Source: Candidatus Latescibacterota bacterium
GTDB taxonomy: Bacteria > Latescibacterota > UBA2968 > UBA8231
Direction: 5' to 3'
Assembly: GCA_965203175.1 (NCBI GenBank)
Contig: OZ241867.1
Coordinates: 2,208,001 to 2,272,000, forward strand
DNA length: 64,000 bases
Each line of letters opens with the position of its first letter. Within the stretch, counting starts at the first letter, position 1. Made by a program: the position numbers and the translations under genes. This document shows, one piece after another, positions 1-64,000 of this stretch. The notes beneath the pieces are model-generated. The model was not told the DNA's origin, made no database searches, and saw only the letters and a list, made by a program, of their open reading frames with translations.

Positions 1-4
1 TGTT

Positions 5-409
5 ATGGTCGCCCTCGATCCGGCCACCCGCGCCAATGGCTGCCTGAAAGTGGTCCGCGGCTCCAACCGCCTAGGTCGGCTCGAACACCAGTCCTCCGGC
101 TCCCAGCTCATCGCCGATCCCCAGAGAGTTGCAATGGCGCTGCGAGAAATGGAGGAAGTACACTGCGAACTGGTGCCGGGGTCGGTCCTATACTTTCACG
201 GCAACACCCTGCACGCCTCAGAGCCAAACCTCAGCTCGCAGCCGCGTTGGTCGCTTATCTACGCGTACGTGGCTGCCTCCAATACGTACGTCCTACCCGA
301 CTGGCCCGACGACCAGTGTCCCCTGATAGAAAAGTGGGACGACTCCGCAGTGGACGCCGCTGCCCGGCGGCACTGGGAGTCCGTGGCGGCAACCAACAAA
401 GGAATATGA
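5..409 (+). CDS. Phytanoyl-CoA dioxygenase (PhyH) family protein, 5' truncated by window edge
   Basis: ALDPATRANGCLKVVRGS...GSVLYFHGNTLHASEPNLSSQPRWSL is the typical C-terminal half of PhyH-type Fe/2OG dioxygenases. Confidence 0.85.
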   Translation: MVALDPATRANGCLKVVRGSNRLGRLEHQSSGSQLIADPQRVAMALREMEEVHCELVPGSVLYFHGNTLHASEPNLSSQPRWSLIYAYVAASNTYVLPDWPDDQCPLIEKWDDSAVDAAARRHWESVAATNKGI

Positions 410-1182
410 GTATGGAGCATTCGAGAGCGAGCGATGCAATTGTTTCAATAGTTGTCTTTGCCTGCTGCGTTATCCGCGTCGTTCCTGGGGTGGCGCAGCC
501 GGTTGATAATGAGAGAAAGGTGTACGTCGGCACTATGGTAGGCTTCTCTTTCGCCCAGGATCTGCACCATCAAACTTCTTTTACCGTCTTTAATACTGAA
601 ATGACGGCTTCGGGCGATGTGGAAATGGGGTACGGAATTGGGTTCGCGGCCGTTGCGGGAAAAGAAATTTCCGATTATGTGGCGCTTGAACTTGCCGGTT
701 CTTGGTCAAAACTGCCATGCGATCTGGTAGTTTCCCTGCCCGCCCTCTTGACGCAGACCCTTTCCGAAAGCGATTTTGGGCTGCCTTCCAGTTTCAGCTA
801 TGATGGGAATGTAGTGTCACTTCAGTCGAAGATCGATCTGCTGGTTTACCCTACAAAGATGGCCGCGGGTTCCGACGGCGGCGCGAAGCCTTACTTGGGA
901 GGCGGCGTGGGAATCGTGCGGTCGGATATGGACCTGGATATTGAAAAGGATGAGCCGACGCAGGCATTCATCGAGACGTTGGAGGAGGTGGGTTTTGCGG
1001 CACTGTTGCCGCAAAAGATAGACGAAAAAGGAACGGATATGCAGTTGAGCCTGCGCGCGGGCGTGAACGTGCCTTTCAACGGAATAGATTTGGATTTGGG
1101 ATGGCAGTTCTATAGAACGTACGTCGAAGGAAAAGACAATAATTCCCACGTGGCAGCCGGCATCCTGAAGTACGCGTTTTAA
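406..1182 (+). CDS. Outer-membrane beta-barrel protein (OmpA/OMP_b-brl-like)
   Basis: ATG at 406 overlaps the upstream TGA (ATGA). Signal-peptide-like N-terminus, KPYLGGGVG strand, C-terminal aromatic LKYAF. Confidence 0.7.
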   Translation: MSMEHSRASDAIVSIVVFACCVIRVVPGVAQPVDNERKVYVGTMVGFSFAQDLHHQTSFTVFNTEMTASGDVEMGYGIGFAAVAGKEISDYVALELAGSWSKLPCDLVVSLPALLTQTLSESDFGLPSSFSYDGNVVSLQSKIDLLVYPTKMAAGSDGGAKPYLGGGVGIVRSDMDLDIEKDEPTQAFIETLEEVGFAALLPQKIDEKGTDMQLSLRAGVNVPFNGIDLDLGWQFYRTYVEGKDNNSHVAAGILKYAF

Positions 1183-1229
1183 GTGGCTGCGATCTTGCTG
1201 GCTACATGGACCGGTGCGCTCTCAGTGCT

Positions 1230-1258
1230 TTGACAGATTATTGATATGTGCCTATACG
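1230..1258 (+). promoter_or_regulatory. Putative sigma70 promoter for lacI-family gene
   Basis: TTGACA-N17-TATACG upstream of the CDS at 1336. Confidence 0.4.
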
Positions 1259-1335
1259 TAAAGTAGCTCGTCGAGATTCGTCGGCCCTTCCGACGAAGTT
1301 GTCGCCTCATACGCCTTAATTAGTGATAGGATCAG

Positions 1336-2379
1336 ATGATGAAAAAAAAGCAAGCTACCATCAAAGACATTGCACGGGAGTTAAAGATTTCACATTCAAC
1401 CGTCTCGCGGGCACTATCTGAGGATCAAAAGGTGTCGGCATTGGTGGCTGAGAAGACTCGAAAACAGGTGCAACAAAAAGCCGCTGAGTTGGACTACAGT
1501 CCCAATTTGATGGCGCAGGGGTTTGTAACGGGGAAAACGGGTACTTTGGGTCTGCAGGCCTACGGGATTTCCGGGGAGACATATGGTGCTCAAACCGATC
1601 AAATTCTGCGGGCGGCTGACACGCATAATTATCAGATCCTAATAACCTTGACCTATCCCCAGAGTGGGTTTCATACAGCACAGACCGACCAGGATCAGGG
1701 GCGCGAGATCAAGCAGTTGCTTTCTCGGGGCATAGACGGACTGTTGATTCATACGCGGGGCACCAAAGGAGAGTCCGAGCGTATTTTGGATACCGTGCGG
1801 GGACGAGTGCCCGTGGTGACTTTTCCCTACCCAACTCAAAACCTGAGTGGGGTTGTGGAAGACGCTATGGCGAATTTTTGCGCGGCTACCGAGCATTTGA
1901 TCCGGTTGGGTCACGAGCGGATTGGGTTTATCGGAGCGGACTGGAATAAGAACGCCGTGGGTTCGGGCAAGGCCAAGGGGTATTTGCTGGCGATGCAAAA
2001 GCACGGCCTGACGCCCAAACGCATACCTGGCAGAACCTTTCCTAGAAAACCGACGCATCGCATGGGGAAAAGGCTCGCCGACAGGTTTACGGCTCTTGTG
2101 TGCCGGGATGATTACACGGCTATAGGCGTTTGTCGAGGGCTACGGAAAGCAGGTTTTCGCGTACCCGACGATGTGGCCGTGATAGGAAGCGGCAATATAG
2201 AGGTGGCCGAGTATGTGACACCAGCCCTGACCACCTTGGCGATCCCCTATGAGGCGATTGCCCAGGCGGCGATGGAGCTGATGCTGGAACAGCTTGAGGG
2301 GGAGGAGACGCCTCGGCAGATAATCGTGAGATCGCCTCTGGTCGTGCGAGAATCCTGTGGGGCGAAAAGTAGGAAATAA
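1336..2379 (+). CDS. LacI-family transcriptional regulator
   Basis: N-terminal HTH TIKDIARELKISHSTVSRAL, hinge YSPNLMAQG, C-terminal PALTT...LVVRESC. Confidence 0.95.
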   Translation: MMKKKQATIKDIARELKISHSTVSRALSEDQKVSALVAEKTRKQVQQKAAELDYSPNLMAQGFVTGKTGTLGLQAYGISGETYGAQTDQILRAADTHNYQILITLTYPQSGFHTAQTDQDQGREIKQLLSRGIDGLLIHTRGTKGESERILDTVRGRVPVVTFPYPTQNLSGVVEDAMANFCAATEHLIRLGHERIGFIGADWNKNAVGSGKAKGYLLAMQKHGLTPKRIPGRTFPRKPTHRMGKRLADRFTALVCRDDYTAIGVCRGLRKAGFRVPDDVAVIGSGNIEVAEYVTPALTTLAIPYEAIAQAAMELMLEQLEGEETPRQIIVRSPLVVRESCGAKSRK

Positions 2380-2607
2380 TCGGCATTGTGCGACTCAAGG
2401 CCGGACGCAGCCCTAGGCCCTAACTGCCCCGTCCCGGCTGTTTCCAAATACTAGCCGGACCAAATTATCACCATATTATCATAAAAACAGGCCGTAGAAT
2501 CACTGTATTGTCACAGCATTTTTTTAGTATATAGCTGTGGCAAATCAGAATCAGACTGAGTCACTCCCCTTGACTTGACAGCGTAGCGGGAGAGCAGATA
2601 TATCTGA

Positions 2608-3492
2608 ATGCAAACGTATGAATATATGACGACGCAGAGAATTGTAACGGAGGGGGCGGGTACTTTAGGTCTGCTGACCTACCAAATTTCCCGGGAGACC
2701 TTTGGCCGTCAGACCGATCAGATTCTGCGGGCAGCTTACGAGGAGCAATATCAGGTTGTGATTAGCCTGGCCGCTCACCGGACGCCTCTGGCTCCAATGG
2801 ACGATCAGGCCATGCAGATCAATCAGTTGCTTTCCCGAAGCATAGACGGACTCTTGATTAATACGCGAGGCGACGAAGAAGAGTCCGAGCGCATAGTGAA
2901 CACCGTACAGGAGCGAGTACCGGTGGTGACGTTTCACTATCCGACTGCAAACCTGAGCGGGGTCGTGTTGGACAATGCAGCGGATTTTTTCGCGGCCACC
3001 GAGCATTTGATTCGATTGGGTCACGAGCGGATCGGGTTTATCGGCCCGGACTGGGATGAAGCCAGCCCGGTTTCAGCCAAGGCCAAGGGATACTTACTGG
3101 CGATGCAAAAGCATGGCCTGCCGCACGAATTCGTCCCAGCCTTGGGCATCTATGCGAAGGGGGGACATCTACAGGGAAAAAGGCTCGGCTATCGGTTTAC
3201 GGCTTTTGTGTGCCGGGATGATTATACGGCCATGGGCGTTTGTCGTGGGCTGGAGGAGTTAGGTCTTAGCGTCCCCGAAGAGGTGGCTGTGGTGGGTAGC
3301 GGCGATATCGGTGTGGCGGCGATTGTGACACCGACGCTGACGACATTGGCAACTCCCTACGAGGCGATTGCCGAGGCGGCGATGGAGCTGATGCTGGAAC
3401 AGCTTGAGGGGAGGCAGGATGAGCCTCGGCAAATAACTTTGAAATCGCACCTAGTCGTGCGGGAGTCCTGCGGGGCGAACAAGAAAAAATGA
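2608..3492 (+). CDS. LacI-family ligand-binding domain protein lacking the HTH (paralogue of upstream gene)
   Basis: Aligns with 1336..2379 from GTLGL onward (QTDQILRAA, ATEHLIRLGHERIGFIG, LVVRESCGA). No HTH is encoded upstream. Confidence 0.8.
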   Translation: MQTYEYMTTQRIVTEGAGTLGLLTYQISRETFGRQTDQILRAAYEEQYQVVISLAAHRTPLAPMDDQAMQINQLLSRSIDGLLINTRGDEEESERIVNTVQERVPVVTFHYPTANLSGVVLDNAADFFAATEHLIRLGHERIGFIGPDWDEASPVSAKAKGYLLAMQKHGLPHEFVPALGIYAKGGHLQGKRLGYRFTAFVCRDDYTAMGVCRGLEELGLSVPEEVAVVGSGDIGVAAIVTPTLTTLATPYEAIAEAAMELMLEQLEGRQDEPRQITLKSHLVVRESCGANKKK

Positions 3493-3559
3493 TCGAAAGG
3501 GCGCGCATTGCCCCGAGTGAGGGCGTGCCCTATATTGTAGAGACATTGAGTATATAGCT

Positions 3560-3641
3560 TCCGTTGGGGGTGGCCCGGTAGCGGGCCTGAGATTGAGACC
3601 CTTCGAACCTGAACTGGATCGTGCCAGCGTAGGGAAACGGA
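3560..3641 (+). ncRNA. TPP (THI-box) riboswitch
   Basis: GGGG..CTGAGA..ACCCTTCGAACCTGAACTGGATCGTGCCAGCGTAGGGAA core, P1 TCCGTT/AACGGA, upstream of thiamine-related genes. Confidence 0.93.
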
Positions 3642-3662
3642 TGCCGTACGCACCGCGTACGC

Positions 3663-3695
3663 ACCGCTGGCCCATTCAGGGCGGGCGGTTTTTTT
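3663..3695 (+). terminator. Intrinsic terminator (riboswitch expression platform)
   Basis: ACCGCTGGCCC-attca-GGGCGGGCGGT hairpin followed by a T run, between the aptamer and the TBDR start. Confidence 0.8.
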
Positions 3696-3744
3696 GTGCC
3701 CCTCGACGGATTTTTCCGCAAATGCAAGACGAGGGAGCAAATCT

Positions 3745-6096
3745 ATGCGAATTTCACTATCGTCGGCTAGCTTGCTGGCCGGTTTATTGATGCTGTCGGC
3801 GTTGTCTGGGGCGCAGGCCGAAGAAGTGCCTGGCCAAGTGCTGGACGCGGCCACGGGCCTCCCCTTGGAAGGGGCCAACGTGCGGGCCGGGGATAGGGCT
3901 ACCACTACGGATCCTCAGGGTCGCTTTAAGGTGGAGGCAGCCTTGGGCGACTCTCTAGACATTTCCTTTATCGGCTACCAGAGCGCGCGGGTAGCGGTAG
4001 TCTTGCCGCTAGTCGTGGCTTTGGAGCGCGCGATTTTGCAAGCGCCGGAGGTGGTGGTGGAAGGCGGTTTGGTGCGCCAGCGGCTCGACCGCTTGGCCGC
4101 CAGCGTCACGGTAGTGGATGGGGATCGTTCTCGGGCCAGCGGGGCTGGGCACTTGCAGGACGCGACCCATGCGGTGCCCAATTTGAATTGGGCTGGCGGC
4201 TCGTCCCGGCCGCGCTATTTCCAGATTCGGGGCATTGGCGAGCGCAGCCACTACGCCGGCGAAGGGCCGCCCAGTTTTTCGGTGGGATTCGTCATGGACG
4301 ATGTTGACTTAAGCGGCATGGGCACGGCCGGATTGCTCTTTGACGTCGATCAGGTCGAAGTCTTCAAAGGCCCTCAGTCAACTATTTTTGGCCCCAACGC
4401 TTTAGCCGGTCTGATCAATTTGCGCTCGGCCGATCCCCAGCCAGGGTTTGCCGGAGCGGGCAGCGCCGAGATGGGCAGTGATGGTTTAGGGCGTTTTTCC
4501 GGGGCGGTGAATCTGCCGGTAGGGAGCGATCTGGCGCTGCGCGTGGGGTTCGAGAACGGTCGTTCCAACGGCTTTCGCTCCAATGCCTTTCTCGATGCCG
4601 ATGACACCAACGGCCGACGCGAGCAGTTGCTGCGCGCTAAGGTCGGCTGGACCCCGGCGGCTGGTTCCGAGGTATTGGGTACCTTCTTTTGGGCCGATAT
4701 GGACAACGGGTACGACGCTTGGGTGCCCGACAACAACGAGGATTTGACGACCTATTCCGACAAGCCGGGCAAGGACCGCCAGCAGACGACCGGGGCCTCG
4801 CTCAAGAGCACTTGGGGGCTGGGCGCGAGCGGTGTTGAATTGGTGACCATTACCGCGTTTTCGCGCAGCGAATTGGAGCACAGCTACGACGGCGATTGGG
4901 GCAACGACGAGTACTGGCTAGCGGAGTATGGATTCGACCCGGATGTCGAGGGGTGGAGCTACGACTTTTTCGACCGCAATGTGCGCGACCGCACGGTTGT
5001 GAGCCAAGAGGCCCGGCTCTTGGTCGAGGAACTGGTGGTGGGAGCCTATTGGAAGCGGCTCGAAGAGGAGGACAATGCCGCAGGATATTTGTTCGGCGGC
5101 GACGCCACGGACCTGAACGGGCGCTACGAGATCGACAACCTAGCTTTTTACGGCCAGTACGGGCTGGCCTTGAGCGAAAAAGTGCGGCTGGAAGTCAATG
5201 CGCGGCTCGACCGCAACGATACGGCCTATGAAGGGACGACGGCGAATTATGGGGCCGATAGCACTAGCACCGCGTTTGCCGTCGACCAATGGTTGGGCGG
5301 TGGCAAAGCATCCCTTAGTTACGACTGGCGTCCGGGCCAGACCCTGTACGCTTCGGCCTCGCGCGGCTACCGCTCCGGTGGGGTCAACCAGCACCCGTAC
5401 TTAGCCGCGGAAAACCGCCCCTACGACCCTGAGTACATCGTCAATCTCGAACTCGGCTGGCGGGTCAGCGGACCGCGCTCTTCCATTGGACTGACCCTGT
5501 TCCACGCTCTGCGCTCGGACCAGCAAGTCGAGTTGTCGAGCCAGCAGGATCCGGGCGATCCCAACAGCTTTTTTTACTTCACGGCCAATGCCGTCAAAGG
5601 CCGCAACAGTGGCTTGGAATGGGAGCAGACCGTCCGCCTCCTACCCCAGGTCGAACTCTTCGGCTCGGTGGGTCTGCTCGCTACTCACATTGATACGTAC
5701 ACCTTCCCCATCGCGGAAGACGAGGAAGCGACGCTGGGGGACCGGGCCGCAGCTCATGCCCCCAACTACACCTTTAGCGTAGGCGGCGAATACCGCCATC
5801 CGTCGGGCTTGGGGGCACGGCTGGCCCTAATCGGCATGGACCAATTCTTCTACTCCGATGGCCACGACCAAGTCTCAGAGCCTTATCGATTGGTCAACGC
5901 CCACATCGCCTACCAATGGGAAGCATGGTCCGTGCAACTGTGGGGCCGCAACCTGCTCGACGAACGCTACGGGGTGCGGGGCTTCTACTTTGGCCTAGAG
6001 CCGCCGGATTACGCCGACAAGCTGTACAAAACCTACGGCGATCCGCGCCAAGTGGGCGTGCGGCTGACGACGCAGTTTTCTTCTTTTGGAGACTAA
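3745..6096 (+). CDS. TonB-dependent receptor, probable thiamine/precursor uptake
   Basis: Signal peptide, CarboxypepD_reg-like N-domain (GQVLDAATGLPLEGANV), plug (VEVFKGPQSTIFG), barrel end GRNLLDERY...GDPRQVGV. Lies under the TPP riboswitch. Confidence 0.9.
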   Translation: MRISLSSASLLAGLLMLSALSGAQAEEVPGQVLDAATGLPLEGANVRAGDRATTTDPQGRFKVEAALGDSLDISFIGYQSARVAVVLPLVVALERAILQAPEVVVEGGLVRQRLDRLAASVTVVDGDRSRASGAGHLQDATHAVPNLNWAGGSSRPRYFQIRGIGERSHYAGEGPPSFSVGFVMDDVDLSGMGTAGLLFDVDQVEVFKGPQSTIFGPNALAGLINLRSADPQPGFAGAGSAEMGSDGLGRFSGAVNLPVGSDLALRVGFENGRSNGFRSNAFLDADDTNGRREQLLRAKVGWTPAAGSEVLGTFFWADMDNGYDAWVPDNNEDLTTYSDKPGKDRQQTTGASLKSTWGLGASGVELVTITAFSRSELEHSYDGDWGNDEYWLAEYGFDPDVEGWSYDFFDRNVRDRTVVSQEARLLVEELVVGAYWKRLEEEDNAAGYLFGGDATDLNGRYEIDNLAFYGQYGLALSEKVRLEVNARLDRNDTAYEGTTANYGADSTSTAFAVDQWLGGGKASLSYDWRPGQTLYASASRGYRSGGVNQHPYLAAENRPYDPEYIVNLELGWRVSGPRSSIGLTLFHALRSDQQVELSSQQDPGDPNSFFYFTANAVKGRNSGLEWEQTVRLLPQVELFGSVGLLATHIDTYTFPIAEDEEATLGDRAAAHAPNYTFSVGGEYRHPSGLGARLALIGMDQFFYSDGHDQVSEPYRLVNAHIAYQWEAWSVQLWGRNLLDERYGVRGFYFGLEPPDYADKLYKTYGDPRQVGVRLTTQFSSFGD

Positions 6097-6769
6097 AGCT
6101 GTGGGCAGTCAGTTCGCTTTAATCATCGGCAATGGCGAGCCGCCTTCCCGAGAATTATTTACCGCTTGCGCTCGGGAAGCCGAGCTGATTCTGTGCGCCG
6201 ATGGCGGAGCTAATACCGCCTCGGCGTACGGGTACGCGCCCGATTACGTCGTCGGCGACCTCGACTCGGTTAGCCGCCAGAGTAAGGCTGCCCTTGCCGC
6301 CGACCGCCTCGTCCTCGTTGATCCTGAGGGCAATGTGGGCACGGATGGTCAAAAAGTCCTCAATCACGCCGTTGCACTAGGTGTAACTGAAGCCGTTTTA
6401 CTCGGTTTTACGGGACGGCGCACCGATCATCTGCTGGGCAATTTGAGTCTGCTCAAAACCTTTGCCGACCGCCTCGCTTTGCGAATAGTGGACGACTACT
6501 GCGACATCCGTCTCATCGACCAATGCATTCGCTTCCGCGCTGTTATTGGCCAGAAAGTTTCCCTGTGCCCGCTCGACGGCGCGGCAGAAGGCATTATCAC
6601 AGAGGGGCTGAAATGGGCCTTGCGGTCCGAGAGCCTCATCCCGGGCGTGCGCGACGGTATCTCCAACGAGGTGGTGGATAATCCGGTCGAAATTCGGGTG
6701 GAACGCGGCGATCTGCTGTTGTGCGTGCAGCGGGAGAGTGCGTCCGGGCAGATCGAATTGCTGGATTAG
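6086..6769 (+). CDS. thiN: Thiamine pyrophosphokinase
   Basis: ALIIGNG, CADGGAN, VGDLDS, GRRTDHLLGN, GLKWAL, GISNE motifs. The start may be GTG at 6101. Confidence 0.9.
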   Translation: METKAVGSQFALIIGNGEPPSRELFTACAREAELILCADGGANTASAYGYAPDYVVGDLDSVSRQSKAALAADRLVLVDPEGNVGTDGQKVLNHAVALGVTEAVLLGFTGRRTDHLLGNLSLLKTFADRLALRIVDDYCDIRLIDQCIRFRAVIGQKVSLCPLDGAAEGIITEGLKWALRSESLIPGVRDGISNEVVDNPVEIRVERGDLLLCVQRESASGQIELLD

Positions 6770-7720
6770 TCAGGCCGAGCAGCTAGCGCCCCCGAGGACG
6801 CAGAATTGGGCGCAGTGCGGGTGATTGAGCTGCACTGGGCCCCAGGTTTCGGCTAGGGTCCGGCCCATCTCAAAGGCCGCGTCATACGGCAGTAGGGTAC
6901 AGGAGAGCACAACCGGAGAATCCGCGCCCTTGCGCTTGACGACCATGCGCGAGGAGGCGCACATGATGTCGTTGGGCGATTGGCCGAGAATGTCCCAGCA
7001 GCCAGTGGTGATCTCGGGGACATCGACGGAGGGATTCATTTCCGGGAAGATAACGAGTTGGCTGGGGTCGTCCGCATCAATGCGCACGCCGAGGTCGGCG
7101 AAAAGGCGGGCGAAGCCGGTGCGCAATTCGCTTTCTTCGTCACCCCAGAGCGTGCGGCCAGCGGCTGTTAAGCGAAAGCCGCAATCGGAAAGCCAGCGCA
7201 AGCCCGCGATCATCGGTGCCCAGGAGCGCTTGCCGCGCTCCTCCTCGTGCAGCACCGGATCGCAGTGGTCAATGGAGACGCGAATCGTCAGCCGGTCGCC
7301 GTGCGCTTCGCGCAGCCGCAGCAGGTCGTCGTCGCATTTCATCATCGGTCGCATGGCGTTGGTCAACACTAAACTCTCGAAACCCCGCTCCAGCACGTCT
7401 TCGAGCATGTCGAGCATTTCGGGATTCATAAAAGGCTCGCCGCCGGTGAAGCCGATCTCGCGCGTGCCCAGCCGGTCGCGCTCGATCTCGTCGAGATAGG
7501 CTGCCACTTCTGCTGCCGTGAGGTACACTAGACGGTCATTGCGCGGGCTCGATTCGATGTAGCAGTTGGCGCACTCTAAGTTGCAGAGGGTACCGGTGTT
7601 AAACCACAGGGTTTCCAGCCGCGTCAATGCTACGCTAGCTCGCTCTTCTCCGTCGGCGGTGACGTCGGGGTCTTGGAACTTGCGCGGGTCTAAATGGGGT
7701 GGGGCTTGCACTTGTGTCAT
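6770..7720 (-). CDS. Radical SAM protein
   Basis: CNLECANC (CxxxCxxC), FTGGEPF, additional C-terminal Cys. AGGAGA SD before the ATG at 7720. Confidence 0.9.
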   Translation of the reverse strand: MTQVQAPPHLDPRKFQDPDVTADGEERASVALTRLETLWFNTGTLCNLECANCYIESSPRNDRLVYLTAAEVAAYLDEIERDRLGTREIGFTGGEPFMNPEMLDMLEDVLERGFESLVLTNAMRPMMKCDDDLLRLREAHGDRLTIRVSIDHCDPVLHEEERGKRSWAPMIAGLRWLSDCGFRLTAAGRTLWGDEESELRTGFARLFADLGVRIDADDPSQLVIFPEMNPSVDVPEITTGCWDILGQSPNDIMCASSRMVVKRKGADSPVVLSCTLLPYDAAFEMGRTLAETWGPVQLNHPHCAQFCVLGGASCSA

Positions 7721-7937
7721 GCTGTCTCCTGCGGCGGTCTGGGTCTCGTCGTCCAAGACGATGGAGATGTGGATGTTGACCGCTTGGGCGTCGTGCGGCT
7801 GCAAAGAAGCCGATAACTTAATAGACTGTCAAGGTAAATTGCAGTTCTGGAAGCCCTGTGTGTACAGCAGAAAAGAGGCTCTGGCGGAGTTTTAGTGGGA
7901 TGAGTAGGTTGTCTGCTGCATAGAAAGGAGAACCACC

Positions 7938-9014
7938 ATGCAGAAGCACACAGTAGCTATCATCGGCCTCGGCCGTATGGGCAGCACCATTGACGACGAA
8001 GGGCACGGCGACGTGCCCTATTCGGTCGCAGCCGCGACGAGGGCGAGCGAGCGGCTGGAGCTCGTGGCTGGAGCGGATCTCTTGCCGGATAAGCGCGATG
8101 CGTTTCAAAGCCGCTGGGGAACAGCCGTGTACGAGGATTTCCGCGACATGATCGACCGCGAAAAGCCCGATCTCGTGGCCATCTGCACCGCGGCCTGTTT
8201 GCCCAAGCCCGCCAGAGAGGCCCCGGACGCGAGTTTTCGCGGCGACTCGCACGCCGACCTAGCGGTGGCAGTGGCCGATCTGGGCGTGCCGATGATCTAC
8301 CTCGAAAAGGCCATGGCCAGCTCGATGGAGCGCGCCGACGAGATCCGCGATGCCGTAAAGCGCAACAATACGCTCTTCAACACGGGCGTCCTGCGCCGCT
8401 TTGACAACCGCTACGACGTGGTCAAGGACGCGGTCGCTGCCGGTCAGGTCGGCGAGGTGCGGGCCGTGATTCACTACGCCAGTTCCAGCCTGATGCACGG
8501 GCACATCCATTCGATCGACACGGTGTCCTATCTCATCGGCGATCCGGCGATTGAAGCTGTGCGCGGCGAGCTTTTGCCTCGCGGCTTGCAAGTCGAGGGT
8601 AATCACATTTCGTCCGATCCCTCGGCCACCTATCAACTGCGCTTTGCCAACGGCGTCGAGGCCTGGTCCATTCCAACGGCCCCGTGGGAGTTCGAGGTCA
8701 TCGGTTCGGAGGGGGCGATTCGTTCGTGCAACAATGGGGCCAACGTTTTACTGCGTCAGCCCGGTACCGTGCAAGGACGGAAAACCTTGTGGGAAGAGGT
8801 GCCTGTCGATCCGGTGGCACCGCGCAGTACGACGCAGTGCTGCTTGGAGGATTTGGCTGCGGCGCGCGAATCCGGCCAACCCACGCGCGGCCACATCGAC
8901 GTGACGCACCACATCACAGAAGCTACCATCGCCGTTGCCGAGAGCCACCGCCAGGGCGGCGCTTGGGTGGAATTGCCGCTGCCTGAGCGCGACCTATACA
9001 TTTTTCACGTCTAG
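7938..9014 (+). CDS. Gfo/Idh/MocA oxidoreductase
   Basis: IIGLGRMG, EKPDLVAIC, YLEKAMA motifs. Confidence 0.9.
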   Translation: MQKHTVAIIGLGRMGSTIDDEGHGDVPYSVAAATRASERLELVAGADLLPDKRDAFQSRWGTAVYEDFRDMIDREKPDLVAICTAACLPKPAREAPDASFRGDSHADLAVAVADLGVPMIYLEKAMASSMERADEIRDAVKRNNTLFNTGVLRRFDNRYDVVKDAVAAGQVGEVRAVIHYASSSLMHGHIHSIDTVSYLIGDPAIEAVRGELLPRGLQVEGNHISSDPSATYQLRFANGVEAWSIPTAPWEFEVIGSEGAIRSCNNGANVLLRQPGTVQGRKTLWEEVPVDPVAPRSTTQCCLEDLAAARESGQPTRGHIDVTHHITEATIAVAESHRQGGAWVELPLPERDLYIFHV

Positions 9015-9165
9015 GGGACATCTACCTCCATCTACTTACTACCTGACGTTACGCAGTCGCTCTATATCTTGCGGATTATCGAAGCCTGTTGACCCAAGAT
9101 ATTGGGGCGAAATTGAGTATTTTCTGGAAAACTGCGTAACATCAGTTACTACTAAAAGGATACAT

Positions 9166-9951
9166 GTGCTAAAAGCAGGCATATTCCTCGACATGGAGAA
9201 TCTCAACCGCTGCGGCGGCTACGCCATTCGCTTTCGCCAGATCAAGGCCCTAGTGGAGGCGCAGCAGGCGGTTGTGGTGCGGGCCAATGCCTATATGGCC
9301 GTGGACCGTGAGCGCGAAAACATGGATGTAGAGTACCGCCAAAAAAGGGAAACGTATCGCAATCGAGCACGGCGAGAGGGCTACCACCTGATACTCAAAG
9401 AAGTGCGGCGCTATCGCAATCCGGACGGCGAGACCATCGTCAAGGCCGACGCCGATCTAGAGCTGGCGATAGACGCCCTATTGCAGTCGGACAACTTGGA
9501 CTACGTGCTGTTGGGCAGCGGCGATGGCGATTTCGTGCGCTTGGTGCGCGCCCTGCAAAACCGGGGCAAACGGGTCGATTTGCTGTCTTTTATGCACACC
9601 AGTACCGAGTTACGCCAAGAGGTAGATCACCACTTTTCCGGGTACTTGGTGCCCGGCATTCTGTTTTCTGAGCGAGGTCTAACCCAGCGCCTGCGCGGCA
9701 TCCTACACGCGGTCAACGAGGAGAAGGGCTACGGCTTCTTGACTGTGCAGACCGACTTGGGCATGGACAGTATACGCGAAGATATTTTTCTGCACATCAC
9801 CGACTTGCGTACGGTGCGGGGTGGGGTGGTGTCCAACGCGGACTTTGCCTATCTCAAGGTGCGCGAGGCGATCATCGAGTTTGAGGTGGAGGACGATGGA
9901 GATCGGAAAAAGGCCGTCAACGCCATAGAATTTCGACCGGAGCTGCTGTGA
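9166..9951 (+). CDS. NYN (LabA/DUF88) domain protein with C-terminal cold-shock-like OB domain
   Basis: IFLDMEN, KADADLELAID, LGSGDGDFVRLV, then KGYGFL...DIFLHI. GTG start after AAAGGA. Confidence 0.85.
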   Translation: MLKAGIFLDMENLNRCGGYAIRFRQIKALVEAQQAVVVRANAYMAVDRERENMDVEYRQKRETYRNRARREGYHLILKEVRRYRNPDGETIVKADADLELAIDALLQSDNLDYVLLGSGDGDFVRLVRALQNRGKRVDLLSFMHTSTELRQEVDHHFSGYLVPGILFSERGLTQRLRGILHAVNEEKGYGFLTVQTDLGMDSIREDIFLHITDLRTVRGGVVSNADFAYLKVREAIIEFEVEDDGDRKKAVNAIEFRPELL

Positions 9952-9952
9952 G

Positions 9953-10693
9953 GTGATGACGATGAAGAAAGATTGGTGCGCCGAGGAGTTTCGCTGCATG
10001 GTCGCCTTTGGCGAGAGCACCACCGCTGGCGGCTGGAGCACCGCTCCTGATCGCTGTTGGGTGCCTCTGCTGGGCGCGCTCATCAACGACTTTCAGACCA
10101 CGCCTATGCAGGTTGTCAACTCTGGAATCGGTGCCAACCTCATCGCCAGGCGCAGCCCGGCGTACGAGGAGAGCGGAAAGCCGGCGGCCGACGAGCGCCT
10201 CGACAAACACGTCCTCTCCCACAATCCCGACCTGCTCGCGATCTCCTACGGCCTCAACGACGCCCGGGGCGGTACGCCATTGGCCCAGTTTTGCGAGGAT
10301 CTCGTCCTGCTCGTGGGGCGCGTGCGCCAACGCGGGAATCCGCTCATCCTGTTGCTTGGCCCCTACTTCATGACCGACTTCACCGTCGGGGGGAAGACCT
10401 GGAGCCACGCCGATCTGCCCCTGTTCAGGCGCTTCAACGCGGCCACGGCCGAGGTGGCGGCACAACTCGACTGTCTGTACGTCGATCTGCTGGCTGCGAG
10501 CGGTGAAGCGCCTTGGATGGTCCACTACGACGGCGTGCACCAGAACGACCTCGGCCACCAGATCGTCGCCAACCGCATCTTCGAGGTGCTTGCCCAGAAT
10601 TGTTCCTGCTTGGCGAAGCGAACCCGGCAGTCCGAGCAGACCAGTCCGAGGTGGAGGGACGAGTCGGTGCTGAAGTCCGACTATGGCTTCTGA
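9953..10693 (+). CDS. SGNH/GDSL hydrolase
   Basis: AFGESTTAG, NSGIG, YGLND, DGVH blocks. Confidence 0.85.
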   Translation: MMTMKKDWCAEEFRCMVAFGESTTAGGWSTAPDRCWVPLLGALINDFQTTPMQVVNSGIGANLIARRSPAYEESGKPAADERLDKHVLSHNPDLLAISYGLNDARGGTPLAQFCEDLVLLVGRVRQRGNPLILLLGPYFMTDFTVGGKTWSHADLPLFRRFNAATAEVAAQLDCLYVDLLAASGEAPWMVHYDGVHQNDLGHQIVANRIFEVLAQNCSCLAKRTRQSEQTSPRWRDESVLKSDYGF

Positions 10694-10708
10694 CTCGGGA
10701 AAGGAGAT

Positions 10709-11743
10709 ATGAGCGCCATGATTCGCGTCGCTATCGCCGGCTGCCACCGCCAGGTCCTGCGCAAACCGACGAGCCACAACTTCGCCGCCGCCTTCTGCTC
10801 CCATCCCGACGCGGAAGTAGTCGGTGTTTTCGACTACGGCGAACGAGAACGCGCAGAATTTGTCGAGTGCTGGCGGGATGTGTGGGGAGAGGTGCCGACC
10901 TTTGACGACTACGAGGAGCTTCTCAAGGAGGTTACTCCCGACATCGTCTGCATTGCCACTCGACAGACGATGCACGCCGACCAGATCGAAAGGGCAGTGG
11001 CCGCCGGCGTCCGCGGGATTCTAAGCGACAAACCGCTGGCCACGACCCTCGCCGAAATGGATCGCATTGTCGCGGCCTGTGCGGAGATCCCCCTTGCCTT
11101 CGCCCTCGACCGGCGCTGGGACTCCGCCTATCGAGCGCTAAGCTCGGCCCTCGCTGGCGGCCTGATCGGCGAGGCGACCAGTTTGGTGGCATACGGCATC
11201 CCGAATACAATCAATCACGGCTGTCACTGGTACGACGCCGTGCTCGCGCTGTTGGGAGATCCAGAGCCCGCATGGGTCAGCGGTTTTGTCGACTCCAGCG
11301 ACTCCGCGGATGAGCGCCGCCGGATGGATCCGCCCTGCCGTGCGCAGATTGGGATGGACAACGGCGCTGTCGCCTATGTAACCTGCGACGGACCCAAAGG
11401 CCCCGCCTTTGAGATTGCGGGCGATGGTGGACGGATTTCCGTATTCGCCGACGCGAGCGCTGCCCGCATCTGGAGGGGCGATTCTGAAGAGTTATTTCCC
11501 CTGCCGCCGAAGGCGGAGGGCTGGCCGGCTGGCATGAACATGGTAAGCGACCTAGTCCGCGCCGTCAAAGAGGGTGGCCGCACTGCGTGCGACATCTCCG
11601 AGGCCCGACGCTCCACTGAAATCGGATTCGCCATCTGCTCTTCCTCGGAGCGGGAAGGCGTCCGGGCTGCGCTGCCCGCAGCAGATCGCTCCCTCCGCGT
11701 CGAGTCGTATCCGTGGGGGAACGAAGCTCCGAATGCGGTCTAA
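10709..11743 (+). CDS. Gfo/Idh/MocA oxidoreductase
   Basis: PDIVCIAT, ILSDKPLATT, NHGCHWYD. Confidence 0.88.
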   Translation: MSAMIRVAIAGCHRQVLRKPTSHNFAAAFCSHPDAEVVGVFDYGERERAEFVECWRDVWGEVPTFDDYEELLKEVTPDIVCIATRQTMHADQIERAVAAGVRGILSDKPLATTLAEMDRIVAACAEIPLAFALDRRWDSAYRALSSALAGGLIGEATSLVAYGIPNTINHGCHWYDAVLALLGDPEPAWVSGFVDSSDSADERRRMDPPCRAQIGMDNGAVAYVTCDGPKGPAFEIAGDGGRISVFADASAARIWRGDSEELFPLPPKAEGWPAGMNMVSDLVRAVKEGGRTACDISEARRSTEIGFAICSSSEREGVRAALPAADRSLRVESYPWGNEAPNAV

Positions 11744-11770
11744 CCCAATCCATGCGACAAGCTGGGTGAA

Positions 11771-12613
11771 TCACCCCCGCGATGGCTCGGCGTTTTCCCG
11801 CCGATGGCGCTGATGCACCTCCACCATCTTGAAGTCGTTGTCTATGACCTGCTGCAAATGCACCATGCGCTCTGGTCCGGCAGTGCGCAACATGGCTTCG
11901 CCGTGGATGCGGTCAATCCAGAACCGCCCCTCATTGGCCAGCGCGTTCTGGAAGTCCTCTAGGCGCTCGTCGGGCACGTGTTCGTAGAAATTCATGGTGT
12001 ACATGCGCCGCCGCTGCGAGCCGCCGAAAGCGGCGTGTTTGGTATTGTGCCAAAATACGACAATGTCGCCCGGCTGGGTCTCCACCACTTGGCACGGCAC
12101 TTGGTCGGGTGCCACCCCCCACGCTGCTTCGCTGTCGGGCAGAGCCTCTTGTAGGCCGTCGGCATAGGCATCGCCGCAGTGATGACTGCCCGGAATGATG
12201 CGCACTGCGCCCGTGTCTTGGGTCAGCGGATCTAGGTAAAAAGCGATCTTAATGCTGGGGATGCGGTCGCCGTTGTACCCATCCGAATGCCAACGCGTAT
12301 CGCCGACGTAGAAATTGCCGTCGCCGCTGGTGTAGTTGAAATCATCGCCCAAAATGCTGGCGGCAATATCGTGGATGCGCGGGTCGTCAAGCAAGCTGCT
12401 CAGGTATTCGCTCTGGTCGGGAAAGGGCACAATGCACGAGCGCGCCCGGCCTTCGTGCCCCTTGCCGTGATGCCCCCCGCCGTGCGCGGCCCACACGGCC
12501 TCGAATTCTTCGATAATGCGGTCGATGCAATCGGCCATCAGACCGGGAAAATACAGATAGCCGAAGGTGTTGAAGAAGTTGAGTTGCTGCTGTGTCAAGC
12601 GCGTCTCGGACAT
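11771..12613 (-). CDS. PhyH-family dioxygenase
   Basis: FFNTFGYL, WHSD, IIPGSH, PGDIVVFWHNTKHA. Confidence 0.88.
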   Translation of the reverse strand: MSETRLTQQQLNFFNTFGYLYFPGLMADCIDRIIEEFEAVWAAHGGGHHGKGHEGRARSCIVPFPDQSEYLSSLLDDPRIHDIAASILGDDFNYTSGDGNFYVGDTRWHSDGYNGDRIPSIKIAFYLDPLTQDTGAVRIIPGSHHCGDAYADGLQEALPDSEAAWGVAPDQVPCQVVETQPGDIVVFWHNTKHAAFGGSQRRRMYTMNFYEHVPDERLEDFQNALANEGRFWIDRIHGEAMLRTAGPERMVHLQQVIDNDFKMVEVHQRHRRENAEPSRG

Positions 12614-12748
12614 GTTCTCTCCTTCAGATTATTCCCACGGGTCCGCATGAGGTTGCCGTGATTCAGAATCGCGGCCTGGCGACCGCTGACAATCCTCCCT
12701 TGATATCCGGTACCAGACCGACGGAGAAGTGGCGGGCTTCAGGGGGAC

Positions 12749-13711
12749 TTATCCGGTCGCCTGATACACCTCGTCGAGCCAGACTACCATCTCAGCCGTC
12801 GCGTCGTTGCTCGGAGTACCTTCCGATCCGGTCATCGCCCACCAGCCGCTGGCGCGCTGCTGATCGACGATGTTGCCGGCCACCTTGATCGCCATGTCGC
12901 GGTACAAGCTCTCCCGGGTCAGAGTCCACAGCAGCGACGCCGCCCACATCACTTTTCCGGCGCGCAGCAACCGGCAGAGGTGGTCCGTGGCGGTCTCGGC
13001 GAAGCGCATGTACTCCCTAGCCAGCGCAAGCCACTGCTCGTCGCCGGTGGCCTGGTAGAGGCGAGCGAGAAAGCCACCCGCGATGCCCGGGTGGAAGAAG
13101 TACTGATCCCCCTTGGCGGCATTGACCAGTACGTAGCGAATCGGGTCCGTGGGGTCGATGTCGGTTACGAGCCCGCCAGCCGGCGTGGCGACGGTGTACA
13201 TCTCCTCCGGGTAGTTCGGCTGCTCATCCATCATCCGCTGCATCCAGCGTCCCACACCGCAGGCGATGTCGAGGCGGTTGGTGTACAGAGCGGCATGACC
13301 GCAGCCACTCGTGACCCACAAGTCCTGCGGAGTGTCCGGCTGACGCTCGCTCGGGTGGGACCAGAACCCGCCGCTGCCGTCGTAGAAGCCCATCAAGAAG
13401 TCCATGCCCTTCTGCGCGATGTCGAACTGTGCGAGCCGGGCTGCGCCGATGACGACCCAGGTGTTGAAGTAAGCGTAGTAGTAGCCGTTGGTGAATTCGG
13501 TTCTGGGGCCAAAGTCGCCATCTGAGGTCATACCGTTGCGGCGCACCCAATCGAGCAGGCGGTTGGCCGCATGGGTCTCGCCGCAAACCTGGAACGCCGT
13601 CGGCACCTTGTAATACTCTGCGACAGTGCCATTGCCGAAGCTGCCGTCTGCACAAAGGTGTTGCAGCAGGTACTCGCAGCCTCTGTCGCGGGCTTGGCGA
13701 AAGGTGTTCAT
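12749..13711 (-). CDS. Hypothetical protein, probable (alpha/alpha)-toroid fold
   Basis: ARDRGCEYLL..DGSFG, QQRASGWW, LARLYQATGDEQWLALA helical-repeat motifs. Confidence 0.55.
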   Translation of the reverse strand: MNTFRQARDRGCEYLLQHLCADGSFGNGTVAEYYKVPTAFQVCGETHAANRLLDWVRRNGMTSDGDFGPRTEFTNGYYYAYFNTWVVIGAARLAQFDIAQKGMDFLMGFYDGSGGFWSHPSERQPDTPQDLWVTSGCGHAALYTNRLDIACGVGRWMQRMMDEQPNYPEEMYTVATPAGGLVTDIDPTDPIRYVLVNAAKGDQYFFHPGIAGGFLARLYQATGDEQWLALAREYMRFAETATDHLCRLLRAGKVMWAASLLWTLTRESLYRDMAIKVAGNIVDQQRASGWWAMTGSEGTPSNDATAEMVVWLDEVYQATG

Positions 13712-13922
13712 TTGGTTCTATAGCGCTGCGGCCATGAGTTCATTGCCCGCATGTCCTTCTGTAAAAAGGCCGGTTCCATCGCGGTTAAGATGTGGACATT
13801 ATAGAGAGCTTTGGGGGGCCTGGTCAAGGAGTAGCACATGCGGTCCCCTTTTCAGAATTGCAGCGCGGAGACCACTTCCCGGGCGAAGGCGCAACCTCAA
13901 GTCAGCGGACCAGGTGCCCGAG

Positions 13923-14408
13923 TTAGTTGGAACTCGCAGGGGGATTTGGATCGGGGTGGATCGGATCAATCCAATACACTTCTTCGGGTTCTTCAACAGC
14001 CAGAATGTCCAGATTCACGACCACGGGCTCCTGATCGCTGCGCACCAGCACGCATTCCAAAGGTTCATCCCGACTGGCATTGATCTCCTGATGCGGCACG
14101 TAGGGCGGCACGTAGATAAAATCACCTGGCCCTGCTTCTGCCACGTACTCCAATTGATTGCCCCACCGCATTCGCACCTTGCCGCGCACCACGTAAATCA
14201 CGCTTTCCAAGGCCCCGTGATGGTGCGCTCCAGTCTTTGCATTGGGATGAATCTCAACCGTACCTGCCCAGAGCTTTTCGGCGCCCGCACTTGCGCGATT
14301 GATCGCCGCTGCACGCGTCATCCCCGGCGTCTGTGGCGTATTGAAATCCAACCGCTCACTCGTCACCACCCGCACCCCGTGATTCCGCCAGTCCTTTTTG
14401 TCGTCCAC
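13923..14408 (-). CDS. Cupin domain protein
   Basis: TGAHHHGALESVIYV...PGDFIYVPPYVPHQEIN. Confidence 0.88.
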   Translation of the reverse strand: MDDKKDWRNHGVRVVTSERLDFNTPQTPGMTRAAAINRASAGAEKLWAGTVEIHPNAKTGAHHHGALESVIYVVRGKVRMRWGNQLEYVAEAGPGDFIYVPPYVPHQEINASRDEPLECVLVRSDQEPVVVNLDILAVEEPEEVYWIDPIHPDPNPPASSN

Positions 14409-14457
14409 GATACGGCACTCCTAAAATGAGAGAATGGAAGTCGCGTTTGAGAAGTTC

Positions 14458-15216
14458 CTATAATGAAAGGATCTCCCGCACCAGCACCAGGATACTCGCG
14501 ACGGCGATGACGCTGACGACCGCTTGGCGAAAGACCTTTTCGTTCATCCGTCCGGTCAGGCGGACCGATAGCCAGTACCCGAGAATCATCCCCGGGACTA
14601 CGGCAACTATCAGGATGAGGCGTTCTGCCGTAAGCAGTCCTTGCGCGACGTAGCCGATGGCGGCCGTGCAGTACATGGTAGTGAAGAAGAACGCCATGGA
14701 AGACCGGACGCCCTGACGTTCCATGCCGCGTCCGATGAAAAACAGGACGAGCAGTGGGCCGCCGATGGCAAGCCCGGTGACCATGGCGGCCACCCCAAAG
14801 CCCAGCATCGGACCGGTGATCTGTGGTTTGGGAATGCGCCACTCGGTCTTGACCACAACGAGCACCGTGAGCATCAGAACGAGCGCGCTTATGGCGATTC
14901 GTAGCGCCGACGGGTCCAGGGAGGCGAGGGCGTACGCCCCGATTGGCGCGCCGAGAGCACCGGCGACGGCTGTTGGGGCGAGTTCGCGATAGGGGACGTG
15001 GTCGCGGGTTTCGATGAGAACGAGCCCGAACGCGACGACGGCCACGGCATTGATCGTAACTACGACCGTCTGCGGATCGAGGAACAGAAGCAGGACCGGT
15101 GTAGTGGTGAGACCGAAGCCAAAGCCAACGGCACCGATGGCGAACCCAGCGACGATCAGCACCAACGCCGCTATGGCGATCTCAATCGGGATCGGTATCA
15201 GGGACTGTCCCACCAT
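14458..15216 (-). CDS. TSUP/TauE-SafE family membrane transporter
   Basis: Hydrophobic multi-TM protein with GAVGFGFGL and GLAIGGP motifs. Confidence 0.85.
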   Translation of the reverse strand: MVGQSLIPIPIEIAIAALVLIVAGFAIGAVGFGFGLTTTPVLLLFLDPQTVVVTINAVAVVAFGLVLIETRDHVPYRELAPTAVAGALGAPIGAYALASLDPSALRIAISALVLMLTVLVVVKTEWRIPKPQITGPMLGFGVAAMVTGLAIGGPLLVLFFIGRGMERQGVRSSMAFFFTTMYCTAAIGYVAQGLLTAERLILIVAVVPGMILGYWLSVRLTGRMNEKVFRQAVVSVIAVASILVLVREILSL

Positions 15217-15252
15217 ACCATGTCGTAGTCGCCGAGAGCATCCCGGTTTTCC

Positions 15253-18021
15253 CTACAGGCTCCGCTCTAGCCCAGCCTCCAGCGCCGCTTCGATCCGCGC
15301 CCTCGTTTCATCGAGGTGGGCCCGGCTGTACGCGTCCAGGCCGCCGCCGTCCAGCCGCGCCTCGATCCCTGCAGCGATGGTCTGCAAATCCGCCCGGGCC
15401 AAGGTGCGGGCGTCTTCGGGCGTGCCGTAGGCGGGCCTGAGCACCAGACCGATTAGTTTTTGTAGCTGTGCCCGCTGCAAGTTGCGGCGAAAGCTGTCGA
15501 TGGAGTCGCCCGTCTCCAACTCCGCCCAGATGGCCTGCCGCAGTCCGGTGAACAGATCAACCATCCCGAAGGTCTCGTCGCCTTCGTAGCGCAGTTCCAG
15601 ATCCTGTAGCCGGCTCAACAGAGTTGGATCGTAGAACCGGTCGAGTGGCTGCCGTTGGATGCTCAGCACCCTATCGTGGATAGGATAGTCGATCCGCCGC
15701 ACGTCGAACACCGACCAAGTGAAATCGACCCAGCGCTCTGGTGCCAGCTTGTTGAGCAGTTCCGGCGACCAGCGGAAGGCGTCCGGCCCGAACACGTGTT
15801 CCACCAGAAAGTCGAGCGCCTCCCGCTGCCGGGCAGGCGGCACTGGCTGTAGGGGGAGTCGTCCATCGCCCACGTGGTCGCGGTAGTGATAGATACCACC
15901 GATGTAGCGGCTGACATTGCCCGCCCCCGAAAAGTAGGGCCTAAAGCCCCAGCCGAATACCCGCCGCAGGGTTTGGTAGCGCTCGCCCTTCTGCTCGAAT
16001 TTGTCTTCCACTTTGGCCCACAGTTCTTTTGACAGGGCGATCTGGTCGCGGTAGTGGGCAATTGGGTCGTCGCGCAAATCCCAGCGCGCTGCGCTCGGGT
16101 CGATTCCCCGAGTCCAGTATAGGGCGTCTTCGTCCGTGCCGTAGGCTAGATCTTTCTCTGCGACTTGGCTGGCGATCTTGTCCAGTTGGGCCCGCTCGCT
16201 TGCAGGACTGTCTGTCTCTACTGGCCGGTAGGCGTATTCAATAGCCCAGTAGTCGTACGGCCCCAGCGTCGTCTGATAGTACTCGCCCTGCTCGTGGCCC
16301 TCTGGGGCGATGTTGACCGGGTTGTAGTCCATTACCGAACTGGAGATGCCCTCTTTGTCGGTGACGCGGCGGTCGTGTAGCTCGTCGAGCGCGTGGATAG
16401 TGCTGCCTTTGAAATTGTGCCGCAGGCCGAGGGTGTGGCCCACTTCGTGTGCTATCAACTCGACGATTAGCTGACGGATGAATTCCTTTTCGTCCACCTC
16501 GCCTCCACCGGCTGCGGCCCGCGCTTCCAGCAAGTGCCACCCGAAAGCGGCCTCCTGCCTCAGCCCGTCGGCCATATCGCAGAATCCTCTGTTGTGCCCC
16601 ATAGCTGCGGCGGGCGAAGGCGCAGTGAAGTCCCCGCTGGCCCAAGGTCCCCGGTCTACAGGATCGACGAGTTCGGTGAACTCTAAGTAGGCGTAGCGCA
16701 CAAAATCCGCGCTGATGCGGATATCGGCGTCGAAAATCTCGCCGGTAAAGGGATTGGTGCGCGATGGGCCTACTGCGTACCCTTGGCCGGGCTGCACCAT
16801 CCAGCGCACCACGTTGTAGCGCGCATCGGCCGCGTCCCACTCGGCGTCGTCCGGCTGCTGCTTGGCCTCAATCGCTCCCTCAAAGCCGAGTGGCTCGAAC
16901 GCCTTGTTCCACACTAGGATCCCCTCCCGCACGGCGTCTCGGTACTCTGGTGGAATCGTGTTTTCCAGCCAGAACACAATCGGCTTTTTGGGCGGCGACT
17001 GGTCGAATTTGGGCTCGGCTTTCTCTAGGTGCCAGCGATTGACGTAGCGCACGTACGGGTCGTCATTGAGCACTGAGGTGTAGTCTTGGTGCAAGGTGGT
17101 GAAGTGCCCCACTCGGTCGTCGGCCAAGCGCGGGCGGAAATCCGATTCGGGTAGGCTGGACAGGCTGTAGTGGTAGATGTGCTGGAAACTGCGCGTATCT
17201 GCTAGGGTGGGGATGTCCATTCTGGGCGAATTGGATTTAAAGTGTAGCACCACGTCGATCTCAGTATTGTGCGGAAAATTCTTTAGCGCGCCGAAATAGC
17301 TGTTGTCGTTGTCGAAGCTATACGAACCCTCTTTGAGGTATCTGCTGAAGAAGGAACTTACCGAGGCGATGTCCTGAACGAAGAAATCGTTTGGGTCCAC
17401 CAGCACCGCGCCGGTCTCGGGATGGGGCTGCCCTTCAATGCTGCCGACGCCGAGGATCGAGTCGGACAGGCCTCGGTCCACGGCTCGGTGGATGGCAGCG
17501 TCTGGCTCGGCCCGGTAGTACACATTCTTGTGGGCGAAGAATACTTTTTTGCCGACTCGCTGAAAGACAAAGGGAAACGTGCCCCAGCCTCGACCGATGG
17601 AGACTAGCGAAGCCGAATCAAAGAAGTAGCCGTCGCCCTGCGTGCGCGTGATGCTGCACAGGTAGATCTGGTCGAACTGATCGGGCCGAATGGCCAAGAA
17701 CACTTTGTTCTCCTCTGGATCCCGGTACAGCTCGAACAGGCCTTCGATCTTGTCGAAGTCCTTGATTACTTTTGAAAATTTGGGGCCTTTGTCTTCTTCG
17801 TCTTCTTCGTCTTCTTCGTCCTCCTTGTCCTCTTTGTCCTTTTCGTCTTCTTCGTCCTTTTCCTTGTCGGCGGCCTCTTCCTCGACGGTTTCCTCTTTTG
17901 CTTCCTCCGCCCAGACGGTCCCCGTCCCCCATAAGCCGAGGATGGCGACCAGCAATATCCATTTGAATGCGCGCACAGTATTACTCAGTTCCATCTCAAT
18001 GCACCTCGCGGTTTGGATCAT
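15253..18021 (-). CDS. Secreted zinc-dependent metalloprotease (EcxA/DUF4953-DUF5117-like)
   Basis: HEVGHTLGLRHNF, SSVMDY Met-turn, signal peptide followed by an acidic E/D/K tract. Confidence 0.88.
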   Translation of the reverse strand: MIQTARCIEMELSNTVRAFKWILLVAILGLWGTGTVWAEEAKEETVEEEAADKEKDEEDEKDKEDKEDEEDEEDEEDKGPKFSKVIKDFDKIEGLFELYRDPEENKVFLAIRPDQFDQIYLCSITRTQGDGYFFDSASLVSIGRGWGTFPFVFQRVGKKVFFAHKNVYYRAEPDAAIHRAVDRGLSDSILGVGSIEGQPHPETGAVLVDPNDFFVQDIASVSSFFSRYLKEGSYSFDNDNSYFGALKNFPHNTEIDVVLHFKSNSPRMDIPTLADTRSFQHIYHYSLSSLPESDFRPRLADDRVGHFTTLHQDYTSVLNDDPYVRYVNRWHLEKAEPKFDQSPPKKPIVFWLENTIPPEYRDAVREGILVWNKAFEPLGFEGAIEAKQQPDDAEWDAADARYNVVRWMVQPGQGYAVGPSRTNPFTGEIFDADIRISADFVRYAYLEFTELVDPVDRGPWASGDFTAPSPAAAMGHNRGFCDMADGLRQEAAFGWHLLEARAAAGGGEVDEKEFIRQLIVELIAHEVGHTLGLRHNFKGSTIHALDELHDRRVTDKEGISSSVMDYNPVNIAPEGHEQGEYYQTTLGPYDYWAIEYAYRPVETDSPASERAQLDKIASQVAEKDLAYGTDEDALYWTRGIDPSAARWDLRDDPIAHYRDQIALSKELWAKVEDKFEQKGERYQTLRRVFGWGFRPYFSGAGNVSRYIGGIYHYRDHVGDGRLPLQPVPPARQREALDFLVEHVFGPDAFRWSPELLNKLAPERWVDFTWSVFDVRRIDYPIHDRVLSIQRQPLDRFYDPTLLSRLQDLELRYEGDETFGMVDLFTGLRQAIWAELETGDSIDSFRRNLQRAQLQKLIGLVLRPAYGTPEDARTLARADLQTIAAGIEARLDGGGLDAYSRAHLDETRARIEAALEAGLERSL
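17791..17910 (-). repeat. Low-complexity acidic tract (9-bp EDE/EDK repeats)
   Basis: GTCTTCTTC repeats encoding EEAADKEKDEEDEKDKEDKEDEEDEEDEEDK. Confidence 0.7.
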
Positions 18022-18440
18022 TCACAGTAAACTCGGACCTTGTCGTCCCCGTCGTGGATATTGACCTCGATCTCGCTTAGAGCGTCGATTAGCTGCTCTA
18101 GATCCTCAGCTCGCAGGTTGTCAATGTCAACGTTGATGCCGCTTTTCTTCATCTTCTTCTTGATTCCTTTCTCCGCCTTTTCCGGGAGCAAGGTGTGTAG
18201 CTTGACTCCGGCCTTGATCAACGCCAGCGGCACTCGGACGTCGATGTGCTCATCATCGTCCGAGTCGATGGTGACTCTCAGATACCGCCGGGCTGATCCC
18301 ACGCTTGGGGATGCTAGCGGCTGCATCGCTGTGGTCTCCTTTGGCTCCTCGTCAACGAGGGAGAGCAGGCGCTCGGCCTCATCGACGGACACCTTGCCCT
18401 CTGATAGCATCTCAAGTACGCGTCTGCTGTTTTCGTTCAT
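18018..18440 (-). CDS. SHOCT-like bihelical domain protein (YvlB-like)
   Basis: RRVLEMLSEGKVSVDEAERLL followed by IDVRVPLAL. Confidence 0.75.
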   Translation of the reverse strand: MNENSRRVLEMLSEGKVSVDEAERLLSLVDEEPKETTAMQPLASPSVGSARRYLRVTIDSDDDEHIDVRVPLALIKAGVKLHTLLPEKAEKGIKKKMKKSGINVDIDNLRAEDLEQLIDALSEIEVNIHDGDDKVRVYCE

Positions 18441-18464
18441 GGTTGTTCTCCTTTTTGTGTCTGG

Positions 18465-19553
18465 CTATTGAATTGTAACGGAGCCGTTCACGGTTTTGGC
18501 GCTCAGTCCGGCCTCGCCTTCGCCCACTGCCCCCTTGAGTATTTGGCGCTTTTCGACCGACGCGACGAAGCCTGGCACCTCGCAGCGGACTCGCCCGTTG
18601 ACCGTTGCAGCCGTCAGCTTGAGGCTCGGGTCGTCGTCCAGAGCTACTTTGATATTGCCGTTTGTGGTGTATAGTGTGCTGCCGTCTCCGGGCTCGATGC
18701 TCCCCTGAAGCTTTATCGATCCATTGGTCGTCCGCGCATCGAAGCGGCCATGTGCGTCCTCAATGGACACGCGGCTGTTCGAGGTATAAAGCTCTGCCGA
18801 GCCGGAGAGCGTCTTGACCGTGATCGGGGCGTTCTTGGTCGTCGCTTTTAGGTCGCCCTTGAATTGTTCGACCCTTATAGGCCCGTTCTTGGTATGCACC
18901 GTCCCACTGCTTGCCGTTCCTTGGAGTTCCACCGGACCGTTGCCCGTTGCCAAGTCAACGCTAGTCGCGACGGGTACAGTAACCTCAATGTTTGCTCCGG
19001 CGTGCTGGCGAGAGAATCCGCGTAGGAATTCCTCGGATTGCTTATGCGGCTGATACGGCTTGGCCTCGACCGTGACGAGGTCGCCTTCCTGCACGGCGCT
19101 GTACTTGATTTCGTGGGGTTTTTTCAGCCTCGTCCGCACGCGAATCGAGCCGGGTTCGCCGGCGCGGACCCGAATGCGGCCGTTGAAGCCGCGCACTACG
19201 AGGCGCGGGTTGTCACCCACGGCGAACGTGTCGTCGCGCATGGAGGTCTTGCCGTCTTCGTCGCGGTCGCTGTCTTCGCTCTCTGACCACCCGGACAGAG
19301 ACTCTTCAAGTCCTGCGAGTCCTTCTTCGAGTCCTTTTTCGATTTCTTCACCGAGTCCTTCGAGGGAGTCTTGCAGCGCCTCAACGCCAGGTATCGGAGA
19401 TATCGGATCATTAATTCTACGCCTTCTGCGCTTCTTGCGAGTTTCGGCGCGGTGGGAGTCTTGCAGCGCCTCTAGGAGACGCTCAGCCTCTTCTACGGTG
19501 ACCTTCCCCGCCGAAAGCATGTCGAGGACTTTGCGTCGTTCTTCAGTCATCAC
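18465..19553 (-). CDS. DUF4097 (toastrack) protein with N-terminal SHOCT-like domain (LiaX/YvlB-like)
   Basis: ERRKVLDMLSAGKVTVEEAERLL, repeated TxNGxI beta-strand motifs. Confidence 0.85.
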   Translation of the reverse strand: MMTEERRKVLDMLSAGKVTVEEAERLLEALQDSHRAETRKKRRRRRINDPISPIPGVEALQDSLEGLGEEIEKGLEEGLAGLEESLSGWSESEDSDRDEDGKTSMRDDTFAVGDNPRLVVRGFNGRIRVRAGEPGSIRVRTRLKKPHEIKYSAVQEGDLVTVEAKPYQPHKQSEEFLRGFSRQHAGANIEVTVPVATSVDLATGNGPVELQGTASSGTVHTKNGPIRVEQFKGDLKATTKNAPITVKTLSGSAELYTSNSRVSIEDAHGRFDARTTNGSIKLQGSIEPGDGSTLYTTNGNIKVALDDDPSLKLTAATVNGRVRCEVPGFVASVEKRQILKGAVGEGEAGLSAKTVNGSVTIQ

Positions 19554-19559
19554 ATCCTC

Positions 19560-19835
19560 CTAGTCGATTGAAATGAACACGCGATCCTCGCCAGAGGCTA
19601 CGTCGCAGCGCAGGCCGCGCAGCGAGGCAAGCACGTATAGGAGCAAAGGGCCAGCCAGCAGGACGGAACGGCTCCGAGCGCGATGCCCCGAGCGCGCCGC
19701 TACTAGTAATGCAACAGGTGTCCCTAGCAGCACCACGACGACAACGAGCGGCCATAGCACTATGAGCGGGATCCACAGCCGAATGCGGCGCTTGTCGCCT
19801 TGGACTCGCAATCTCAGGAACATGGGTGGCAGCAT
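19560..19835 (-). CDS. Small membrane protein
   Basis: IRLWIPLIVLWPL hydrophobic segment; sits in the DUF2089 operon. Confidence 0.65.
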   Translation of the reverse strand: MLPPMFLRLRVQGDKRRIRLWIPLIVLWPLVVVVVLLGTPVALLVAARSGHRARSRSVLLAGPLLLYVLASLRGLRCDVASGEDRVFISID

Positions 19836-20224
19836 TAGGAGAGCCTCCGCAGCGCCTCTTCGACGTCAATTTCGCCGCGTTCCAAGCTGTCGAGTACTAC
19901 CGCTGATTGGGGATTCGAGCGCGGAGTGCTAGCCGATTCCGCGGTTTGAGTCACCGTCTCGACCAACGGTAGCTGCTCGGCAATGGCATCCAGTCGGTTT
20001 TTGACCGTCGGATAGCTGATGCCAAATATGCGCTCCATTTCCTTGATTGAGCCGTGGATTTGGACGAAGGCCATTACGAATACTTGGTCCTCGGCGGAAA
20101 GACGCGCCAGAACGGGCGGCTCGAATTGCCCTTCGATCGCGATGGCGCTGTCCGGCAGGGAAACCCGCTCTACCACGATACGCGCCCCCTTCGTCAGATC
20201 GGTTAGCTCTTTCCAGTCTTTGAT
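19835..20224 (-). CDS. DUF2089 family HTH protein, probable ATC start
   Basis: GSIKEMERIFGISYPTVKNRLD motif and C-terminal LERGEIDVEEAL. The frame is open to ATC at 20224, which has GGAGG 7 nt upstream. Confidence 0.8.
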   Translation of the reverse strand: MKDWKELTDLTKGARIVVERVSLPDSAIAIEGQFEPPVLARLSAEDQVFVMAFVQIHGSIKEMERIFGISYPTVKNRLDAIAEQLPLVETVTQTAESASTPRSNPQSAVVLDSLERGEIDVEEALRRLS

Positions 20225-20257
20225 GGCAAAACCTCCAAATGGTTAAATTTAGACGTA

Positions 20258-20285
20258 ATTATAGCTATATTTTTAAAAAAATCAA
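20258..20285 (-). promoter_or_regulatory. Sigma70 promoter of DUF2089 operon
   Basis: TTGATT-N16-TATAAT on the minus strand within a very AT-rich patch. Confidence 0.6.
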
Positions 20286-20347
20286 TAATAAAATTGAAAA
20301 AATTAACTTTCTTAAAAGAATAGACAGGAATCGGAGAGGTTTTGGAG

Positions 20348-21460
20348 CTATTCTTCCACGGCTGCGGACACCGCATTGGAAACCCGCCGCAGCAAGCTTC
20401 CGTTGGCGACCATTTGGTTGGTCAGTACCACGCAGCTTAGTTGGTGCTCTGCGTCCGCCCACGCCACCGTGCCAGTCGCCCCGGTGTGGCCGAAGGTGTG
20501 CTGCGACACCAGATCGCCCCAAAAGGCCCACACCCGCGCCCCGCACACGCCCCACCCAAGGCCCCACGGTGCATTGAGCGTGCCATTTTGATCCCTCGTC
20601 ATCGCTGCGACTGCGGCCGGGCTAAAGATGCGGTGGTCGCCGTATGCGCCGCGGTTGAGCATGGTTTGCAAGAGGATCGCCAGATCGCGTCCGGTGCTGT
20701 GCATGCCGCCCCACGGTGCTCCGAAATCGCGCCAGTACGGGGAATTCCACCCCCAGCTCCGCAATTCGTCGTCCTCTTCGGTGTCCGTCCCGCACCACAC
20801 GGTATCTTCAATAGCCCAATCGCCTATGCCCAATGCGCTGCGCTCCATGCTCAGCGGCGCGAAAATTTCCTCGCGTTCAAAATCGCGCAACCGCTGGCCG
20901 CTAACGCGCTCGACGATTGCGGCTGCCAGCAGGATGCCCTTGCTCTGGTAGCGGAAATCGGTCGCTGGTTTGTAGAGCAGGGGCGTCTGCATGGCCCGCT
21001 CGACAAAGACCTCTACCGGCTCGTGTGCCCGCCGCAGGCTGGTGTTCTCCGGTAGCATGTCGGGCATACCCGATATGTGCGATAGCAGGTGGCGGACCTT
21101 GATGTCGGGCCGGTCGCCGCCTGTGAACTCGGGCAGGTAGTCGATGGCTGGGTCTTCGAGTGAGATCAGGCCGCGGTCGACGAGGATCATCAGCGCGCAA
21201 GCGGTGACCGGTTTGGTGATCGACGCGAGGAGAAAGATCGAATCCGCATCGACCGGCTGGTCTGCGTTAGGTTTGCGCTGGCCAGCCCCGCGTGCGAAGA
21301 CCTCTTTGCCGTGCCGCGCTACTGTCAGGGAGGCCGCGCTGATCTGGCCCGCTTCGATAGCAGCCGTGAGCAGGCCGAAGGCGCGTTCGAGTTGCTCAGC
21401 CGACATGCCGACAGCCGCTGGGTCGCCCGTTTGCAAAACCGTTCCGTCTGTTGCCATCAT
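20348..21460 (-). CDS. Serine hydrolase, beta-lactamase class C-like family
   Basis: ASITK (SxxK), LLSHISG, FRYQS, FGHTGATG. Confidence 0.9.
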   Translation of the reverse strand: MMATDGTVLQTGDPAAVGMSAEQLERAFGLLTAAIEAGQISAASLTVARHGKEVFARGAGQRKPNADQPVDADSIFLLASITKPVTACALMILVDRGLISLEDPAIDYLPEFTGGDRPDIKVRHLLSHISGMPDMLPENTSLRRAHEPVEVFVERAMQTPLLYKPATDFRYQSKGILLAAAIVERVSGQRLRDFEREEIFAPLSMERSALGIGDWAIEDTVWCGTDTEEDDELRSWGWNSPYWRDFGAPWGGMHSTGRDLAILLQTMLNRGAYGDHRIFSPAAVAAMTRDQNGTLNAPWGLGWGVCGARVWAFWGDLVSQHTFGHTGATGTVAWADAEHQLSCVVLTNQMVANGSLLRRVSNAVSAAVEE

Positions 21461-21492
21461 GTTCCCTTTCTTTAGGTATATAAGGCGCAACA

Positions 21493-22212
21493 TTAATCAA
21501 CTAATCCGACCACTTCCCTCAACCCCGTCACCACTTGCACCCCGTCCTCTATCCATGCTGGCGGAGAGCTATCCGCGCCGAGCGACCGACGAATCAACAC
21601 CGGCCTGAGCCCCGCTGCCCTAGCCCCTGCTACGTCGTCTTCCGGTGAATCGCCGACAAAGAGCGCCTCGTCCGTCGCCAACCCCGTCTGCTCCAGTGCC
21701 GGGGCAAAGATCGCCGGGTCGGGCTTTTTGACGCCGACATCGCCGGAGACGACCACTGCGTCGAAAAAGGGGCGCAACGCCAGTTCGTCTAGCAAGCGAT
21801 GGACGTGCGGCGGATGGTCGAAGTTGGAGATCAGTGCCAGCTTGTAGCGGCCTTGCAACTCGCCGAGCACGCTTTTGGCCTCTGGGTCGAGCGGCGTATG
21901 TGCGTGCCACGCCGCTATGCTCGCCTCGCTGATCCGTCGCAATTCCTCCACTTCCAACTCCACTTCCAACTCCCCGACCAACAAGCGCATGCGACGCTCG
22001 TACACTGTCAGTCCGTCGTCCTGCACCGGCGGCTCGGGTTGGAGCAAGAATTCCTCGCATACTCGGATCAATGTTTCTTCGTCAAACGCACGGCCACTAG
22101 CGACCAACTCGCGGCGTATGGCATGGAACCAACTCTCTCCCGCAGCTTCCATATTGCCGTAGCACAACAGGGTGCCGTATAGATCGAAGAATACTCCTCG
22201 TATTTCAGTCAT
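21493..22212 (-). CDS. HAD-family hydrolase
   Basis: FFDLYGTL, ISN, KKPDPAIF, VGDSPEDDVAGA. Confidence 0.9.
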   Translation of the reverse strand: MTEIRGVFFDLYGTLLCYGNMEAAGESWFHAIRRELVASGRAFDEETLIRVCEEFLLQPEPPVQDDGLTVYERRMRLLVGELEVELEVEELRRISEASIAAWHAHTPLDPEAKSVLGELQGRYKLALISNFDHPPHVHRLLDELALRPFFDAVVVSGDVGVKKPDPAIFAPALEQTGLATDEALFVGDSPEDDVAGARAAGLRPVLIRRSLGADSSPPAWIEDGVQVVTGLREVVGLVD

Positions 22213-22284
22213 TGATGTCTTTCTAATTCGGCTTAGGGCGGATTTGCCCGCGTCCCGCAATTAGATAGCGTCTGCGCGGCGCAA

Positions 22285-22920
22285 TCACAACTGTTTCCCC
22301 ACCCACAGGGCACCTCGGCGCACCACTTCTTGGAAGGAAGGGTTTTCCAGCACTGCGTTGTCGTGGCCCAAGGCAAAGAAGAACACTCGGCCCCGACCAT
22401 AGGTGTGATGATAGGCCATGACGTGGGTCTCGTCGCGGCCGGGGTCATAGGCGTGTATGAGGTGATGCGAGCGGCTTGGATCGTGCTTGAGGTAGTGCAA
22501 TTCGTCGGTCACGGCAAAGTCTTTGAGGCCGGCGGCAATGGGATGGTCGGAGTCGGAGATGGCGACGGTGAAATCCATGTACGGGCTGTGGCCGTTGAAA
22601 AAGCCGTTGAGCATTTGGTGATAGCCGGCATTGTCGCGGAAGGAAGCGTCTGCGGTGTGCAGGCCGAAGAACCCGCCGCCGCGTTCGATAAAGTGCAAAA
22701 GCCCCTGTTCCTGGGCTTGGGTGAAGAGGCCGACATCGGTGAAGAAGAGGGTGGTGTCGTACGCGGCGAGGCCGTTGGCCATGACCTCGTAGTCGCGCGA
22801 GAAATCGGCCTCGATCTGGGCGTCTTGGTTCAGCAGGTCGGTTAGAAATCGGCCCTGGCCTTCGTGGTCGTGGTAGATGCCTTCGGTGCCGACGAATACT
22901 AATAGTTTAACGGGAGCCAT
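22285..22920 (-). CDS. ThuA-like (class I glutamine amidotransferase fold) domain protein
   Basis: GGGFFGLHTA, TDELHY, GRGRVFFFALGH. Confidence 0.85.
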   Translation of the reverse strand: MAPVKLLVFVGTEGIYHDHEGQGRFLTDLLNQDAQIEADFSRDYEVMANGLAAYDTTLFFTDVGLFTQAQEQGLLHFIERGGGFFGLHTADASFRDNAGYHQMLNGFFNGHSPYMDFTVAISDSDHPIAAGLKDFAVTDELHYLKHDPSRSHHLIHAYDPGRDETHVMAYHHTYGRGRVFFFALGHDNAVLENPSFQEVVRRGALWVGKQL

Positions 22921-22947
22921 GACGGGTTCCTCCTTTTAGTCTTAGGG

Positions 22948-23550
22948 CTAATCGGGAGCGGCCGCGGATTTTTCCCAGGGCCGGATAAAGGATTCAGGCT
23001 CGACGCCCAAGGCGTCTGCCACGCGGTTGATATAGTTGAAAAAGCCGATGATCTGGACGGCGTCGTGGATGCCGCGATCGTCAAAGCCGTGCTGACGCAA
23101 TTGGTCGATGTCCTCAGCGGTTGAGTCATGGGGGCGCTGGGTCAGTTTTTCGGCAAAGACGCATAGGGCATGGTCGGCTGGCGATAGATCGGCACGGCGC
23201 CAGTCCGCAGATAATTGGTGTACCAGCCGATCGGCCGGGGTTCCTTCTTCAATGGCAAAATCGCGAGCGACCTCAGCCCGGAGGTCGTGGGCGTGGGAGC
23301 GTAGTCAGTACACGCAATGGTTCGCGGCCGAAACGACCACGGCCAGCATTTCGCGCTGGCCTCGGCTCAGGGGTGAAGGGCCGTACATGAGGGTCTTGTA
23401 AAAATCCATTGATACCCTCATGGCCCGGGGGTTGGGGCTCATAATGGAGACAATGCCCCAAATGCGCCCGGCCCGAGCGAGGGCGGCTTCGTACTGCTTT
23501 TTGAGTAGGCCGGTGGCCCGTTTTAGGGGAATGATGTCTATATAGGGCAT
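22948..23550 (-). CDS. AhpD/CMD peroxidase-related selenoprotein (CxxU), 200 aa with in-frame UGA at 23305-23307
   Basis: REMLAVVVSAANHCVY-UGA-LRSHAHDL...FAEKLT...IIGFFNYINRVADALGVEPE continues in frame to TAG at 22948. SECIS-like hairpin follows the UGA. Confidence 0.85.
23268..23287 (-). promoter_or_regulatory. Bacterial SECIS-like hairpin
   Basis: CGACCTC-CGGGCT-GAGGTCG begins 17 nt 3' of the in-frame UGA; G-containing apical loop. Confidence 0.65.
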
Positions 23551-23715
23551 TTGCTGATCACCTCTGCGAGGACGTAACTACGCATTTGGCTGCCATGGCA
23601 AAATTTGTGACATTGTTGCGAGTTTTCAGCTTGCAACTGGAGATCACTACCGCGTCGAAAAAGGGACGCAACGCCACCTAGCGCAACAACGCGCCATATA
23701 GAAGGAGCCGTTTCC

Positions 23716-24609
23716 ATGTCCGTTCGCTTTGCCTTCCTCACCGATACTCACCACTACCCCGACGCCCCCGCAGACTACGGCGCTCCCAAGATGCTCACCC
23801 GCAGCCAGGAGGTGCACGACGCGATTCCCCCCGCCCTCAACGCGCAGGCTTTCGACTTTGTCGTCCACGGCGGCGACTTTCTCTGCGGAGGGTCGGCCTT
23901 TGACCTGCCCACCGAGACCTATTTGCGCTCGATTGACGAGGTGGTCACGGCCTTCGCGCGGCTTGAGGCCCCTTTCTACTCGGTCCCCGGCAACCACGAC
24001 TGCGACGCTCAGAGCGGTTCCTTCGATGGTTTTGCCGCCCGTTTTCCCTATCCCGATCCGCTGACCGTCGTCGATGCTGCGCCGCGTCTGCGACTGGCAC
24101 TGGCCCATGTCTTCTACGACTGCGATGTCTTTGAGAAAGGGTCTGGCGTCTGGACCGACGCGCTAGACGAGGCTCTGCGCGCTGCTGCTGCTCAAGCCCT
24201 AGCCGATGGCTGCGCGTTGCTGCTCGTTATGCACACTTGGATTTTGCCCGATTTCGCTTGGGACCGCGGCGTGGTCGCAGGCGCGCCTCGTCTGGTCAAA
24301 ACGCTCGACGAAAGCCCTGCTATCGTCGCTGCTTTCACCGGCCATCGCCACATCAACCGCATCACTGCCTACCGCGACTACCTAGTTGTCGATACGGCCT
24401 GTCTGATCGGCTTTCCCTTGGGGTATCGCAGCGTTGAACTCTCGGACGATGGCTTTTTCAAGACGCGCTTCCACACCCTCGACCTGCCCGATCTGATGCA
24501 AGCTTCCTACGACCGCTCGACGCCCGAGGAGAACTGGGTCTGGGAAGGCCACATCTTCGACCGGGACGTGGATATCCTGTCGCCTCGGCTCAGGGCGCTG
24601 TGGGGTTGA
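23716..24609 (+). CDS. Calcineurin-like metallophosphoesterase (Icc/CpdA-like)
   Basis: TDTH, GGD, GNHD, MH, GHRH motifs. Confidence 0.88.
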   Translation: MSVRFAFLTDTHHYPDAPADYGAPKMLTRSQEVHDAIPPALNAQAFDFVVHGGDFLCGGSAFDLPTETYLRSIDEVVTAFARLEAPFYSVPGNHDCDAQSGSFDGFAARFPYPDPLTVVDAAPRLRLALAHVFYDCDVFEKGSGVWTDALDEALRAAAAQALADGCALLLVMHTWILPDFAWDRGVVAGAPRLVKTLDESPAIVAAFTGHRHINRITAYRDYLVVDTACLIGFPLGYRSVELSDDGFFKTRFHTLDLPDLMQASYDRSTPEENWVWEGHIFDRDVDILSPRLRALWG

Positions 24610-24662
24610 ACGGGGCGACTTAGCGACTGCTCCATAAAACCTTATCGCCAGAGTCTGCTCAT

Positions 24663-26879
24663 TCACTTTCGGCCACCATAGCGGTTTAAGAGCTCGGCTG
24701 TCTCAGTAGCATTGTGTTCCGTCGCAATGTACAGCGGTGTCCGGCCCTCGTCGCTCTCAGCGTTGACCTCGGCTCCTTGGGTCAGCAAGACTTCGGTCGT
24801 TTCAGCCGCGTTGTGTGCTGCCGCCCAGTGTAGCGGAGTCCGGCCATATTGGTCCTTTTCGTTGCTGTTGGCTCCCTGTGTCAGCAAGACTTTGGCCGTT
24901 TCAGCCGCGTTGTTCCACGCCGCCTGGTGCAGTGGTGTCTGGCCATATTGGTCCTTTTCGTTGCTGTTGGCTCCCTGTGTCAGCAAGACTTTGGCCGTTT
25001 CAGCCGCGTTGTTCCACGCCGCCCAGTGTAGCGGAGTCCGGCCCAATGTGTCCTTGGCACAGATCTCGGCTCCTTGCTTCAGTAAGAGTTGGGCTGTTTC
25101 CGTCGCATTTTTTGCTGCTGCCCAGTGCAGTGGTGTCGCCTCCTCGCTGTTCTTGGTGTTGACTTCGGCACCTTGGGTCAGTAACAGTTGGGCTGTCTCA
25201 GTCGCATTGTGATTCGCCGCATTGTGTAGCGGTGTCCGGCCGTTGTTGCCCTTGGCGTTTATCTCAGCTCCTTGCGCGATCAACAATTGGGCGGTTTCGA
25301 TTGCATTTTCCCACGCTGCACTGTGCAGTGGCGTATTGCCAGATTCGTCCTTTTCGTTGCTGTTGGCTCCCTGTGTCAGCAAGACTTTGGCCGTTTCAGC
25401 CGCGTTGTTCCACGCCGCCTGGTGCAGTGGTGTCTGGCCATATTGGTCCTTTTCGTTGCTGTTGGCTCCCTGTGTCAGCAAGACTTTGGCCGTTTCAGCC
25501 GCGTTGTTCCACGCCGCCCAGTGTAGCGGAGTCCGGCCCAATGTGTCCTTGGCACAGATCTCGGCTCCTTGCTTCAGTAAGAGTTGGGCTGTTTCCGTCG
25601 CATTTTTTGCTGCTGCCCAGTGCAGTGGTGTCGCCTCCTCGCTGTTCTTGGTGTTGACTTCGGCACCTTGGGTCAGTAACAGTTGGGCTGTCTCAGTCGC
25701 ATTGTGATTCGCCGCATTGTGTAGCGGTGTCCGGCCGTTGTTGCCCTTGGCGTTTATCTCAGCTCCTTGCGCGATCAACAATTGGGCGGTTTCGATTGCA
25801 TTTTCCCACGCTGCACTGTGCAGTGGCGTATTGCCAGATTCGTCCTTTTCGTTGACGTTGGCTCCCTGTGTCAGCAAGACTTTGGTCGTTTCAGCCGTAT
25901 TGTTCCACGCTGCCCAGTGTAGTGGCGTCAGGCCCAATGTGTCCTTGGCGCAAATCTCGGCTCCTTGCGTCAGCAACAGGTTGGCCGTTTTGTTTGCATT
26001 TTCTGCTGCTGCCCAGTGCAGTGGTGTCGCCTCCCTGCTGTCCTTGGTGTTGACGTCGGCCCCCCATGTTATTAACAGTTGGACCACCGTTTCAGCCGCG
26101 TTGTTTGCTGCCGCCCAGTGTAGCGGTGTCCGGCCCAATGTGTCCTTGGCGTAGATGTCGGCACCTTGGGTCAGTAAGAGCTGGGCTGTTTCGGTTGCAT
26201 TGTTCCACGCCGCAGAATGCAGCGGTGTTGCGCCCGCAGAATGCAGCGGTGTTGCGCTCTGGTCGGTTTTGGCGTTTATCTCAGCACCTTGGGTCAGTAA
26301 GAGCTGGGCTGTTTCGTTCGCATTTTTCTGCGCCGCTTGGTGCAGTGGTGTCGCGCCATATTCGTCCTTTTCGTTGATGTTGGCTCCCTGTGTCAGCAAG
26401 ACTTCGGTCGTTTCAGCCGCGTTGTTCCACGCCGCCCAGTGTAGCGGAGTCCGGCCCGATGTGTCCTTGGCACAGATCTCAGCTCCTTGCGTTAGTAACA
26501 GGTGGGCTGTTTCCGTCGCATTGTTTACTGCTGCCCAGTGCAGAGGTGTCGCCTCCTTGCTGTCCTTGGTGTTGACGTTGGCCCCCCATGTTATTAACAG
26601 TTGGACCGTTTCAGCCGCGTTTTCTGCTACCGCCCAGTGTAGCGGAGTCCGGCCCAATGTGTCCTTGGCATAGATCTCGGCTCCTTGCGTTAGTAACAGG
26701 TGGGCTGTTTCCGTCGCATTGTTTACTGCTGCCCAGTGCAGTGGTGTCGCCTCCTCGCTGTCCTTGGTGTTGACGTCTTGGATATTGGCGAACACAAGGA
26801 AGCCAATGACCAAGAGCACCACTGCGCCCAAGATCTCCAATCGCCGGGCTTTAGTCTTTTTTGGCGGTCCGTTGCTCAT
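24663..26879 (-). CDS. Membrane-anchored ankyrin repeat protein 1 (~21 repeats)
   Basis: Basic N-terminus plus TM segment, GxTPLHxAAxxN repeats, C-cap LLNRYGGRK. Confidence 0.93.
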   Translation of the reverse strand: MSNGPPKKTKARRLEILGAVVLLVIGFLVFANIQDVNTKDSEEATPLHWAAVNNATETAHLLLTQGAEIYAKDTLGRTPLHWAVAENAAETVQLLITWGANVNTKDSKEATPLHWAAVNNATETAHLLLTQGAEICAKDTSGRTPLHWAAWNNAAETTEVLLTQGANINEKDEYGATPLHQAAQKNANETAQLLLTQGAEINAKTDQSATPLHSAGATPLHSAAWNNATETAQLLLTQGADIYAKDTLGRTPLHWAAANNAAETVVQLLITWGADVNTKDSREATPLHWAAAENANKTANLLLTQGAEICAKDTLGLTPLHWAAWNNTAETTKVLLTQGANVNEKDESGNTPLHSAAWENAIETAQLLIAQGAEINAKGNNGRTPLHNAANHNATETAQLLLTQGAEVNTKNSEEATPLHWAAAKNATETAQLLLKQGAEICAKDTLGRTPLHWAAWNNAAETAKVLLTQGANSNEKDQYGQTPLHQAAWNNAAETAKVLLTQGANSNEKDESGNTPLHSAAWENAIETAQLLIAQGAEINAKGNNGRTPLHNAANHNATETAQLLLTQGAEVNTKNSEEATPLHWAAAKNATETAQLLLKQGAEICAKDTLGRTPLHWAAWNNAAETAKVLLTQGANSNEKDQYGQTPLHQAAWNNAAETAKVLLTQGANSNEKDQYGRTPLHWAAAHNAAETTEVLLTQGAEVNAESDEGRTPLYIATEHNATETAELLNRYGGRK
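24853..25854. repeat. Apparently exact 495-bp tandem duplication (5 ankyrin repeats)
   Basis: Sequence at 24853 recurs at 25348 and the protein block is duplicated verbatim. Confidence 0.8.
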
Positions 26880-26955
26880 TTCGTTTCTCGCAATCGGGTG
26901 GTAGTGTCTGGTGGTGTTGGCGGCTGCGTTGGGTTTTTGCTATTGCTCTCTTGAG

Positions 26956-27260
26956 CGCATCACTGCCTACCGCGACTATCTAGTTGTCGATACGGCCTGT
27001 CTGATCGGCTTTCCCTTGGGGTATCGCAGCGTTGAGCTTACTGACGATGGCTTTTTCAAGACGCGCTTCCACACTCTCGACCTGCCCGATCTGATGCAAG
27101 CTTCCTACGACCGCTCGACGCCCGAGGAGAATTGGGTCTGGGAAGGCCACATCTTCGACCGGGACGTGGATATCCTGTCGCCTCGGCTCAGGGCGCTGTG
27201 GGGCTGAACGGGGCGACTTAGCGACTGCTCCATAAAACCGTATCGCCAGCGTCTGCTCAT
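26956..27260 (+). pseudogene. Duplicated 3' fragment of metallophosphoesterase gene plus downstream spacer
   Basis: Near-identical to 24358..24662 (RITAYRDY...LRALWG*), with no 5' part. Confidence 0.9.
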
Positions 27261-29333
27261 TCACTCTCGGCCACCATAGCGGTTTAATAGCTGGGCTGTC
27301 TCAGTAGCATTGTGTTCCGTCGCAATGTACAGCGGTGTCCGACCCTCGTCGCTCTCAGCATTGACCTCGGCTCCCTGCTTAAGCAGCAGTTCGGCTGTCG
27401 TAGCAGCATCCGTCTCTGCCGCATCGTGCAGCGGCGTCCGGCCCTTGTCGGCTTTGGCGTTTATCTCGGCTCCTTGCGTTATCAACAATTGGGCTGTTTC
27501 GGTTGCGTTGTCCTCTGCCGCCCAGTGTAGCGGTGTCCGGCCCTTGTCGGTTTTGGCGTTTATCTCAGCTCCTTGCGTCAGTAACAGCTGGGCTGTTTCA
27601 GTCGCATTGTACCAGGCCGCCTCGTGTAGTGGCATCCATCTCTTGTTGTCCTTTTCGTTGACGTCGGCCCCTTGCGTCAGTAAGAGTTGGGCTGTTTCGG
27701 TTGCGTTGTTCCTCGCCGCCCAGTGCAGCGGTGTCTGGCCCAATGTGTCCTTGGCACAGATCTCGGCTCCTTGCGTCAGTAAGAGTTGGGCTGTCTCAGT
27801 CGCATTTTTTGCTGCTGCCCAGTGCAGTGGTGTCGCCTCCTCGCTGTTCTTGGTGTTGACTTCGGCTCCTTGGGTTAGTAAGAGTTGGGCTGTCTCAGTC
27901 GCATTGTGATTCGCCGCATTGTGTAGCGGTGTCCGGCCGTTGTCGGCTTTGGCATTTATCTCAGCTCCTTGCGCGATCAACAATTGGGCTATTTCGATTG
28001 CATTTTCGCACGCCGCATTGTGTAGCGGTGTCCGGCCGTTGTCGGCTTTGGCATTTATCTCAGCTCCTTGTGCGATCAACAATTGGGCTATTTCGATTGC
28101 ATTTTCCCACGCTGCACTGTGCAGTGGCGTATTGCCAGATTCGTCCTTTTCGTTGACGTTGGCTCCCCGTGTCAGCAAGACTTCGGTCGTTTCAGCCGCG
28201 TTGTGTACTGCCGCATTGTGTAGCGGTGTCCGGTCCTGGTCGGTTTTGGCGTTAACTTCGGCTCCTTGGGTTAGTAAGAGTTGGACTGTCTCAGTAGCAT
28301 TGTGATTCGCCGCATTGTGTAGCGGTGTCCAGCCCTGGTCGGCTTTGGCGTTTATCTCAGCTCCTTGCGCGATCAACAATTGGGCTATTTCGGTTGCATT
28401 TTTGCACACTGCATTGTGCAGTGGCGTCACGCCAGATTCGCTCTTTTCGTTGACGTTGGCTCCCTGTGTCAGCAACAGGTTGGCCATCTCAGCCGCGTTG
28501 TTCCACGCCGCCCAGTGTAGTGGCGTCAGGCCCAATGTGTCCTTGGCGCAAATCTCGGCTCCTTGCGTTAGTAAGAGTTGGGCTGTTTCAGTCGCATTTT
28601 TCCACGCGGCATAATGCAGCGGTGTTGCGCTCTGGTCATTTTTGGCGTTTATCTCAGCTCCTTGGGTCAGTAAGAGTTGGGCTGTTTCGGTTGCGTTGTT
28701 CCTCGCCGCATAGTGCAGCGGTGTCCCGTCTTTGTCGTTTTTGGCGTTTATCTCAGCTCCTTGCGTTAGCAACAATTGGGCTGTTTCAGCCGCATTGTAC
28801 CAGGCCGCAGTGTGTAGCGGCATATACCCATATTTATTCTTTTCGTTGATTTTGGCTCCCTGTGTCAGCAAGACTTTGGCCGTTTCAGCCGCGTTGTTTG
28901 CTGCCGCCCGGTGCAGTGGTGTCTCGCCATATTCATCCTTTTCGTTGATTTTGGCTCCCTGTGTCAGCAAGAGCTCGGTCGTTTCAGCCGCGTTGTTTGC
29001 TGCCGCCCAGTGTAGCGGAGTCCGGCCCAATGTGTCCTTGGCACAGATCTCGGCTTCTTGAGTTAGTAACAGTTGGGCCGTTTCAGTCGCATTTTTCCAC
29101 GCCGCCCAGTGCAGTGGTGTCGCCTCCTCGCTGGTCTTGGCGTTGACGTTAGCCCCCCATGTTAGTAACAGTTGGGCCGTTTCGGTTGCATTTTTCCTCG
29201 CCGCCCGGTGCAGTGGTGTATTGTCAGCCTTTATATTGACGAACACAAGGAAGCCAATGACCAAGAGCACCACTGCGCCCAAGACCTTGGCCAATCGCCG
29301 GACTTTAGTCTTTTTTGGCGGTCTGTTGCTCAT
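27261..29333 (-). CDS. Membrane-anchored ankyrin repeat protein 2 (~20 repeats)
   Basis: Same leader, repeat consensus and C-cap as gene 1. Confidence 0.93.
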   Translation of the reverse strand: MSNRPPKKTKVRRLAKVLGAVVLLVIGFLVFVNIKADNTPLHRAARKNATETAQLLLTWGANVNAKTSEEATPLHWAAWKNATETAQLLLTQEAEICAKDTLGRTPLHWAAANNAAETTELLLTQGAKINEKDEYGETPLHRAAANNAAETAKVLLTQGAKINEKNKYGYMPLHTAAWYNAAETAQLLLTQGAEINAKNDKDGTPLHYAARNNATETAQLLLTQGAEINAKNDQSATPLHYAAWKNATETAQLLLTQGAEICAKDTLGLTPLHWAAWNNAAEMANLLLTQGANVNEKSESGVTPLHNAVCKNATEIAQLLIAQGAEINAKADQGWTPLHNAANHNATETVQLLLTQGAEVNAKTDQDRTPLHNAAVHNAAETTEVLLTRGANVNEKDESGNTPLHSAAWENAIEIAQLLIAQGAEINAKADNGRTPLHNAACENAIEIAQLLIAQGAEINAKADNGRTPLHNAANHNATETAQLLLTQGAEVNTKNSEEATPLHWAAAKNATETAQLLLTQGAEICAKDTLGQTPLHWAARNNATETAQLLLTQGADVNEKDNKRWMPLHEAAWYNATETAQLLLTQGAEINAKTDKGRTPLHWAAEDNATETAQLLITQGAEINAKADKGRTPLHDAAETDAATTAELLLKQGAEVNAESDEGRTPLYIATEHNATETAQLLNRYGGRE

Positions 29334-29352
29334 TTCGTTTCTCGCAATTGGG

Positions 29353-29468
29353 TGGGTCTGGGAAGGTCACATCTTCGACCGGGACGTGGATATCCTGTCG
29401 CCTCGGCTCAGGGCGCTGTGGGGTTGAACGGGGCGACTTAGCGACCCTTATCGCCAGCGTCTGCTTAT
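29353..29468 (+). pseudogene. Shorter duplicated phosphoesterase 3' fragment plus spacer (12-bp deletion)
   Basis: Matches 24535..24662 (WVWEGHIFDRDVDILSPRLRALWG*). Confidence 0.88.
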
Positions 29469-32156
29469 TCACTCTCGGCCACCATAGCGGTTTAATAGCT
29501 CGGCTGTCTCAGTAGCATTGTGTTCCGTCGCAATGTACAGCGGTGTCCGACTCTCGTCGCTCTCAGCATTGACCTCGGCTCCCTGCTTAAGCAGCAGTTC
29601 GGCTGTCGCAGCAGCATCCATCTCTGCCGCCCAGTGTAGCGGTGTCTGGCCCTCGTCGGTTTTGGCATTTATCTCGGCACCTTGGGTCAGTAAGAGTTGG
29701 GCTGTTTCGGTTGCGTTGTCCTCGGCCGCCCAGTGTAGCGGTGTCTGGCCCTCGTCGGTTTTGGCGTTTATCTCGGCACCTTGGGTCAGTAAGAGTTGGG
29801 CTGTTTCGGTTGCATTTTTCCACGCCGCATAGTGCAGTGGTGTCGCCTCCTCGCTGTTCTTGGTGTTGACGTCGGCCCCTTGGGTCAGTAACAGTTGGGC
29901 TGTCTCAGTAGCATTGTGATTCGCCGCATTGTGTAGCGGTGTCCGGCCGTTGTCGGCTTTGGCGTAGATGTCGGCTCCTTGCGCGATCAACAATTGGGCT
30001 ATTTCGATTGCATTTTCGCACGCTGCATTGTGTAGTGGTGTCCGGCCGTTGTCGGTTTTGGCGTTTATTTCAGCTCCTTGCGCGATCAACAATTGGGCTG
30101 TTTCGATTGCATTTTCCCACGCTGCCCTATGCAGTGGCGTATTGCCAGATTCGTCCTTTCCGTTGACGTTGGCTCCCTGTGCCAGCAAGATCTTGGCCGT
30201 TTCAGCCGCGTTGTGTACTGCCGCACTGTGCAGCGGTGTCCGGCCGTTGTCGGTTTTGGCGTTTATTTCAGCTCCTTGCGCGATCAACAATTGGGCTGTT
30301 TCGATTGCATTTTTGCACACTGCATTGTGCAGTGGCGTATTGCCATCTTGGTCCTTTTCGTTGATGTTGGCTCCCTGTGTCAGTAAGAGTTGGGCTGTTT
30401 CCGTCGCATTGTTTGCCGCCACCCAGTGTAGCGATGTCTGGCCATATTCATTCTTTTCGTTGGTTTTGGCTCCCTGCGTTATCAACAATTGGGCTGTTTC
30501 GGTTGCATTTTTCCACGCCGCAAAATGCAGCGGAGTCGATCCCTTGTCGGCTTTGGCGTTTATCTCGGCTTCTTGGGTCAGTAAGAGTTGGGCTGTTTCG
30601 GTTGCGTTGTTCCACGCGGCAAAATGCAGCGGTGTCTCGCCATCTTGGTCCTTTTCGTTGATGTTGGCTCCCTGTGTCAGCAAGACTTTGGTCGTTTCAG
30701 CCGCGTTGTTCCACGCCGCCCAGTGTAGCGGAGTCCGGCCCAATGTGTCCTTGGCACAGATCTCGGCTCCTTGAGCTAGTAACAGTTGGGCTGTTTCCGT
30801 CGCATTTTCTTCTGCTGCCCAGTGCAGTGGTGTTGCTTCCTCGCTGTTCTTGGTGTTGACGTTGGCCCCCCATGTTAGTAACCGTTGGGCCGTTTTAGTC
30901 GCATTGTGATTCGCCGCATAGTGTAGCGGAGTCGATCCCTTGTTGTCCTTGGCGTAGATGTCGGCTCCTTGCGTTAGTAAGAGTTGGGCTGTTTCGGTTG
31001 CGTTGTTCCTCGCCGCAGAATGCAGCGGTGTCACCTCCTTGCTGTTCCTGGTGTTGACGTTGGCCCCCCATGTTATTAACAGTTGGGCTGTTTCAGCCGC
31101 GTTGTTCCCCGCCGCATAGTGTAGCGGAGTCGATCCCTTCTTGCCCTTGGCGTTTATCTCGGCTTCTTGGGTCAGTAAGAGTTGGGCTGTTTCGGTTGCG
31201 TTGTGCCACGCCGCAGAATGCAGCGGTGTCTCGCCCTCGTCGGTTTTGGCGTTTATCTCAGCGCCTTGGGTCAGTAAGAGTTGGGCTGTTTCGGTTGCGT
31301 TGTTCCCCGCCGCCCGGTGCAGTGGTGTCTCGCCATATTTATTCTTTTCGTTGATGTTGGCTCCCTGTGTCAGCAAGACCTCAGTCGTTTCAGCCGCGTT
31401 GTGTACTGCCGCCCAGTGTAGTGACGTCAGACCCAAGGTGTCTTTGGCGCAAATCTCGGCTCCTTGCGTCAGCAACAGGTTGGCCGTTTTGTTTGCATTT
31501 TCTGCTGCTGCCCAGTGCAGTGGTGTCGCCTCCTCGCTGTTCTTGGTGTTGACGTTGGCCCCCCATGTTATTAACAGTTGGGCCGTTTCAGCCGCGTTGC
31601 CTATCGCCGCCCAGTGTAGCGGTGTCGATCCCTTGTCGGCTTTGGCGTTTATCTCGGCCCCTTGGGTCAGTAAGAGTTGGGCTGTTTCGGTTGCGTTGTT
31701 CCACGCTGCAAAATGCAGCGGCGTCGATCCCTTGTCGGCTTTGGCGTTTATCTCGGCCCCTTGGGTCAGTAAGAGTTGGGCTGTTTCGGTTGCGTTGTTC
31801 CTCGCCGCCCGGTGCAACGGCGTCTCGCCATATTTATTCTTTTCGTTTATCTCAGCGCCTTGGGTCAGTAAGAGTTGGGCTGTTTCGGTTGCGTTGTTCC
31901 ACGCTGCCCAGTGTAGCGGTGTGTGGCCCTTGTCGTTTCTGGCGTTTATCTCGGCCCCTTGGGTCAGTAAGAGTTGGGCTGTTTCCGTCGCATTGTTTGC
32001 TGCTGCCCGGTGCAGTGGTGTCGCCTCCTCGCTGTTCTTGGTGTTGACGTCTTGGATATTGGCGAACACAAGGAAGCCAATGACCAAGAGCACCACTAGG
32101 CCCAAGACCTTGGCCAATCGCCGGACATTAGTCTTTTTTGGCGGTCCGTTGCTCAT
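29469..32156 (-). CDS. Membrane-anchored ankyrin repeat protein 3 (~26 repeats)
   Basis: Same leader, repeat consensus and C-cap. Confidence 0.93.
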   Translation of the reverse strand: MSNGPPKKTNVRRLAKVLGLVVLLVIGFLVFANIQDVNTKNSEEATPLHRAAANNATETAQLLLTQGAEINARNDKGHTPLHWAAWNNATETAQLLLTQGAEINEKNKYGETPLHRAARNNATETAQLLLTQGAEINAKADKGSTPLHFAAWNNATETAQLLLTQGAEINAKADKGSTPLHWAAIGNAAETAQLLITWGANVNTKNSEEATPLHWAAAENANKTANLLLTQGAEICAKDTLGLTSLHWAAVHNAAETTEVLLTQGANINEKNKYGETPLHRAAGNNATETAQLLLTQGAEINAKTDEGETPLHSAAWHNATETAQLLLTQEAEINAKGKKGSTPLHYAAGNNAAETAQLLITWGANVNTRNSKEVTPLHSAARNNATETAQLLLTQGADIYAKDNKGSTPLHYAANHNATKTAQRLLTWGANVNTKNSEEATPLHWAAEENATETAQLLLAQGAEICAKDTLGRTPLHWAAWNNAAETTKVLLTQGANINEKDQDGETPLHFAAWNNATETAQLLLTQEAEINAKADKGSTPLHFAAWKNATETAQLLITQGAKTNEKNEYGQTSLHWVAANNATETAQLLLTQGANINEKDQDGNTPLHNAVCKNAIETAQLLIAQGAEINAKTDNGRTPLHSAAVHNAAETAKILLAQGANVNGKDESGNTPLHRAAWENAIETAQLLIAQGAEINAKTDNGRTPLHNAACENAIEIAQLLIAQGADIYAKADNGRTPLHNAANHNATETAQLLLTQGADVNTKNSEEATPLHYAAWKNATETAQLLLTQGAEINAKTDEGQTPLHWAAEDNATETAQLLLTQGAEINAKTDEGQTPLHWAAEMDAAATAELLLKQGAEVNAESDESRTPLYIATEHNATETAELLNRYGGRE

Positions 32157-32175
32157 TTCGTTTCTCGCAATTGGG

Positions 32176-32303
32176 TGGGTCTAGGAAGGTCACATCTTCG
32201 ACCGCGACGTGGATATTCTGTCGCCTCGGCTCAGGGCGCTGTGGGGCTGAACGGGGCGACTTAGCGACTGCTCCATAAAACCGTATCGCCAGCGTCTGCT
32301 CAT
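32176..32303 (+). pseudogene. Duplicated phosphoesterase 3' fragment plus spacer with TGG>TAG stop
   Basis: Matches 24535..24662; same left junction as the copy at 29353. Confidence 0.88.
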
Positions 32304-34298
32304 TCACTCTCGGCCACCATAGCGGTTTAATAGCTCGGCTGTCTCAATAGCATTGTGATTCGTCGCAATGTGTAGTGGTGTTAGGCCCTCGTCGCTCTCA
32401 GCGTTGACTTCGGCTCCCTGCTTAAGCAGCAGTTCGGCTGTCGCAGCAGCGTCCGTCTCTGCCGCATCGTGCAGCGGCGTCAGCCCCTTGTCGTCTTTGG
32501 CGTTTATCTCGGCACCTTGGGTCAGTAAGAGTTGGGCTGTTTCGGTTGCGTTGCCCATCGCCGCTAAGTGTAGCGATGTCCGGCTACATTTGTCCTTTTC
32601 GTGAACATCGGCTCCTTGGGTCAGTAAGAGTTGGGCTGTTTCCGTCGCATTTTTCCACGCCGCAGAATGCAGCGGTGTCTGGCCTTCGTCGGCTTTGGCG
32701 TTTATCTCAGCTCCTTGCGCGATCAACAATTGGGCTGTTTCGATTGCATTTTCGCACACTGCATTGTGCAGTGGTGTCTGGCCATATTCGTCCTTTTCGC
32801 TGACGTTGGCTCCTTGGGTTAGTAAGAGTTGGGCTGTTTCAGCCGCGTTGTTCCACGCCGCAGAATGCAGTGGTGTCTGGCCATACTTATTCTTTTCGTT
32901 GCTGTTGGCTCCCTGTGTCAGCAAGACTTTGGCCGTTTCAGCCGCGTTGTTTGCTGCCGCCCGGTGCAGTGGCGTCTCGCCATATTCATCCTTTTCGTTG
33001 CTGTTGGCTCCCTGTGTCAGCAAGACTTTGGCCGTTTCAGCCGTATTTTTCCACGCCGCCCAGTGTAGCGGAGTCCGGCCCAATGTGTCCTTGGCGCAAA
33101 TCTCGGCTTCTTGAGTTAGTAACAGTTGGGCTGTTTCAGTCGCATTTTTCCACGCCGCCCAGTGCAGTGGTGTCGCCTCCTCGCTGTTCTTGGTGTTGAC
33201 GTCGGCTCCTTGGGTTAGTAACAGTTGGGCTGTTTCAGCCGCGTTGTTCCACGCCGCATGGTGCAGCGGTGTCTCGCCCTTATCGGCTTTGGCGTTTATC
33301 TCAGCTCCTTGTGCGATCAACAATTGGGCTGTTTCGTCGGCATTGTTCCATGCCGCATAGTGCAGCGGCATGTCGCCATCTTGCTCCTTTTCGTTGACGT
33401 TGGCTCCCCGTGTCAGCAAGACTTTGGTCGTTTCAGCCGCGTTGTTCCACGCCGCCCAGTGTAGCGGTGTCTGGCCCAATGTGTCCTTGGCACAGATCTC
33501 GGCACCTTGCGTCAGCAACAGGTTGGCCGTTTTGTTTGCATTGTTTGCTGCTGCCCAGTGCAGTGGTGTCGCCTCCTCGCTGGTCTTGGTGTTGACGTTG
33601 GCCCCCCATGTTATTAACAGTTGGGCCGTTTCAGCCGCGTTGTGTGCTGCCGCATCGTGTAGCGGAGTCGATCCCTGGTCGTTTTTGGCGTTTATCTCGG
33701 CCCCTTGGGTCAGTAAGAGTTGGGCTATTTCGGTTGCATTTTTCCACGCCGCATAATGCAGCGGTGTTGCGCTGTGGTCGTTTTTGGCGTTTATCTCGGC
33801 CCCTTGGGTCAGTAAGAGTTGGGCTGTTTCGGTTGCGTTGTTCCTCGCCGCCCAGTGTAGCGGTGTCCGGCCATATTCGTCCTTTTCGTTGATGTTGGCT
33901 CCCTGTGTCAGCAAGGCTTTGGCCGTTTCAGCCGCGTTGTTCCACGCTGCCCGGTGCAGTGGTGTCTGGCCTTCTTGGTCCTTTTCGTTGATGTTGGCTC
34001 CCTGTGTCAGCAACAGGTTGGCCATCTCAGCCGCGTTGTTCCACGCCGCCCAGTGTAGCGGTGTCCGGCCCAATGTGTCCTTGGCACAGATCTCGGCTCC
34101 TTGCGTCAGTAAGAGTTGGGCTGTTTCGGTTGCGTTGTTTGCTGCTGCCCAGTGCAGAGGTGTCGCCTCCTCGCTGTTCTTGGTGTTGACGTCTTGGATA
34201 TTGGCGAACACAAGGAAGCCAATGACCAAGAGCACCACTGCGCCCAAGATCTTGGCCAATCGCCGGACTTTGGTCTTTTTAGGCGGTTCGTTGCTCAT
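32304..34298 (-). CDS. Membrane-anchored ankyrin repeat protein 4 (~19 repeats)
   Basis: Same leader, repeat consensus and C-cap. Its upstream ~77 bp matches that of gene 1 (26880..26956). Confidence 0.93.
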   Translation of the reverse strand: MSNEPPKKTKVRRLAKILGAVVLLVIGFLVFANIQDVNTKNSEEATPLHWAAANNATETAQLLLTQGAEICAKDTLGRTPLHWAAWNNAAEMANLLLTQGANINEKDQEGQTPLHRAAWNNAAETAKALLTQGANINEKDEYGRTPLHWAARNNATETAQLLLTQGAEINAKNDHSATPLHYAAWKNATEIAQLLLTQGAEINAKNDQGSTPLHDAAAHNAAETAQLLITWGANVNTKTSEEATPLHWAAANNANKTANLLLTQGAEICAKDTLGQTPLHWAAWNNAAETTKVLLTRGANVNEKEQDGDMPLHYAAWNNADETAQLLIAQGAEINAKADKGETPLHHAAWNNAAETAQLLLTQGADVNTKNSEEATPLHWAAWKNATETAQLLLTQEAEICAKDTLGRTPLHWAAWKNTAETAKVLLTQGANSNEKDEYGETPLHRAAANNAAETAKVLLTQGANSNEKNKYGQTPLHSAAWNNAAETAQLLLTQGANVSEKDEYGQTPLHNAVCENAIETAQLLIAQGAEINAKADEGQTPLHSAAWKNATETAQLLLTQGADVHEKDKCSRTSLHLAAMGNATETAQLLLTQGAEINAKDDKGLTPLHDAAETDAAATAELLLKQGAEVNAESDEGLTPLHIATNHNAIETAELLNRYGGRE

Positions 34299-34520
34299 TT
34301 CGGTTCTCGCAATTGGGTGGTAGTGTCTAGTGGTGTTGGCGGCTGCGTTGGGTTTTTGTTATTGCTCTCTTGAGCCGACATTTGCTTTGCGCGATGGCTC
34401 CCTGATGTCTAAAACATAATGTAGCTTAGTATAGATGTCGGTTGAAGCTCATGGCAAGCGTCGGTGCCGCGTTGCGGAGACTGTAACTTAAAATCACATC
34501 TTTCTCGGAGGAGTAATCCC

Positions 34521-35327
34521 ATGAGCCGCGATCTTCCCCGTACCATTTTAGGCCGCACCAATCTCGAGGTTACCCGATTCGGCATTGGCGGCACGTATTG
34601 CGAGACGGTCGATGGATACAAGGCTGCGCTCGATTGTGGCGTCAACTACGTCGATACGGCACGCAGCTATCAGGGCGGTGAAGACGAGAAGTTGATCGGC
34701 CAAGCGATCCAGGGCCGGCGTCACGATCTCATCGTAGCCAGCAAATCCGCGCGGCGCGGTGCCGAAGAGGCGCGCCAAGAGTTGCAAACCTCGTTGCGCG
34801 CGCTCAAAACGGACTACCTCGATATTTTCCAGCTCCACCATTTGAACACCGAAGAAGAACGCAACCAAGCGCTGGGCCCCGGCGGAGCATTAGAAGCCGC
34901 CCAACAAGCCCGCGAAGAGGGCCTAGTGCGCTTTATCGGCGTCACCGGACACGATTGGGTGCAAGTGGAACAGGCGGTCCGCACCGGTCATTTTGATACG
35001 GTACTTTGCTGGTATAATTGCGCGATGAAAGAGCCGGAAGAAACGGTTTTTCCCGCAGCGCAGGCCGCCAATACGGGCGTGGTGATCATGAACGCCTCGC
35101 GCAACGAGCGGTTGCTAAAAGGTCCCGGCGCGCCCGCTCCTGAACAATTCTATCGCTACGTGCTCAGCCACGACGCCGTGCATACCACGGTCATGGGTTT
35201 GCGGAGTATCGATCTCTTTGCACGAGTTGCCGCTAGTTTGTCGGAGCGCGAGATGATCACGCCAGAAGAGCGGGCTGAGCTCGAAGCCTATGGAGCACAG
35301 CAGCGGGCGTCTGGGGAGCTGGAATAA
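34521..35327 (+). CDS. Aldo/keto reductase
   Basis: LGRTNLEVT, VDTARSY, SLRALKTDYLDIFQLH, VRFIGVTGH. GGAGG SD. Confidence 0.9.
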   Translation: MSRDLPRTILGRTNLEVTRFGIGGTYCETVDGYKAALDCGVNYVDTARSYQGGEDEKLIGQAIQGRRHDLIVASKSARRGAEEARQELQTSLRALKTDYLDIFQLHHLNTEEERNQALGPGGALEAAQQAREEGLVRFIGVTGHDWVQVEQAVRTGHFDTVLCWYNCAMKEPEETVFPAAQAANTGVVIMNASRNERLLKGPGAPAPEQFYRYVLSHDAVHTTVMGLRSIDLFARVAASLSEREMITPEERAELEAYGAQQRASGELE

Positions 35328-35329
35328 GT

Positions 35330-35378
35330 ATGGCTAAACGAGAATTCCCCATCCACATGGCGGTGCGCGAGGGCCATG
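35330..35378 (+). pseudogene. Remnant of the 5' part of the ankyrin gene at 36366
   Basis: ATGGCTAAACG matches 36366; 35348..35378 is identical to 36609..36639 (PIHMAVREGH). Confidence 0.75.
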
Positions 35379-35406
35379 TAAGCAGGGCGTGTGTGGTCGG
35401 TCGTAG

Positions 35407-35790
35407 TTACGTCTGTACTATCTGAATCAGGTTACCGCAGGTGTCGTCAAAGACTGCCACGGTGACGTTGGCCAATTCTGTCGGATCCATCGTAAAAGCT
35501 ACGCCCAGTGACTTCAGTTTCTCACACTCTGCACCGATGTCCGTAACGCCAAAGGACGCCGCTGGGATGCCTTGGTCAAATATCCCTTTCTGAAAGGCCT
35601 GTGATACCGGGTTGTCATTTGGTTCAAGCAGAAGCTCGGTCCCATCTGGGTCATCGGGCGAGACGACGGTAAGCCACTTGAATTCCCCCACAGGCACGTC
35701 ATGCTTCTTCACAAAGCCGAGGGTCTCCGTGTAAAACCTCAGCGCTTCGTCCTGGTCACTTACGAAAACGCTGGTGAGTGTAATGCGCAT
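35407..35790 (-). CDS. VOC/glyoxalase family protein
   Basis: VSDQDEALRFYTETLGF...FDDTCGNLIQI. Confidence 0.9.
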   Translation of the reverse strand: MRITLTSVFVSDQDEALRFYTETLGFVKKHDVPVGEFKWLTVVSPDDPDGTELLLEPNDNPVSQAFQKGIFDQGIPAASFGVTDIGAECEKLKSLGVAFTMDPTELANVTVAVFDDTCGNLIQIVQT

Positions 35791-35817
35791 ATCTGGCCTT
35801 CTTTTCTTTTCATAGTG

Positions 35818-36090
35818 TCACTTGAGCCATCGGTTCATGACAGTCTTGATGGGTTCATCGTTGAAGACAAGCATCCGATACTTGCCACGCTTCTCTGATC
35901 TCACAAGCCCCGCCTTTTCTAAGACATCAATGTGCTTGGCTATTGCCTGTCGGGAGATGGCGACTTTGTGTCGCATGATCAAGCGCACCGAGAGTTCGTA
36001 AAGCGTCTGCTCCTTGCGCTCGGAGAGCTCGTCCAGCATCAACCTCCGTGTTGGGTCTGCGAGCGCCTTGAAGACTAGGTCTTTGTGCAT
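35818..36090 (-). CDS. ArsR/SmtB family regulator
   Basis: FKALADPTRR...ISRQAIAKHIDVLEKAGLV. Start at 36090 or 36096. Confidence 0.9.
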   Translation of the reverse strand: MHKDLVFKALADPTRRLMLDELSERKEQTLYELSVRLIMRHKVAISRQAIAKHIDVLEKAGLVRSEKRGKYRMLVFNDEPIKTVMNRWLK

Positions 36091-36098
36091 TGACATAT

Positions 36099-36128
36099 AC
36101 TATACGCAACCACAGGGTTGCGTGTCAA
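36099..36128 (-). promoter_or_regulatory. Sigma70 promoter with overlapping palindromic operator for arsR-VOC
   Basis: TTGACA-N18-TATAGT, with inverted repeat ACGCAACC-acag-GGTTGCGT (36104..36123) in the spacer. Confidence 0.7.
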
Positions 36129-36365
36129 GAGGCGATTTCCCAGGCTGGCAGGAACCACATCCCCAGCTATCGGCGGGATTGGGCGAAAACTTGGAGCTAG
36201 TGGACGAGTTGGAATATATCGGTTGAGGCCCAAGGCGAAACAAGCTGCGGTACTTGCGGCGCAGATGCGCCTGTGAGTTTTATTGATAGCAGGTATTTTA
36301 CCTAAAAGATTTACCAGACCCGCGATGCAGGTCAACAATCCGCTTCTACAAGAGGGATGCTGAAG

Positions 36366-38078
36366 ATGGCTAAACGGGAATTGCAGGGACAGGCTCCTTC
36401 GCCCGATGAGCGCTTTGAGCAACGGGTCGCGCATCTGCTTCAGCCTGAAGACATGAAGACCGAGCACTACCAATACGGGATCGAAGCCGTGGACGGGAAT
36501 CAGGCTTGGGCGCTCTTTTGCGCCAGCGGCGCTGGTGATCTGGCGCAGGTCAGCGCGTTGCTCGACCGCGATCCCAAGTTGGTCAATGCCCAGTACTGGT
36601 ACCAGTTTCCCATCCACATGGCGGTGCGCGAGGGCCATGCTGAGGTGGTCCAGCTACTGTTGCAGGCTGGGGCCGATCCGGGCCAGTCGCGTTATACTTA
36701 TAATTCGTGGGACAAGTTGCTAGCCATCGCCGAGGAGCGCGGCTACGGAGAAGTGCAGGCGCTGCTGGTGGCAGCGATGCGCGGGCGATTTGGCTACGAT
36801 CCGGGTTTTGTCGCGCTAGCCGAGGCGATCAAAGGCCGCGACCGGGCGCTGGTCGAGGCGGTGTTGGCCGAGCATCCCGACTTTATTCGCGCCGCCGATG
36901 CGTTGGGCAATGGGCCGCTGCACTGGGCGGCGCTGACGCGGCAAAACGACTTGGTGGATTTCTTTGTCGCGCAGGGTGCCGACCTCGAAGCTCGCCGCGC
37001 CGATGGCCAGACACCGCTATTGGTCTCGCTCAACGGCGACTACTGGTTTCGGACGCGCGATCTGCCGGCGGAAGCGCCGCGAGATCCGTGGGTTGTTACC
37101 CGCCACTTGCTCGCTTGCAGCGCGGAGTACGCTCTCAGCATTGCCTGTGCGGCTGGCGATGAAGATCGCGTCAATGAAGTGCTGGTGGCCGATCCGGCTC
37201 AGGCCCGTACTCTCGATGCCGGACGGCGCAGTCCGCTGTCCTATGCCGCTCGCAACGGCCATACCCGGATCGTCGAAAAATTGCTGGATTTGGGTGCCGA
37301 TCCCAATCAGCCCGAAGAAAACGCGTCGCGCGGCAAAGCACTCTTCGAGGCTTGCGCGGGTAACCATTTGGAGACAGTGAAACTGTTGCGCGAACGCGGT
37401 GCCGATCCCAATGCCGGGGTGGACTCTTCGGGCTCTTGCCTGACTATCGTCGAGTTCAATCACAGCAAGAAAGGCCAACAAATGCAGGCTCTGTTACGCG
37501 AATACGGTGCTGTGACGCCGCCTTATGCCATGGACGACGCGGCGCTGGAACGGGCGATGCGCGAGGGAGATGCTGTCATTTCGCACTCACAATTCCTGCA
37601 CGAGTTGATGGGACGGGATAATCCCGCGCTCATTGGCGTCTTCTTGGAAATCACACCGGATGTGGGCGACCTGTTCCAATTGACCGATATCTGGGGCGGC
37701 AACTATCCTTCAGACCCCGATACAATCCGCACCTTGGCCGACCGCGGCCTCGACCTGCACCGCGCCAACTGGATCGGCCGCACCTTTCTGCACGGCTGTG
37801 CGGAAAAGGGCGATGTTGCGGCGGCTCGCGTCTTTTTGGAGTTGGGAGCCGATATAGAGGCGGTCGAATTGGAATACGGAGGCACGCCTTTGGCCGCTGC
37901 GGCGCGCAAGGGGCAGGCGGAGATGGTGCGTTTTTTATTAGAACAAGGTGCCGATCCAGCCGCGCCAGCCGAGTCGCCTTGGGCGCAGCCGCTTTATTGG
38001 GCGGAGAAGGAAGGGCAGGGGGAAGTGGCGGAGTTGCTTAAGGAAAGGCTCAGAGGGAAAGGCGCTAGCGGCGATTAG
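36366..38078 (+). CDS. Cytoplasmic ankyrin repeat protein (divergent repeats)
   Basis: PIHMAVREGH, GPLHWAA, SPLSYAARNGH, TPLAAAARKG; no signal peptide. Confidence 0.88.
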   Translation: MAKRELQGQAPSPDERFEQRVAHLLQPEDMKTEHYQYGIEAVDGNQAWALFCASGAGDLAQVSALLDRDPKLVNAQYWYQFPIHMAVREGHAEVVQLLLQAGADPGQSRYTYNSWDKLLAIAEERGYGEVQALLVAAMRGRFGYDPGFVALAEAIKGRDRALVEAVLAEHPDFIRAADALGNGPLHWAALTRQNDLVDFFVAQGADLEARRADGQTPLLVSLNGDYWFRTRDLPAEAPRDPWVVTRHLLACSAEYALSIACAAGDEDRVNEVLVADPAQARTLDAGRRSPLSYAARNGHTRIVEKLLDLGADPNQPEENASRGKALFEACAGNHLETVKLLRERGADPNAGVDSSGSCLTIVEFNHSKKGQQMQALLREYGAVTPPYAMDDAALERAMREGDAVISHSQFLHELMGRDNPALIGVFLEITPDVGDLFQLTDIWGGNYPSDPDTIRTLADRGLDLHRANWIGRTFLHGCAEKGDVAAARVFLELGADIEAVELEYGGTPLAAAARKGQAEMVRFLLEQGADPAAPAESPWAQPLYWAEKEGQGEVAELLKERLRGKGASGD

Positions 38079-38113
38079 GTACTGAGTAAACGCTACTTGA
38101 TAGAAGGAATAAA

Positions 38114-39496
38114 ATGGAAGAGCAAATTGGTGTAGTTATCGAGCAGGGGCCGGCGGATTGGCAGGTTGTGCAGCAGGACGAGCGCGGGAAGGGGAGGATT
38201 GAGTTGGGGGGGAGGTGGAAGTTCGAGACGCCCGGACAAGTGGAGGTGCGCTTGGTGTGGGAGGATACGGGGGTGGCTGTTGCGGCCGGTTTGGACTGGC
38301 AGGCTGTGCCGACAGAGGAAGATGGGACTTGGAAGGGTGCTTTGGAACACATACCGGCGGGAGGGCTCTATCGGCTGGAGACGCGGTTGCGGACGGCGGA
38401 GAATCCGGCTGGGGAGTGGTCGCCGAGGGGAGATATGCGGCACTTTTTGGGCATAGGCGATTTGTGGGTGATTGCCGGGCAGAGCAATTCGGCTGGATAC
38501 GGGCGCGGGCCGTACGAGGACCCAGCGGAACTGGGAGTGCATCTATTTAGGAATAGCGAGCAATGGGCGCTGGCGGCGCATCCGATGAACGAATCGACGG
38601 ATACCCAGCACGCAGTGAACCGAGAGGCCGCCAATCCAGGGCACTCGCCCTACCTGCAATTTGGGTGCACGCTCAAAAGGACGCTCTCGCACCCGGTGGG
38701 TTTGGTGCAGACGGCGTTGGGAGGCTCTCCGCTTACTCGGTGGAATCCCGGCGAGCCGGGGGCGGCGGATTTGTTTGACAATATGGTGCAGTGCGTGGAG
38801 AAGGTAGGGGGGAAGGTTCGGGGGATTGTGTGGTATCAGGGGGAAAGCGATACGGGGACCGACGCGGACGCGACCAGTTATGCGGAGCGGTTCCAGCAAG
38901 CAGTCGCCGCTTGGCGGGAGGCCCTTGCGGACGTGGAGTTGCCGGTGCTCACCGTGCAGCTAAACCGCGTGTACCAACCCGCAGACCCGGATGCCGATCG
39001 GCGCTGGAGCCAAGTGCGTGAGGCGCAGCGACAGGTGGCGCGGCAAACGCCGGGCATAGGCGTGGTGCCAGCGCTCGACTTGCCGCTTGCGGATCAGATC
39101 CACACCAGTCCCGCTGGCAATATGCTCTTGGGCGAGCGATTGGCGCAGGCGGCTTTGGGGTTGGTTTATGGACAAGCAGTAGCTTGGCAGGCACCGGATT
39201 TGGTAGCGGCTCGGCGGCGGGAGGACCGTGTCGAGCTAGAGTTTGCAGCCGTCGAGAGCCGGATGGACAGCATTGACCTAGAAGCCAACAGCTTCCGGGT
39301 CGAGGATGCGGCCGGCGAGGTTCCGGTCGCGGCAGTGAGCTATCCCAAGGACCATCGCGTCGAGTTGATTTTGGAGCGGCCCTTGCAAGGGGTGGCTAGG
39401 GTCCACGGCGGCTACGGCAAGGATCCGGCCACCGTGCCAGCGGACATGGAGCGCTTTTTGCCGATGTTGGGCTTCTGGGGCGTGGAGATCGTCTGA
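38114..39496 (+). CDS. Sialate O-acetylesterase (SASA/CE6-like) domain protein
   Basis: IAGQSNSAG, WYQGESD, DQIH motifs. Confidence 0.85.
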   Translation: MEEQIGVVIEQGPADWQVVQQDERGKGRIELGGRWKFETPGQVEVRLVWEDTGVAVAAGLDWQAVPTEEDGTWKGALEHIPAGGLYRLETRLRTAENPAGEWSPRGDMRHFLGIGDLWVIAGQSNSAGYGRGPYEDPAELGVHLFRNSEQWALAAHPMNESTDTQHAVNREAANPGHSPYLQFGCTLKRTLSHPVGLVQTALGGSPLTRWNPGEPGAADLFDNMVQCVEKVGGKVRGIVWYQGESDTGTDADATSYAERFQQAVAAWREALADVELPVLTVQLNRVYQPADPDADRRWSQVREAQRQVARQTPGIGVVPALDLPLADQIHTSPAGNMLLGERLAQAALGLVYGQAVAWQAPDLVAARRREDRVELEFAAVESRMDSIDLEANSFRVEDAAGEVPVAAVSYPKDHRVELILERPLQGVARVHGGYGKDPATVPADMERFLPMLGFWGVEIV

Positions 39497-39563
39497 TTAT
39501 ACATCACGCGGTGAAGTGAGCTAAGGTGTTTGGCCGGATCTCCCAATCGCTGGAAGGATTCGT

Positions 39564-42500
39564 ATGAGTGACATATCCTTTGAGCACGTGTTGAGTAGCC
39601 AGTATACGGTCTTTGATGGGCTAGCTGGTATGCACGTGGAAGACATCTACCAAGATCGCCAGGGCTTCCTCTGGATCGCCACAGCCGACGGCGGCGTTAG
39701 CCGGTTCGACAGCGCTCGGTTCGATACGTTTGGCCTCAAGGACGGCCTGCCCAATCTGACAGTCATGGCCATTGCCGAAGACGCCGATGGGCGGCTGCTA
39801 TTCGGCACATTCGGTGGGGGGCTTGCCGCGTACGACGGGCGTGAGTTTCAGGTGTACACCACCGAGCACGGCCTGCCTTCCAACAAAATTTTGGGTCTGC
39901 AAGCCCAGCCAGACGGCTTGATTCTAGTGCTGACTGATGCGGGTGTGGCGTGGTTTGTCGAGGGACACTGCATAAGGTGCATAACCGAAGTTGGCGGCCA
40001 ACCGTTGAAGCGAGTGCGCGATATGGCCACCGACGCGGGTGGCACTACTTGGTTGGCGACGATGAACCGAGGCGTCCTCAGCTTGGATGGGCGGTATATG
40101 GGTATGAGCGAGGGAGCGGGCCAATGGCCTTGGAAATTCGCCCAAGAACCCTCCGGCTATTTGTGGATTTCCTTCCATTACACGAGTAGCGAAGTCTTGA
40201 TCGGCTGCTACGACCCACAGGACCAACAGCTCGCGTTCGTTGATGTGGGCAAAGGCGACGAGGGGGTGGTGCAGCACGGGACGCGGCACGTGCGGGCTGA
40301 CGAGAGGGGCTGGCTCTGGCTGACTCACAGGGGTGTTATGGTATACGACGGGCAGGAGTGGCATCCCTTTTCTGCTTCCTTGCCAGATATTGACTTTTCG
40401 GCTACGCGGCTGACATACGAGGACCGCGAGGGCAATATCTGGATTGGGCTTTGGGGAGGTGGGCTGGTTTTTTGCGATCCGGTCAGCATCCGGCGCTACA
40501 CAGAAGCCGATGGCCTGCCTGATCGAGAGATTCGCTGCTTAGGTGAAGATCCTGGAGGGCGGATATGGATTGGCACGATGGGAGGCATGGCCTGTATGGA
40601 AGAAGGCCAAATCCGCCCGGTCAAGACGGGGGAAATCGTCTCGGCGATAGTGGTAGATGGCCAGGGCCAAGTCTGGAGTGGTGGAGATGCAGGCAAGGTG
40701 TACAAGTGGGAAGGCCAAACGCCCCAAGCGATCCCTGTAACCGAAGAGACCCATCCCGAAGAAATCGCTGGGCTATGTGAAGATGGGCAAGGGCGTATCT
40801 GGGTCGGCACGTCTGAGAGCCGCTTTGGCTGGATAGAGGGAAATTGCTTTATCTCTCTTGAATGCGGCACTGCGCTACAAGACCAAGACGAGTCATTCTG
40901 GATTGGATCATTGCTGCGAGACCAAGACGGAGTATTTTGGCTTGGTTCAGTTGGAGAAGTACCCGCACTATACTGTTACGAGGATGGCCACTTGCGCCCG
41001 GCGGATATAGCCGAAGTAGAGTCCATCGCTTATGTCAACGTCTTGTGGGAGCATCAAAACACGCTGTGGGTGGGTACGGGCAAGGGGCTTTTTGCCCTTA
41101 ATCTCCAGTCTCGGCAGGTGTACCACTTTACCGCCGAGCAGTTTGGGCTGTCGGCCAATGGCATCTTGGCGCTGACCGCCGACTCGCAGGACAACATCTG
41201 GATGGGCACCAGCGGAGGCGGTGTCCTCCGCTACGACGGCCAGACCTTCCAGAGTATCCGTTTGGGACCATCCGCTCTCGAAAACATGGTCGAAGCCGTC
41301 CTGTGCGATCGTCGCGGTCGGCTGTGGTTTGGCACGCGGGCAGGACTAGTCGCCTATCAGCCGGGACACGCGCCGCCGCGCCTGGTCATCCGCGAGGTGA
41401 TGGCTGGCACCCGCTTGGCCGCGCCCGAAGCCGTATCCTGCCCAGAGAGCACCCCTGAGATACGCATTCATTTTCAAGGCATTAGCTTCCGCACGGGCGC
41501 AGGTCAGATGCGCTACAGCCACCGCTTGTTAGGCCACGGCCCGACGGAACAGTGGAGTGCGTTTACAGCCGCCGATGCGGTCGCGTACGATGCCCTGCCG
41601 GTAGGCGAGTATTGCTTTGAGGTGCGGACGATGGACCGCGATGGCCTGCTGTCCGAGGTCGCCAGTCTGGAGATGCAAATCCTCCCCGACGCCAAAACCG
41701 AACGCATCCACGCCCTTGAAAACGTGCTGCGAGCTACCGACCACGTCGTGCATAGCCAGAGTTGGTCCATGCGCCAGGTGCTGGAGCAGACCATGCGAGT
41801 CGCCGAGACGGCGATGACCGTGCTGGTGCTGGGCGAGACCGGTACCGGCAAGGGCTTACTGGCGCAGGTTATCCACGAAACAAGCACCCGCCGCATGCGG
41901 CCCTTTATCCATGTCAACTGTGGGGCCCTACCCGCCGGGTTGGTCGAAAGCGAGTTGTTCGGTCACGAGAAGGGGGCTTTTACTGGCGCAGATAGCCGCC
42001 AGCTTGGCCGCTTTGAACTGGCCGATGGCGGCACCCTCTTTCTCGACGAAATCGGCGATTTGCCGTTGGAGTCTCAGCGGGTGCTGCTGCACATCTTGGA
42101 GGAGAATACGCTGACTCGCGTCGGCGGTCAGCAGCCTGTACCCGTGGACGTGCGGGTCATCGCGGCGACCAACCGCGACCTGCGTCAGGCCATCCAGGAA
42201 GGCACGTTCCGCGAAGACCTGTTCTACCGCCTGAGCGTTTTTACGCTAGAGCTTCCGCCGCTGCGGCAGCGGCAAGAGGATATTCCGGCTTTGGCAGTGC
42301 ATTTTGCCGAGCGGTATGCCCAGCACCTACAGCAGCCGGTGCCGACGCTAGACGAGGGGGTGGTTGCGCACTTGCAGGCGTATGCTTGGCCGGGGAATGT
42401 GCGGGAGTTGGAGCACCTGATCAATAGGGCGGTCTTGCTGTGTGAGGACGGGGTGATACGCGTTGGTGATTTGTTGCTGCCGTCGGTCGGTCATCGGGTT

Positions 42501-42689
42501 GGCGATGCGGTGCCTCCAGCGCCAGCGGCTGGCGAGGGCTTGGACGAAAAGCAGCAGATTGTGGAGGCACTGCAAGCGACCCACTGGAGAATCTATGGAG
42601 TACATGGTGCAGCCGCGTTGTTGAGTATGCACCCGGAGAAGCTGCGTTACCGCATGCAGAAATACGGGTTACAACGCCCGAAGAAGTAG
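39564..42689 (+). CDS. Sigma54-dependent activator with N-terminal two-component-regulator beta-propellers and Y_Y_Y domain
   Basis: DxxGxLWIGT propeller repeats, LPVGEYCFEV, GETGTGK, GAFTGA, WPGNVREL, C-terminal Fis-type HTH. Confidence 0.92.
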   Translation: MSDISFEHVLSSQYTVFDGLAGMHVEDIYQDRQGFLWIATADGGVSRFDSARFDTFGLKDGLPNLTVMAIAEDADGRLLFGTFGGGLAAYDGREFQVYTTEHGLPSNKILGLQAQPDGLILVLTDAGVAWFVEGHCIRCITEVGGQPLKRVRDMATDAGGTTWLATMNRGVLSLDGRYMGMSEGAGQWPWKFAQEPSGYLWISFHYTSSEVLIGCYDPQDQQLAFVDVGKGDEGVVQHGTRHVRADERGWLWLTHRGVMVYDGQEWHPFSASLPDIDFSATRLTYEDREGNIWIGLWGGGLVFCDPVSIRRYTEADGLPDREIRCLGEDPGGRIWIGTMGGMACMEEGQIRPVKTGEIVSAIVVDGQGQVWSGGDAGKVYKWEGQTPQAIPVTEETHPEEIAGLCEDGQGRIWVGTSESRFGWIEGNCFISLECGTALQDQDESFWIGSLLRDQDGVFWLGSVGEVPALYCYEDGHLRPADIAEVESIAYVNVLWEHQNTLWVGTGKGLFALNLQSRQVYHFTAEQFGLSANGILALTADSQDNIWMGTSGGGVLRYDGQTFQSIRLGPSALENMVEAVLCDRRGRLWFGTRAGLVAYQPGHAPPRLVIREVMAGTRLAAPEAVSCPESTPEIRIHFQGISFRTGAGQMRYSHRLLGHGPTEQWSAFTAADAVAYDALPVGEYCFEVRTMDRDGLLSEVASLEMQILPDAKTERIHALENVLRATDHVVHSQSWSMRQVLEQTMRVAETAMTVLVLGETGTGKGLLAQVIHETSTRRMRPFIHVNCGALPAGLVESELFGHEKGAFTGADSRQLGRFELADGGTLFLDEIGDLPLESQRVLLHILEENTLTRVGGQQPVPVDVRVIAATNRDLRQAIQEGTFREDLFYRLSVFTLELPPLRQRQEDIPALAVHFAERYAQHLQQPVPTLDEGVVAHLQAYAWPGNVRELEHLINRAVLLCEDGVIRVGDLLLPSVGHRVGDAVPPAPAAGEGLDEKQQIVEALQATHWRIYGVHGAAALLSMHPEKLRYRMQKYGLQRPKK

Positions 42690-42730
42690 CGCAGGACACA
42701 AGAGATTATACAGGAGGCCAACGGCCAACA

Positions 42731-42784
42731 AAAGTCGTGGAAGTCCACGAAAAAATCGTGGAAGTCCACGGAAAAATCGTGGAA
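42731..42784. repeat. 2.5 copies of a 21-bp unit containing palindrome CGTGGA-ag-TCCACG (probable enhancer/UAS)
   Basis: Palindromes at 42736 and 42757 and a half-site at 42778, about 120-170 bp upstream of the sigma54 promoter. Confidence 0.75.
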
Positions 42785-42902
42785 ACCCTTGCGCCGATGG
42801 CGAGGAAGTGCCCTATAGAAAGACCGCTCCTATAATTCTAAATATCATGTTTTTCAATCCTTTAGGATATCCTAAAGGATTTTTTGTCGGCGGCCGAATG
42901 TT

Positions 42903-42918
42903 TGGCACGGAATGTGCT
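42903..42918 (+). promoter_or_regulatory. Sigma54 (-24/-12) promoter
   Basis: TGGCACG-gaat-GTGCT fits TGGCACG-N4-TTGCW; lies next to the sigma54 activator gene. Confidence 0.8.
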
Positions 42919-42971
42919 TATATATCCTCAGTAGTGCACCCTATTCACAACCTTATGCAAGGAGCCACATT

Positions 42972-43880
42972 ATGAGGTATCGGTTCATGCTAATCATCTG
43001 CTTGGCAACGCTGGGACTGGCCGACGCTGGCTGGGGGGAAGCCGACGGTAAAATCGCATTTATCTCCGGTCGCGACTCTGGTCGCGAAGAGCACCACCAT
43101 GACGTGTGGATTATGAATGCGGATGGGAGTGACCCTGTAAACCTGACCAAAGGACGGCATTGCACTAGCCCGGCTTGGTCCCCGGATGGCACGAAGATCG
43201 CCTATATCGGTGACATTTTTGACGACGAGCAGTACGGTGGGGAGATTTGGTTGATGGATGCCGACGGCGGCAACCCACAGCAACTAACAGACGATTCAGT
43301 CGATGGACTATTGCTTTCGTGGTCTGAAGATGGGCATAGCATTTACTATACCGTGCAGACTACGGACGGTCCGAGAAACTCTCCTAGTACATTTGTTTTG
43401 GCGCTGGACGGAAGTGGCTCCTCGCCCGTGGACAACTGGAGAGAGGTGCCCCACAATCGTCGCGCCAGTCGTTCCCCGGATGGAACCAAAGAAGCAATCG
43501 TCGTGCTGCAAGAACAAGGGGACGAAGAGGGCCATGTCCGCCTCTATGTCCGAGATGCGAGTGAAGACGAATTTATCCCCCGACCTACTGATGAGCACCC
43601 GGGTGTTCTCCTGTCTGGCATGCCCTCCCAGAGAGATGAGACCGAGCGCGACTGGACAGTGTCAACTCGTCCTACTTGGTCGCCCGATAGTATGAGGATA
43701 GCCTTCTCTTCTCGCGACGGCATTTGGGCCGTTGATATAGACGGGGGCAACTTGGTCGAACTGACCAACGGCTTAGGTGGAAACTCTCCTGCTTGGCAAC
43801 CGACTATCCCCGCTGCTACAAGCGTCGAGGCCCAGTCGTGGGGACGGATCAAAGCGCTACTTTCAACAGCTATCCGTTAA
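42972..43880 (+). CDS. Secreted TolB-like/PD40 beta-propeller protein
   Basis: Signal peptide, KIAFIS, SPAWSPDGTKIAY, PTWSPD, C-terminal TSVEAQSWGRIKALL. Confidence 0.85.
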   Translation: MRYRFMLIICLATLGLADAGWGEADGKIAFISGRDSGREEHHHDVWIMNADGSDPVNLTKGRHCTSPAWSPDGTKIAYIGDIFDDEQYGGEIWLMDADGGNPQQLTDDSVDGLLLSWSEDGHSIYYTVQTTDGPRNSPSTFVLALDGSGSSPVDNWREVPHNRRASRSPDGTKEAIVVLQEQGDEEGHVRLYVRDASEDEFIPRPTDEHPGVLLSGMPSQRDETERDWTVSTRPTWSPDSMRIAFSSRDGIWAVDIDGGNLVELTNGLGGNSPAWQPTIPAATSVEAQSWGRIKALLSTAIR

Positions 43881-43891
43881 TCACGCCTCGT

Positions 43892-43923
43892 GCGTAGGGC
43901 GGTTAGCAAGCCCACCCCTACGC
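43892..43923. repeat. REP-like GTAG palindrome
   Basis: GCGTAGGG...CCCTACGC between convergent genes. Confidence 0.5.
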
Positions 43924-44004
43924 GCCCTTCCGCTCCAACCCCGCCTTCTCTTGGACCCGCTGATCAAGAGAAGGCGGGAGCACAACACCCGTATCTATCG
44001 CCTA

Positions 44005-44958
44005 CTATTGATGCGCTCGGTTAATCAACACGGCACTCAAGATCAACGCCCCCCGCACCACGAGTTGCCAGTATTCGCTGATGTTCATCAGCGTCATGCC
44101 GTTGACCAAGATGCCCAAGAACACCACGCCGATCAGGGTGCCGCGTATCTGACCCTCGCCGCCCATCAAGCTAGTGCCGCCGATGATGACCGCGGCGATC
44201 ACGTCCAATTCCCACCCCCTAGCCGTCGTTGCCGCACCGGACATGATCTCGGCCGACTGCATGATGCCGGCCAGTGCCGCCAAGAAGGCGACAATCGCCA
44301 TGACGGTGATCTTGATTTTGCCGACCTCAATGCCGCTCAATCGCGCGGCCTCGGCATTGCCACCCACTGCGTAGATCGAACGCCCCAGCGTGGTGTAGCC
44401 CATCAGGAAATGCGTCGTCAGAAAGACCAGTGCGAAGACCAGCGCCGGAAAGGGCACTCCGAGGAGATAACCGCCGCCTAGGAAATTGTACCACTCGGGA
44501 AAGGGCGTCAGCGGAAAGCCCCCGGTGATGAGTTGCGCCGATCCGGTCAAGACCGTCATCCACGCCAAGGTGATGATAAAGGTTGGTACCCCGAAGCGCA
44601 CGCGGATGAACCCGCTCAGGGCACCGACGCTCAAGCCCACCAATAAGGCCGCTAGCATGGCTACGGGTACTGCCAATTCTACCGCCAGCCCAGCCCCGGC
44701 CAAGTGCTGCGTCAAATAGGCGGTCAGGCAGCCGGCAAAAGCCACCGCCGACCCCACGCTCAGGTCGATCTCCCCGGAGATGATGACCATCGTCATGCCA
44801 AAGGCGATAATGCCCTGCATGGACACGTTGCGGAGCACGTTGAGCAGATTGTCCACGGAGAAAAACCCTTCGGCCTCAAACGCCAAGATCGCGCAGAGGA
44901 CGAAGAGAATGATCTCCATAATCGAGCGCTTCACCCACGCCAAAAGCCGTTCACGCAT
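44005..44958 (-). CDS. Monosaccharide ABC transporter permease (RbsC-like)
   Basis: GEIDLSVGS, VGGNAEAARLSGI, ELDVIAAVIIGGTSL. Confidence 0.93.
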   Translation of the reverse strand: MRERLLAWVKRSIMEIILFVLCAILAFEAEGFFSVDNLLNVLRNVSMQGIIAFGMTMVIISGEIDLSVGSAVAFAGCLTAYLTQHLAGAGLAVELAVPVAMLAALLVGLSVGALSGFIRVRFGVPTFIITLAWMTVLTGSAQLITGGFPLTPFPEWYNFLGGGYLLGVPFPALVFALVFLTTHFLMGYTTLGRSIYAVGGNAEAARLSGIEVGKIKITVMAIVAFLAALAGIMQSAEIMSGAATTARGWELDVIAAVIIGGTSLMGGEGQIRGTLIGVVFLGILVNGMTLMNISEYWQLVVRGALILSAVLINRAHQ

Positions 44959-46453
44959 TGCGGGTCTCCCCCATGCAGCGCAGCGCTAGCTCGTCGGTGC
45001 TGATTTCTCCGGGCCGCACTTGGCCTTCGATTCGTCCCTCGCGCATGATTAAGATCCGGTGGCAGACTTCAACTAGCTCTTCCAGTTCGGTCGATACAAA
45101 AAGCGAGGCGATGCCCTGACGGCTCAAATCCCACATGGCTTCGAAAATCTGCTGCTTGGCCTGCACGTCTACGCCGCGCGTCGGCTCGTCGAAGAGGATG
45201 ACCCGCGGACGATTGCCCAGCCAATTGCCCAGTACCACCTTTTGCTGGTTCCCTCCGCTCAGCGCCGAGACTGGGGCCTCGGTGTCGGCGACTTTGATTT
45301 CGAGTTGGGTTACTAGTGCGTCCACTACGGATTGCTCTTCCACGCGGGTGATGTACCCTCGGCGGGCGATCCGGTCCATGCTCGCCAAGCACATATTGGC
45401 GCGAATGCTATGGGCCTGGATCAGGGCTTCTTCCTTGCGGTTCTCAGGCGTAAAGGCCAAGCCCTGCGCCTTCATTTTCGGGGGGGTTGGCGCTTGTACG
45501 CGCTGGCCTTGGATCAATATCTGCCCGCGGTCGCAGGCGTCTGCGCCGAAGAGGGCGCGCAGCAGTTCGGTGCGGCCCGCGCCCAACATCCCGGCAATGC
45601 CGAGGATTTCGCCTTCGTAGAGCGCGAAGCTCACATCGGTGAAGGAGTCTCCGCGCGACAAGCCCTGCACTTCCAGCACTGGAGTCGCGCCCGGCTGCAA
45701 ATCATCCGGCCGCTCTTGTTGTGCGACTTCGCCGAACATCATTTGCACTATCTCCGCGATGCTCGTGTCCTGCATCGCCACCGTACCGATGTGATGCCCG
45801 TCGCGCAGCACCGTAATTCGGTCGGCGATAGAGTGCAATTCCTGTAGGCGGTGAGAGATGTAGATGATTGCCACGCCCGCTGCCGCCAGCCCTTTGACCA
45901 CGCGGAAGAGTTGTTCGGTCTCGTGCGTCGCCAGCGCCGAGGTCGGCTCGTCGAGGATGAGCACGGCCGGGTCAAAGGACATGGCCTTGGCGATCTCGAC
46001 GATCTGCTGCTGCGCCACCCCGAGATCGCCGGTGCGCACTCGGACGTCGATGGCGACTCCCAGCCTTGCGAGAACCGCCTCGGCCCGTGCGTAGGTTGCC
46101 GTCCAGTCGATGAGTCCGCGCCGCTTCGGCGTCCGGCCGAGCAAGATGTTCTCGGCTACGGTCAGCCCTGGAACCAAGCTTAGTTCCTGATAGACCATGG
46201 CGATGCCATAGTCAAAGGCGTCCTGCGGCGAGCGCAGCGCGACTGGTACCCCATCGCAGAGGATCCGCCCTCTGCTTGGAGCGACCGATCCGGCTAGGAT
46301 CTTGACCAGCGTGCTCTTGCCAGCGCCGTTTTTGCCGATTAGCGCGTGGACCTCGCCGGGGGCAAACCCCACCGAAACCTCGTCGAGTGCCACCGTCCCT
46401 GGGTAATCCTTGCCGAGGTTTTCGACTGCTAGTTTGAAGGAAGACTGACTCAC
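44951..46453 (-). CDS. Monosaccharide ABC transporter ATPase (RbsA-like, two domains)
   Basis: GKNGAGKST, DEPTSAL, LSGGNQQK, DEPTRGVDV. Confidence 0.95.
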   Translation of the reverse strand: MSQSSFKLAVENLGKDYPGTVALDEVSVGFAPGEVHALIGKNGAGKSTLVKILAGSVAPSRGRILCDGVPVALRSPQDAFDYGIAMVYQELSLVPGLTVAENILLGRTPKRRGLIDWTATYARAEAVLARLGVAIDVRVRTGDLGVAQQQIVEIAKAMSFDPAVLILDEPTSALATHETEQLFRVVKGLAAAGVAIIYISHRLQELHSIADRITVLRDGHHIGTVAMQDTSIAEIVQMMFGEVAQQERPDDLQPGATPVLEVQGLSRGDSFTDVSFALYEGEILGIAGMLGAGRTELLRALFGADACDRGQILIQGQRVQAPTPPKMKAQGLAFTPENRKEEALIQAHSIRANMCLASMDRIARRGYITRVEEQSVVDALVTQLEIKVADTEAPVSALSGGNQQKVVLGNWLGNRPRVILFDEPTRGVDVQAKQQIFEAMWDLSRQGIASLFVSTELEELVEVCHRILIMREGRIEGQVRPGEISTDELALRCMGETRNA

Positions 46454-47436
46454 TGATTGCCGAGGGCGATCAGGTCCGCGAGCCGCGAGCCGAAGGCCCG
46501 CACGCCATCCGGGTCGCGGCGCGCTACAAGCACCCCGTCCATCACTACCTTGGGCGCGACATCTTGCCCTTTGAGCGCCGCGATGGCTAGCCCCATGGCC
46601 TTTGTGCCCAATTCGAAAGGGGTCTGGGTGGTGAGGGCCTGCAAGATGTTGTCCTCGGCGAGCATGAACTCGACGAGCTGCTGGCTGGCATCGGTGCCAA
46701 AGACGACTACCTTCCCCTCGCGGCCGGCGTTTTTGACCGCCATTACCGACCCGACGGTGCCGCCTTCGTTGGCAGACCAGATGATGTCGATTTCTGGGTG
46801 GGCTGTGAGAATGTCCCCGGCTTTCTTGAGCGCCATTTCTGGCAGCCAGGCGTCCTGCTCGGCGACGAATTCCACGCCCGGCAACTGCCCGACCACCTCG
46901 ACGAACCCGTTGCGGCGCGCGTCGCTTTGCTCGGCGAGTTGCGACTTGAAGGCGAGGGTTGCAATTTTGGCTTGCCCTCCTAGCTGCTCTTCGATGTAGC
47001 GCCGTGCCACAAGCCCGGTCTGTCGGCCCAAGTCCCCTTGGTCGCTCTCGATATAGGCGGTGGGGATATCCCCTTCTACCGTTGTATTGTACGTCACCAC
47101 CACGATCCCGGCGTCCTTGGCTCGTTGCAAGGCAGTGGCCGAGGCTTTGGCGCTCAGCGGCGAGATCACAATGGCATCGACGCCGCGCGCGATATAGGTG
47201 TTGACTAGCTGAATTTCCTTGTCTGGCTTATTCGCGCTATTGGCCAGCAGCAGCTCGACGCCCGCTTTGTCGGCCGCGTCCTGCATCCCAAACTGGATCA
47301 GGCGGAAGAATTGGTCCTCCTGAAAGACGATCCCGGCGATTTTGAGTTTTTTCTCTGCTGGTGCTTCCTGCTGATCGCCGCAGCTTAGGGCGACTAGTCC
47401 CAAAACGGCTGCGATAGTCCATTGGCGCAATGTCAT
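46450..47436 (-). CDS. Sugar ABC substrate-binding lipoprotein (RbsB-like)
   Basis: Lipobox LSC, GVDAIVISP, periplasmic binding type I pattern. Confidence 0.9.
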   Translation of the reverse strand: MTLRQWTIAAVLGLVALSCGDQQEAPAEKKLKIAGIVFQEDQFFRLIQFGMQDAADKAGVELLLANSANKPDKEIQLVNTYIARGVDAIVISPLSAKASATALQRAKDAGIVVVTYNTTVEGDIPTAYIESDQGDLGRQTGLVARRYIEEQLGGQAKIATLAFKSQLAEQSDARRNGFVEVVGQLPGVEFVAEQDAWLPEMALKKAGDILTAHPEIDIIWSANEGGTVGSVMAVKNAGREGKVVVFGTDASQQLVEFMLAEDNILQALTTQTPFELGTKAMGLAIAALKGQDVAPKVVMDGVLVARRDPDGVRAFGSRLADLIALGNQ

Positions 47437-47476
47437 GTGTACCTCTCTGAGCGTGTTGTTGCGTTTAACGGCTCCG

Positions 47477-48370
47477 TTAGGGACGTAGGTGTTTTTCTAG
47501 CCACGGAAAAATGATGCGCTGTTGAGCGGGCATTCGAATGAGATGGCCACTTTGGTGCCAAATCAACTCTTTGGACTGGGGCAAAGCGTCATATAACTCT
47601 TCTACCGCCGCCTTGGTCGCGTACTCGTCCTCGGTGGCATTGACCATCAGGACTGGTGCCGAGACGCGCGGAGCAAAGTTGAGTGAATTGGCAAATCGAC
47701 CGAATGGCCCCGTGGTCGGGAATTCTCCGGCTGCCGTAACGACAAGTACCAGCCCGGCTAGGCGAGGGTCAAGCCCGGCGGCGCGGATGCCGATAAGGCC
47801 GCCCATGCTTTCGCCCATCACTGCAATGCGCGTCGTATCGACCTGCGTGCGCGTATAGAGATAGTCAATAGCTCGGCGCGTATCGGTGGCCTGCTGGATC
47901 GTGCGTTCGCGCCATTCGTATAGCCCCATGTCTTTATTTTGTTCGGAGTCGAAGCGTTCGCCGTAGCCATAGGCGTCAATGGCCAAGGCACAATACCCAG
48001 CCTGTCCTAGGATATCTAGCCAAGAACGGACCCAGTGGTGGTCGATGCCTTGTGAGCCGTTGTTGCCGTGTAGCAAGACGACGGCGGCGCAAGCGGAGTC
48101 GTCGCGCGGATAGGCGAACAGGCCGGGGACGACTTCGTTGTGGCTCGAACGGAAATGGACCTTATCGACAGCGTGGGGGTGCTGTGGATCGTAGATCTGC
48201 GTATCGAGTACTTTGGCGTGCAGCGGCAAGTCTGGATCGTAGGCGTAATAATCTGCGACTCGGGCAAAGGTGGGGTCGTCAATAGGCGTCCTATCGTCTG
48301 CTGCATCTTGGGCGGCAAGCGGGCAATAGGCTGCACAAAGCGCGATGAGTATGCGTGCAAAAAGGGCCAT
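47477..48370 (-). CDS. Secreted alpha/beta hydrolase
   Basis: LLHG, GESMGG nucleophile elbow, D...SGH. Signal peptide begins at MALFARILIAL. Confidence 0.8.
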   Translation of the reverse strand: MALFARILIALCAAYCPLAAQDAADDRTPIDDPTFARVADYYAYDPDLPLHAKVLDTQIYDPQHPHAVDKVHFRSSHNEVVPGLFAYPRDDSACAAVVLLHGNNGSQGIDHHWVRSWLDILGQAGYCALAIDAYGYGERFDSEQNKDMGLYEWRERTIQQATDTRRAIDYLYTRTQVDTTRIAVMGESMGGLIGIRAAGLDPRLAGLVLVVTAAGEFPTTGPFGRFANSLNFAPRVSAPVLMVNATEDEYATKAAVEELYDALPQSKELIWHQSGHLIRMPAQQRIIFPWLEKHLRP

Positions 48371-48497
48371 CTCGTATGTATATCTTATTCCTGCGTCAGT
48401 TGTAGGTTGAACAATGCCAACATCAGACTCCGACATTCGCACGGTCCCATCCACGACCGCGATGCGGAGATGCTGCCGCGATTTGGAGCGATCAGGC

Positions 48498-50285
48498 CTA
48501 TCCCTGTACCGGCTGCAAATTGAGCAACACCAACAGCCACACCCGGTGCCAGTAGGCGCTATTGATGTACGGGCTGTATTCCGAAGGCCAGTTGCGCCAG
48601 TAGGTTTGGTTGTGCGGAATGCGGTGATACCACTGCAAGAGCGGAATCGACGGGAGCTCGGCGAGCCAGATTTCCATGGCTTGGCGATACAATTGCACCA
48701 GTTGCGGATCGCGCGGCGAGACTTCCGCCATTTGATCGACGATCCGGTCGAATTTCTCGTTCTGCCAGCGCCAGACGGACTCGGCGGGCTGGCCGGTTGG
48801 CTGCACGAAGCGGCTGTGGTAGAGCCGCAGCGTAAAATACGGATCGCGCACGCCGCCGGCGTGCCCGGTGATAAAGGAGCGGGCCGTGCCGTGCGATATA
48901 CGGGTGTACGTGTCTGGGGTATTGCGGAAGTCGGCGTCAAAACCTGCTCGCTCTAGCTGGGCGACCAAGACCGGCGTTATGTCTTGGAAGATCGGGAAGA
49001 TGTCGATGAGCATTTCAAATGGCTCGCCGTCTTTGGTCCAATAGCCCTTGGCGGACCGCTGCCAGCCCATGCTCCGCATCAGGGCCGCGCTCTTGTCTAG
49101 GTCAAAGACGCCTATTTCGTATTCCTCCAACAGATCCTCGACCTCGCTGAAGTACGGCCTAAGGGCCGGGTAGTCGGGCAAGGGTAGGAGCGTAAAAATT
49201 CCGGCTCCCTGCCAGCCCACTTCCACTAATTGCTGCCGGTTGATGGCATAGTTGATCGCCCGCCGCACGCCCACGTCTGAGAAGGGGGCTTCAAGGTTGT
49301 TGAAGCCGAGGGAAATGGGCCAGAAATCGACGTAGCCGTACGGCGGCTCGCGCCCGGTCCAAGTCGTCACCTTGGGATTTTTGTCGAGTACGGTCAGGAT
49401 GTTGGGCGGACGCAGGTCGAGGCTGGTGTCAATGTGGTTGGTAATCAGGTTTTGGACGCGCTTGGCCTCCTCCATGTAAGGCAGGTAGATGATGCGCTCG
49501 ACTTTGGGCAGGGATTGGAAGCCGGTGGCCGCGGCCCACCAGTCTGGCCGCAGGTCCCAGATGCGCTGTTGCGGCGTGGAGAGCACCAGCTTGTACGGCC
49601 CGGAAAACACGGGCCAGCCTTTTTGCGGATCGAAGTTTTCAAAGGTGTCTGGCGACTGCCCTTCCCACACGTGCTTGGGCACAATCGGCACCCCACTGCC
49701 GAAGTTGTGGGTGAAATACGAGAAGACAAAGCGCGGATTGGGCGCGGTCAGGGCTATGCGCGCCGTCAGGCTATCGACGGCCACGGCCTCTTGGACCCAA
49801 TTTTTTATGTCGGTTGAATAGGACAACAAAGGTGCGTTGTCCTTGAGCATGTTGATCGTAAAGACCAAGTCGTGCGCCGTCCACGGCATGCCGTCGCTCC
49901 ACTGGACCCCCGGGCGAATGGTGATTTCCACTTCGGTATAGGCGTCGTTGAAGCGGTGGTCTGTGGCGATCCAGGGAATTAGCTTGCCCTTAAAGGCATT
50001 GTAAAAGTACAGCGGCTCGAAAACGAAATTGTACCCAGTGCGCGAGGTGGATTCCGGCCGATAGGGGTTGAAGGTATTGTAGTCTTTGATCTGCCCGGCG
50101 CACGTGCCGCTTTCGGCGCAATCCATGATCAAGGTGCGGTTGCGCGGGACCTGTATTAGTGCCGATTCTTCGACCTCGGCGTCCTCGGGCTGGTCGGCCG
50201 CGTCCGATGGCTCTTGGTCTGAGGGGGTATCGCCGCAGCCGCTAAGCAGCCACGCGCTGAGCAATGTGCAGATACTGCGTTTCAT
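48498..50285 (-). CDS. ABC substrate-binding lipoprotein, family 5
   Basis: Lipobox LSGC, WSDGMPWTAHDLVFT, VRRAINYAINR. Confidence 0.9.
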   Translation of the reverse strand: MKRSICTLLSAWLLSGCGDTPSDQEPSDAADQPEDAEVEESALIQVPRNRTLIMDCAESGTCAGQIKDYNTFNPYRPESTSRTGYNFVFEPLYFYNAFKGKLIPWIATDHRFNDAYTEVEITIRPGVQWSDGMPWTAHDLVFTINMLKDNAPLLSYSTDIKNWVQEAVAVDSLTARIALTAPNPRFVFSYFTHNFGSGVPIVPKHVWEGQSPDTFENFDPQKGWPVFSGPYKLVLSTPQQRIWDLRPDWWAAATGFQSLPKVERIIYLPYMEEAKRVQNLITNHIDTSLDLRPPNILTVLDKNPKVTTWTGREPPYGYVDFWPISLGFNNLEAPFSDVGVRRAINYAINRQQLVEVGWQGAGIFTLLPLPDYPALRPYFSEVEDLLEEYEIGVFDLDKSAALMRSMGWQRSAKGYWTKDGEPFEMLIDIFPIFQDITPVLVAQLERAGFDADFRNTPDTYTRISHGTARSFITGHAGGVRDPYFTLRLYHSRFVQPTGQPAESVWRWQNEKFDRIVDQMAEVSPRDPQLVQLYRQAMEIWLAELPSIPLLQWYHRIPHNQTYWRNWPSEYSPYINSAYWHRVWLLVLLNLQPVQG

Positions 50286-50344
50286 GTTAGACCTCGCCTC
50301 GATTTAGAGTGAAAGGGCCGCGCCGATTGAGCGCGAGCAAACCT

Positions 50345-52072
50345 TTAACCTCGCGTTGGTTGTAGGTTCAACAATACTAAAAGCCACGTTCGGTGCCAGT
50401 AGGCTGTATTGATATACGGATTGTCCGCTGACGGCCAGTTGCGCCAGTAGGTTTGGTTGTGTGGCAAGCGGTGGTAAAATTGCAACAAGGGTACGGCTGG
50501 CAACTCGCGCAGCCAAATCGCCAGCGCCTTTCTGAACAGGACCACCAAGCGCGGATCGTCGGGTGCGGTCTGTCCCATCTGATCAACGAGTGCGTCATAT
50601 TCGGAGTTTTTCCACCGCCAGAAGGTCGGCGTCGCCGTGCCCGTGGGCTGGGCGAAGCGGCTGTGGTAGAGCCGCAGGGTAAAGTACGGGTCGCGCACCG
50701 AGCCTCCATTGCCAAATATATAGGTTTTAGCCGCGCCCGTAGTCATCCGCGTGTAGTTGTCCGAGGTCATCCGCATGTTGGCTGCAAAGCCAGCCCGCTG
50801 CAACTGCTCGACTAGAATCGGCGCGATGTCTTGGAAAGTTTGGCTGATGTCGAGCAGCACCTTGGCCTGTGTCCCGTCCCGAGTCCAGATGCCTTCGGCG
50901 TCCTGCTGCCACCCGGACTCCTGCATCAGGGCCGCGCTGCGGGCTGGATCGAATAGGCCCACCGGATGTTGTTCTAGCAAGTCTTGAACTTGGTCCGTGT
51001 AGTGCCTGAGCCGCGGGAAGTCGGGGAACGGCAATAGGGTTGGTTTTCCTGCTCCTTGCCAGCCGACTTCCACTAGCTGCTCGCGGTTGATGGCGTGGTT
51101 TACGGCCCAGCGGAAGGCCAGCTCGTCGTAGGGCGACTCTTGGGTATTGAAGCCCAGCGAGAGGGGCCACCAGTCCAGATAGCCATAGGGCGGCTCTTGG
51201 CCACTCCAGGTCGTCGCATTGGGGTTTTGCTCTAGTACTGTGCGGATGTTGGGCGGCAGCATGTCGGCGCACAGGTCCATGGCATTGGTAGCGAGGTTTT
51301 GGACCTGTTTGGCTTCCTCCATGTAGGGCAGGTAGATCAGCCGCTCGACTTGCGGCGGCTGGTGGAAGCCGATTTTGGCGGCCCACCAGCCCTCGCGCCG
51401 ATCCCAGATCCGTTGCTCTGGCACGGAATGCGCTAGGCGGTACGGACCACTGACTACGGGCCAGCCCTGCGCTATATCGAAGTTGGCGAAGGTCTTGGGA
51501 TCTTGGCCTTCCCAGATGTGCCGGGGCACAATCGGTACGCCATTGTCGAAGTTGTGGGTGAAATACGTGAAGACGAAGCGCGGGTTGGGGGCCGTCAATG
51601 CAATGCGCGCCGTCAGGCTGTCGCTGGCCACGGCTGTTTTTACCCAGGTCTGCATATCGACTGCAAAGGTCAGTTCCGGCGCGTGGTCGCGGAGCATGTT
51701 GATCGTAAAGACCACGTCGTGCGCCGTCCACGGCTGCCCATCGCTCCACTCGGCTCCGGGCCGAATTTTTATGGTGACCTCGGTGTAGTCTGCGTTGTAC
51801 TCGTGCCCGGTGGCGATCCAGGGGATGATCTCGTCGCGGTAGGCGTTGTAAAAGTAGAGCGGCTCGTAGAGGAAGTTATATCCCGTGCGCGAGACCTTGC
51901 CGGGCAGGTAGGGATTAAAGGCGTCGTAGTCTTGGAACTGGCCGCTGCACGTGCCCTGATCGACGCAGTCGGTGACCAGGGTGCGCTCGCGCGGCACGTG
52001 TTGCAGGCTACCTTCGCCGCTACAAGCGGCGCAGACCAGAGCGAGGATTAGTGAGAAAGCGGGGCGCGTCAA
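50345..52072 (-). CDS. ABC substrate-binding lipoprotein, family 5 (paralogue)
   Basis: TTG start after AGGAG, lipobox AAC, WSDGQPWTAHDVVFT; closely similar to its neighbour. Confidence 0.88.
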   Translation of the reverse strand: MTRPAFSLILALVCAACSGEGSLQHVPRERTLVTDCVDQGTCSGQFQDYDAFNPYLPGKVSRTGYNFLYEPLYFYNAYRDEIIPWIATGHEYNADYTEVTIKIRPGAEWSDGQPWTAHDVVFTINMLRDHAPELTFAVDMQTWVKTAVASDSLTARIALTAPNPRFVFTYFTHNFDNGVPIVPRHIWEGQDPKTFANFDIAQGWPVVSGPYRLAHSVPEQRIWDRREGWWAAKIGFHQPPQVERLIYLPYMEEAKQVQNLATNAMDLCADMLPPNIRTVLEQNPNATTWSGQEPPYGYLDWWPLSLGFNTQESPYDELAFRWAVNHAINREQLVEVGWQGAGKPTLLPFPDFPRLRHYTDQVQDLLEQHPVGLFDPARSAALMQESGWQQDAEGIWTRDGTQAKVLLDISQTFQDIAPILVEQLQRAGFAANMRMTSDNYTRMTTGAAKTYIFGNGGSVRDPYFTLRLYHSRFAQPTGTATPTFWRWKNSEYDALVDQMGQTAPDDPRLVVLFRKALAIWLRELPAVPLLQFYHRLPHNQTYWRNWPSADNPYINTAYWHRTWLLVLLNLQPTRG

Positions 52073-52207
52073 AACTTCTCCTTTTGGCGGTGGCCGCCAA
52101 AACGTATCAACGCGCGTTGGGAGGGTCAACCAGCTTGAGCGAAGCCGCCAACCCGCCTATACTACCTCCATCCGATTCCGAACTCCATCAACCACTCCGG
52201 AAAGACT

Positions 52208-53812
52208 ATGTACGATCTGTTAATCCGCAACGCCCAGCTCCTCGACGGCAGCGGCCAGCCGGCTTTCCGCGGCGACATCGCCGTTGAGCAGGGCCGCATC
52301 GTGGCCATCGGAGATCTTGCCGCAGCCGAGGCGAGTCGCACTATCGATGCCGAGGGCTGCATCGCCTGCCCCGGCTTTATCGACATCCACACGCATTCGG
52401 ACTTGACTATCGCCCTCGACGGCCGTGCGCTCAGTTCCCTGACGCAGGGCATTACGACCCAAGTCATGGGCAACTGCGGCGTGTCGGCCGCGCCCACCCG
52501 CGACTACGAGCCGTACTACGGCCCGCTCGACCCGGCGATGACCCGTGGTTTGGCGTGCGATTGGACGCATTTCGGCGACTATTTCCAGCGGCTCGAAGCC
52601 AATGGATTGGGCACGAATACCGCGACCTTGGTCGGCCACGGCAACGTGCGCGTCGCCGCCATGGGCTACGACGACCGCCCGCCGACTGCGGCTGAAATGG
52701 AGCAGATGAAGGCACTCGTCGCCCGCGCAATGGAAGACGGCGCGATGGGGCTGTCGTCGGGCTTGGCGTACGCGCCCGGTCCGTATGCGGCGCTGGAAGA
52801 ACTCGTCGAGTTGGGGAAGGTCGTCGCTGAGTACGGCGGCATCTACACCTCGCACATCCGCAACCAGACCGAGTCGATTGCCCAAGCTGTCGGCGAGGTC
52901 ATTGCCGTCGGTGAGCAAGCCTCGGTTGCAGCCCACGTCTCGCACATGCAGCCCGGTGCGCCAATGATCGGCGCGACCCGCGACCTGCTCGCTACCATCG
53001 ACCAGAAACGCCGCGAGGGCTGCGACATTAGCTGCGACGCCATTCCCTATACGATTGGCAGCACTACCCTCAAGTCGCTGTTGCCTCCTTGGGCCTTGGC
53101 TGGCGGCGACGAGGAGTTGCTGAGGAGGTTACAAGACCCGGAGACTCGCGCCAAGATCGAACAGGACACCGTGCAGTACGGGGCCGAGAGCGGCGGCAGC
53201 CGCAAGCGCAACTTGGCGCGGGATGGAGAATGGGACAAGATCTGGCTGGGCAGCGCCGAACAAAACGCCGCCCTAGTCGGCCTGAGCTTTGCCGAGATTG
53301 GTCGGCGGCGCGGCCAAACCCCTCACGACGCGGTTTGCGACATTCTCGTCGAAGAGCGCGCGCGGCCGTGGATGCTGGCTGAGGACGTGTCTGAGGAGGA
53401 CTTCCTCAACATCGCCCGCCACTCTACCGGCGGCGTCATCTCCGACGGCTTCTCGCTGGTGCCCGAAGGCACCTTGGCCGAGGGCAAGCACCATCCCCGC
53501 TCCTATGGGGCCTTCCCCTACTTCTTGCGCCACTTCGTCCGCGAGCAAGGCGCGCTGCGCTGGGAAGAGGCCATCCACAAGCTCACTGGCCACCCCGCCG
53601 CCCGCTTCCGCTTGCGCGCGCGCGGCCTGTTGCGCGAAGGCTACTGGGCCGACCTCGTGGTCTTCGACCCCGCAGCCATCGGCGAGTGCGCCGACTTTGC
53701 CGACCCCTATCGCTATCCGCAGGGCATTGACTGCGTAATTGTCAATGGACGGATTGCCGTTGAACGAGGAGAAATAGCAGACAGCCGCGCCGGACAGATC
53801 GTCCGGGCATGA
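52208..53812 (+). CDS. N-acyl-D-amino-acid deacylase (D-aminoacylase)
   Basis: PGFIDIHTHSD, GNCG, SHIR, HPRSYGAFP, ADLVVFDP. Confidence 0.92.
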   Translation: MYDLLIRNAQLLDGSGQPAFRGDIAVEQGRIVAIGDLAAAEASRTIDAEGCIACPGFIDIHTHSDLTIALDGRALSSLTQGITTQVMGNCGVSAAPTRDYEPYYGPLDPAMTRGLACDWTHFGDYFQRLEANGLGTNTATLVGHGNVRVAAMGYDDRPPTAAEMEQMKALVARAMEDGAMGLSSGLAYAPGPYAALEELVELGKVVAEYGGIYTSHIRNQTESIAQAVGEVIAVGEQASVAAHVSHMQPGAPMIGATRDLLATIDQKRREGCDISCDAIPYTIGSTTLKSLLPPWALAGGDEELLRRLQDPETRAKIEQDTVQYGAESGGSRKRNLARDGEWDKIWLGSAEQNAALVGLSFAEIGRRRGQTPHDAVCDILVEERARPWMLAEDVSEEDFLNIARHSTGGVISDGFSLVPEGTLAEGKHHPRSYGAFPYFLRHFVREQGALRWEEAIHKLTGHPAARFRLRARGLLREGYWADLVVFDPAAIGECADFADPYRYPQGIDCVIVNGRIAVERGEIADSRAGQIVRA

Positions 53813-55086
53813 GCTATGCCCAGCTAACGCGCTTCATGTTGCCCTTGGTGGTGACGGCGCTGGTGCAAGAGCTCAGCGGCCAGTTCCTCAACGGCGGCAT
53901 GGCGCGGATGCCGCGGGCGGTCGAAACGCTGGCCGCCTTTGGCTTGGCCTTTGGCTTGGCTCTATTCCTCGCTGGCACCTTATCTCAGGTACGGCAGCTC
54001 GGCTTGGTCCTCGTCGAGCACACCCAAGGCTACCGAGTCTGCTTCCGCTTTGTGCTCGCCGCTGGGCTGCTATTGGCCGGGATCTTAGCCAGCTTGGCGC
54101 TGACGCCTCTGGGAACTTGGATCATCAACGATCTGCACGGGGTCGATCCCGCACTCGGCGATGCAGTGCGCTTGGCCCTGCTGTTGCTTGTTCCCTTCCC
54201 CGTGCTGTACGGGATGACGCGCTTTTATAGCGGCGAACTCATCCGTGTCCGCCGCACCGACATTCCCGCTTACGCCATTACCACGGGGATCGCCCTCAGC
54301 ATCCTTGCGGTTTTTGTGCTGCTGCCGCTCGGCTTCGTCCGCCAGACTCCCATCTTACTGCCGGTCCTCGCCACGTACACGGGTGCCCTCGCCGAGCTTG
54401 GCGTGGTCGCGTGGGGCCGCTGGCGCTTGGTGCGCTGGCCCGAGCCAGCTAATGAGCCGCTCCTGACCTACTTCTACGTCCTGCGCTTTTTTTGGCCCTT
54501 GGCGCTGATTATGGCGGTGCAGGCTGGCACCCGGCCGCTGATCAACGTATTCGTCGCCCGCAGTGCCGATGGCACCGAAGCGCTGGCCGTGCTGACCGTC
54601 GTCTATGCGCTCGGCCACATTCCCTATGGCTGGCTCAACGAACTGCGCAATCTGCCGACGGCCTTCCGCCAAGAAGGGGATTTGAGCAAGATCCGCCGCT
54701 TCTGCTGGGGCTGTTGTCTGTTTTCCTGTGCGTGGATGGCGGTGTTGTTTTGGACGCCGGCGGTCGATTACATACTCGGCACTTGGATCGGCATTGGCCC
54801 CGATTTGATCGCCCACTGCAAGACGCCGCTGCTTCTCTTCATGGGCTTTCCCTTTGTCGTCAGCCTGCGCAGCTACTTCCACGGCATTGGCCTGCTTCAG
54901 CACCGCACCCAAGCCATGGCACCGAGCGCTCCGTCGCGCGTAGCGACCGTCTTGCTGGTGCTAGCCCTGCTGGCCAATTTAGATCTGCACGGCGCGACCC
55001 AAGCCGTGGGAGCCTTAGTTAGCGGCCACACTGTGGAGGCCTTGGTCGTCTGGTGGAGCATCGGGCGCGGTAGGCGCGCCTCTTGA
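53809..55086 (+). CDS. ANKH-like (MOP/MATE superfamily) membrane protein
   Basis: Multi-TM protein. IINDLHGVD, FWPLALI, GHIPYGWLNELR, FWTP and HGAT match motifs of animal ANKH as recalled. Confidence 0.75.
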   Translation: MSYAQLTRFMLPLVVTALVQELSGQFLNGGMARMPRAVETLAAFGLAFGLALFLAGTLSQVRQLGLVLVEHTQGYRVCFRFVLAAGLLLAGILASLALTPLGTWIINDLHGVDPALGDAVRLALLLLVPFPVLYGMTRFYSGELIRVRRTDIPAYAITTGIALSILAVFVLLPLGFVRQTPILLPVLATYTGALAELGVVAWGRWRLVRWPEPANEPLLTYFYVLRFFWPLALIMAVQAGTRPLINVFVARSADGTEALAVLTVVYALGHIPYGWLNELRNLPTAFRQEGDLSKIRRFCWGCCLFSCAWMAVLFWTPAVDYILGTWIGIGPDLIAHCKTPLLLFMGFPFVVSLRSYFHGIGLLQHRTQAMAPSAPSRVATVLLVLALLANLDLHGATQAVGALVSGHTVEALVVWWSIGRGRRAS

Positions 55087-55220
55087 CGCAGCTAGGTCTG
55101 TGTCCAACGTTCTACGCAAATTTTGTGGAGGGGCAACCGCTCCTGCAGAATTCCCATAGGAACCGTCCTTTGTGGCGGTCTTGATCCAACGACAAAAACT
55201 CGGGAAAGGACGACATAACC

Positions 55221-56855
55221 ATGAATGGCAACCAAGCCATTGCCCACATCCTCAAGGCCGAAGGCGTCGAGTGGCTGTCGGCTTTTCCCAACCAGCCGCT
55301 GATTGACGAGGGCGCGCGCGCTGGTATCCGCCCCATTATCTGTCGCCAGGAGCGGACGGGTGTCAACATGGCCGACGGCTTCAGCCGCACGACTAATGGC
55401 CGCCCTTTTGGCGTCTTCACCATGCAGACCGGGCCGGGAGCTGAAAACGCGCTCGGCGGCGCGGCCCAAGCCTACGCCGATGCCATCCCCTTGCTGCTCC
55501 TGCCCGGCGGCGTGTCCACGGCCCGAACGCAAGTGCCGCCCAACTTCGAGGCGGTGGACAATTATCGCGGCATCACCAAATGGGCCGCGAACATCAACCA
55601 AGTCGAGCGCATCCCCGAGCTGATGCGCCGCGCCTTTAGCCAGCTCGTCCACGGCCGGCCCGGCCCGGTGCTCGTGGAAATCCCCAGCGACTTAGGTGCC
55701 GCTGAATTTCCCAGTGACCTCGACTACCAACCGGTCAAAGCCTGCAAATCCGCAGCGGATTCGGACGCGGTCCGCGACTTGGTTGCCGCGCTGGTCAAGG
55801 CCGAATGCCCGATCATCAACGCTGGGCACGGCGTGATGTGGGCCGAAGCTACGGACCAGCTCGTGGCCCTCGCCGAACTGCTCAACGTACCCGTTATGAC
55901 CACCTTGGCCGGCAAGAGCGCGTTTCCCGAAAACCATCCGCTCGCGCTGGGCACTGGCGGCCACACTGGCACGCTGATGGTCGATCGCTTCTTGCAAAAG
56001 ACCGACTTCGTCTTGGGTGTGGGCACTAGTTTTACCATCTCGGTTTTCAATGCGCCTATGCCCGATCGCGCCGTCTTGGCGCAGGTGACAAACTGCGCGG
56101 AAGATCTCAACAAGGACTATCGGATCGACTTGGGGGCTATCGGCGATGCGCGGATCGTGCTGGAGCAGATCAGCGAGGAAGTCCGCCGGCAGCTTGGGGC
56201 CGACGGGCGAGGAGATGGCGGAGTTGCGGCTGAGATCGCGGCGATCCGCGCTGAGTTCAACGCCGAGTGGGCACCGCGATTTCGCTCGGACGAGGTGCCG
56301 ATAAACCCCTACCGGGTCTTCGCCGAGCTCGCCCGCGCCGTGGATGTGCCCAATACCATCATTACCCACGACTCGGGCTATCCCCGCGATCAGCTCGTGC
56401 CTTTCTGGCGGCCCCAAGTTCCCAGAGGGTACATGGGCTGGGGCAAATCGACCCAGCTTGGCTACGGCTTGGGGTTGGCCTTGGGAGCCAAGTTAGCCGC
56501 GCCGGACAAGCAGGTCATCAACATCATGGGCGACGCGGCTTTTGGCATGGCGGGTCTCGATATTGAGACCGCAGTGCGCGCAGAGATTCCCATTCTCACG
56601 GTGGTGCTCAACAACGGTGTGATGACGCACTACAACCACCACATGCCTTACGCGACCGAGCACTGGCAGAGCGACCAACTCGGCGGCCACTACGCGCAGG
56701 TGGCCGAGGCGCTTGGTGCCCACGCCGAGCGCGTTGAAACGATCCCGGACTTGGCACCGGCCATCCAACGCGCCCTCGCGGCCAACCGCGAAGGCCGAGC
56801 CGCTCTGTTGGAGGTGATGACCAAGGCGGAAGAAAACGTAGCCAAATTTTGGTAA
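55221..56855 (+). CDS. ThDP-dependent enzyme (acetolactate synthase-like family)
   Basis: RQERTGVNMADG, GPGAEN, GRPGPV, GDAAFGM...VLNN. Confidence 0.9.
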   Translation: MNGNQAIAHILKAEGVEWLSAFPNQPLIDEGARAGIRPIICRQERTGVNMADGFSRTTNGRPFGVFTMQTGPGAENALGGAAQAYADAIPLLLLPGGVSTARTQVPPNFEAVDNYRGITKWAANINQVERIPELMRRAFSQLVHGRPGPVLVEIPSDLGAAEFPSDLDYQPVKACKSAADSDAVRDLVAALVKAECPIINAGHGVMWAEATDQLVALAELLNVPVMTTLAGKSAFPENHPLALGTGGHTGTLMVDRFLQKTDFVLGVGTSFTISVFNAPMPDRAVLAQVTNCAEDLNKDYRIDLGAIGDARIVLEQISEEVRRQLGADGRGDGGVAAEIAAIRAEFNAEWAPRFRSDEVPINPYRVFAELARAVDVPNTIITHDSGYPRDQLVPFWRPQVPRGYMGWGKSTQLGYGLGLALGAKLAAPDKQVINIMGDAAFGMAGLDIETAVRAEIPILTVVLNNGVMTHYNHHMPYATEHWQSDQLGGHYAQVAEALGAHAERVETIPDLAPAIQRALAANREGRAALLEVMTKAEENVAKFW

Positions 56856-56866
56856 AGGAGGAGCAG

Positions 56867-57949
56867 ATGGACCAATACAAAGCCGTTCTCATCGGCTGCA
56901 GCCGCATGGGGGCTTTCATCGATAACGAAGTCCCGGCCAATATGCGCCCGTACTCTCACGCCGCTGGATACGAGGCTTGTGAGCGCACGGATCTCATCGC
57001 CTGTTCGGATCTGCGACCCGAGGTGATGGAAAGGGTCGGCGCGCGCTACGGCATCCCTGCGGATAAGCAGTACACTGACTATCGCGAAATGCTCGCCCGC
57101 GAAAAGCCGGACATCGTCAGCGTGGCCACCCAGCCCGAGCACCGCGCCGAGATCGTCATCGCAGCGACCGAAGCAGGTGCTCGCGCGATCTACGCGGAAA
57201 AGGCGTTCTCGGCCTCGCTGGAGGAGGCCGACCGCATGGTCGAAGCCTGCCAGCGCCACAACGTCGCGCTCAACATGGGTACCAATCGCCGCTTCCACCC
57301 CGGCTACGACCAGATGAAGGCCATCATCGACTCCGGGGAAATCGGCGCGTTGCAAACCCTCATTATCCACCAGACCAGTGCGCTTTTTAACGGCGCCAGC
57401 CACAGCTTTGACCTGCTCCAGCGCCTCAACTCCGACGCTCCTGCCGATTGGGTGCAGGCGCATTTGCCCAATGGCGACGAGATCATCGACGGCGATATCC
57501 TGCGCGAAGACCCCACTGGGCACGGCATGATCCAGTTCGCCAACGGGGTTACTGCGTACGCGCTCAATTCGGGTCGGGGACTGGAAGTGGAAGCCGTCTG
57601 CGAAAAAGGCGTGGTGACGGCGCTGGGCAATGATAGGGAGTGGCAGTTGCGGGCACCGGTAGCACGCGATCACCGGGGCCGCAATAAATTGGGCTTGGTG
57701 GAATTCCCTGCTTTCGAGGACCGGGCTTCGACGCTTTGCTTGGTCGAGGATTTGGTACGCTCTCTCGATACGGGCGAGCCTCCGCGCGGTGGCGCAGAAC
57801 TGGCGCGGGCTAATACCGAACTGATTTTCGCGTTTGTGGAATCGCACCAGCGCGGCGGTGCTCGCGTGGAGTTGCCGCTTGAGGGGAGCGTTTATCGGCT
57901 AGAGCGGGATCGCGGGCCGAGGCAGCCGAAGTACGAGGCAGACGCCTAA
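56867..57949 (+). CDS. Gfo/Idh/MocA oxidoreductase
   Basis: IGCSRMG, EKPDIVSVAT, YAEKAF. Confidence 0.9.
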   Translation: MDQYKAVLIGCSRMGAFIDNEVPANMRPYSHAAGYEACERTDLIACSDLRPEVMERVGARYGIPADKQYTDYREMLAREKPDIVSVATQPEHRAEIVIAATEAGARAIYAEKAFSASLEEADRMVEACQRHNVALNMGTNRRFHPGYDQMKAIIDSGEIGALQTLIIHQTSALFNGASHSFDLLQRLNSDAPADWVQAHLPNGDEIIDGDILREDPTGHGMIQFANGVTAYALNSGRGLEVEAVCEKGVVTALGNDREWQLRAPVARDHRGRNKLGLVEFPAFEDRASTLCLVEDLVRSLDTGEPPRGGAELARANTELIFAFVESHQRGGARVELPLEGSVYRLERDRGPRQPKYEADA

Positions 57950-58947
57950 GTCCTTAGAGCACGACCGTCGGTTATGCCGCAGCCCTTGAACAAGGTCCGC
58001 TGCACGGCGCGGTCGTGCGCGAGGGCAAAGTCCGGCGTCTTTTCGCCGCGAATGCACGCGGCTAGCTCCCGCAGTAAGCTCGGCGGGGCCGGTCCTGGAT
58101 CAAGCTCCACGTCCTGCCACTCGCCGGCTTGATACTCTTCGGTCTCCTGAGCCAAGAAGACGCGCAGCTTGTTTGAGCCGAGTGGGTCGTGCAGCAGGGT
58201 TCCTTGGGTGCCGTGGACCTCGATTCGCCGGTCCATGCCGATCTGCATGGCGGTCGTATCCACGATGCCGATTCCATCTCGACACTCGTGGACGACCACT
58301 GCGTTATCGACTTCGGCTCGCTCCCCATAGTGCTTGCCCAACACGCCCTGGACGGCCACTGGCTCGCCCATCATCGCCACCATTAAATCCACCAAGTGCC
58401 CGGCCATCTCAAAGTACACGCCGCCGTGATAGGCGGTAAATTCCCCGTATAGCTGCTTGTGCCAGTTGATCGGTTTGGGTATGTGGCCGCGATACATGAA
58501 GACCTGCCCTAGACAGCCTGACCCCACCAAGCGCAGCATCTCGGCTACTGCCGGATTGTAGCGCCACATATAGGCCATTTGTAGCATCAACCCCTCGTCC
58601 TCGGCGAACTTGTGGAGCCGTTCCAATTGGGCCAGATCGACGCCGGCCGGCTTTTCCAACAACACGTGCTTGCCAGCGGCGAGCGCTCGTTCGGCATAGT
58701 CGAGGTTTTGATATACGTGTCCTTCTACGACCACGGCCTCTGCTTGGCTATTTAACACGTTTTCGATGGAGTCAAAAACTGGAATGTGCAGCCCGTATTC
58801 CGCCCACCGCTCCAGATTTTGCTGAATCACTGCGGGGTCGGCATCGTACATACCCACTAGCTCCACTTCGCCCGGCCTTGCCGCGGCCTCCCGCACGTGC
58901 ATGGACGCGTGACTGTGCCAAGCGCCTAGGAATGCAAATCTCAACAT
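57946..58947 (-). CDS. Gfo/Idh/MocA oxidoreductase
   Basis: AGKHVLLEKP, YMWRYNP, GGVYFEMAGHLVD. Confidence 0.9.
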   Translation of the reverse strand: MLRFAFLGAWHSHASMHVREAAARPGEVELVGMYDADPAVIQQNLERWAEYGLHIPVFDSIENVLNSQAEAVVVEGHVYQNLDYAERALAAGKHVLLEKPAGVDLAQLERLHKFAEDEGLMLQMAYMWRYNPAVAEMLRLVGSGCLGQVFMYRGHIPKPINWHKQLYGEFTAYHGGVYFEMAGHLVDLMVAMMGEPVAVQGVLGKHYGERAEVDNAVVVHECRDGIGIVDTTAMQIGMDRRIEVHGTQGTLLHDPLGSNKLRVFLAQETEEYQAGEWQDVELDPGPAPPSLLRELAACIRGEKTPDFALAHDRAVQRTLFKGCGITDGRALRT

Positions 58948-58961
58948 GTGTTTATTCCCTC

Positions 58962-60230
58962 CTACCAAGTAGTTACAAATTCGTCCACGCCAAAGCCCTC
59001 GGGCATCTCGCTGTTAAAGGTGCGCAGGGGCCGGGATTCAAAGTTCGGCGGATCGGCTGCGGGCCGGAGATCGGCGTACATGTCGCTGTAGTGCTGGTGG
59101 ACGCGAGCCTCATCTTGCAGCAACCGCTCGTTGAGTGCAGCCAAGCGGCTTTGTAGGGCCTCGGCCTCGGCGGCGGTGAAGCGCTGCGCCATGTCTTCGG
59201 CGTAGTTCGCGGGCGGTGATCCGTCGACCAGCGGCTTGCGCTCCTGCTCGGACATCTGGGCGATCTCCGGTCGGTGCAGGAAGACGACTTTGTTGGCGAT
59301 TCGGCACAATAGTACCACGCTCACCATGCGGCCGAACTCGCCCGGGTGCAGTTCGGCCAAGCAGGTGCGGAATTTTTGCTCGTCGCGGGCAATCAGCGCG
59401 CGGAAGAGCGTCTCAATCTGATCCCGCTCTCGATCGTAGCACTCGGTCCAGTGGGCAAACTGGGCCTCGGCCGCGGGTGAGAGGTGTTGCCGGAAGCCGT
59501 CGGCGTGATACCAGTCGAGATGGTGGTGGTACGAGAAAATCTGGCCGCCAAAGGAGCGGTAACCGAGGTGGATGGTGCGGCGCATCCGGCTGGTGTACTT
59601 GCTGCCCCAGTGCATCATCAGGTTGGGATAGACGATGCCGTCGCCGGGCTGTAGCTCGACGGGGATGCCGTCTTTTAGTGGCACTTTGGGGTCTAGCATG
59701 AGCTGCCGTCGCTGGGCTTCGTTGGTCGGCTGTTTGTGGCTTTCGGGGAGGATCCAGAATACGTCGTCTTCGTAGAGGGCGATGTTCCACTGCACGTATC
59801 CGGGAGCGTTGGCCATTAGATCCGCTTGCATGCCGCTGAGCGGTGCCTGCTCAGCCGAGCTGGCGTCGCGGTGCCAGTCCGTGTACCCGTAATCGACCAG
59901 CCCGCTGCACAGCGCGCCAAAGGCGGTGAGGGCCGTCACCGGAGCCTGCATGAGTTAGGAACTGACGCCGAAGGTGGTCTCGTCGAGGCAGAAGTCGATG
60001 ACATCGGCGGTCTCGGCGTCAATCGAATTTATGTTCAGTCGCGGATGGATTTTTTCATACCAAGCACCGCCGAGCGGATCGCCGGGTTGGCGCGCGGCCG
60101 CGGAGCGCGCCTTTTCCCGGTCCACCATCCACTCGATAGCGAGCCGCATCGCGTCCAACCGCTCGGGCGGTACGACGTTGCGCAAGATCAGAAAGCCTTG
60201 GCGGCGGAATTGTTGCAGATCGACGTGCAT
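58962..60230 (-). pseudogene. PhyH-like dioxygenase interrupted by in-frame TAA (59955-59957)
   Basis: QFRRQGFLILRNVVP...GVSS-TAA-LMQAP...WHRD...LQPGDGIVY..HWG, all in one frame. Confidence 0.75.
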
Positions 60231-60239
60231 GATTCTCTC

Positions 60240-61682
60240 CTATTGGTTGGGAGATCGCTGCATGGCTTGTTCGATCAAGAGCCGATCCTGCTGTGTGGCT
60301 TGTTCGATTAAGAGCCGATCTTGCTGGCTTTGCCGCACCTGCGCCTCTATAGCTACCGGGTCCCACTCGGACAATAGCCGCTCTTGGAGGTCGGCTAGGG
60401 TGGCCGCGTGGGCTGGCTGGTCTGCTAGGTCGTCGAACTCGTTGGGGTCGGCCTCTACGTCGTATAGCTGGGGTGAATCGCCCAAACTGTAGTGGAGCTT
60501 GTAGCGACCGCGTCGCAACATGGCTGTTGGTCGCTGCACGCCGTGGGCGAGGTATTCGGAGAATGCTTCGTCCTTCCAGTTTGCGTCTTGCCCTTGCAGC
60601 AATTTCAGCAGACTATCGCCGTCCAGCAGACCTGCGCTGGGTGCGTCGGCGACTTCGACGATGGTCGCTACTAGATCCACCAGCGACACTACTTCGCTGA
60701 TGCGCCGACCGGCTGGGATCTGACCGGGGTAGACCATTTGCAGTGGCACTTTGGCGGATGCTTCGTACATGCTCGACTTCCGCCACATGCCGTGCTCGCC
60801 GTTCATTTCTCCGTGATCGCTGAAATGCACGATGAGCGTGTTGTCGCGCTGTCCGGTTTCTTCTAGGACGGCGAGCAAACGGCCGATCTTCTCGTCGAGA
60901 TAGGTAATGAGTCCATAGTAACCGGCGCGCGCGCGGCGCACCTGTTCTTCGGGAAAATCGACTCCCCCGAACATGGCCCGCATCCGCTGGTGTACAGGGT
61001 GCTGGCTTTCGAGGTGGCCGGGGGGAATCTCCGGCATGTCGATTTGGTCGAGGGGATAAAGGTTGAAAAATCGCTCGGGCACTACGAGTGGAAAATGCGG
61101 CGCAATAAACGAGACATTCAGCGCCCAAGGCCGCTCCTTGCGGGCCGGATCGCGCAGATAGGCCAGCGCTTGTTCCTCGACCAGATCATCGACTTCGATC
61201 TCCAAGGTCGTCCCCGGTCCGGCTTCGGCAACCCCACCCCAGGGCTTGTCGGCCGGCGGTGTGCCCTTGCTCCAGTCGGGCGTGCCGCGCAGGACGCCGT
61301 CTTTGGTCCACAGTTCGGCGTGCAAATCGCGCGCTAGCTGGGCGCGAAAACCGTGCAGTTGGTCGGGGCCGCAAAAGTGCTGTTTGCCCGAGAGTACCAC
61401 ATCGTAGCCAACAGCGCGCAGCCGATGGGCCCAAGTGACCGCATCAGACGGCAGGGGAGTGGCATTGTCAAAGGCACCAATCTGGTTGATGTAGCGGCCG
61501 GTCATAAATGACATCCGCGACGGCAGGCAGAGTGGAGAGTTGCAATAGGCGTTGGCAAAGGTTGCGCCCTCGGCGGCCAATTGATCCATAAAGGGCGTCT
61601 GCACGAGCGGATGTCCGTAGGGGCCGCTGTACATGGGTGCGTGCTCGTCTGTCATAATGAGCAGGATATTGGGGTGACTCAC
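60240..61682 (-). CDS. Sulfatase (choline-sulfatase-like)
   Basis: PNILLIMTDEH, CLPSR (CxPxR), GKQH, SDHGEM, KSSMYE. Confidence 0.92.
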   Translation of the reverse strand: MSHPNILLIMTDEHAPMYSGPYGHPLVQTPFMDQLAAEGATFANAYCNSPLCLPSRMSFMTGRYINQIGAFDNATPLPSDAVTWAHRLRAVGYDVVLSGKQHFCGPDQLHGFRAQLARDLHAELWTKDGVLRGTPDWSKGTPPADKPWGGVAEAGPGTTLEIEVDDLVEEQALAYLRDPARKERPWALNVSFIAPHFPLVVPERFFNLYPLDQIDMPEIPPGHLESQHPVHQRMRAMFGGVDFPEEQVRRARAGYYGLITYLDEKIGRLLAVLEETGQRDNTLIVHFSDHGEMNGEHGMWRKSSMYEASAKVPLQMVYPGQIPAGRRISEVVSLVDLVATIVEVADAPSAGLLDGDSLLKLLQGQDANWKDEAFSEYLAHGVQRPTAMLRRGRYKLHYSLGDSPQLYDVEADPNEFDDLADQPAHAATLADLQERLLSEWDPVAIEAQVRQSQQDRLLIEQATQQDRLLIEQAMQRSPNQ

Positions 61683-61757
61683 GGGTTGCTCCTAGTTTGC
61701 AGGTTTGAAAAGTTGCGGCGAAGATAAGCCAAACAGATTCCGACAACCAGCCGTTGC

Positions 61758-62186
61758 TCAGCCATCGGCTTGTACACCCAAACCGTGTATATAGACCAAT
61801 TCGCTGCCGCAGTAGCCCGTCCACAAAACCAAGCCGCCGATCAGGACGCCGATCCCGATCCACGCATAGAGTGGCCATCCTTCGAGCCGCCCCTTGAGAT
61901 GCAATGGCAAGCGCCCGAGGACGGCTCCTAATCCCAACAGCAAGGTCCAAGTGGCGAGGGATTCGTGGGTGGCTAACGGCTCAGCGGCCGGCCCATCCCA
62001 AGCCTTGTCCGCGGCTGCGTTGCCGCTGAGGACGGCGGCGGTCGCCGCTAGTACGCCCAACACCAGCAAGCCGTACGCTAGGTGGTGTCCAGCGCGGCGA
62101 CCCAGCCACAGCGCGCCTAGATCGCATAGCGGGCTCAGCGACAAGAGGGCGATGGGGTAGTGGACGATGAAGGGATGCCAATCCAT
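61758..62186 (-). CDS. DUF2231 membrane protein
   Basis: HPFIVHYPIAL...TGYCGSELVYIHGLG. Confidence 0.8.
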   Translation of the reverse strand: MDWHPFIVHYPIALLSLSPLCDLGALWLGRRAGHHLAYGLLVLGVLAATAAVLSGNAAADKAWDGPAAEPLATHESLATWTLLLGLGAVLGRLPLHLKGRLEGWPLYAWIGIGVLIGGLVLWTGYCGSELVYIHGLGVQADG

Positions 62187-62267
62187 ATTGTATTGTTATT
62201 GTTAATGAAACTTGGGATTGTTAATGAAGCGTTGGGAACGCGACACCTCAAACCGGAGCAATGCCCC

Positions 62268-63563
62268 ATGGCCACGGATCTGTCTCAACACATCGAAGAC
62301 ACGCTGCTAATTGACACGCACGAACACCTGCGCAAGGAGCGCGACTGGGTCGAGAACGGCCCGGACATTTTGCAAGACCTTTTTGGCAACTACGTGCCCG
62401 CCGATCTGATCGCCGCTGGCGCTATCCCCGAGGATCTACACAAGCTCAACGACGCCTCTGACCCAGATTTGGGAGCGCGCTTTGACGGCATCCGCTCGGC
62501 CTTTGCAGCCATCCGCTTCACTGGTTACGGCGAGGCCGTGCGCATCCTCGCGCACGAGATCTATGGCATGGCCGATTTTGGCGAAGACGAGCTGTACAAG
62601 GCGCAAGAGAAGCTCAGCGCTTGGCGTCAACCCGGCGGGCGGCACGAGCTGCTCAGCCAAATAGGCCGGCTGGACCACGTGCAGACCGACGACTTTTCTT
62701 GGCCCTGCCTGCCCGACGAGTCCGGCGTGGATTTTTTCCTCTACGACTTGTCTTGGGCCGCCTTTTGCAACGGTCAAATCGACGCCGAGGCCATTGAGCG
62801 CGAAACCGGCGTGGCCGTCACCGACTTGGCTAGCCTCAAGCAGGGCATGGAAGCCATCTTTGCCGAGCACGGCCCCCATGCCATAGCGGTCAAAGCCCAG
62901 CACGCGTACAACCGCACGCTACGCTGGGAAGAGCGCGCCGACGCCGACGCCGAGCGCGTGCTCCAACGCCTGCTCCAAGGCGCGGAACTCGATGAGCCGA
63001 GTCGGTTGCTGTTGGGCGACTGGTGCTGGGCGCGGGGGACCGAACTGGCGATTGAATACGAGTTGCCGTTCAAGATCCACACGGGCTACTACGCTGGCAA
63101 CGACCGCATGCCCGTTGACCGCATCAAAAGCGGCAACCTCTGCCCCTTGCTGGCCCGCTACCTCGATTGCCGCTTTGTGCTGATGCACATTGCCTATCCC
63201 TATTCCAACGAATTGGTCGCGCTGACCAAGCACTATCGCAACGTGTACGCCGACCTCTGCTGGGCGTGGTCCATTGATCCGTACAGCTCGTGCGACTTTG
63301 TGCGCCGCTTTATCCACGCGGCTCCCGCGTCCAAGCTCTTCGCCTTTGGCGGTGATACTGGCTGGCCGACCAGTTCGGTGGCCTATGCGATTCAGGCGCG
63401 GCGCTGGCTCACCCGCGCTCTCCAAGGCGAGATAGACGACGGCCTGCTGACCGAGGCCGAGGCCATAGAGTTGGCGACCCGCTTTATGCGCGGCAACCAA
63501 GAGGCCTGTTTCGACTTGGCTGGGACGCGGCAGGCGCTGCGCCGGTCGCTTTCAGCCGCTTAG
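62268..63563 (+). CDS. Amidohydrolase family protein
   Basis: IDTHEH, KIHTG, VLMH, FGGD metal ligands. Confidence 0.88.
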   Translation: MATDLSQHIEDTLLIDTHEHLRKERDWVENGPDILQDLFGNYVPADLIAAGAIPEDLHKLNDASDPDLGARFDGIRSAFAAIRFTGYGEAVRILAHEIYGMADFGEDELYKAQEKLSAWRQPGGRHELLSQIGRLDHVQTDDFSWPCLPDESGVDFFLYDLSWAAFCNGQIDAEAIERETGVAVTDLASLKQGMEAIFAEHGPHAIAVKAQHAYNRTLRWEERADADAERVLQRLLQGAELDEPSRLLLGDWCWARGTELAIEYELPFKIHTGYYAGNDRMPVDRIKSGNLCPLLARYLDCRFVLMHIAYPYSNELVALTKHYRNVYADLCWAWSIDPYSSCDFVRRFIHAAPASKLFAFGGDTGWPTSSVAYAIQARRWLTRALQGEIDDGLLTEAEAIELATRFMRGNQEACFDLAGTRQALRRSLSAA

Positions 63564-63647
63564 GTTGCGCCAGGGTAGATCGGTTGGCGAGAAGAACGGA
63601 GCCGACAGAACAGGTCGCGTCGCCAGTGATCGGAGACAGCAAGTACC

Positions 63648-63701
63648 GTCATTCCCGTGGAAGAACGTCACCCCGTGCCCCGACACGGGGCGGAAATCCA
63701 G
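63648..63701. repeat. REP-like element (GTCATTCCCG...AATCCAG) with internal CCCCGTG/CACGGGG hairpin
   Basis: Ends resemble the GTCATTCCCGCG..GCGGGAATCCAG repeat family; internal palindrome present. Confidence 0.55.
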
Positions 63702-64000
63702 AGTGGTCAAGAGCAAACGCGATCTAAAAATGTGTCGCTTTGTATGACCGCTTACTTGTCTCGTTTTTCCTATTTATAAGTAATTGTTTTCAAATAACTA
63801 ATATAAATTAGTGTGATAAAAAAGCATAAAAAGTGTCAGCAATTTTGACAAGAAAAATGACATCGGTGTTTCCGCCAATTTGCGAGTCGGTGGGCCCTTG
63901 CTTTGCTGACGAAAGGCGCGTACGTCCCGCACGCGCTCACGCAAAGCCGGTGCCTGCCGCAGCGGGTCGGGCGGTGCCTCGCCGAGCCACAGAATCCAAC

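What the first reader, a model, noticed from the sequence alone, without database searches (positions are those of the whole stretch)
53809..55086. Bacterial homologue of animal ANKH coupled to a D-aminoacylase
Seen: motifs IINDLHGVD, FWPLALI, RPLINVFVAR, GHIPYGWLNELR, FWTP, APS and HGAT. From memory these parallel human ANKH (IINKLHHVD, WWPLALI, RPIVNLFVSR, GHMPYGWLTEIR, FWTP, HGAT) in the same order over the full length. Established: ANKH mediates ATP/citrate release and PPi homeostasis. The gene overlaps the deacylase stop (ATGA). Inference: a bacterial model for ANKH function or origin, possibly exporting an organic anion made by the deacylase.
Basis: partly seen in the sequence, partly recalled or inferred. 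Interest (0 to 1): 0.7.

Follow-up and report, generated by a model that had tools for sequence, protein, structure and literature searches.

The report
Bacterial ANKH-family membrane transporter gene
This bacterial gene encodes a close relative of the animal ANKH transporter that controls tissue mineralisation, so it could serve as a simple laboratory model for that poorly understood protein, but its link to the neighbouring deacylase gene is only local.

Summary
ORF 53809-55086 (+, 425 aa) holds every quoted motif, and its ATG overlaps the upstream stop as ATGA.

It is a true ANKH-family member:
- Pfam PF07260 is its only match, at 172 bits against a cut-off of 22, with no MatE or MurJ match.
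- It is 34-35% identical over its full length to named fish and sponge ANKH.
- It keeps all three arginines conserved in eukaryotic ANKH.
- A confident model has the MOP (MATE/MurJ-like) fold.

In a careful tree, its bacterial clade (named members: Latescibacterota, Gemmatimonadota, Chloroflexota) groups with animal, choanoflagellate and chlorarachniophyte ANKH at 100/98 support. Other ANKH-like clusters lie outside.

The "coupling" to the D-aminoacylase-family gene is lineage-specific:
- Of 29 close loci it is overlapping in 12, adjacent in 5, displaced in 5, absent in 6 and not assessable in 1.
- None of 50 distant loci has it upstream.
- The downstream TPP enzyme is the steadier neighbour, present in 26 of 29.

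The substrate is unknown. An organic anion is inferred from ANKH biology.

Databases already file such proteins under ANKH, and this scan earlier noted a more distant one on other DNA. This is a new member of a known kind, of moderate interest as a model for ANKH structure, mechanism and origin.

The parts
53809..55086 (+). ANKH-family (PF07260 / SLC62-like) MOP-fold membrane transporter, 425 aa
   Evidence: ORF and motifs. PF07260 172 bits, E 2.8e-50, model positions 9-343 of 344, sole Pfam hit. 34-35% identity to named fish and sponge ANKH. AF2 model pLDDT 89.5 with MATE/MurJ fold. Clade with eukaryotic ANKH at 100/98.
53809..53812 (+). ATGA start/stop overlap between the amidohydrolase gene and the transporter gene
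   Evidence: Read directly from the sequence. The same overlap geometry occurs in 12 of 29 close loci.
52208..53812 (+). Amidohydrolase of the D-aminoacylase structural family, 534 aa; substrate unassigned
   Evidence: Pfam Amidohydro_3. NCBIfam best hit PRK09061 at 198 bits, below its cut-off of 340. PDB relatives: D-aminoacylase 1m7j 256 bits, N-acyl-D-glutamate deacylase 3gip 250 bits, carbohydrate de-N-acetylase 9kb1 229 bits.
55221..56855 (+). Thiamine-pyrophosphate-requiring enzyme (NCBIfam PRK06154 equivalog), 544 aa; the most stable neighbour of the transporter
   Evidence: NF004807 728 bits against a cut-off of 607. Three TPP_enzyme domains. Downstream of the transporter in 26 of 29 close loci. 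PDB best hits BbmA 208 bits and glyoxylate carboligase 171 bits.
56849..57949 (+). GFO/IDH/MocA-family oxidoreductase, overlapping the TPP gene's end by 7 nt
   Evidence: Pfam GFO_IDH_MocA. Found downstream in 26 of 29 close loci by the cluster count, and follows the TPP gene directly or after an inserted ORF.
50345..52129 (-). SBP_bac_5 solute-binding protein, divergent from the amidohydrolase gene
   Evidence: Pfam SBP_bac_5, 172 bits. It travels with the amidohydrolase, not with the transporter, in relatives where the two are separated.
48498..50285 (-). Second SBP_bac_5 solute-binding protein (paralogue)
   Evidence: Pfam SBP_bac_5, 180 bits. About 61-66% identical to its neighbour by cross-hits.
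57946..58968 (-). Second GFO/IDH/MocA-family oxidoreductase, convergent
   Evidence: Pfam. Present in 11 close loci.

Best explanation
The gene encodes a genuine prokaryotic member of the ANKH (SLC62, Pfam PF07260) family. It is a roughly 12-helix secondary transporter with the MOP-superfamily (MATE/MurJ-like) fold, located in the inner membrane of an uncultured bacterium whose closest named relatives are Latescibacterota. Shown: family membership, fold class, retention of the conserved polar and arginine positions of eukaryotic ANKH, and a phylogenetic position in the bacterial clade nearest to eukaryotic ANKH. Inferred, at about 45% confidence for this step alone: it moves a small organic anion such as a carboxylate, or possibly a nucleotide, across the membrane. 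This rests on three points. Animal ANKH mediates release of citrate, malate, succinate and ATP. The three membrane-embedded arginines are conserved. Its neighbours across bacteria are small-molecule catabolic enzymes (TPP-dependent, PLP-dependent and pyruvate-aldolase families). In this genus it is probably co-transcribed with the upstream amidohydrolase (ATGA overlap) and lies just upstream of a TPP enzyme and an oxidoreductase. Only the TPP-oxidoreductase linkage is stable. The amidohydrolase adjacency is a local arrangement, not a feature of the family.
For: Membership. PF07260 172 bits against a cut-off of 22, covering model positions 9-343 of 344, with no other Pfam family at E<=0.01. All 120 best relatives listed carry PF07260. 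An exhaustive phmmer search places named animal and choanoflagellate ANKH from rank 21, at 31-39% identity and 160-230 bits. BLASTP to fish ANKH-B gives 34% over 437 columns, E 4e-71; to sponge Sycon ANKH 35%, E 4e-76. Its bacterial clade scores 113-187 bits on the Pfam model, as high as choanoflagellate ANKH at 158-169.

Conserved residues. Of 11 polar or charged positions conserved in at least 80% of 17 eukaryote-side sequences, the window protein matches 8 exactly (Q25, N28, Q238, R242, N246, R354, R377, E410) and 1 conservatively. All 13 bacterial rows keep the three arginines. Window L231, invariant in 27 bacterial sequences, aligns with L244 of the fish protein in the WPLAL motif. ANKH L244S is an inactivating human mutation (PMC7371198, passages).

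Fold. AF2 model pLDDT 89.5, pTM 0.87. Foldseek gives 58 PDB matches at E<=0.001, led by PfMATE 6fhz and MurJ 7wax, with query-normalised TM-scores (TMq) of 0.68 and 0.76.

Tree. ANKH-proper clade of 36 rows at 100/98; eukaryote-side clade of 20 rows at 96/93.

Real bacterial gene. One copy on a 6.58 Mb single contig. Present in 29 of 30 sampled congeners.

Expression hint. Contigs from four RNA libraries cover parts of the gene, and two bridge the junction with the amidohydrolase gene.

Context. TPP enzyme downstream in 26 of 29 close loci, and TPP-like enzymes beside 5 of 50 distant ones. Other distant neighbours are PALP, Aminotran_5, HpcH/HpaI aldolase, DHDPS, SDR, Zn-ADH and lactonase.
Against: No transport assay exists for any bacterial member, so substrate and direction are inferred only. 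Neighbourhoods differ between sub-clades, so no single pathway points to a substrate. Two positions conserved in eukaryotes, an Asp and a Gln in the helix at residues 151-171, are Gly160 and Ser164 here, so coupling or specificity may differ. The protein lacks the C-terminal extension of animal ANKH: it is 425 aa, and the alignment ends near residue 444 of the 496-aa fish protein. MurJ flippases give the highest query-normalised TM-scores, so a lipid-linked substrate is not excluded by fold. RNA-library contigs may derive from DNA carry-over, as the tool warns. Most deep tree rows are unnamed metagenomic proteins. One eukaryote-database transcript, P0143 (long branch, 1.74), fell outside both clades in the quick tree and was dropped from the careful tree. 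The equivalence of fish and human residue numbering at L244 is assumed, not tested.
Confidence: 0.8

Rival explanations
1. One reading: the transporter is dedicated to the neighbouring deacylase and exports an organic anion that the deacylase releases.
For: ATGA overlap in the window, and the same overlap in 12 of 29 close loci, plus 5 more with a gap of 59-383 nt. Contigs from two RNA libraries bridge the junction. Deacylases of this family release a carboxylate (established enzymology of D-aminoacylases; relatives).
Against: In close relatives the amidohydrolase is displaced by 1.6-3.2 kb in 5 loci and absent within 7 kb in 6. A DNA methylase and a large partner ORF sit between or in place of it in L015, L017, L018, L020, L021 and L027, while transporter-TPP-oxidoreductase stays contiguous. 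None of 50 distant loci has a deacylase upstream; one has a 33%-identical amidohydrolase downstream. The deacylase moves together with the SBP_bac_5 genes instead.
Confidence: 0.15
2. It is a generic MATE efflux pump or Wzx/MurJ-type flippase with no specific affinity to ANKH.
For: The fold search returns MATE, MurJ and WzxE structures. The protein atlas lists clusters auto-named 'MATE family efflux transporter' and MbnM among look-alikes.
Against: No MatE or MurJ Pfam match at E<=0.01. The genome's own MatE and MurJ matches lie elsewhere, and the gene is not among them. None of 103 representatives hit MatE at E<=1e-5, while 86 of 103 hit PF07260. Identity to solved MATE and MurJ chains is 11-17%, against 34-35% to animal ANKH. 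There are no cell-wall or polysaccharide-synthesis neighbours.
Confidence: 0.05
3. A recent transfer of an animal (host) ANKH gene into a host-associated bacterium.
For: The window carries five ankyrin-repeat genes, a sulfatase and a sialate esterase. From my own knowledge, such eukaryote-like features are common in sponge symbionts. The sponge Sycon ANKH is the best-scoring eukaryotic hit.
Against: Identity to any animal ANKH is only 31-39%. The bacterial clade spans records named Latescibacterota, Gemmatimonadota, Chloroflexota and Handelsmanbacteria, with groundwater and lake records by title. Sycon sits inside the animal clade, not with the bacteria. The gene has no introns, has bacterial neighbours, and overlaps its neighbour's stop.
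Confidence: 0.03

Closest known systems
Animal ANKH / SLC62A1 (progressive ankylosis protein; Pfam PF07260; TCDB 2.A.66.9 as listed in PMC9333335, passage seen)
   Same: Same Pfam family at full model coverage. 34-35% identity over the whole membrane domain. Shared motifs including WPLAL, (S/T)RPxxNxFV, PYGWL, FWTP, APS and HGAT. All three conserved arginines plus Q25, N28, Q238, N246 and E410. Same clade at 100/98.
   Different: Bacterial, intron-less and in an operon-like array. About 70 aa shorter, lacking the C-terminal tail. Gly160 and Ser164 stand where eukaryotes conserve Asp and Gln. Function untested: animal ANKH mediates cellular release of citrate, malate, succinate and ATP (PMC7371198 and PMC13664135, passages).
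MATE transporters (e.g. PfMATE 6fhz, NorM, human MATE1)
   Same: Same MOP fold. Foldseek E 1.8e-8, query-normalised TM-score (TMq) 0.68 to inward-facing PfMATE. The two lobes are internally duplicated, visible here as a second N-lobe/C-lobe HSP of 24% identity, E 7e-7.
   Different: No MatE Pfam match. 13-18% identity. MATEs typically export cationic or aromatic compounds by H+/Na+ antiport (established knowledge), whereas this family conserves arginines.
MurJ lipid II flippase (MVF family, PF03023)
   Same: Highest query-normalised TM-scores in the fold search, 0.69-0.76 to inward-closed and occluded MurJ. From my own knowledge, MurJ also uses cavity arginines for an anionic substrate.
   Different: No PF03023 match. 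11-17% identity. No cell-wall genes nearby. MurJ has 14 helices (my own knowledge), whereas this model shows about 12 long membrane helices.
More distant bacterial 'ANKH-like' clusters
   Same: Weak PF07260 matches of 25-70 bits and similar length.
   Different: They lie outside the ANKH-proper clade.

Membership tests
ANKH family (Pfam PF07260 / SLC62 / TCDB 2.A.66.9) | Match to the PF07260 profile above its gathering score over most of the model | tested here: met
   172 bits against a cut-off of 22, E 2.8e-50, model positions 9-343 of 344, the only Pfam family at E<=0.01.
ANKH family (Pfam PF07260 / SLC62 / TCDB 2.A.66.9) | Direct, full-length sequence similarity to named animal ANKH proteins | tested here: met
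   Fish ANKH-B 34% over 437 columns, E 4e-71. Sycon ANKH 35%, E 4e-76.
ANKH family (Pfam PF07260 / SLC62 / TCDB 2.A.66.9) | Phylogenetic placement with animal ANKH, apart from other MOP-like clusters | tested here: met
   Careful ML tree of 54 rows: a 36-row clade holding the window's bacterial group and the eukaryotic ANKHs has 100/98 support. 28 rows of the 82-row quick tree were left out, as listed.
ANKH family (Pfam PF07260 / SLC62 / TCDB 2.A.66.9) | Conserved polar and charged membrane residues of eukaryotic ANKH, including three arginines | tested here: met
   8 of 11 identical, 1 conservative, 2 different (G160, S164). R242, R354 and R377 are present in 13 of 13 bacterial rows, and in 17, 17 and 15 of 17 eukaryote-side rows.
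ANKH family (Pfam PF07260 / SLC62 / TCDB 2.A.66.9) | Multi-pass MOP-superfamily fold | tested here: met
   Predicted model only: pLDDT 89.5, pTM 0.87. MATE and MurJ top hits at probability 1.00. No solved ANKH structure was found by sequence or by fold.
ANKH family (Pfam PF07260 / SLC62 / TCDB 2.A.66.9) | Mediates release of ATP, citrate or other organic anions across the membrane | not testable with these tools
   Requires transport assays. The animal function is taken from PMC7371198 and PMC13664135 (passages).
MATE family (PF01554) | Two MatE domains detectable by the Pfam profile | tested here: not met
   No MatE hit at E<=0.01. The genome's six MatE-domain matches, in three genes, lie elsewhere.
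MurJ / MVF family (PF03023) | Match to the MurJ profile | tested here: not met
   No hit. The genome's two weak MurJ matches are at other places.
Proposed 'ANKH-deacylase' gene pair | Adjacency conserved across the transporter's relatives | tested here: not met
   Close loci (29): overlapping 12, adjacent with a gap 5, displaced 5, absent 6, not assessable 1. Distant loci: 0 of 50 upstream.

The most novel reading that the evidence does not exclude
Eukaryotic ANKH (SLC62) descends from a single ancient transfer out of this bacterial clade. On that reading, these bacterial proteins, which keep the full set of conserved arginines and polar residues, are the ancestral form of the animal mineralisation regulator and a faithful, tractable model for its still unsolved structure and disputed substrate. 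The tree supports a common clade at 100/98. The outer branches are bacterial as far as they are labelled: one named Planctomycetota MAG, one protein on a 2.16 Mb contig, and atlas clusters listed as 100% Bacteria. One unnamed cluster of the close group (P0129) branches before the split at 92/85, which would make the eukaryotes nested. The direction of transfer and the root are not established.
Probability: 0.45. Interest if true: 0.7.

Novelty: new member of a known kind. Interest (0 to 1): 0.55.

Why it matters
ANKH controls extracellular pyrophosphate and citrate, and its mutations cause craniometaphyseal dysplasia and chondrocalcinosis. The 2026 review says structure-function relationships "remain poorly defined" (PMC13356900, passages). 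No solved structure turned up by sequence or by fold.

From my own knowledge, bacterial homologues have opened up several human SLC families structurally, for example LeuT for SLC6 and VcINDY for SLC13. This clade is 34-39% identical to animal ANKH and retains the conserved arginines and the WPLAL leucine that aligns with the disease position L244. It is a realistic candidate for purification, structure determination and proteoliposome assays. Those could settle whether the family carries ATP, PPi or carboxylates directly.

The tree also bears on where the animal gene came from. On the bacterial side, it adds an uncharacterised transporter family to catabolic gene clusters of Latescibacterota, Gemmatimonadota and Chloroflexota.

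Tried and rejected
- NCBIfam has no model for the transporter.
- A PDB sequence search gave only chance antibody hits at E 0.11-0.58.
- Eight literature searches found no paper on a bacterial or prokaryotic ANKH. Hits for 'AnkH' in bacteria were the unrelated Legionella ankyrin effector. Only open-access full text and bioRxiv were searched. TCDB and subscription papers could not be checked.
- The scan's earlier notes hold nothing by sequence.
- A homologue search with the outer-clade protein P0160 returned no organism names, so that clade's domain stays unlabelled.
- The promoter/terminator scan gave counts no higher than shuffles (2 against a mean of 1.2; 3 against 4.9), so it says nothing about the operon.
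I could not test whether R242, R354 and R377 line the central cavity.
- My simple greedy ORF caller missed or mis-called the transporter ORF in 7 of 50 distant loci (L049, L054, L055, L061, L070, L079, L080). Their immediate neighbours were not read properly.
- Stretches of the gene without RNA-contig cover in single runs carry no meaning.
- A recent host-to-symbiont transfer and a generic MATE identity were considered and rejected (see the rival explanations).
- No AU topology test was run.
Full report
**1. The observation**

The upstream ORF 52208-53812 ends with TGA inside the sequence ATGA, which also supplies the transporter's ATG. The start is supported by conservation: 27 bacterial homologues align from residue 1.

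**2. What the protein is**

- Pfam gives one hit only, PF07260 (ANKH). It scores 172 bits against a gathering score of 22, E 2.8e-50, covering model positions 9-343 of 344. Neither MatE nor MurJ appears at E<=0.01.
- NCBIfam has no model for it.
- No PDB chain matches by sequence.
- The word-indexed search found 383 relatives among 8000 scored candidates. All of the best 120 listed carry PF07260. Most are called 'hypothetical protein', and three JGI entries are called 'progressive ankylosis protein'. The organism names shown are Latescibacteria, Anaerolineae and Gemmatimonadetes MAGs.
- The exhaustive phmmer search over 1.84 billion cluster representatives gave 1237 clusters at E<=0.001, 601 at <=1e-10 and 68 at <=1e-30.
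- From rank 21 onward the hits include proteins whose clusters are named progressive ankylosis protein homologue. The sources are the sponge Sycon ciliatum (39%, 230 bits), sturgeon and other fish (36%, 214 bits), Branchiostoma, a crinoid, Saccoglossus, Hydractinia and a bryozoan. There are also choanoflagellate proteins from Hartaetosiga, Salpingoeca and Monosiga.
- Pairwise BLASTP gives 148 identities in 437 columns (34%, E 4e-71) to the fish protein and 35% (E 4e-76) to the sponge protein, over essentially the whole bacterial protein.

**3. Family boundary**

I scanned 103 of the 150 listed representatives, those of 400 aa or more, against Pfam.
- 86 hit PF07260 at E<=1e-5, 17 hit nothing, and none hit MatE.
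- The scores form tiers. Fish ANKH scores 730 bits, invertebrate animals about 220-360, choanoflagellates 158-169, and the window's bacterial clade 113-187. The remaining clusters score 25-70 bits or nothing.
- By the profile, the window's clade is therefore as ANKH-like as choanoflagellate ANKH.

**4. Fold**

AlphaFold2 on the 27-sequence alignment gave mean pLDDT 89.5 and pTM 0.87, with about twelve long helices. Foldseek against the PDB gave 58 matches at E<=0.001, all shown being MOP-superfamily transporters:
- inward-facing PfMATE 6fhz, E 1.8e-8, query-normalised TM-score (TMq) 0.68
- MurJ 7wax, TMq 0.76
- human MATE1 and WzxE

Identity to these chains is 11-18%. No ANKH structure appeared.

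A second BLASTP segment aligns the window's C-lobe (217-366) to the fish N-lobe (5-156) at 24% identity, E 7e-7. This reflects the internal duplication typical of this fold. The genome has three ordinary two-domain MATE genes and two weak MurJ-type matches elsewhere. The window gene is hit by neither model.

**5. Conserved residues**

In an alignment of 13 bacterial and 17 eukaryote-side sequences, the invariant positions besides the initiator Met are G142, L144, P230, R242, A260 and R354. Nearly invariant positions include N28, L231, Q238, P243, N246, Y273, W275, P317, T367, R377 and E410.
- Eleven polar or charged positions are conserved in at least 80% of the eukaryote-side rows. The window protein matches eight exactly, one conservatively (E21 for D), and differs at two (G160, S164).
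- All three arginines are kept in 13 of 13 bacterial rows.
This protein is a much closer relative that keeps it.
- Window L231, in the WPLAL motif, aligns with residue L244 of the fish protein by my count. L244S inactivates human ANKH (PMC7371198, passages). That fish and human numbering coincide here is my assumption.

**6. Phylogeny**

A quick tree of 82 rows and a careful IQ-TREE of 54 rows (LG+C20+F+G4 by PMSF, ultrafast bootstrap/SH-aLRT) agree.
- In the careful tree, a 36-row 'ANKH-proper' clade has 100/98 support.
- Within it, a 20-row eukaryote-side clade has 96/93. It contains three choanoflagellates (100/100). It also contains a protist group that includes an MMETSP transcript, and a group whose named relatives are the chlorarachniophytes Amorphochlora and Bigelowiella. 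The animals are in it too, with the sponge branching first (97/92).
- A 15-row bacterial group that includes the window protein and the named loci has 93/87.
- One unnamed close cluster (P0129) branches before the split, at 92/85.
- Outside lie an unnamed trio (P0160 group), a named Planctomycetota MAG protein (P0194), and a seven-row group that includes a protein on a 2.16 Mb contig.

Caveats:
- The root is set by my choice of a distant cluster as outgroup.
- For the careful tree I left out 28 rows. Six were flagged as long branches (P0255, P0179, P0165, P0231, P0195, P0143). The other 22 were dropped to thin the set, and are listed.
- P0143, a eukaryote-database transcript, fell outside both clades in the quick tree.
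- No AU test was run.

**7. Distribution**

- The gene is single-copy on a 6.58 Mb one-contig genome.
- In the window's phylum, 66 of 168 genomes have a match. That is 29 of 30 in the genus besides G000, 56 of 75 in its family, 9 of 31 in a second family, and 0 of 61 in twelve other families.
- None of the 14 well-known control genomes has it.
- In one-genome-per-species contigs, 125 relatives were confirmed and 79 loci kept. Their titles name Latescibacterota, Gemmatimonadota, Caldilineaceae/Anaerolineae/Chloroflexia and Handelsmanbacteria.

**8. The 'coupling' to the deacylase**

The upstream enzyme belongs to the D-aminoacylase structural family: 1m7j scores 256 bits and N-acyl-D-glutamate deacylase 3gip scores 250. 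A carbohydrate de-N-acetylase (9kb1, 229 bits) is nearly as close, and the best NCBIfam model is below its cut-off. Its substrate is therefore open.

I searched all 79 loci with the window's neighbour proteins.

| Close loci (transporter identity 68% or more), n = 29 | Count |
|---|---|
| Amidohydrolase ends in the same overlap | 12 |
| Directly upstream with a 59-383 nt gap | 5 |
| Displaced by 1.6-3.2 kb | 5 |
| Absent within 7 kb | 6 |
| Not assessable (contig end) | 1 |

- In the displaced and absent cases, a DNA methylase and a large partner ORF often sit upstream of the transporter.
- The two SBP_bac_5 genes travel with the amidohydrolase.
- The TPP enzyme lies downstream in 26 of 29 close loci, and the GFO-type oxidoreductase follows.
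- Among 50 distant loci (identity 61% or less), none has an amidohydrolase upstream. One has a 33%-identical amidohydrolase downstream. Five have a different TPP enzyme (26-28% identity) beside the transporter.
- Other recurrent distant neighbours are a PLP enzyme upstream (10 loci) with a class-V aminotransferase downstream on the other strand (12 loci). HpcH/HpaI aldolase, DHDPS-family aldolase, SDR, Zn-ADH, lactonases and MFS or SSF carriers also recur.

The adjacency is therefore a local feature of one lineage. The common theme is small-molecule catabolism, often of 2-oxo-acid type.

**9. Expression**

Contigs from four metatranscriptome libraries of four studies lie on parts of the gene at roughly 90-97% identity.
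- Two contigs bridge the amidohydrolase/transporter junction: X17 record 3 (53474-53843) and X20 record 19 (53603-54030).
- One run carries a relative in which the transporter is preceded by other sequence.
- These are assembled contigs, and DNA carry-over cannot be excluded.

**10. How it most likely works**

Shown: it is an ANKH-family, MOP-fold membrane protein with the family's conserved arginines. Inferred: it acts as a secondary transporter of a small organic anion. Three things support that inference:
- the animal protein's documented role in release of citrate, malate, succinate and ATP (PMC7371198 and PMC13664135, passages)
- the conserved cationic residues
- the catabolic neighbours

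Direction and coupling ion are unknown.

**11. Novelty**

Databases already place such bacterial proteins in PF07260, and some pipelines name them 'progressive ankylosis protein'. This scan had noted a distant example before. I found no paper discussing prokaryotic ANKH in eight searches. The passages I read in two ANKH papers do not mention bacteria. These searches cover open-access text only.

I rate this a new member of a known kind. It has added value as a close, arginine-retaining model for ANKH and as evidence that eukaryotic ANKH shares a well-supported clade with a specific bacterial group.

Noticed in passing
window 24666-38075: Five large ankyrin-repeat protein genes: four on the minus strand at 24666-34298 (664-895 aa each) and one on the plus strand at 36357-38075. 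They coincide with the strong negative AT skew (-0.38 to -0.48) in the composition profile. These are unrelated to ANKH despite the similar name.
   Followed up: partly
window 38114-39493 and 60243-61682: A sialic-acid-specific acetylesterase (SASA) and a sulfatase with an SGSH_C domain. Together with the ankyrin genes this hints at a host-associated lifestyle.
   Followed up: no
L015, L017, L018, L020, L021, L027 (about 2.4-6.9 kb in locus coordinates): In several congeners, a DNA methylase (N6_N4_Mtase) and, in all but L027, an ORF of about 880 aa (a restriction-modification-like module) sit directly upstream of the transporter, between or in place of the amidohydrolase.
   Followed up: partly
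L002, L003, L005, L021, L027, L029 (about 10.0-13.7 kb in locus coordinates): An ORF of about 980 aa (cluster c16) is inserted between the TPP enzyme and the GFO oxidoreductase in some congeners but not in the window. It was not annotated.
   Followed up: no
window 55087-55220; run X18 record 11: A relative in one RNA-library run has 870 other letters between the transporter and the TPP gene, where the window has 148 (table 5).
   Followed up: no
window 48498-52129: Two paralogous SBP_bac_5 solute-binding genes lie in tandem with no ABC permease or ATPase gene beside them. The nearest ABC genes (44008-47436) are of the sugar-type Peripla_BP_4/BPD_transp_2 kind.
   Followed up: no
G005, G007, G009, G019, G145, G146 (genome search rows): The Pfam match to the transporter in six congeners is reported with '1 TAG' inside and an open frame of 425 aa. 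The match probably runs a few codons upstream across a stop before the ATG, rather than the gene being broken. This was not checked.
   Followed up: no
P0155 and P0168 (representative hits): Two long proteins fuse an ANKH domain to EGF/fibulin or FATC domains. These are probably eukaryotic gene-model fusions.
   Followed up: no
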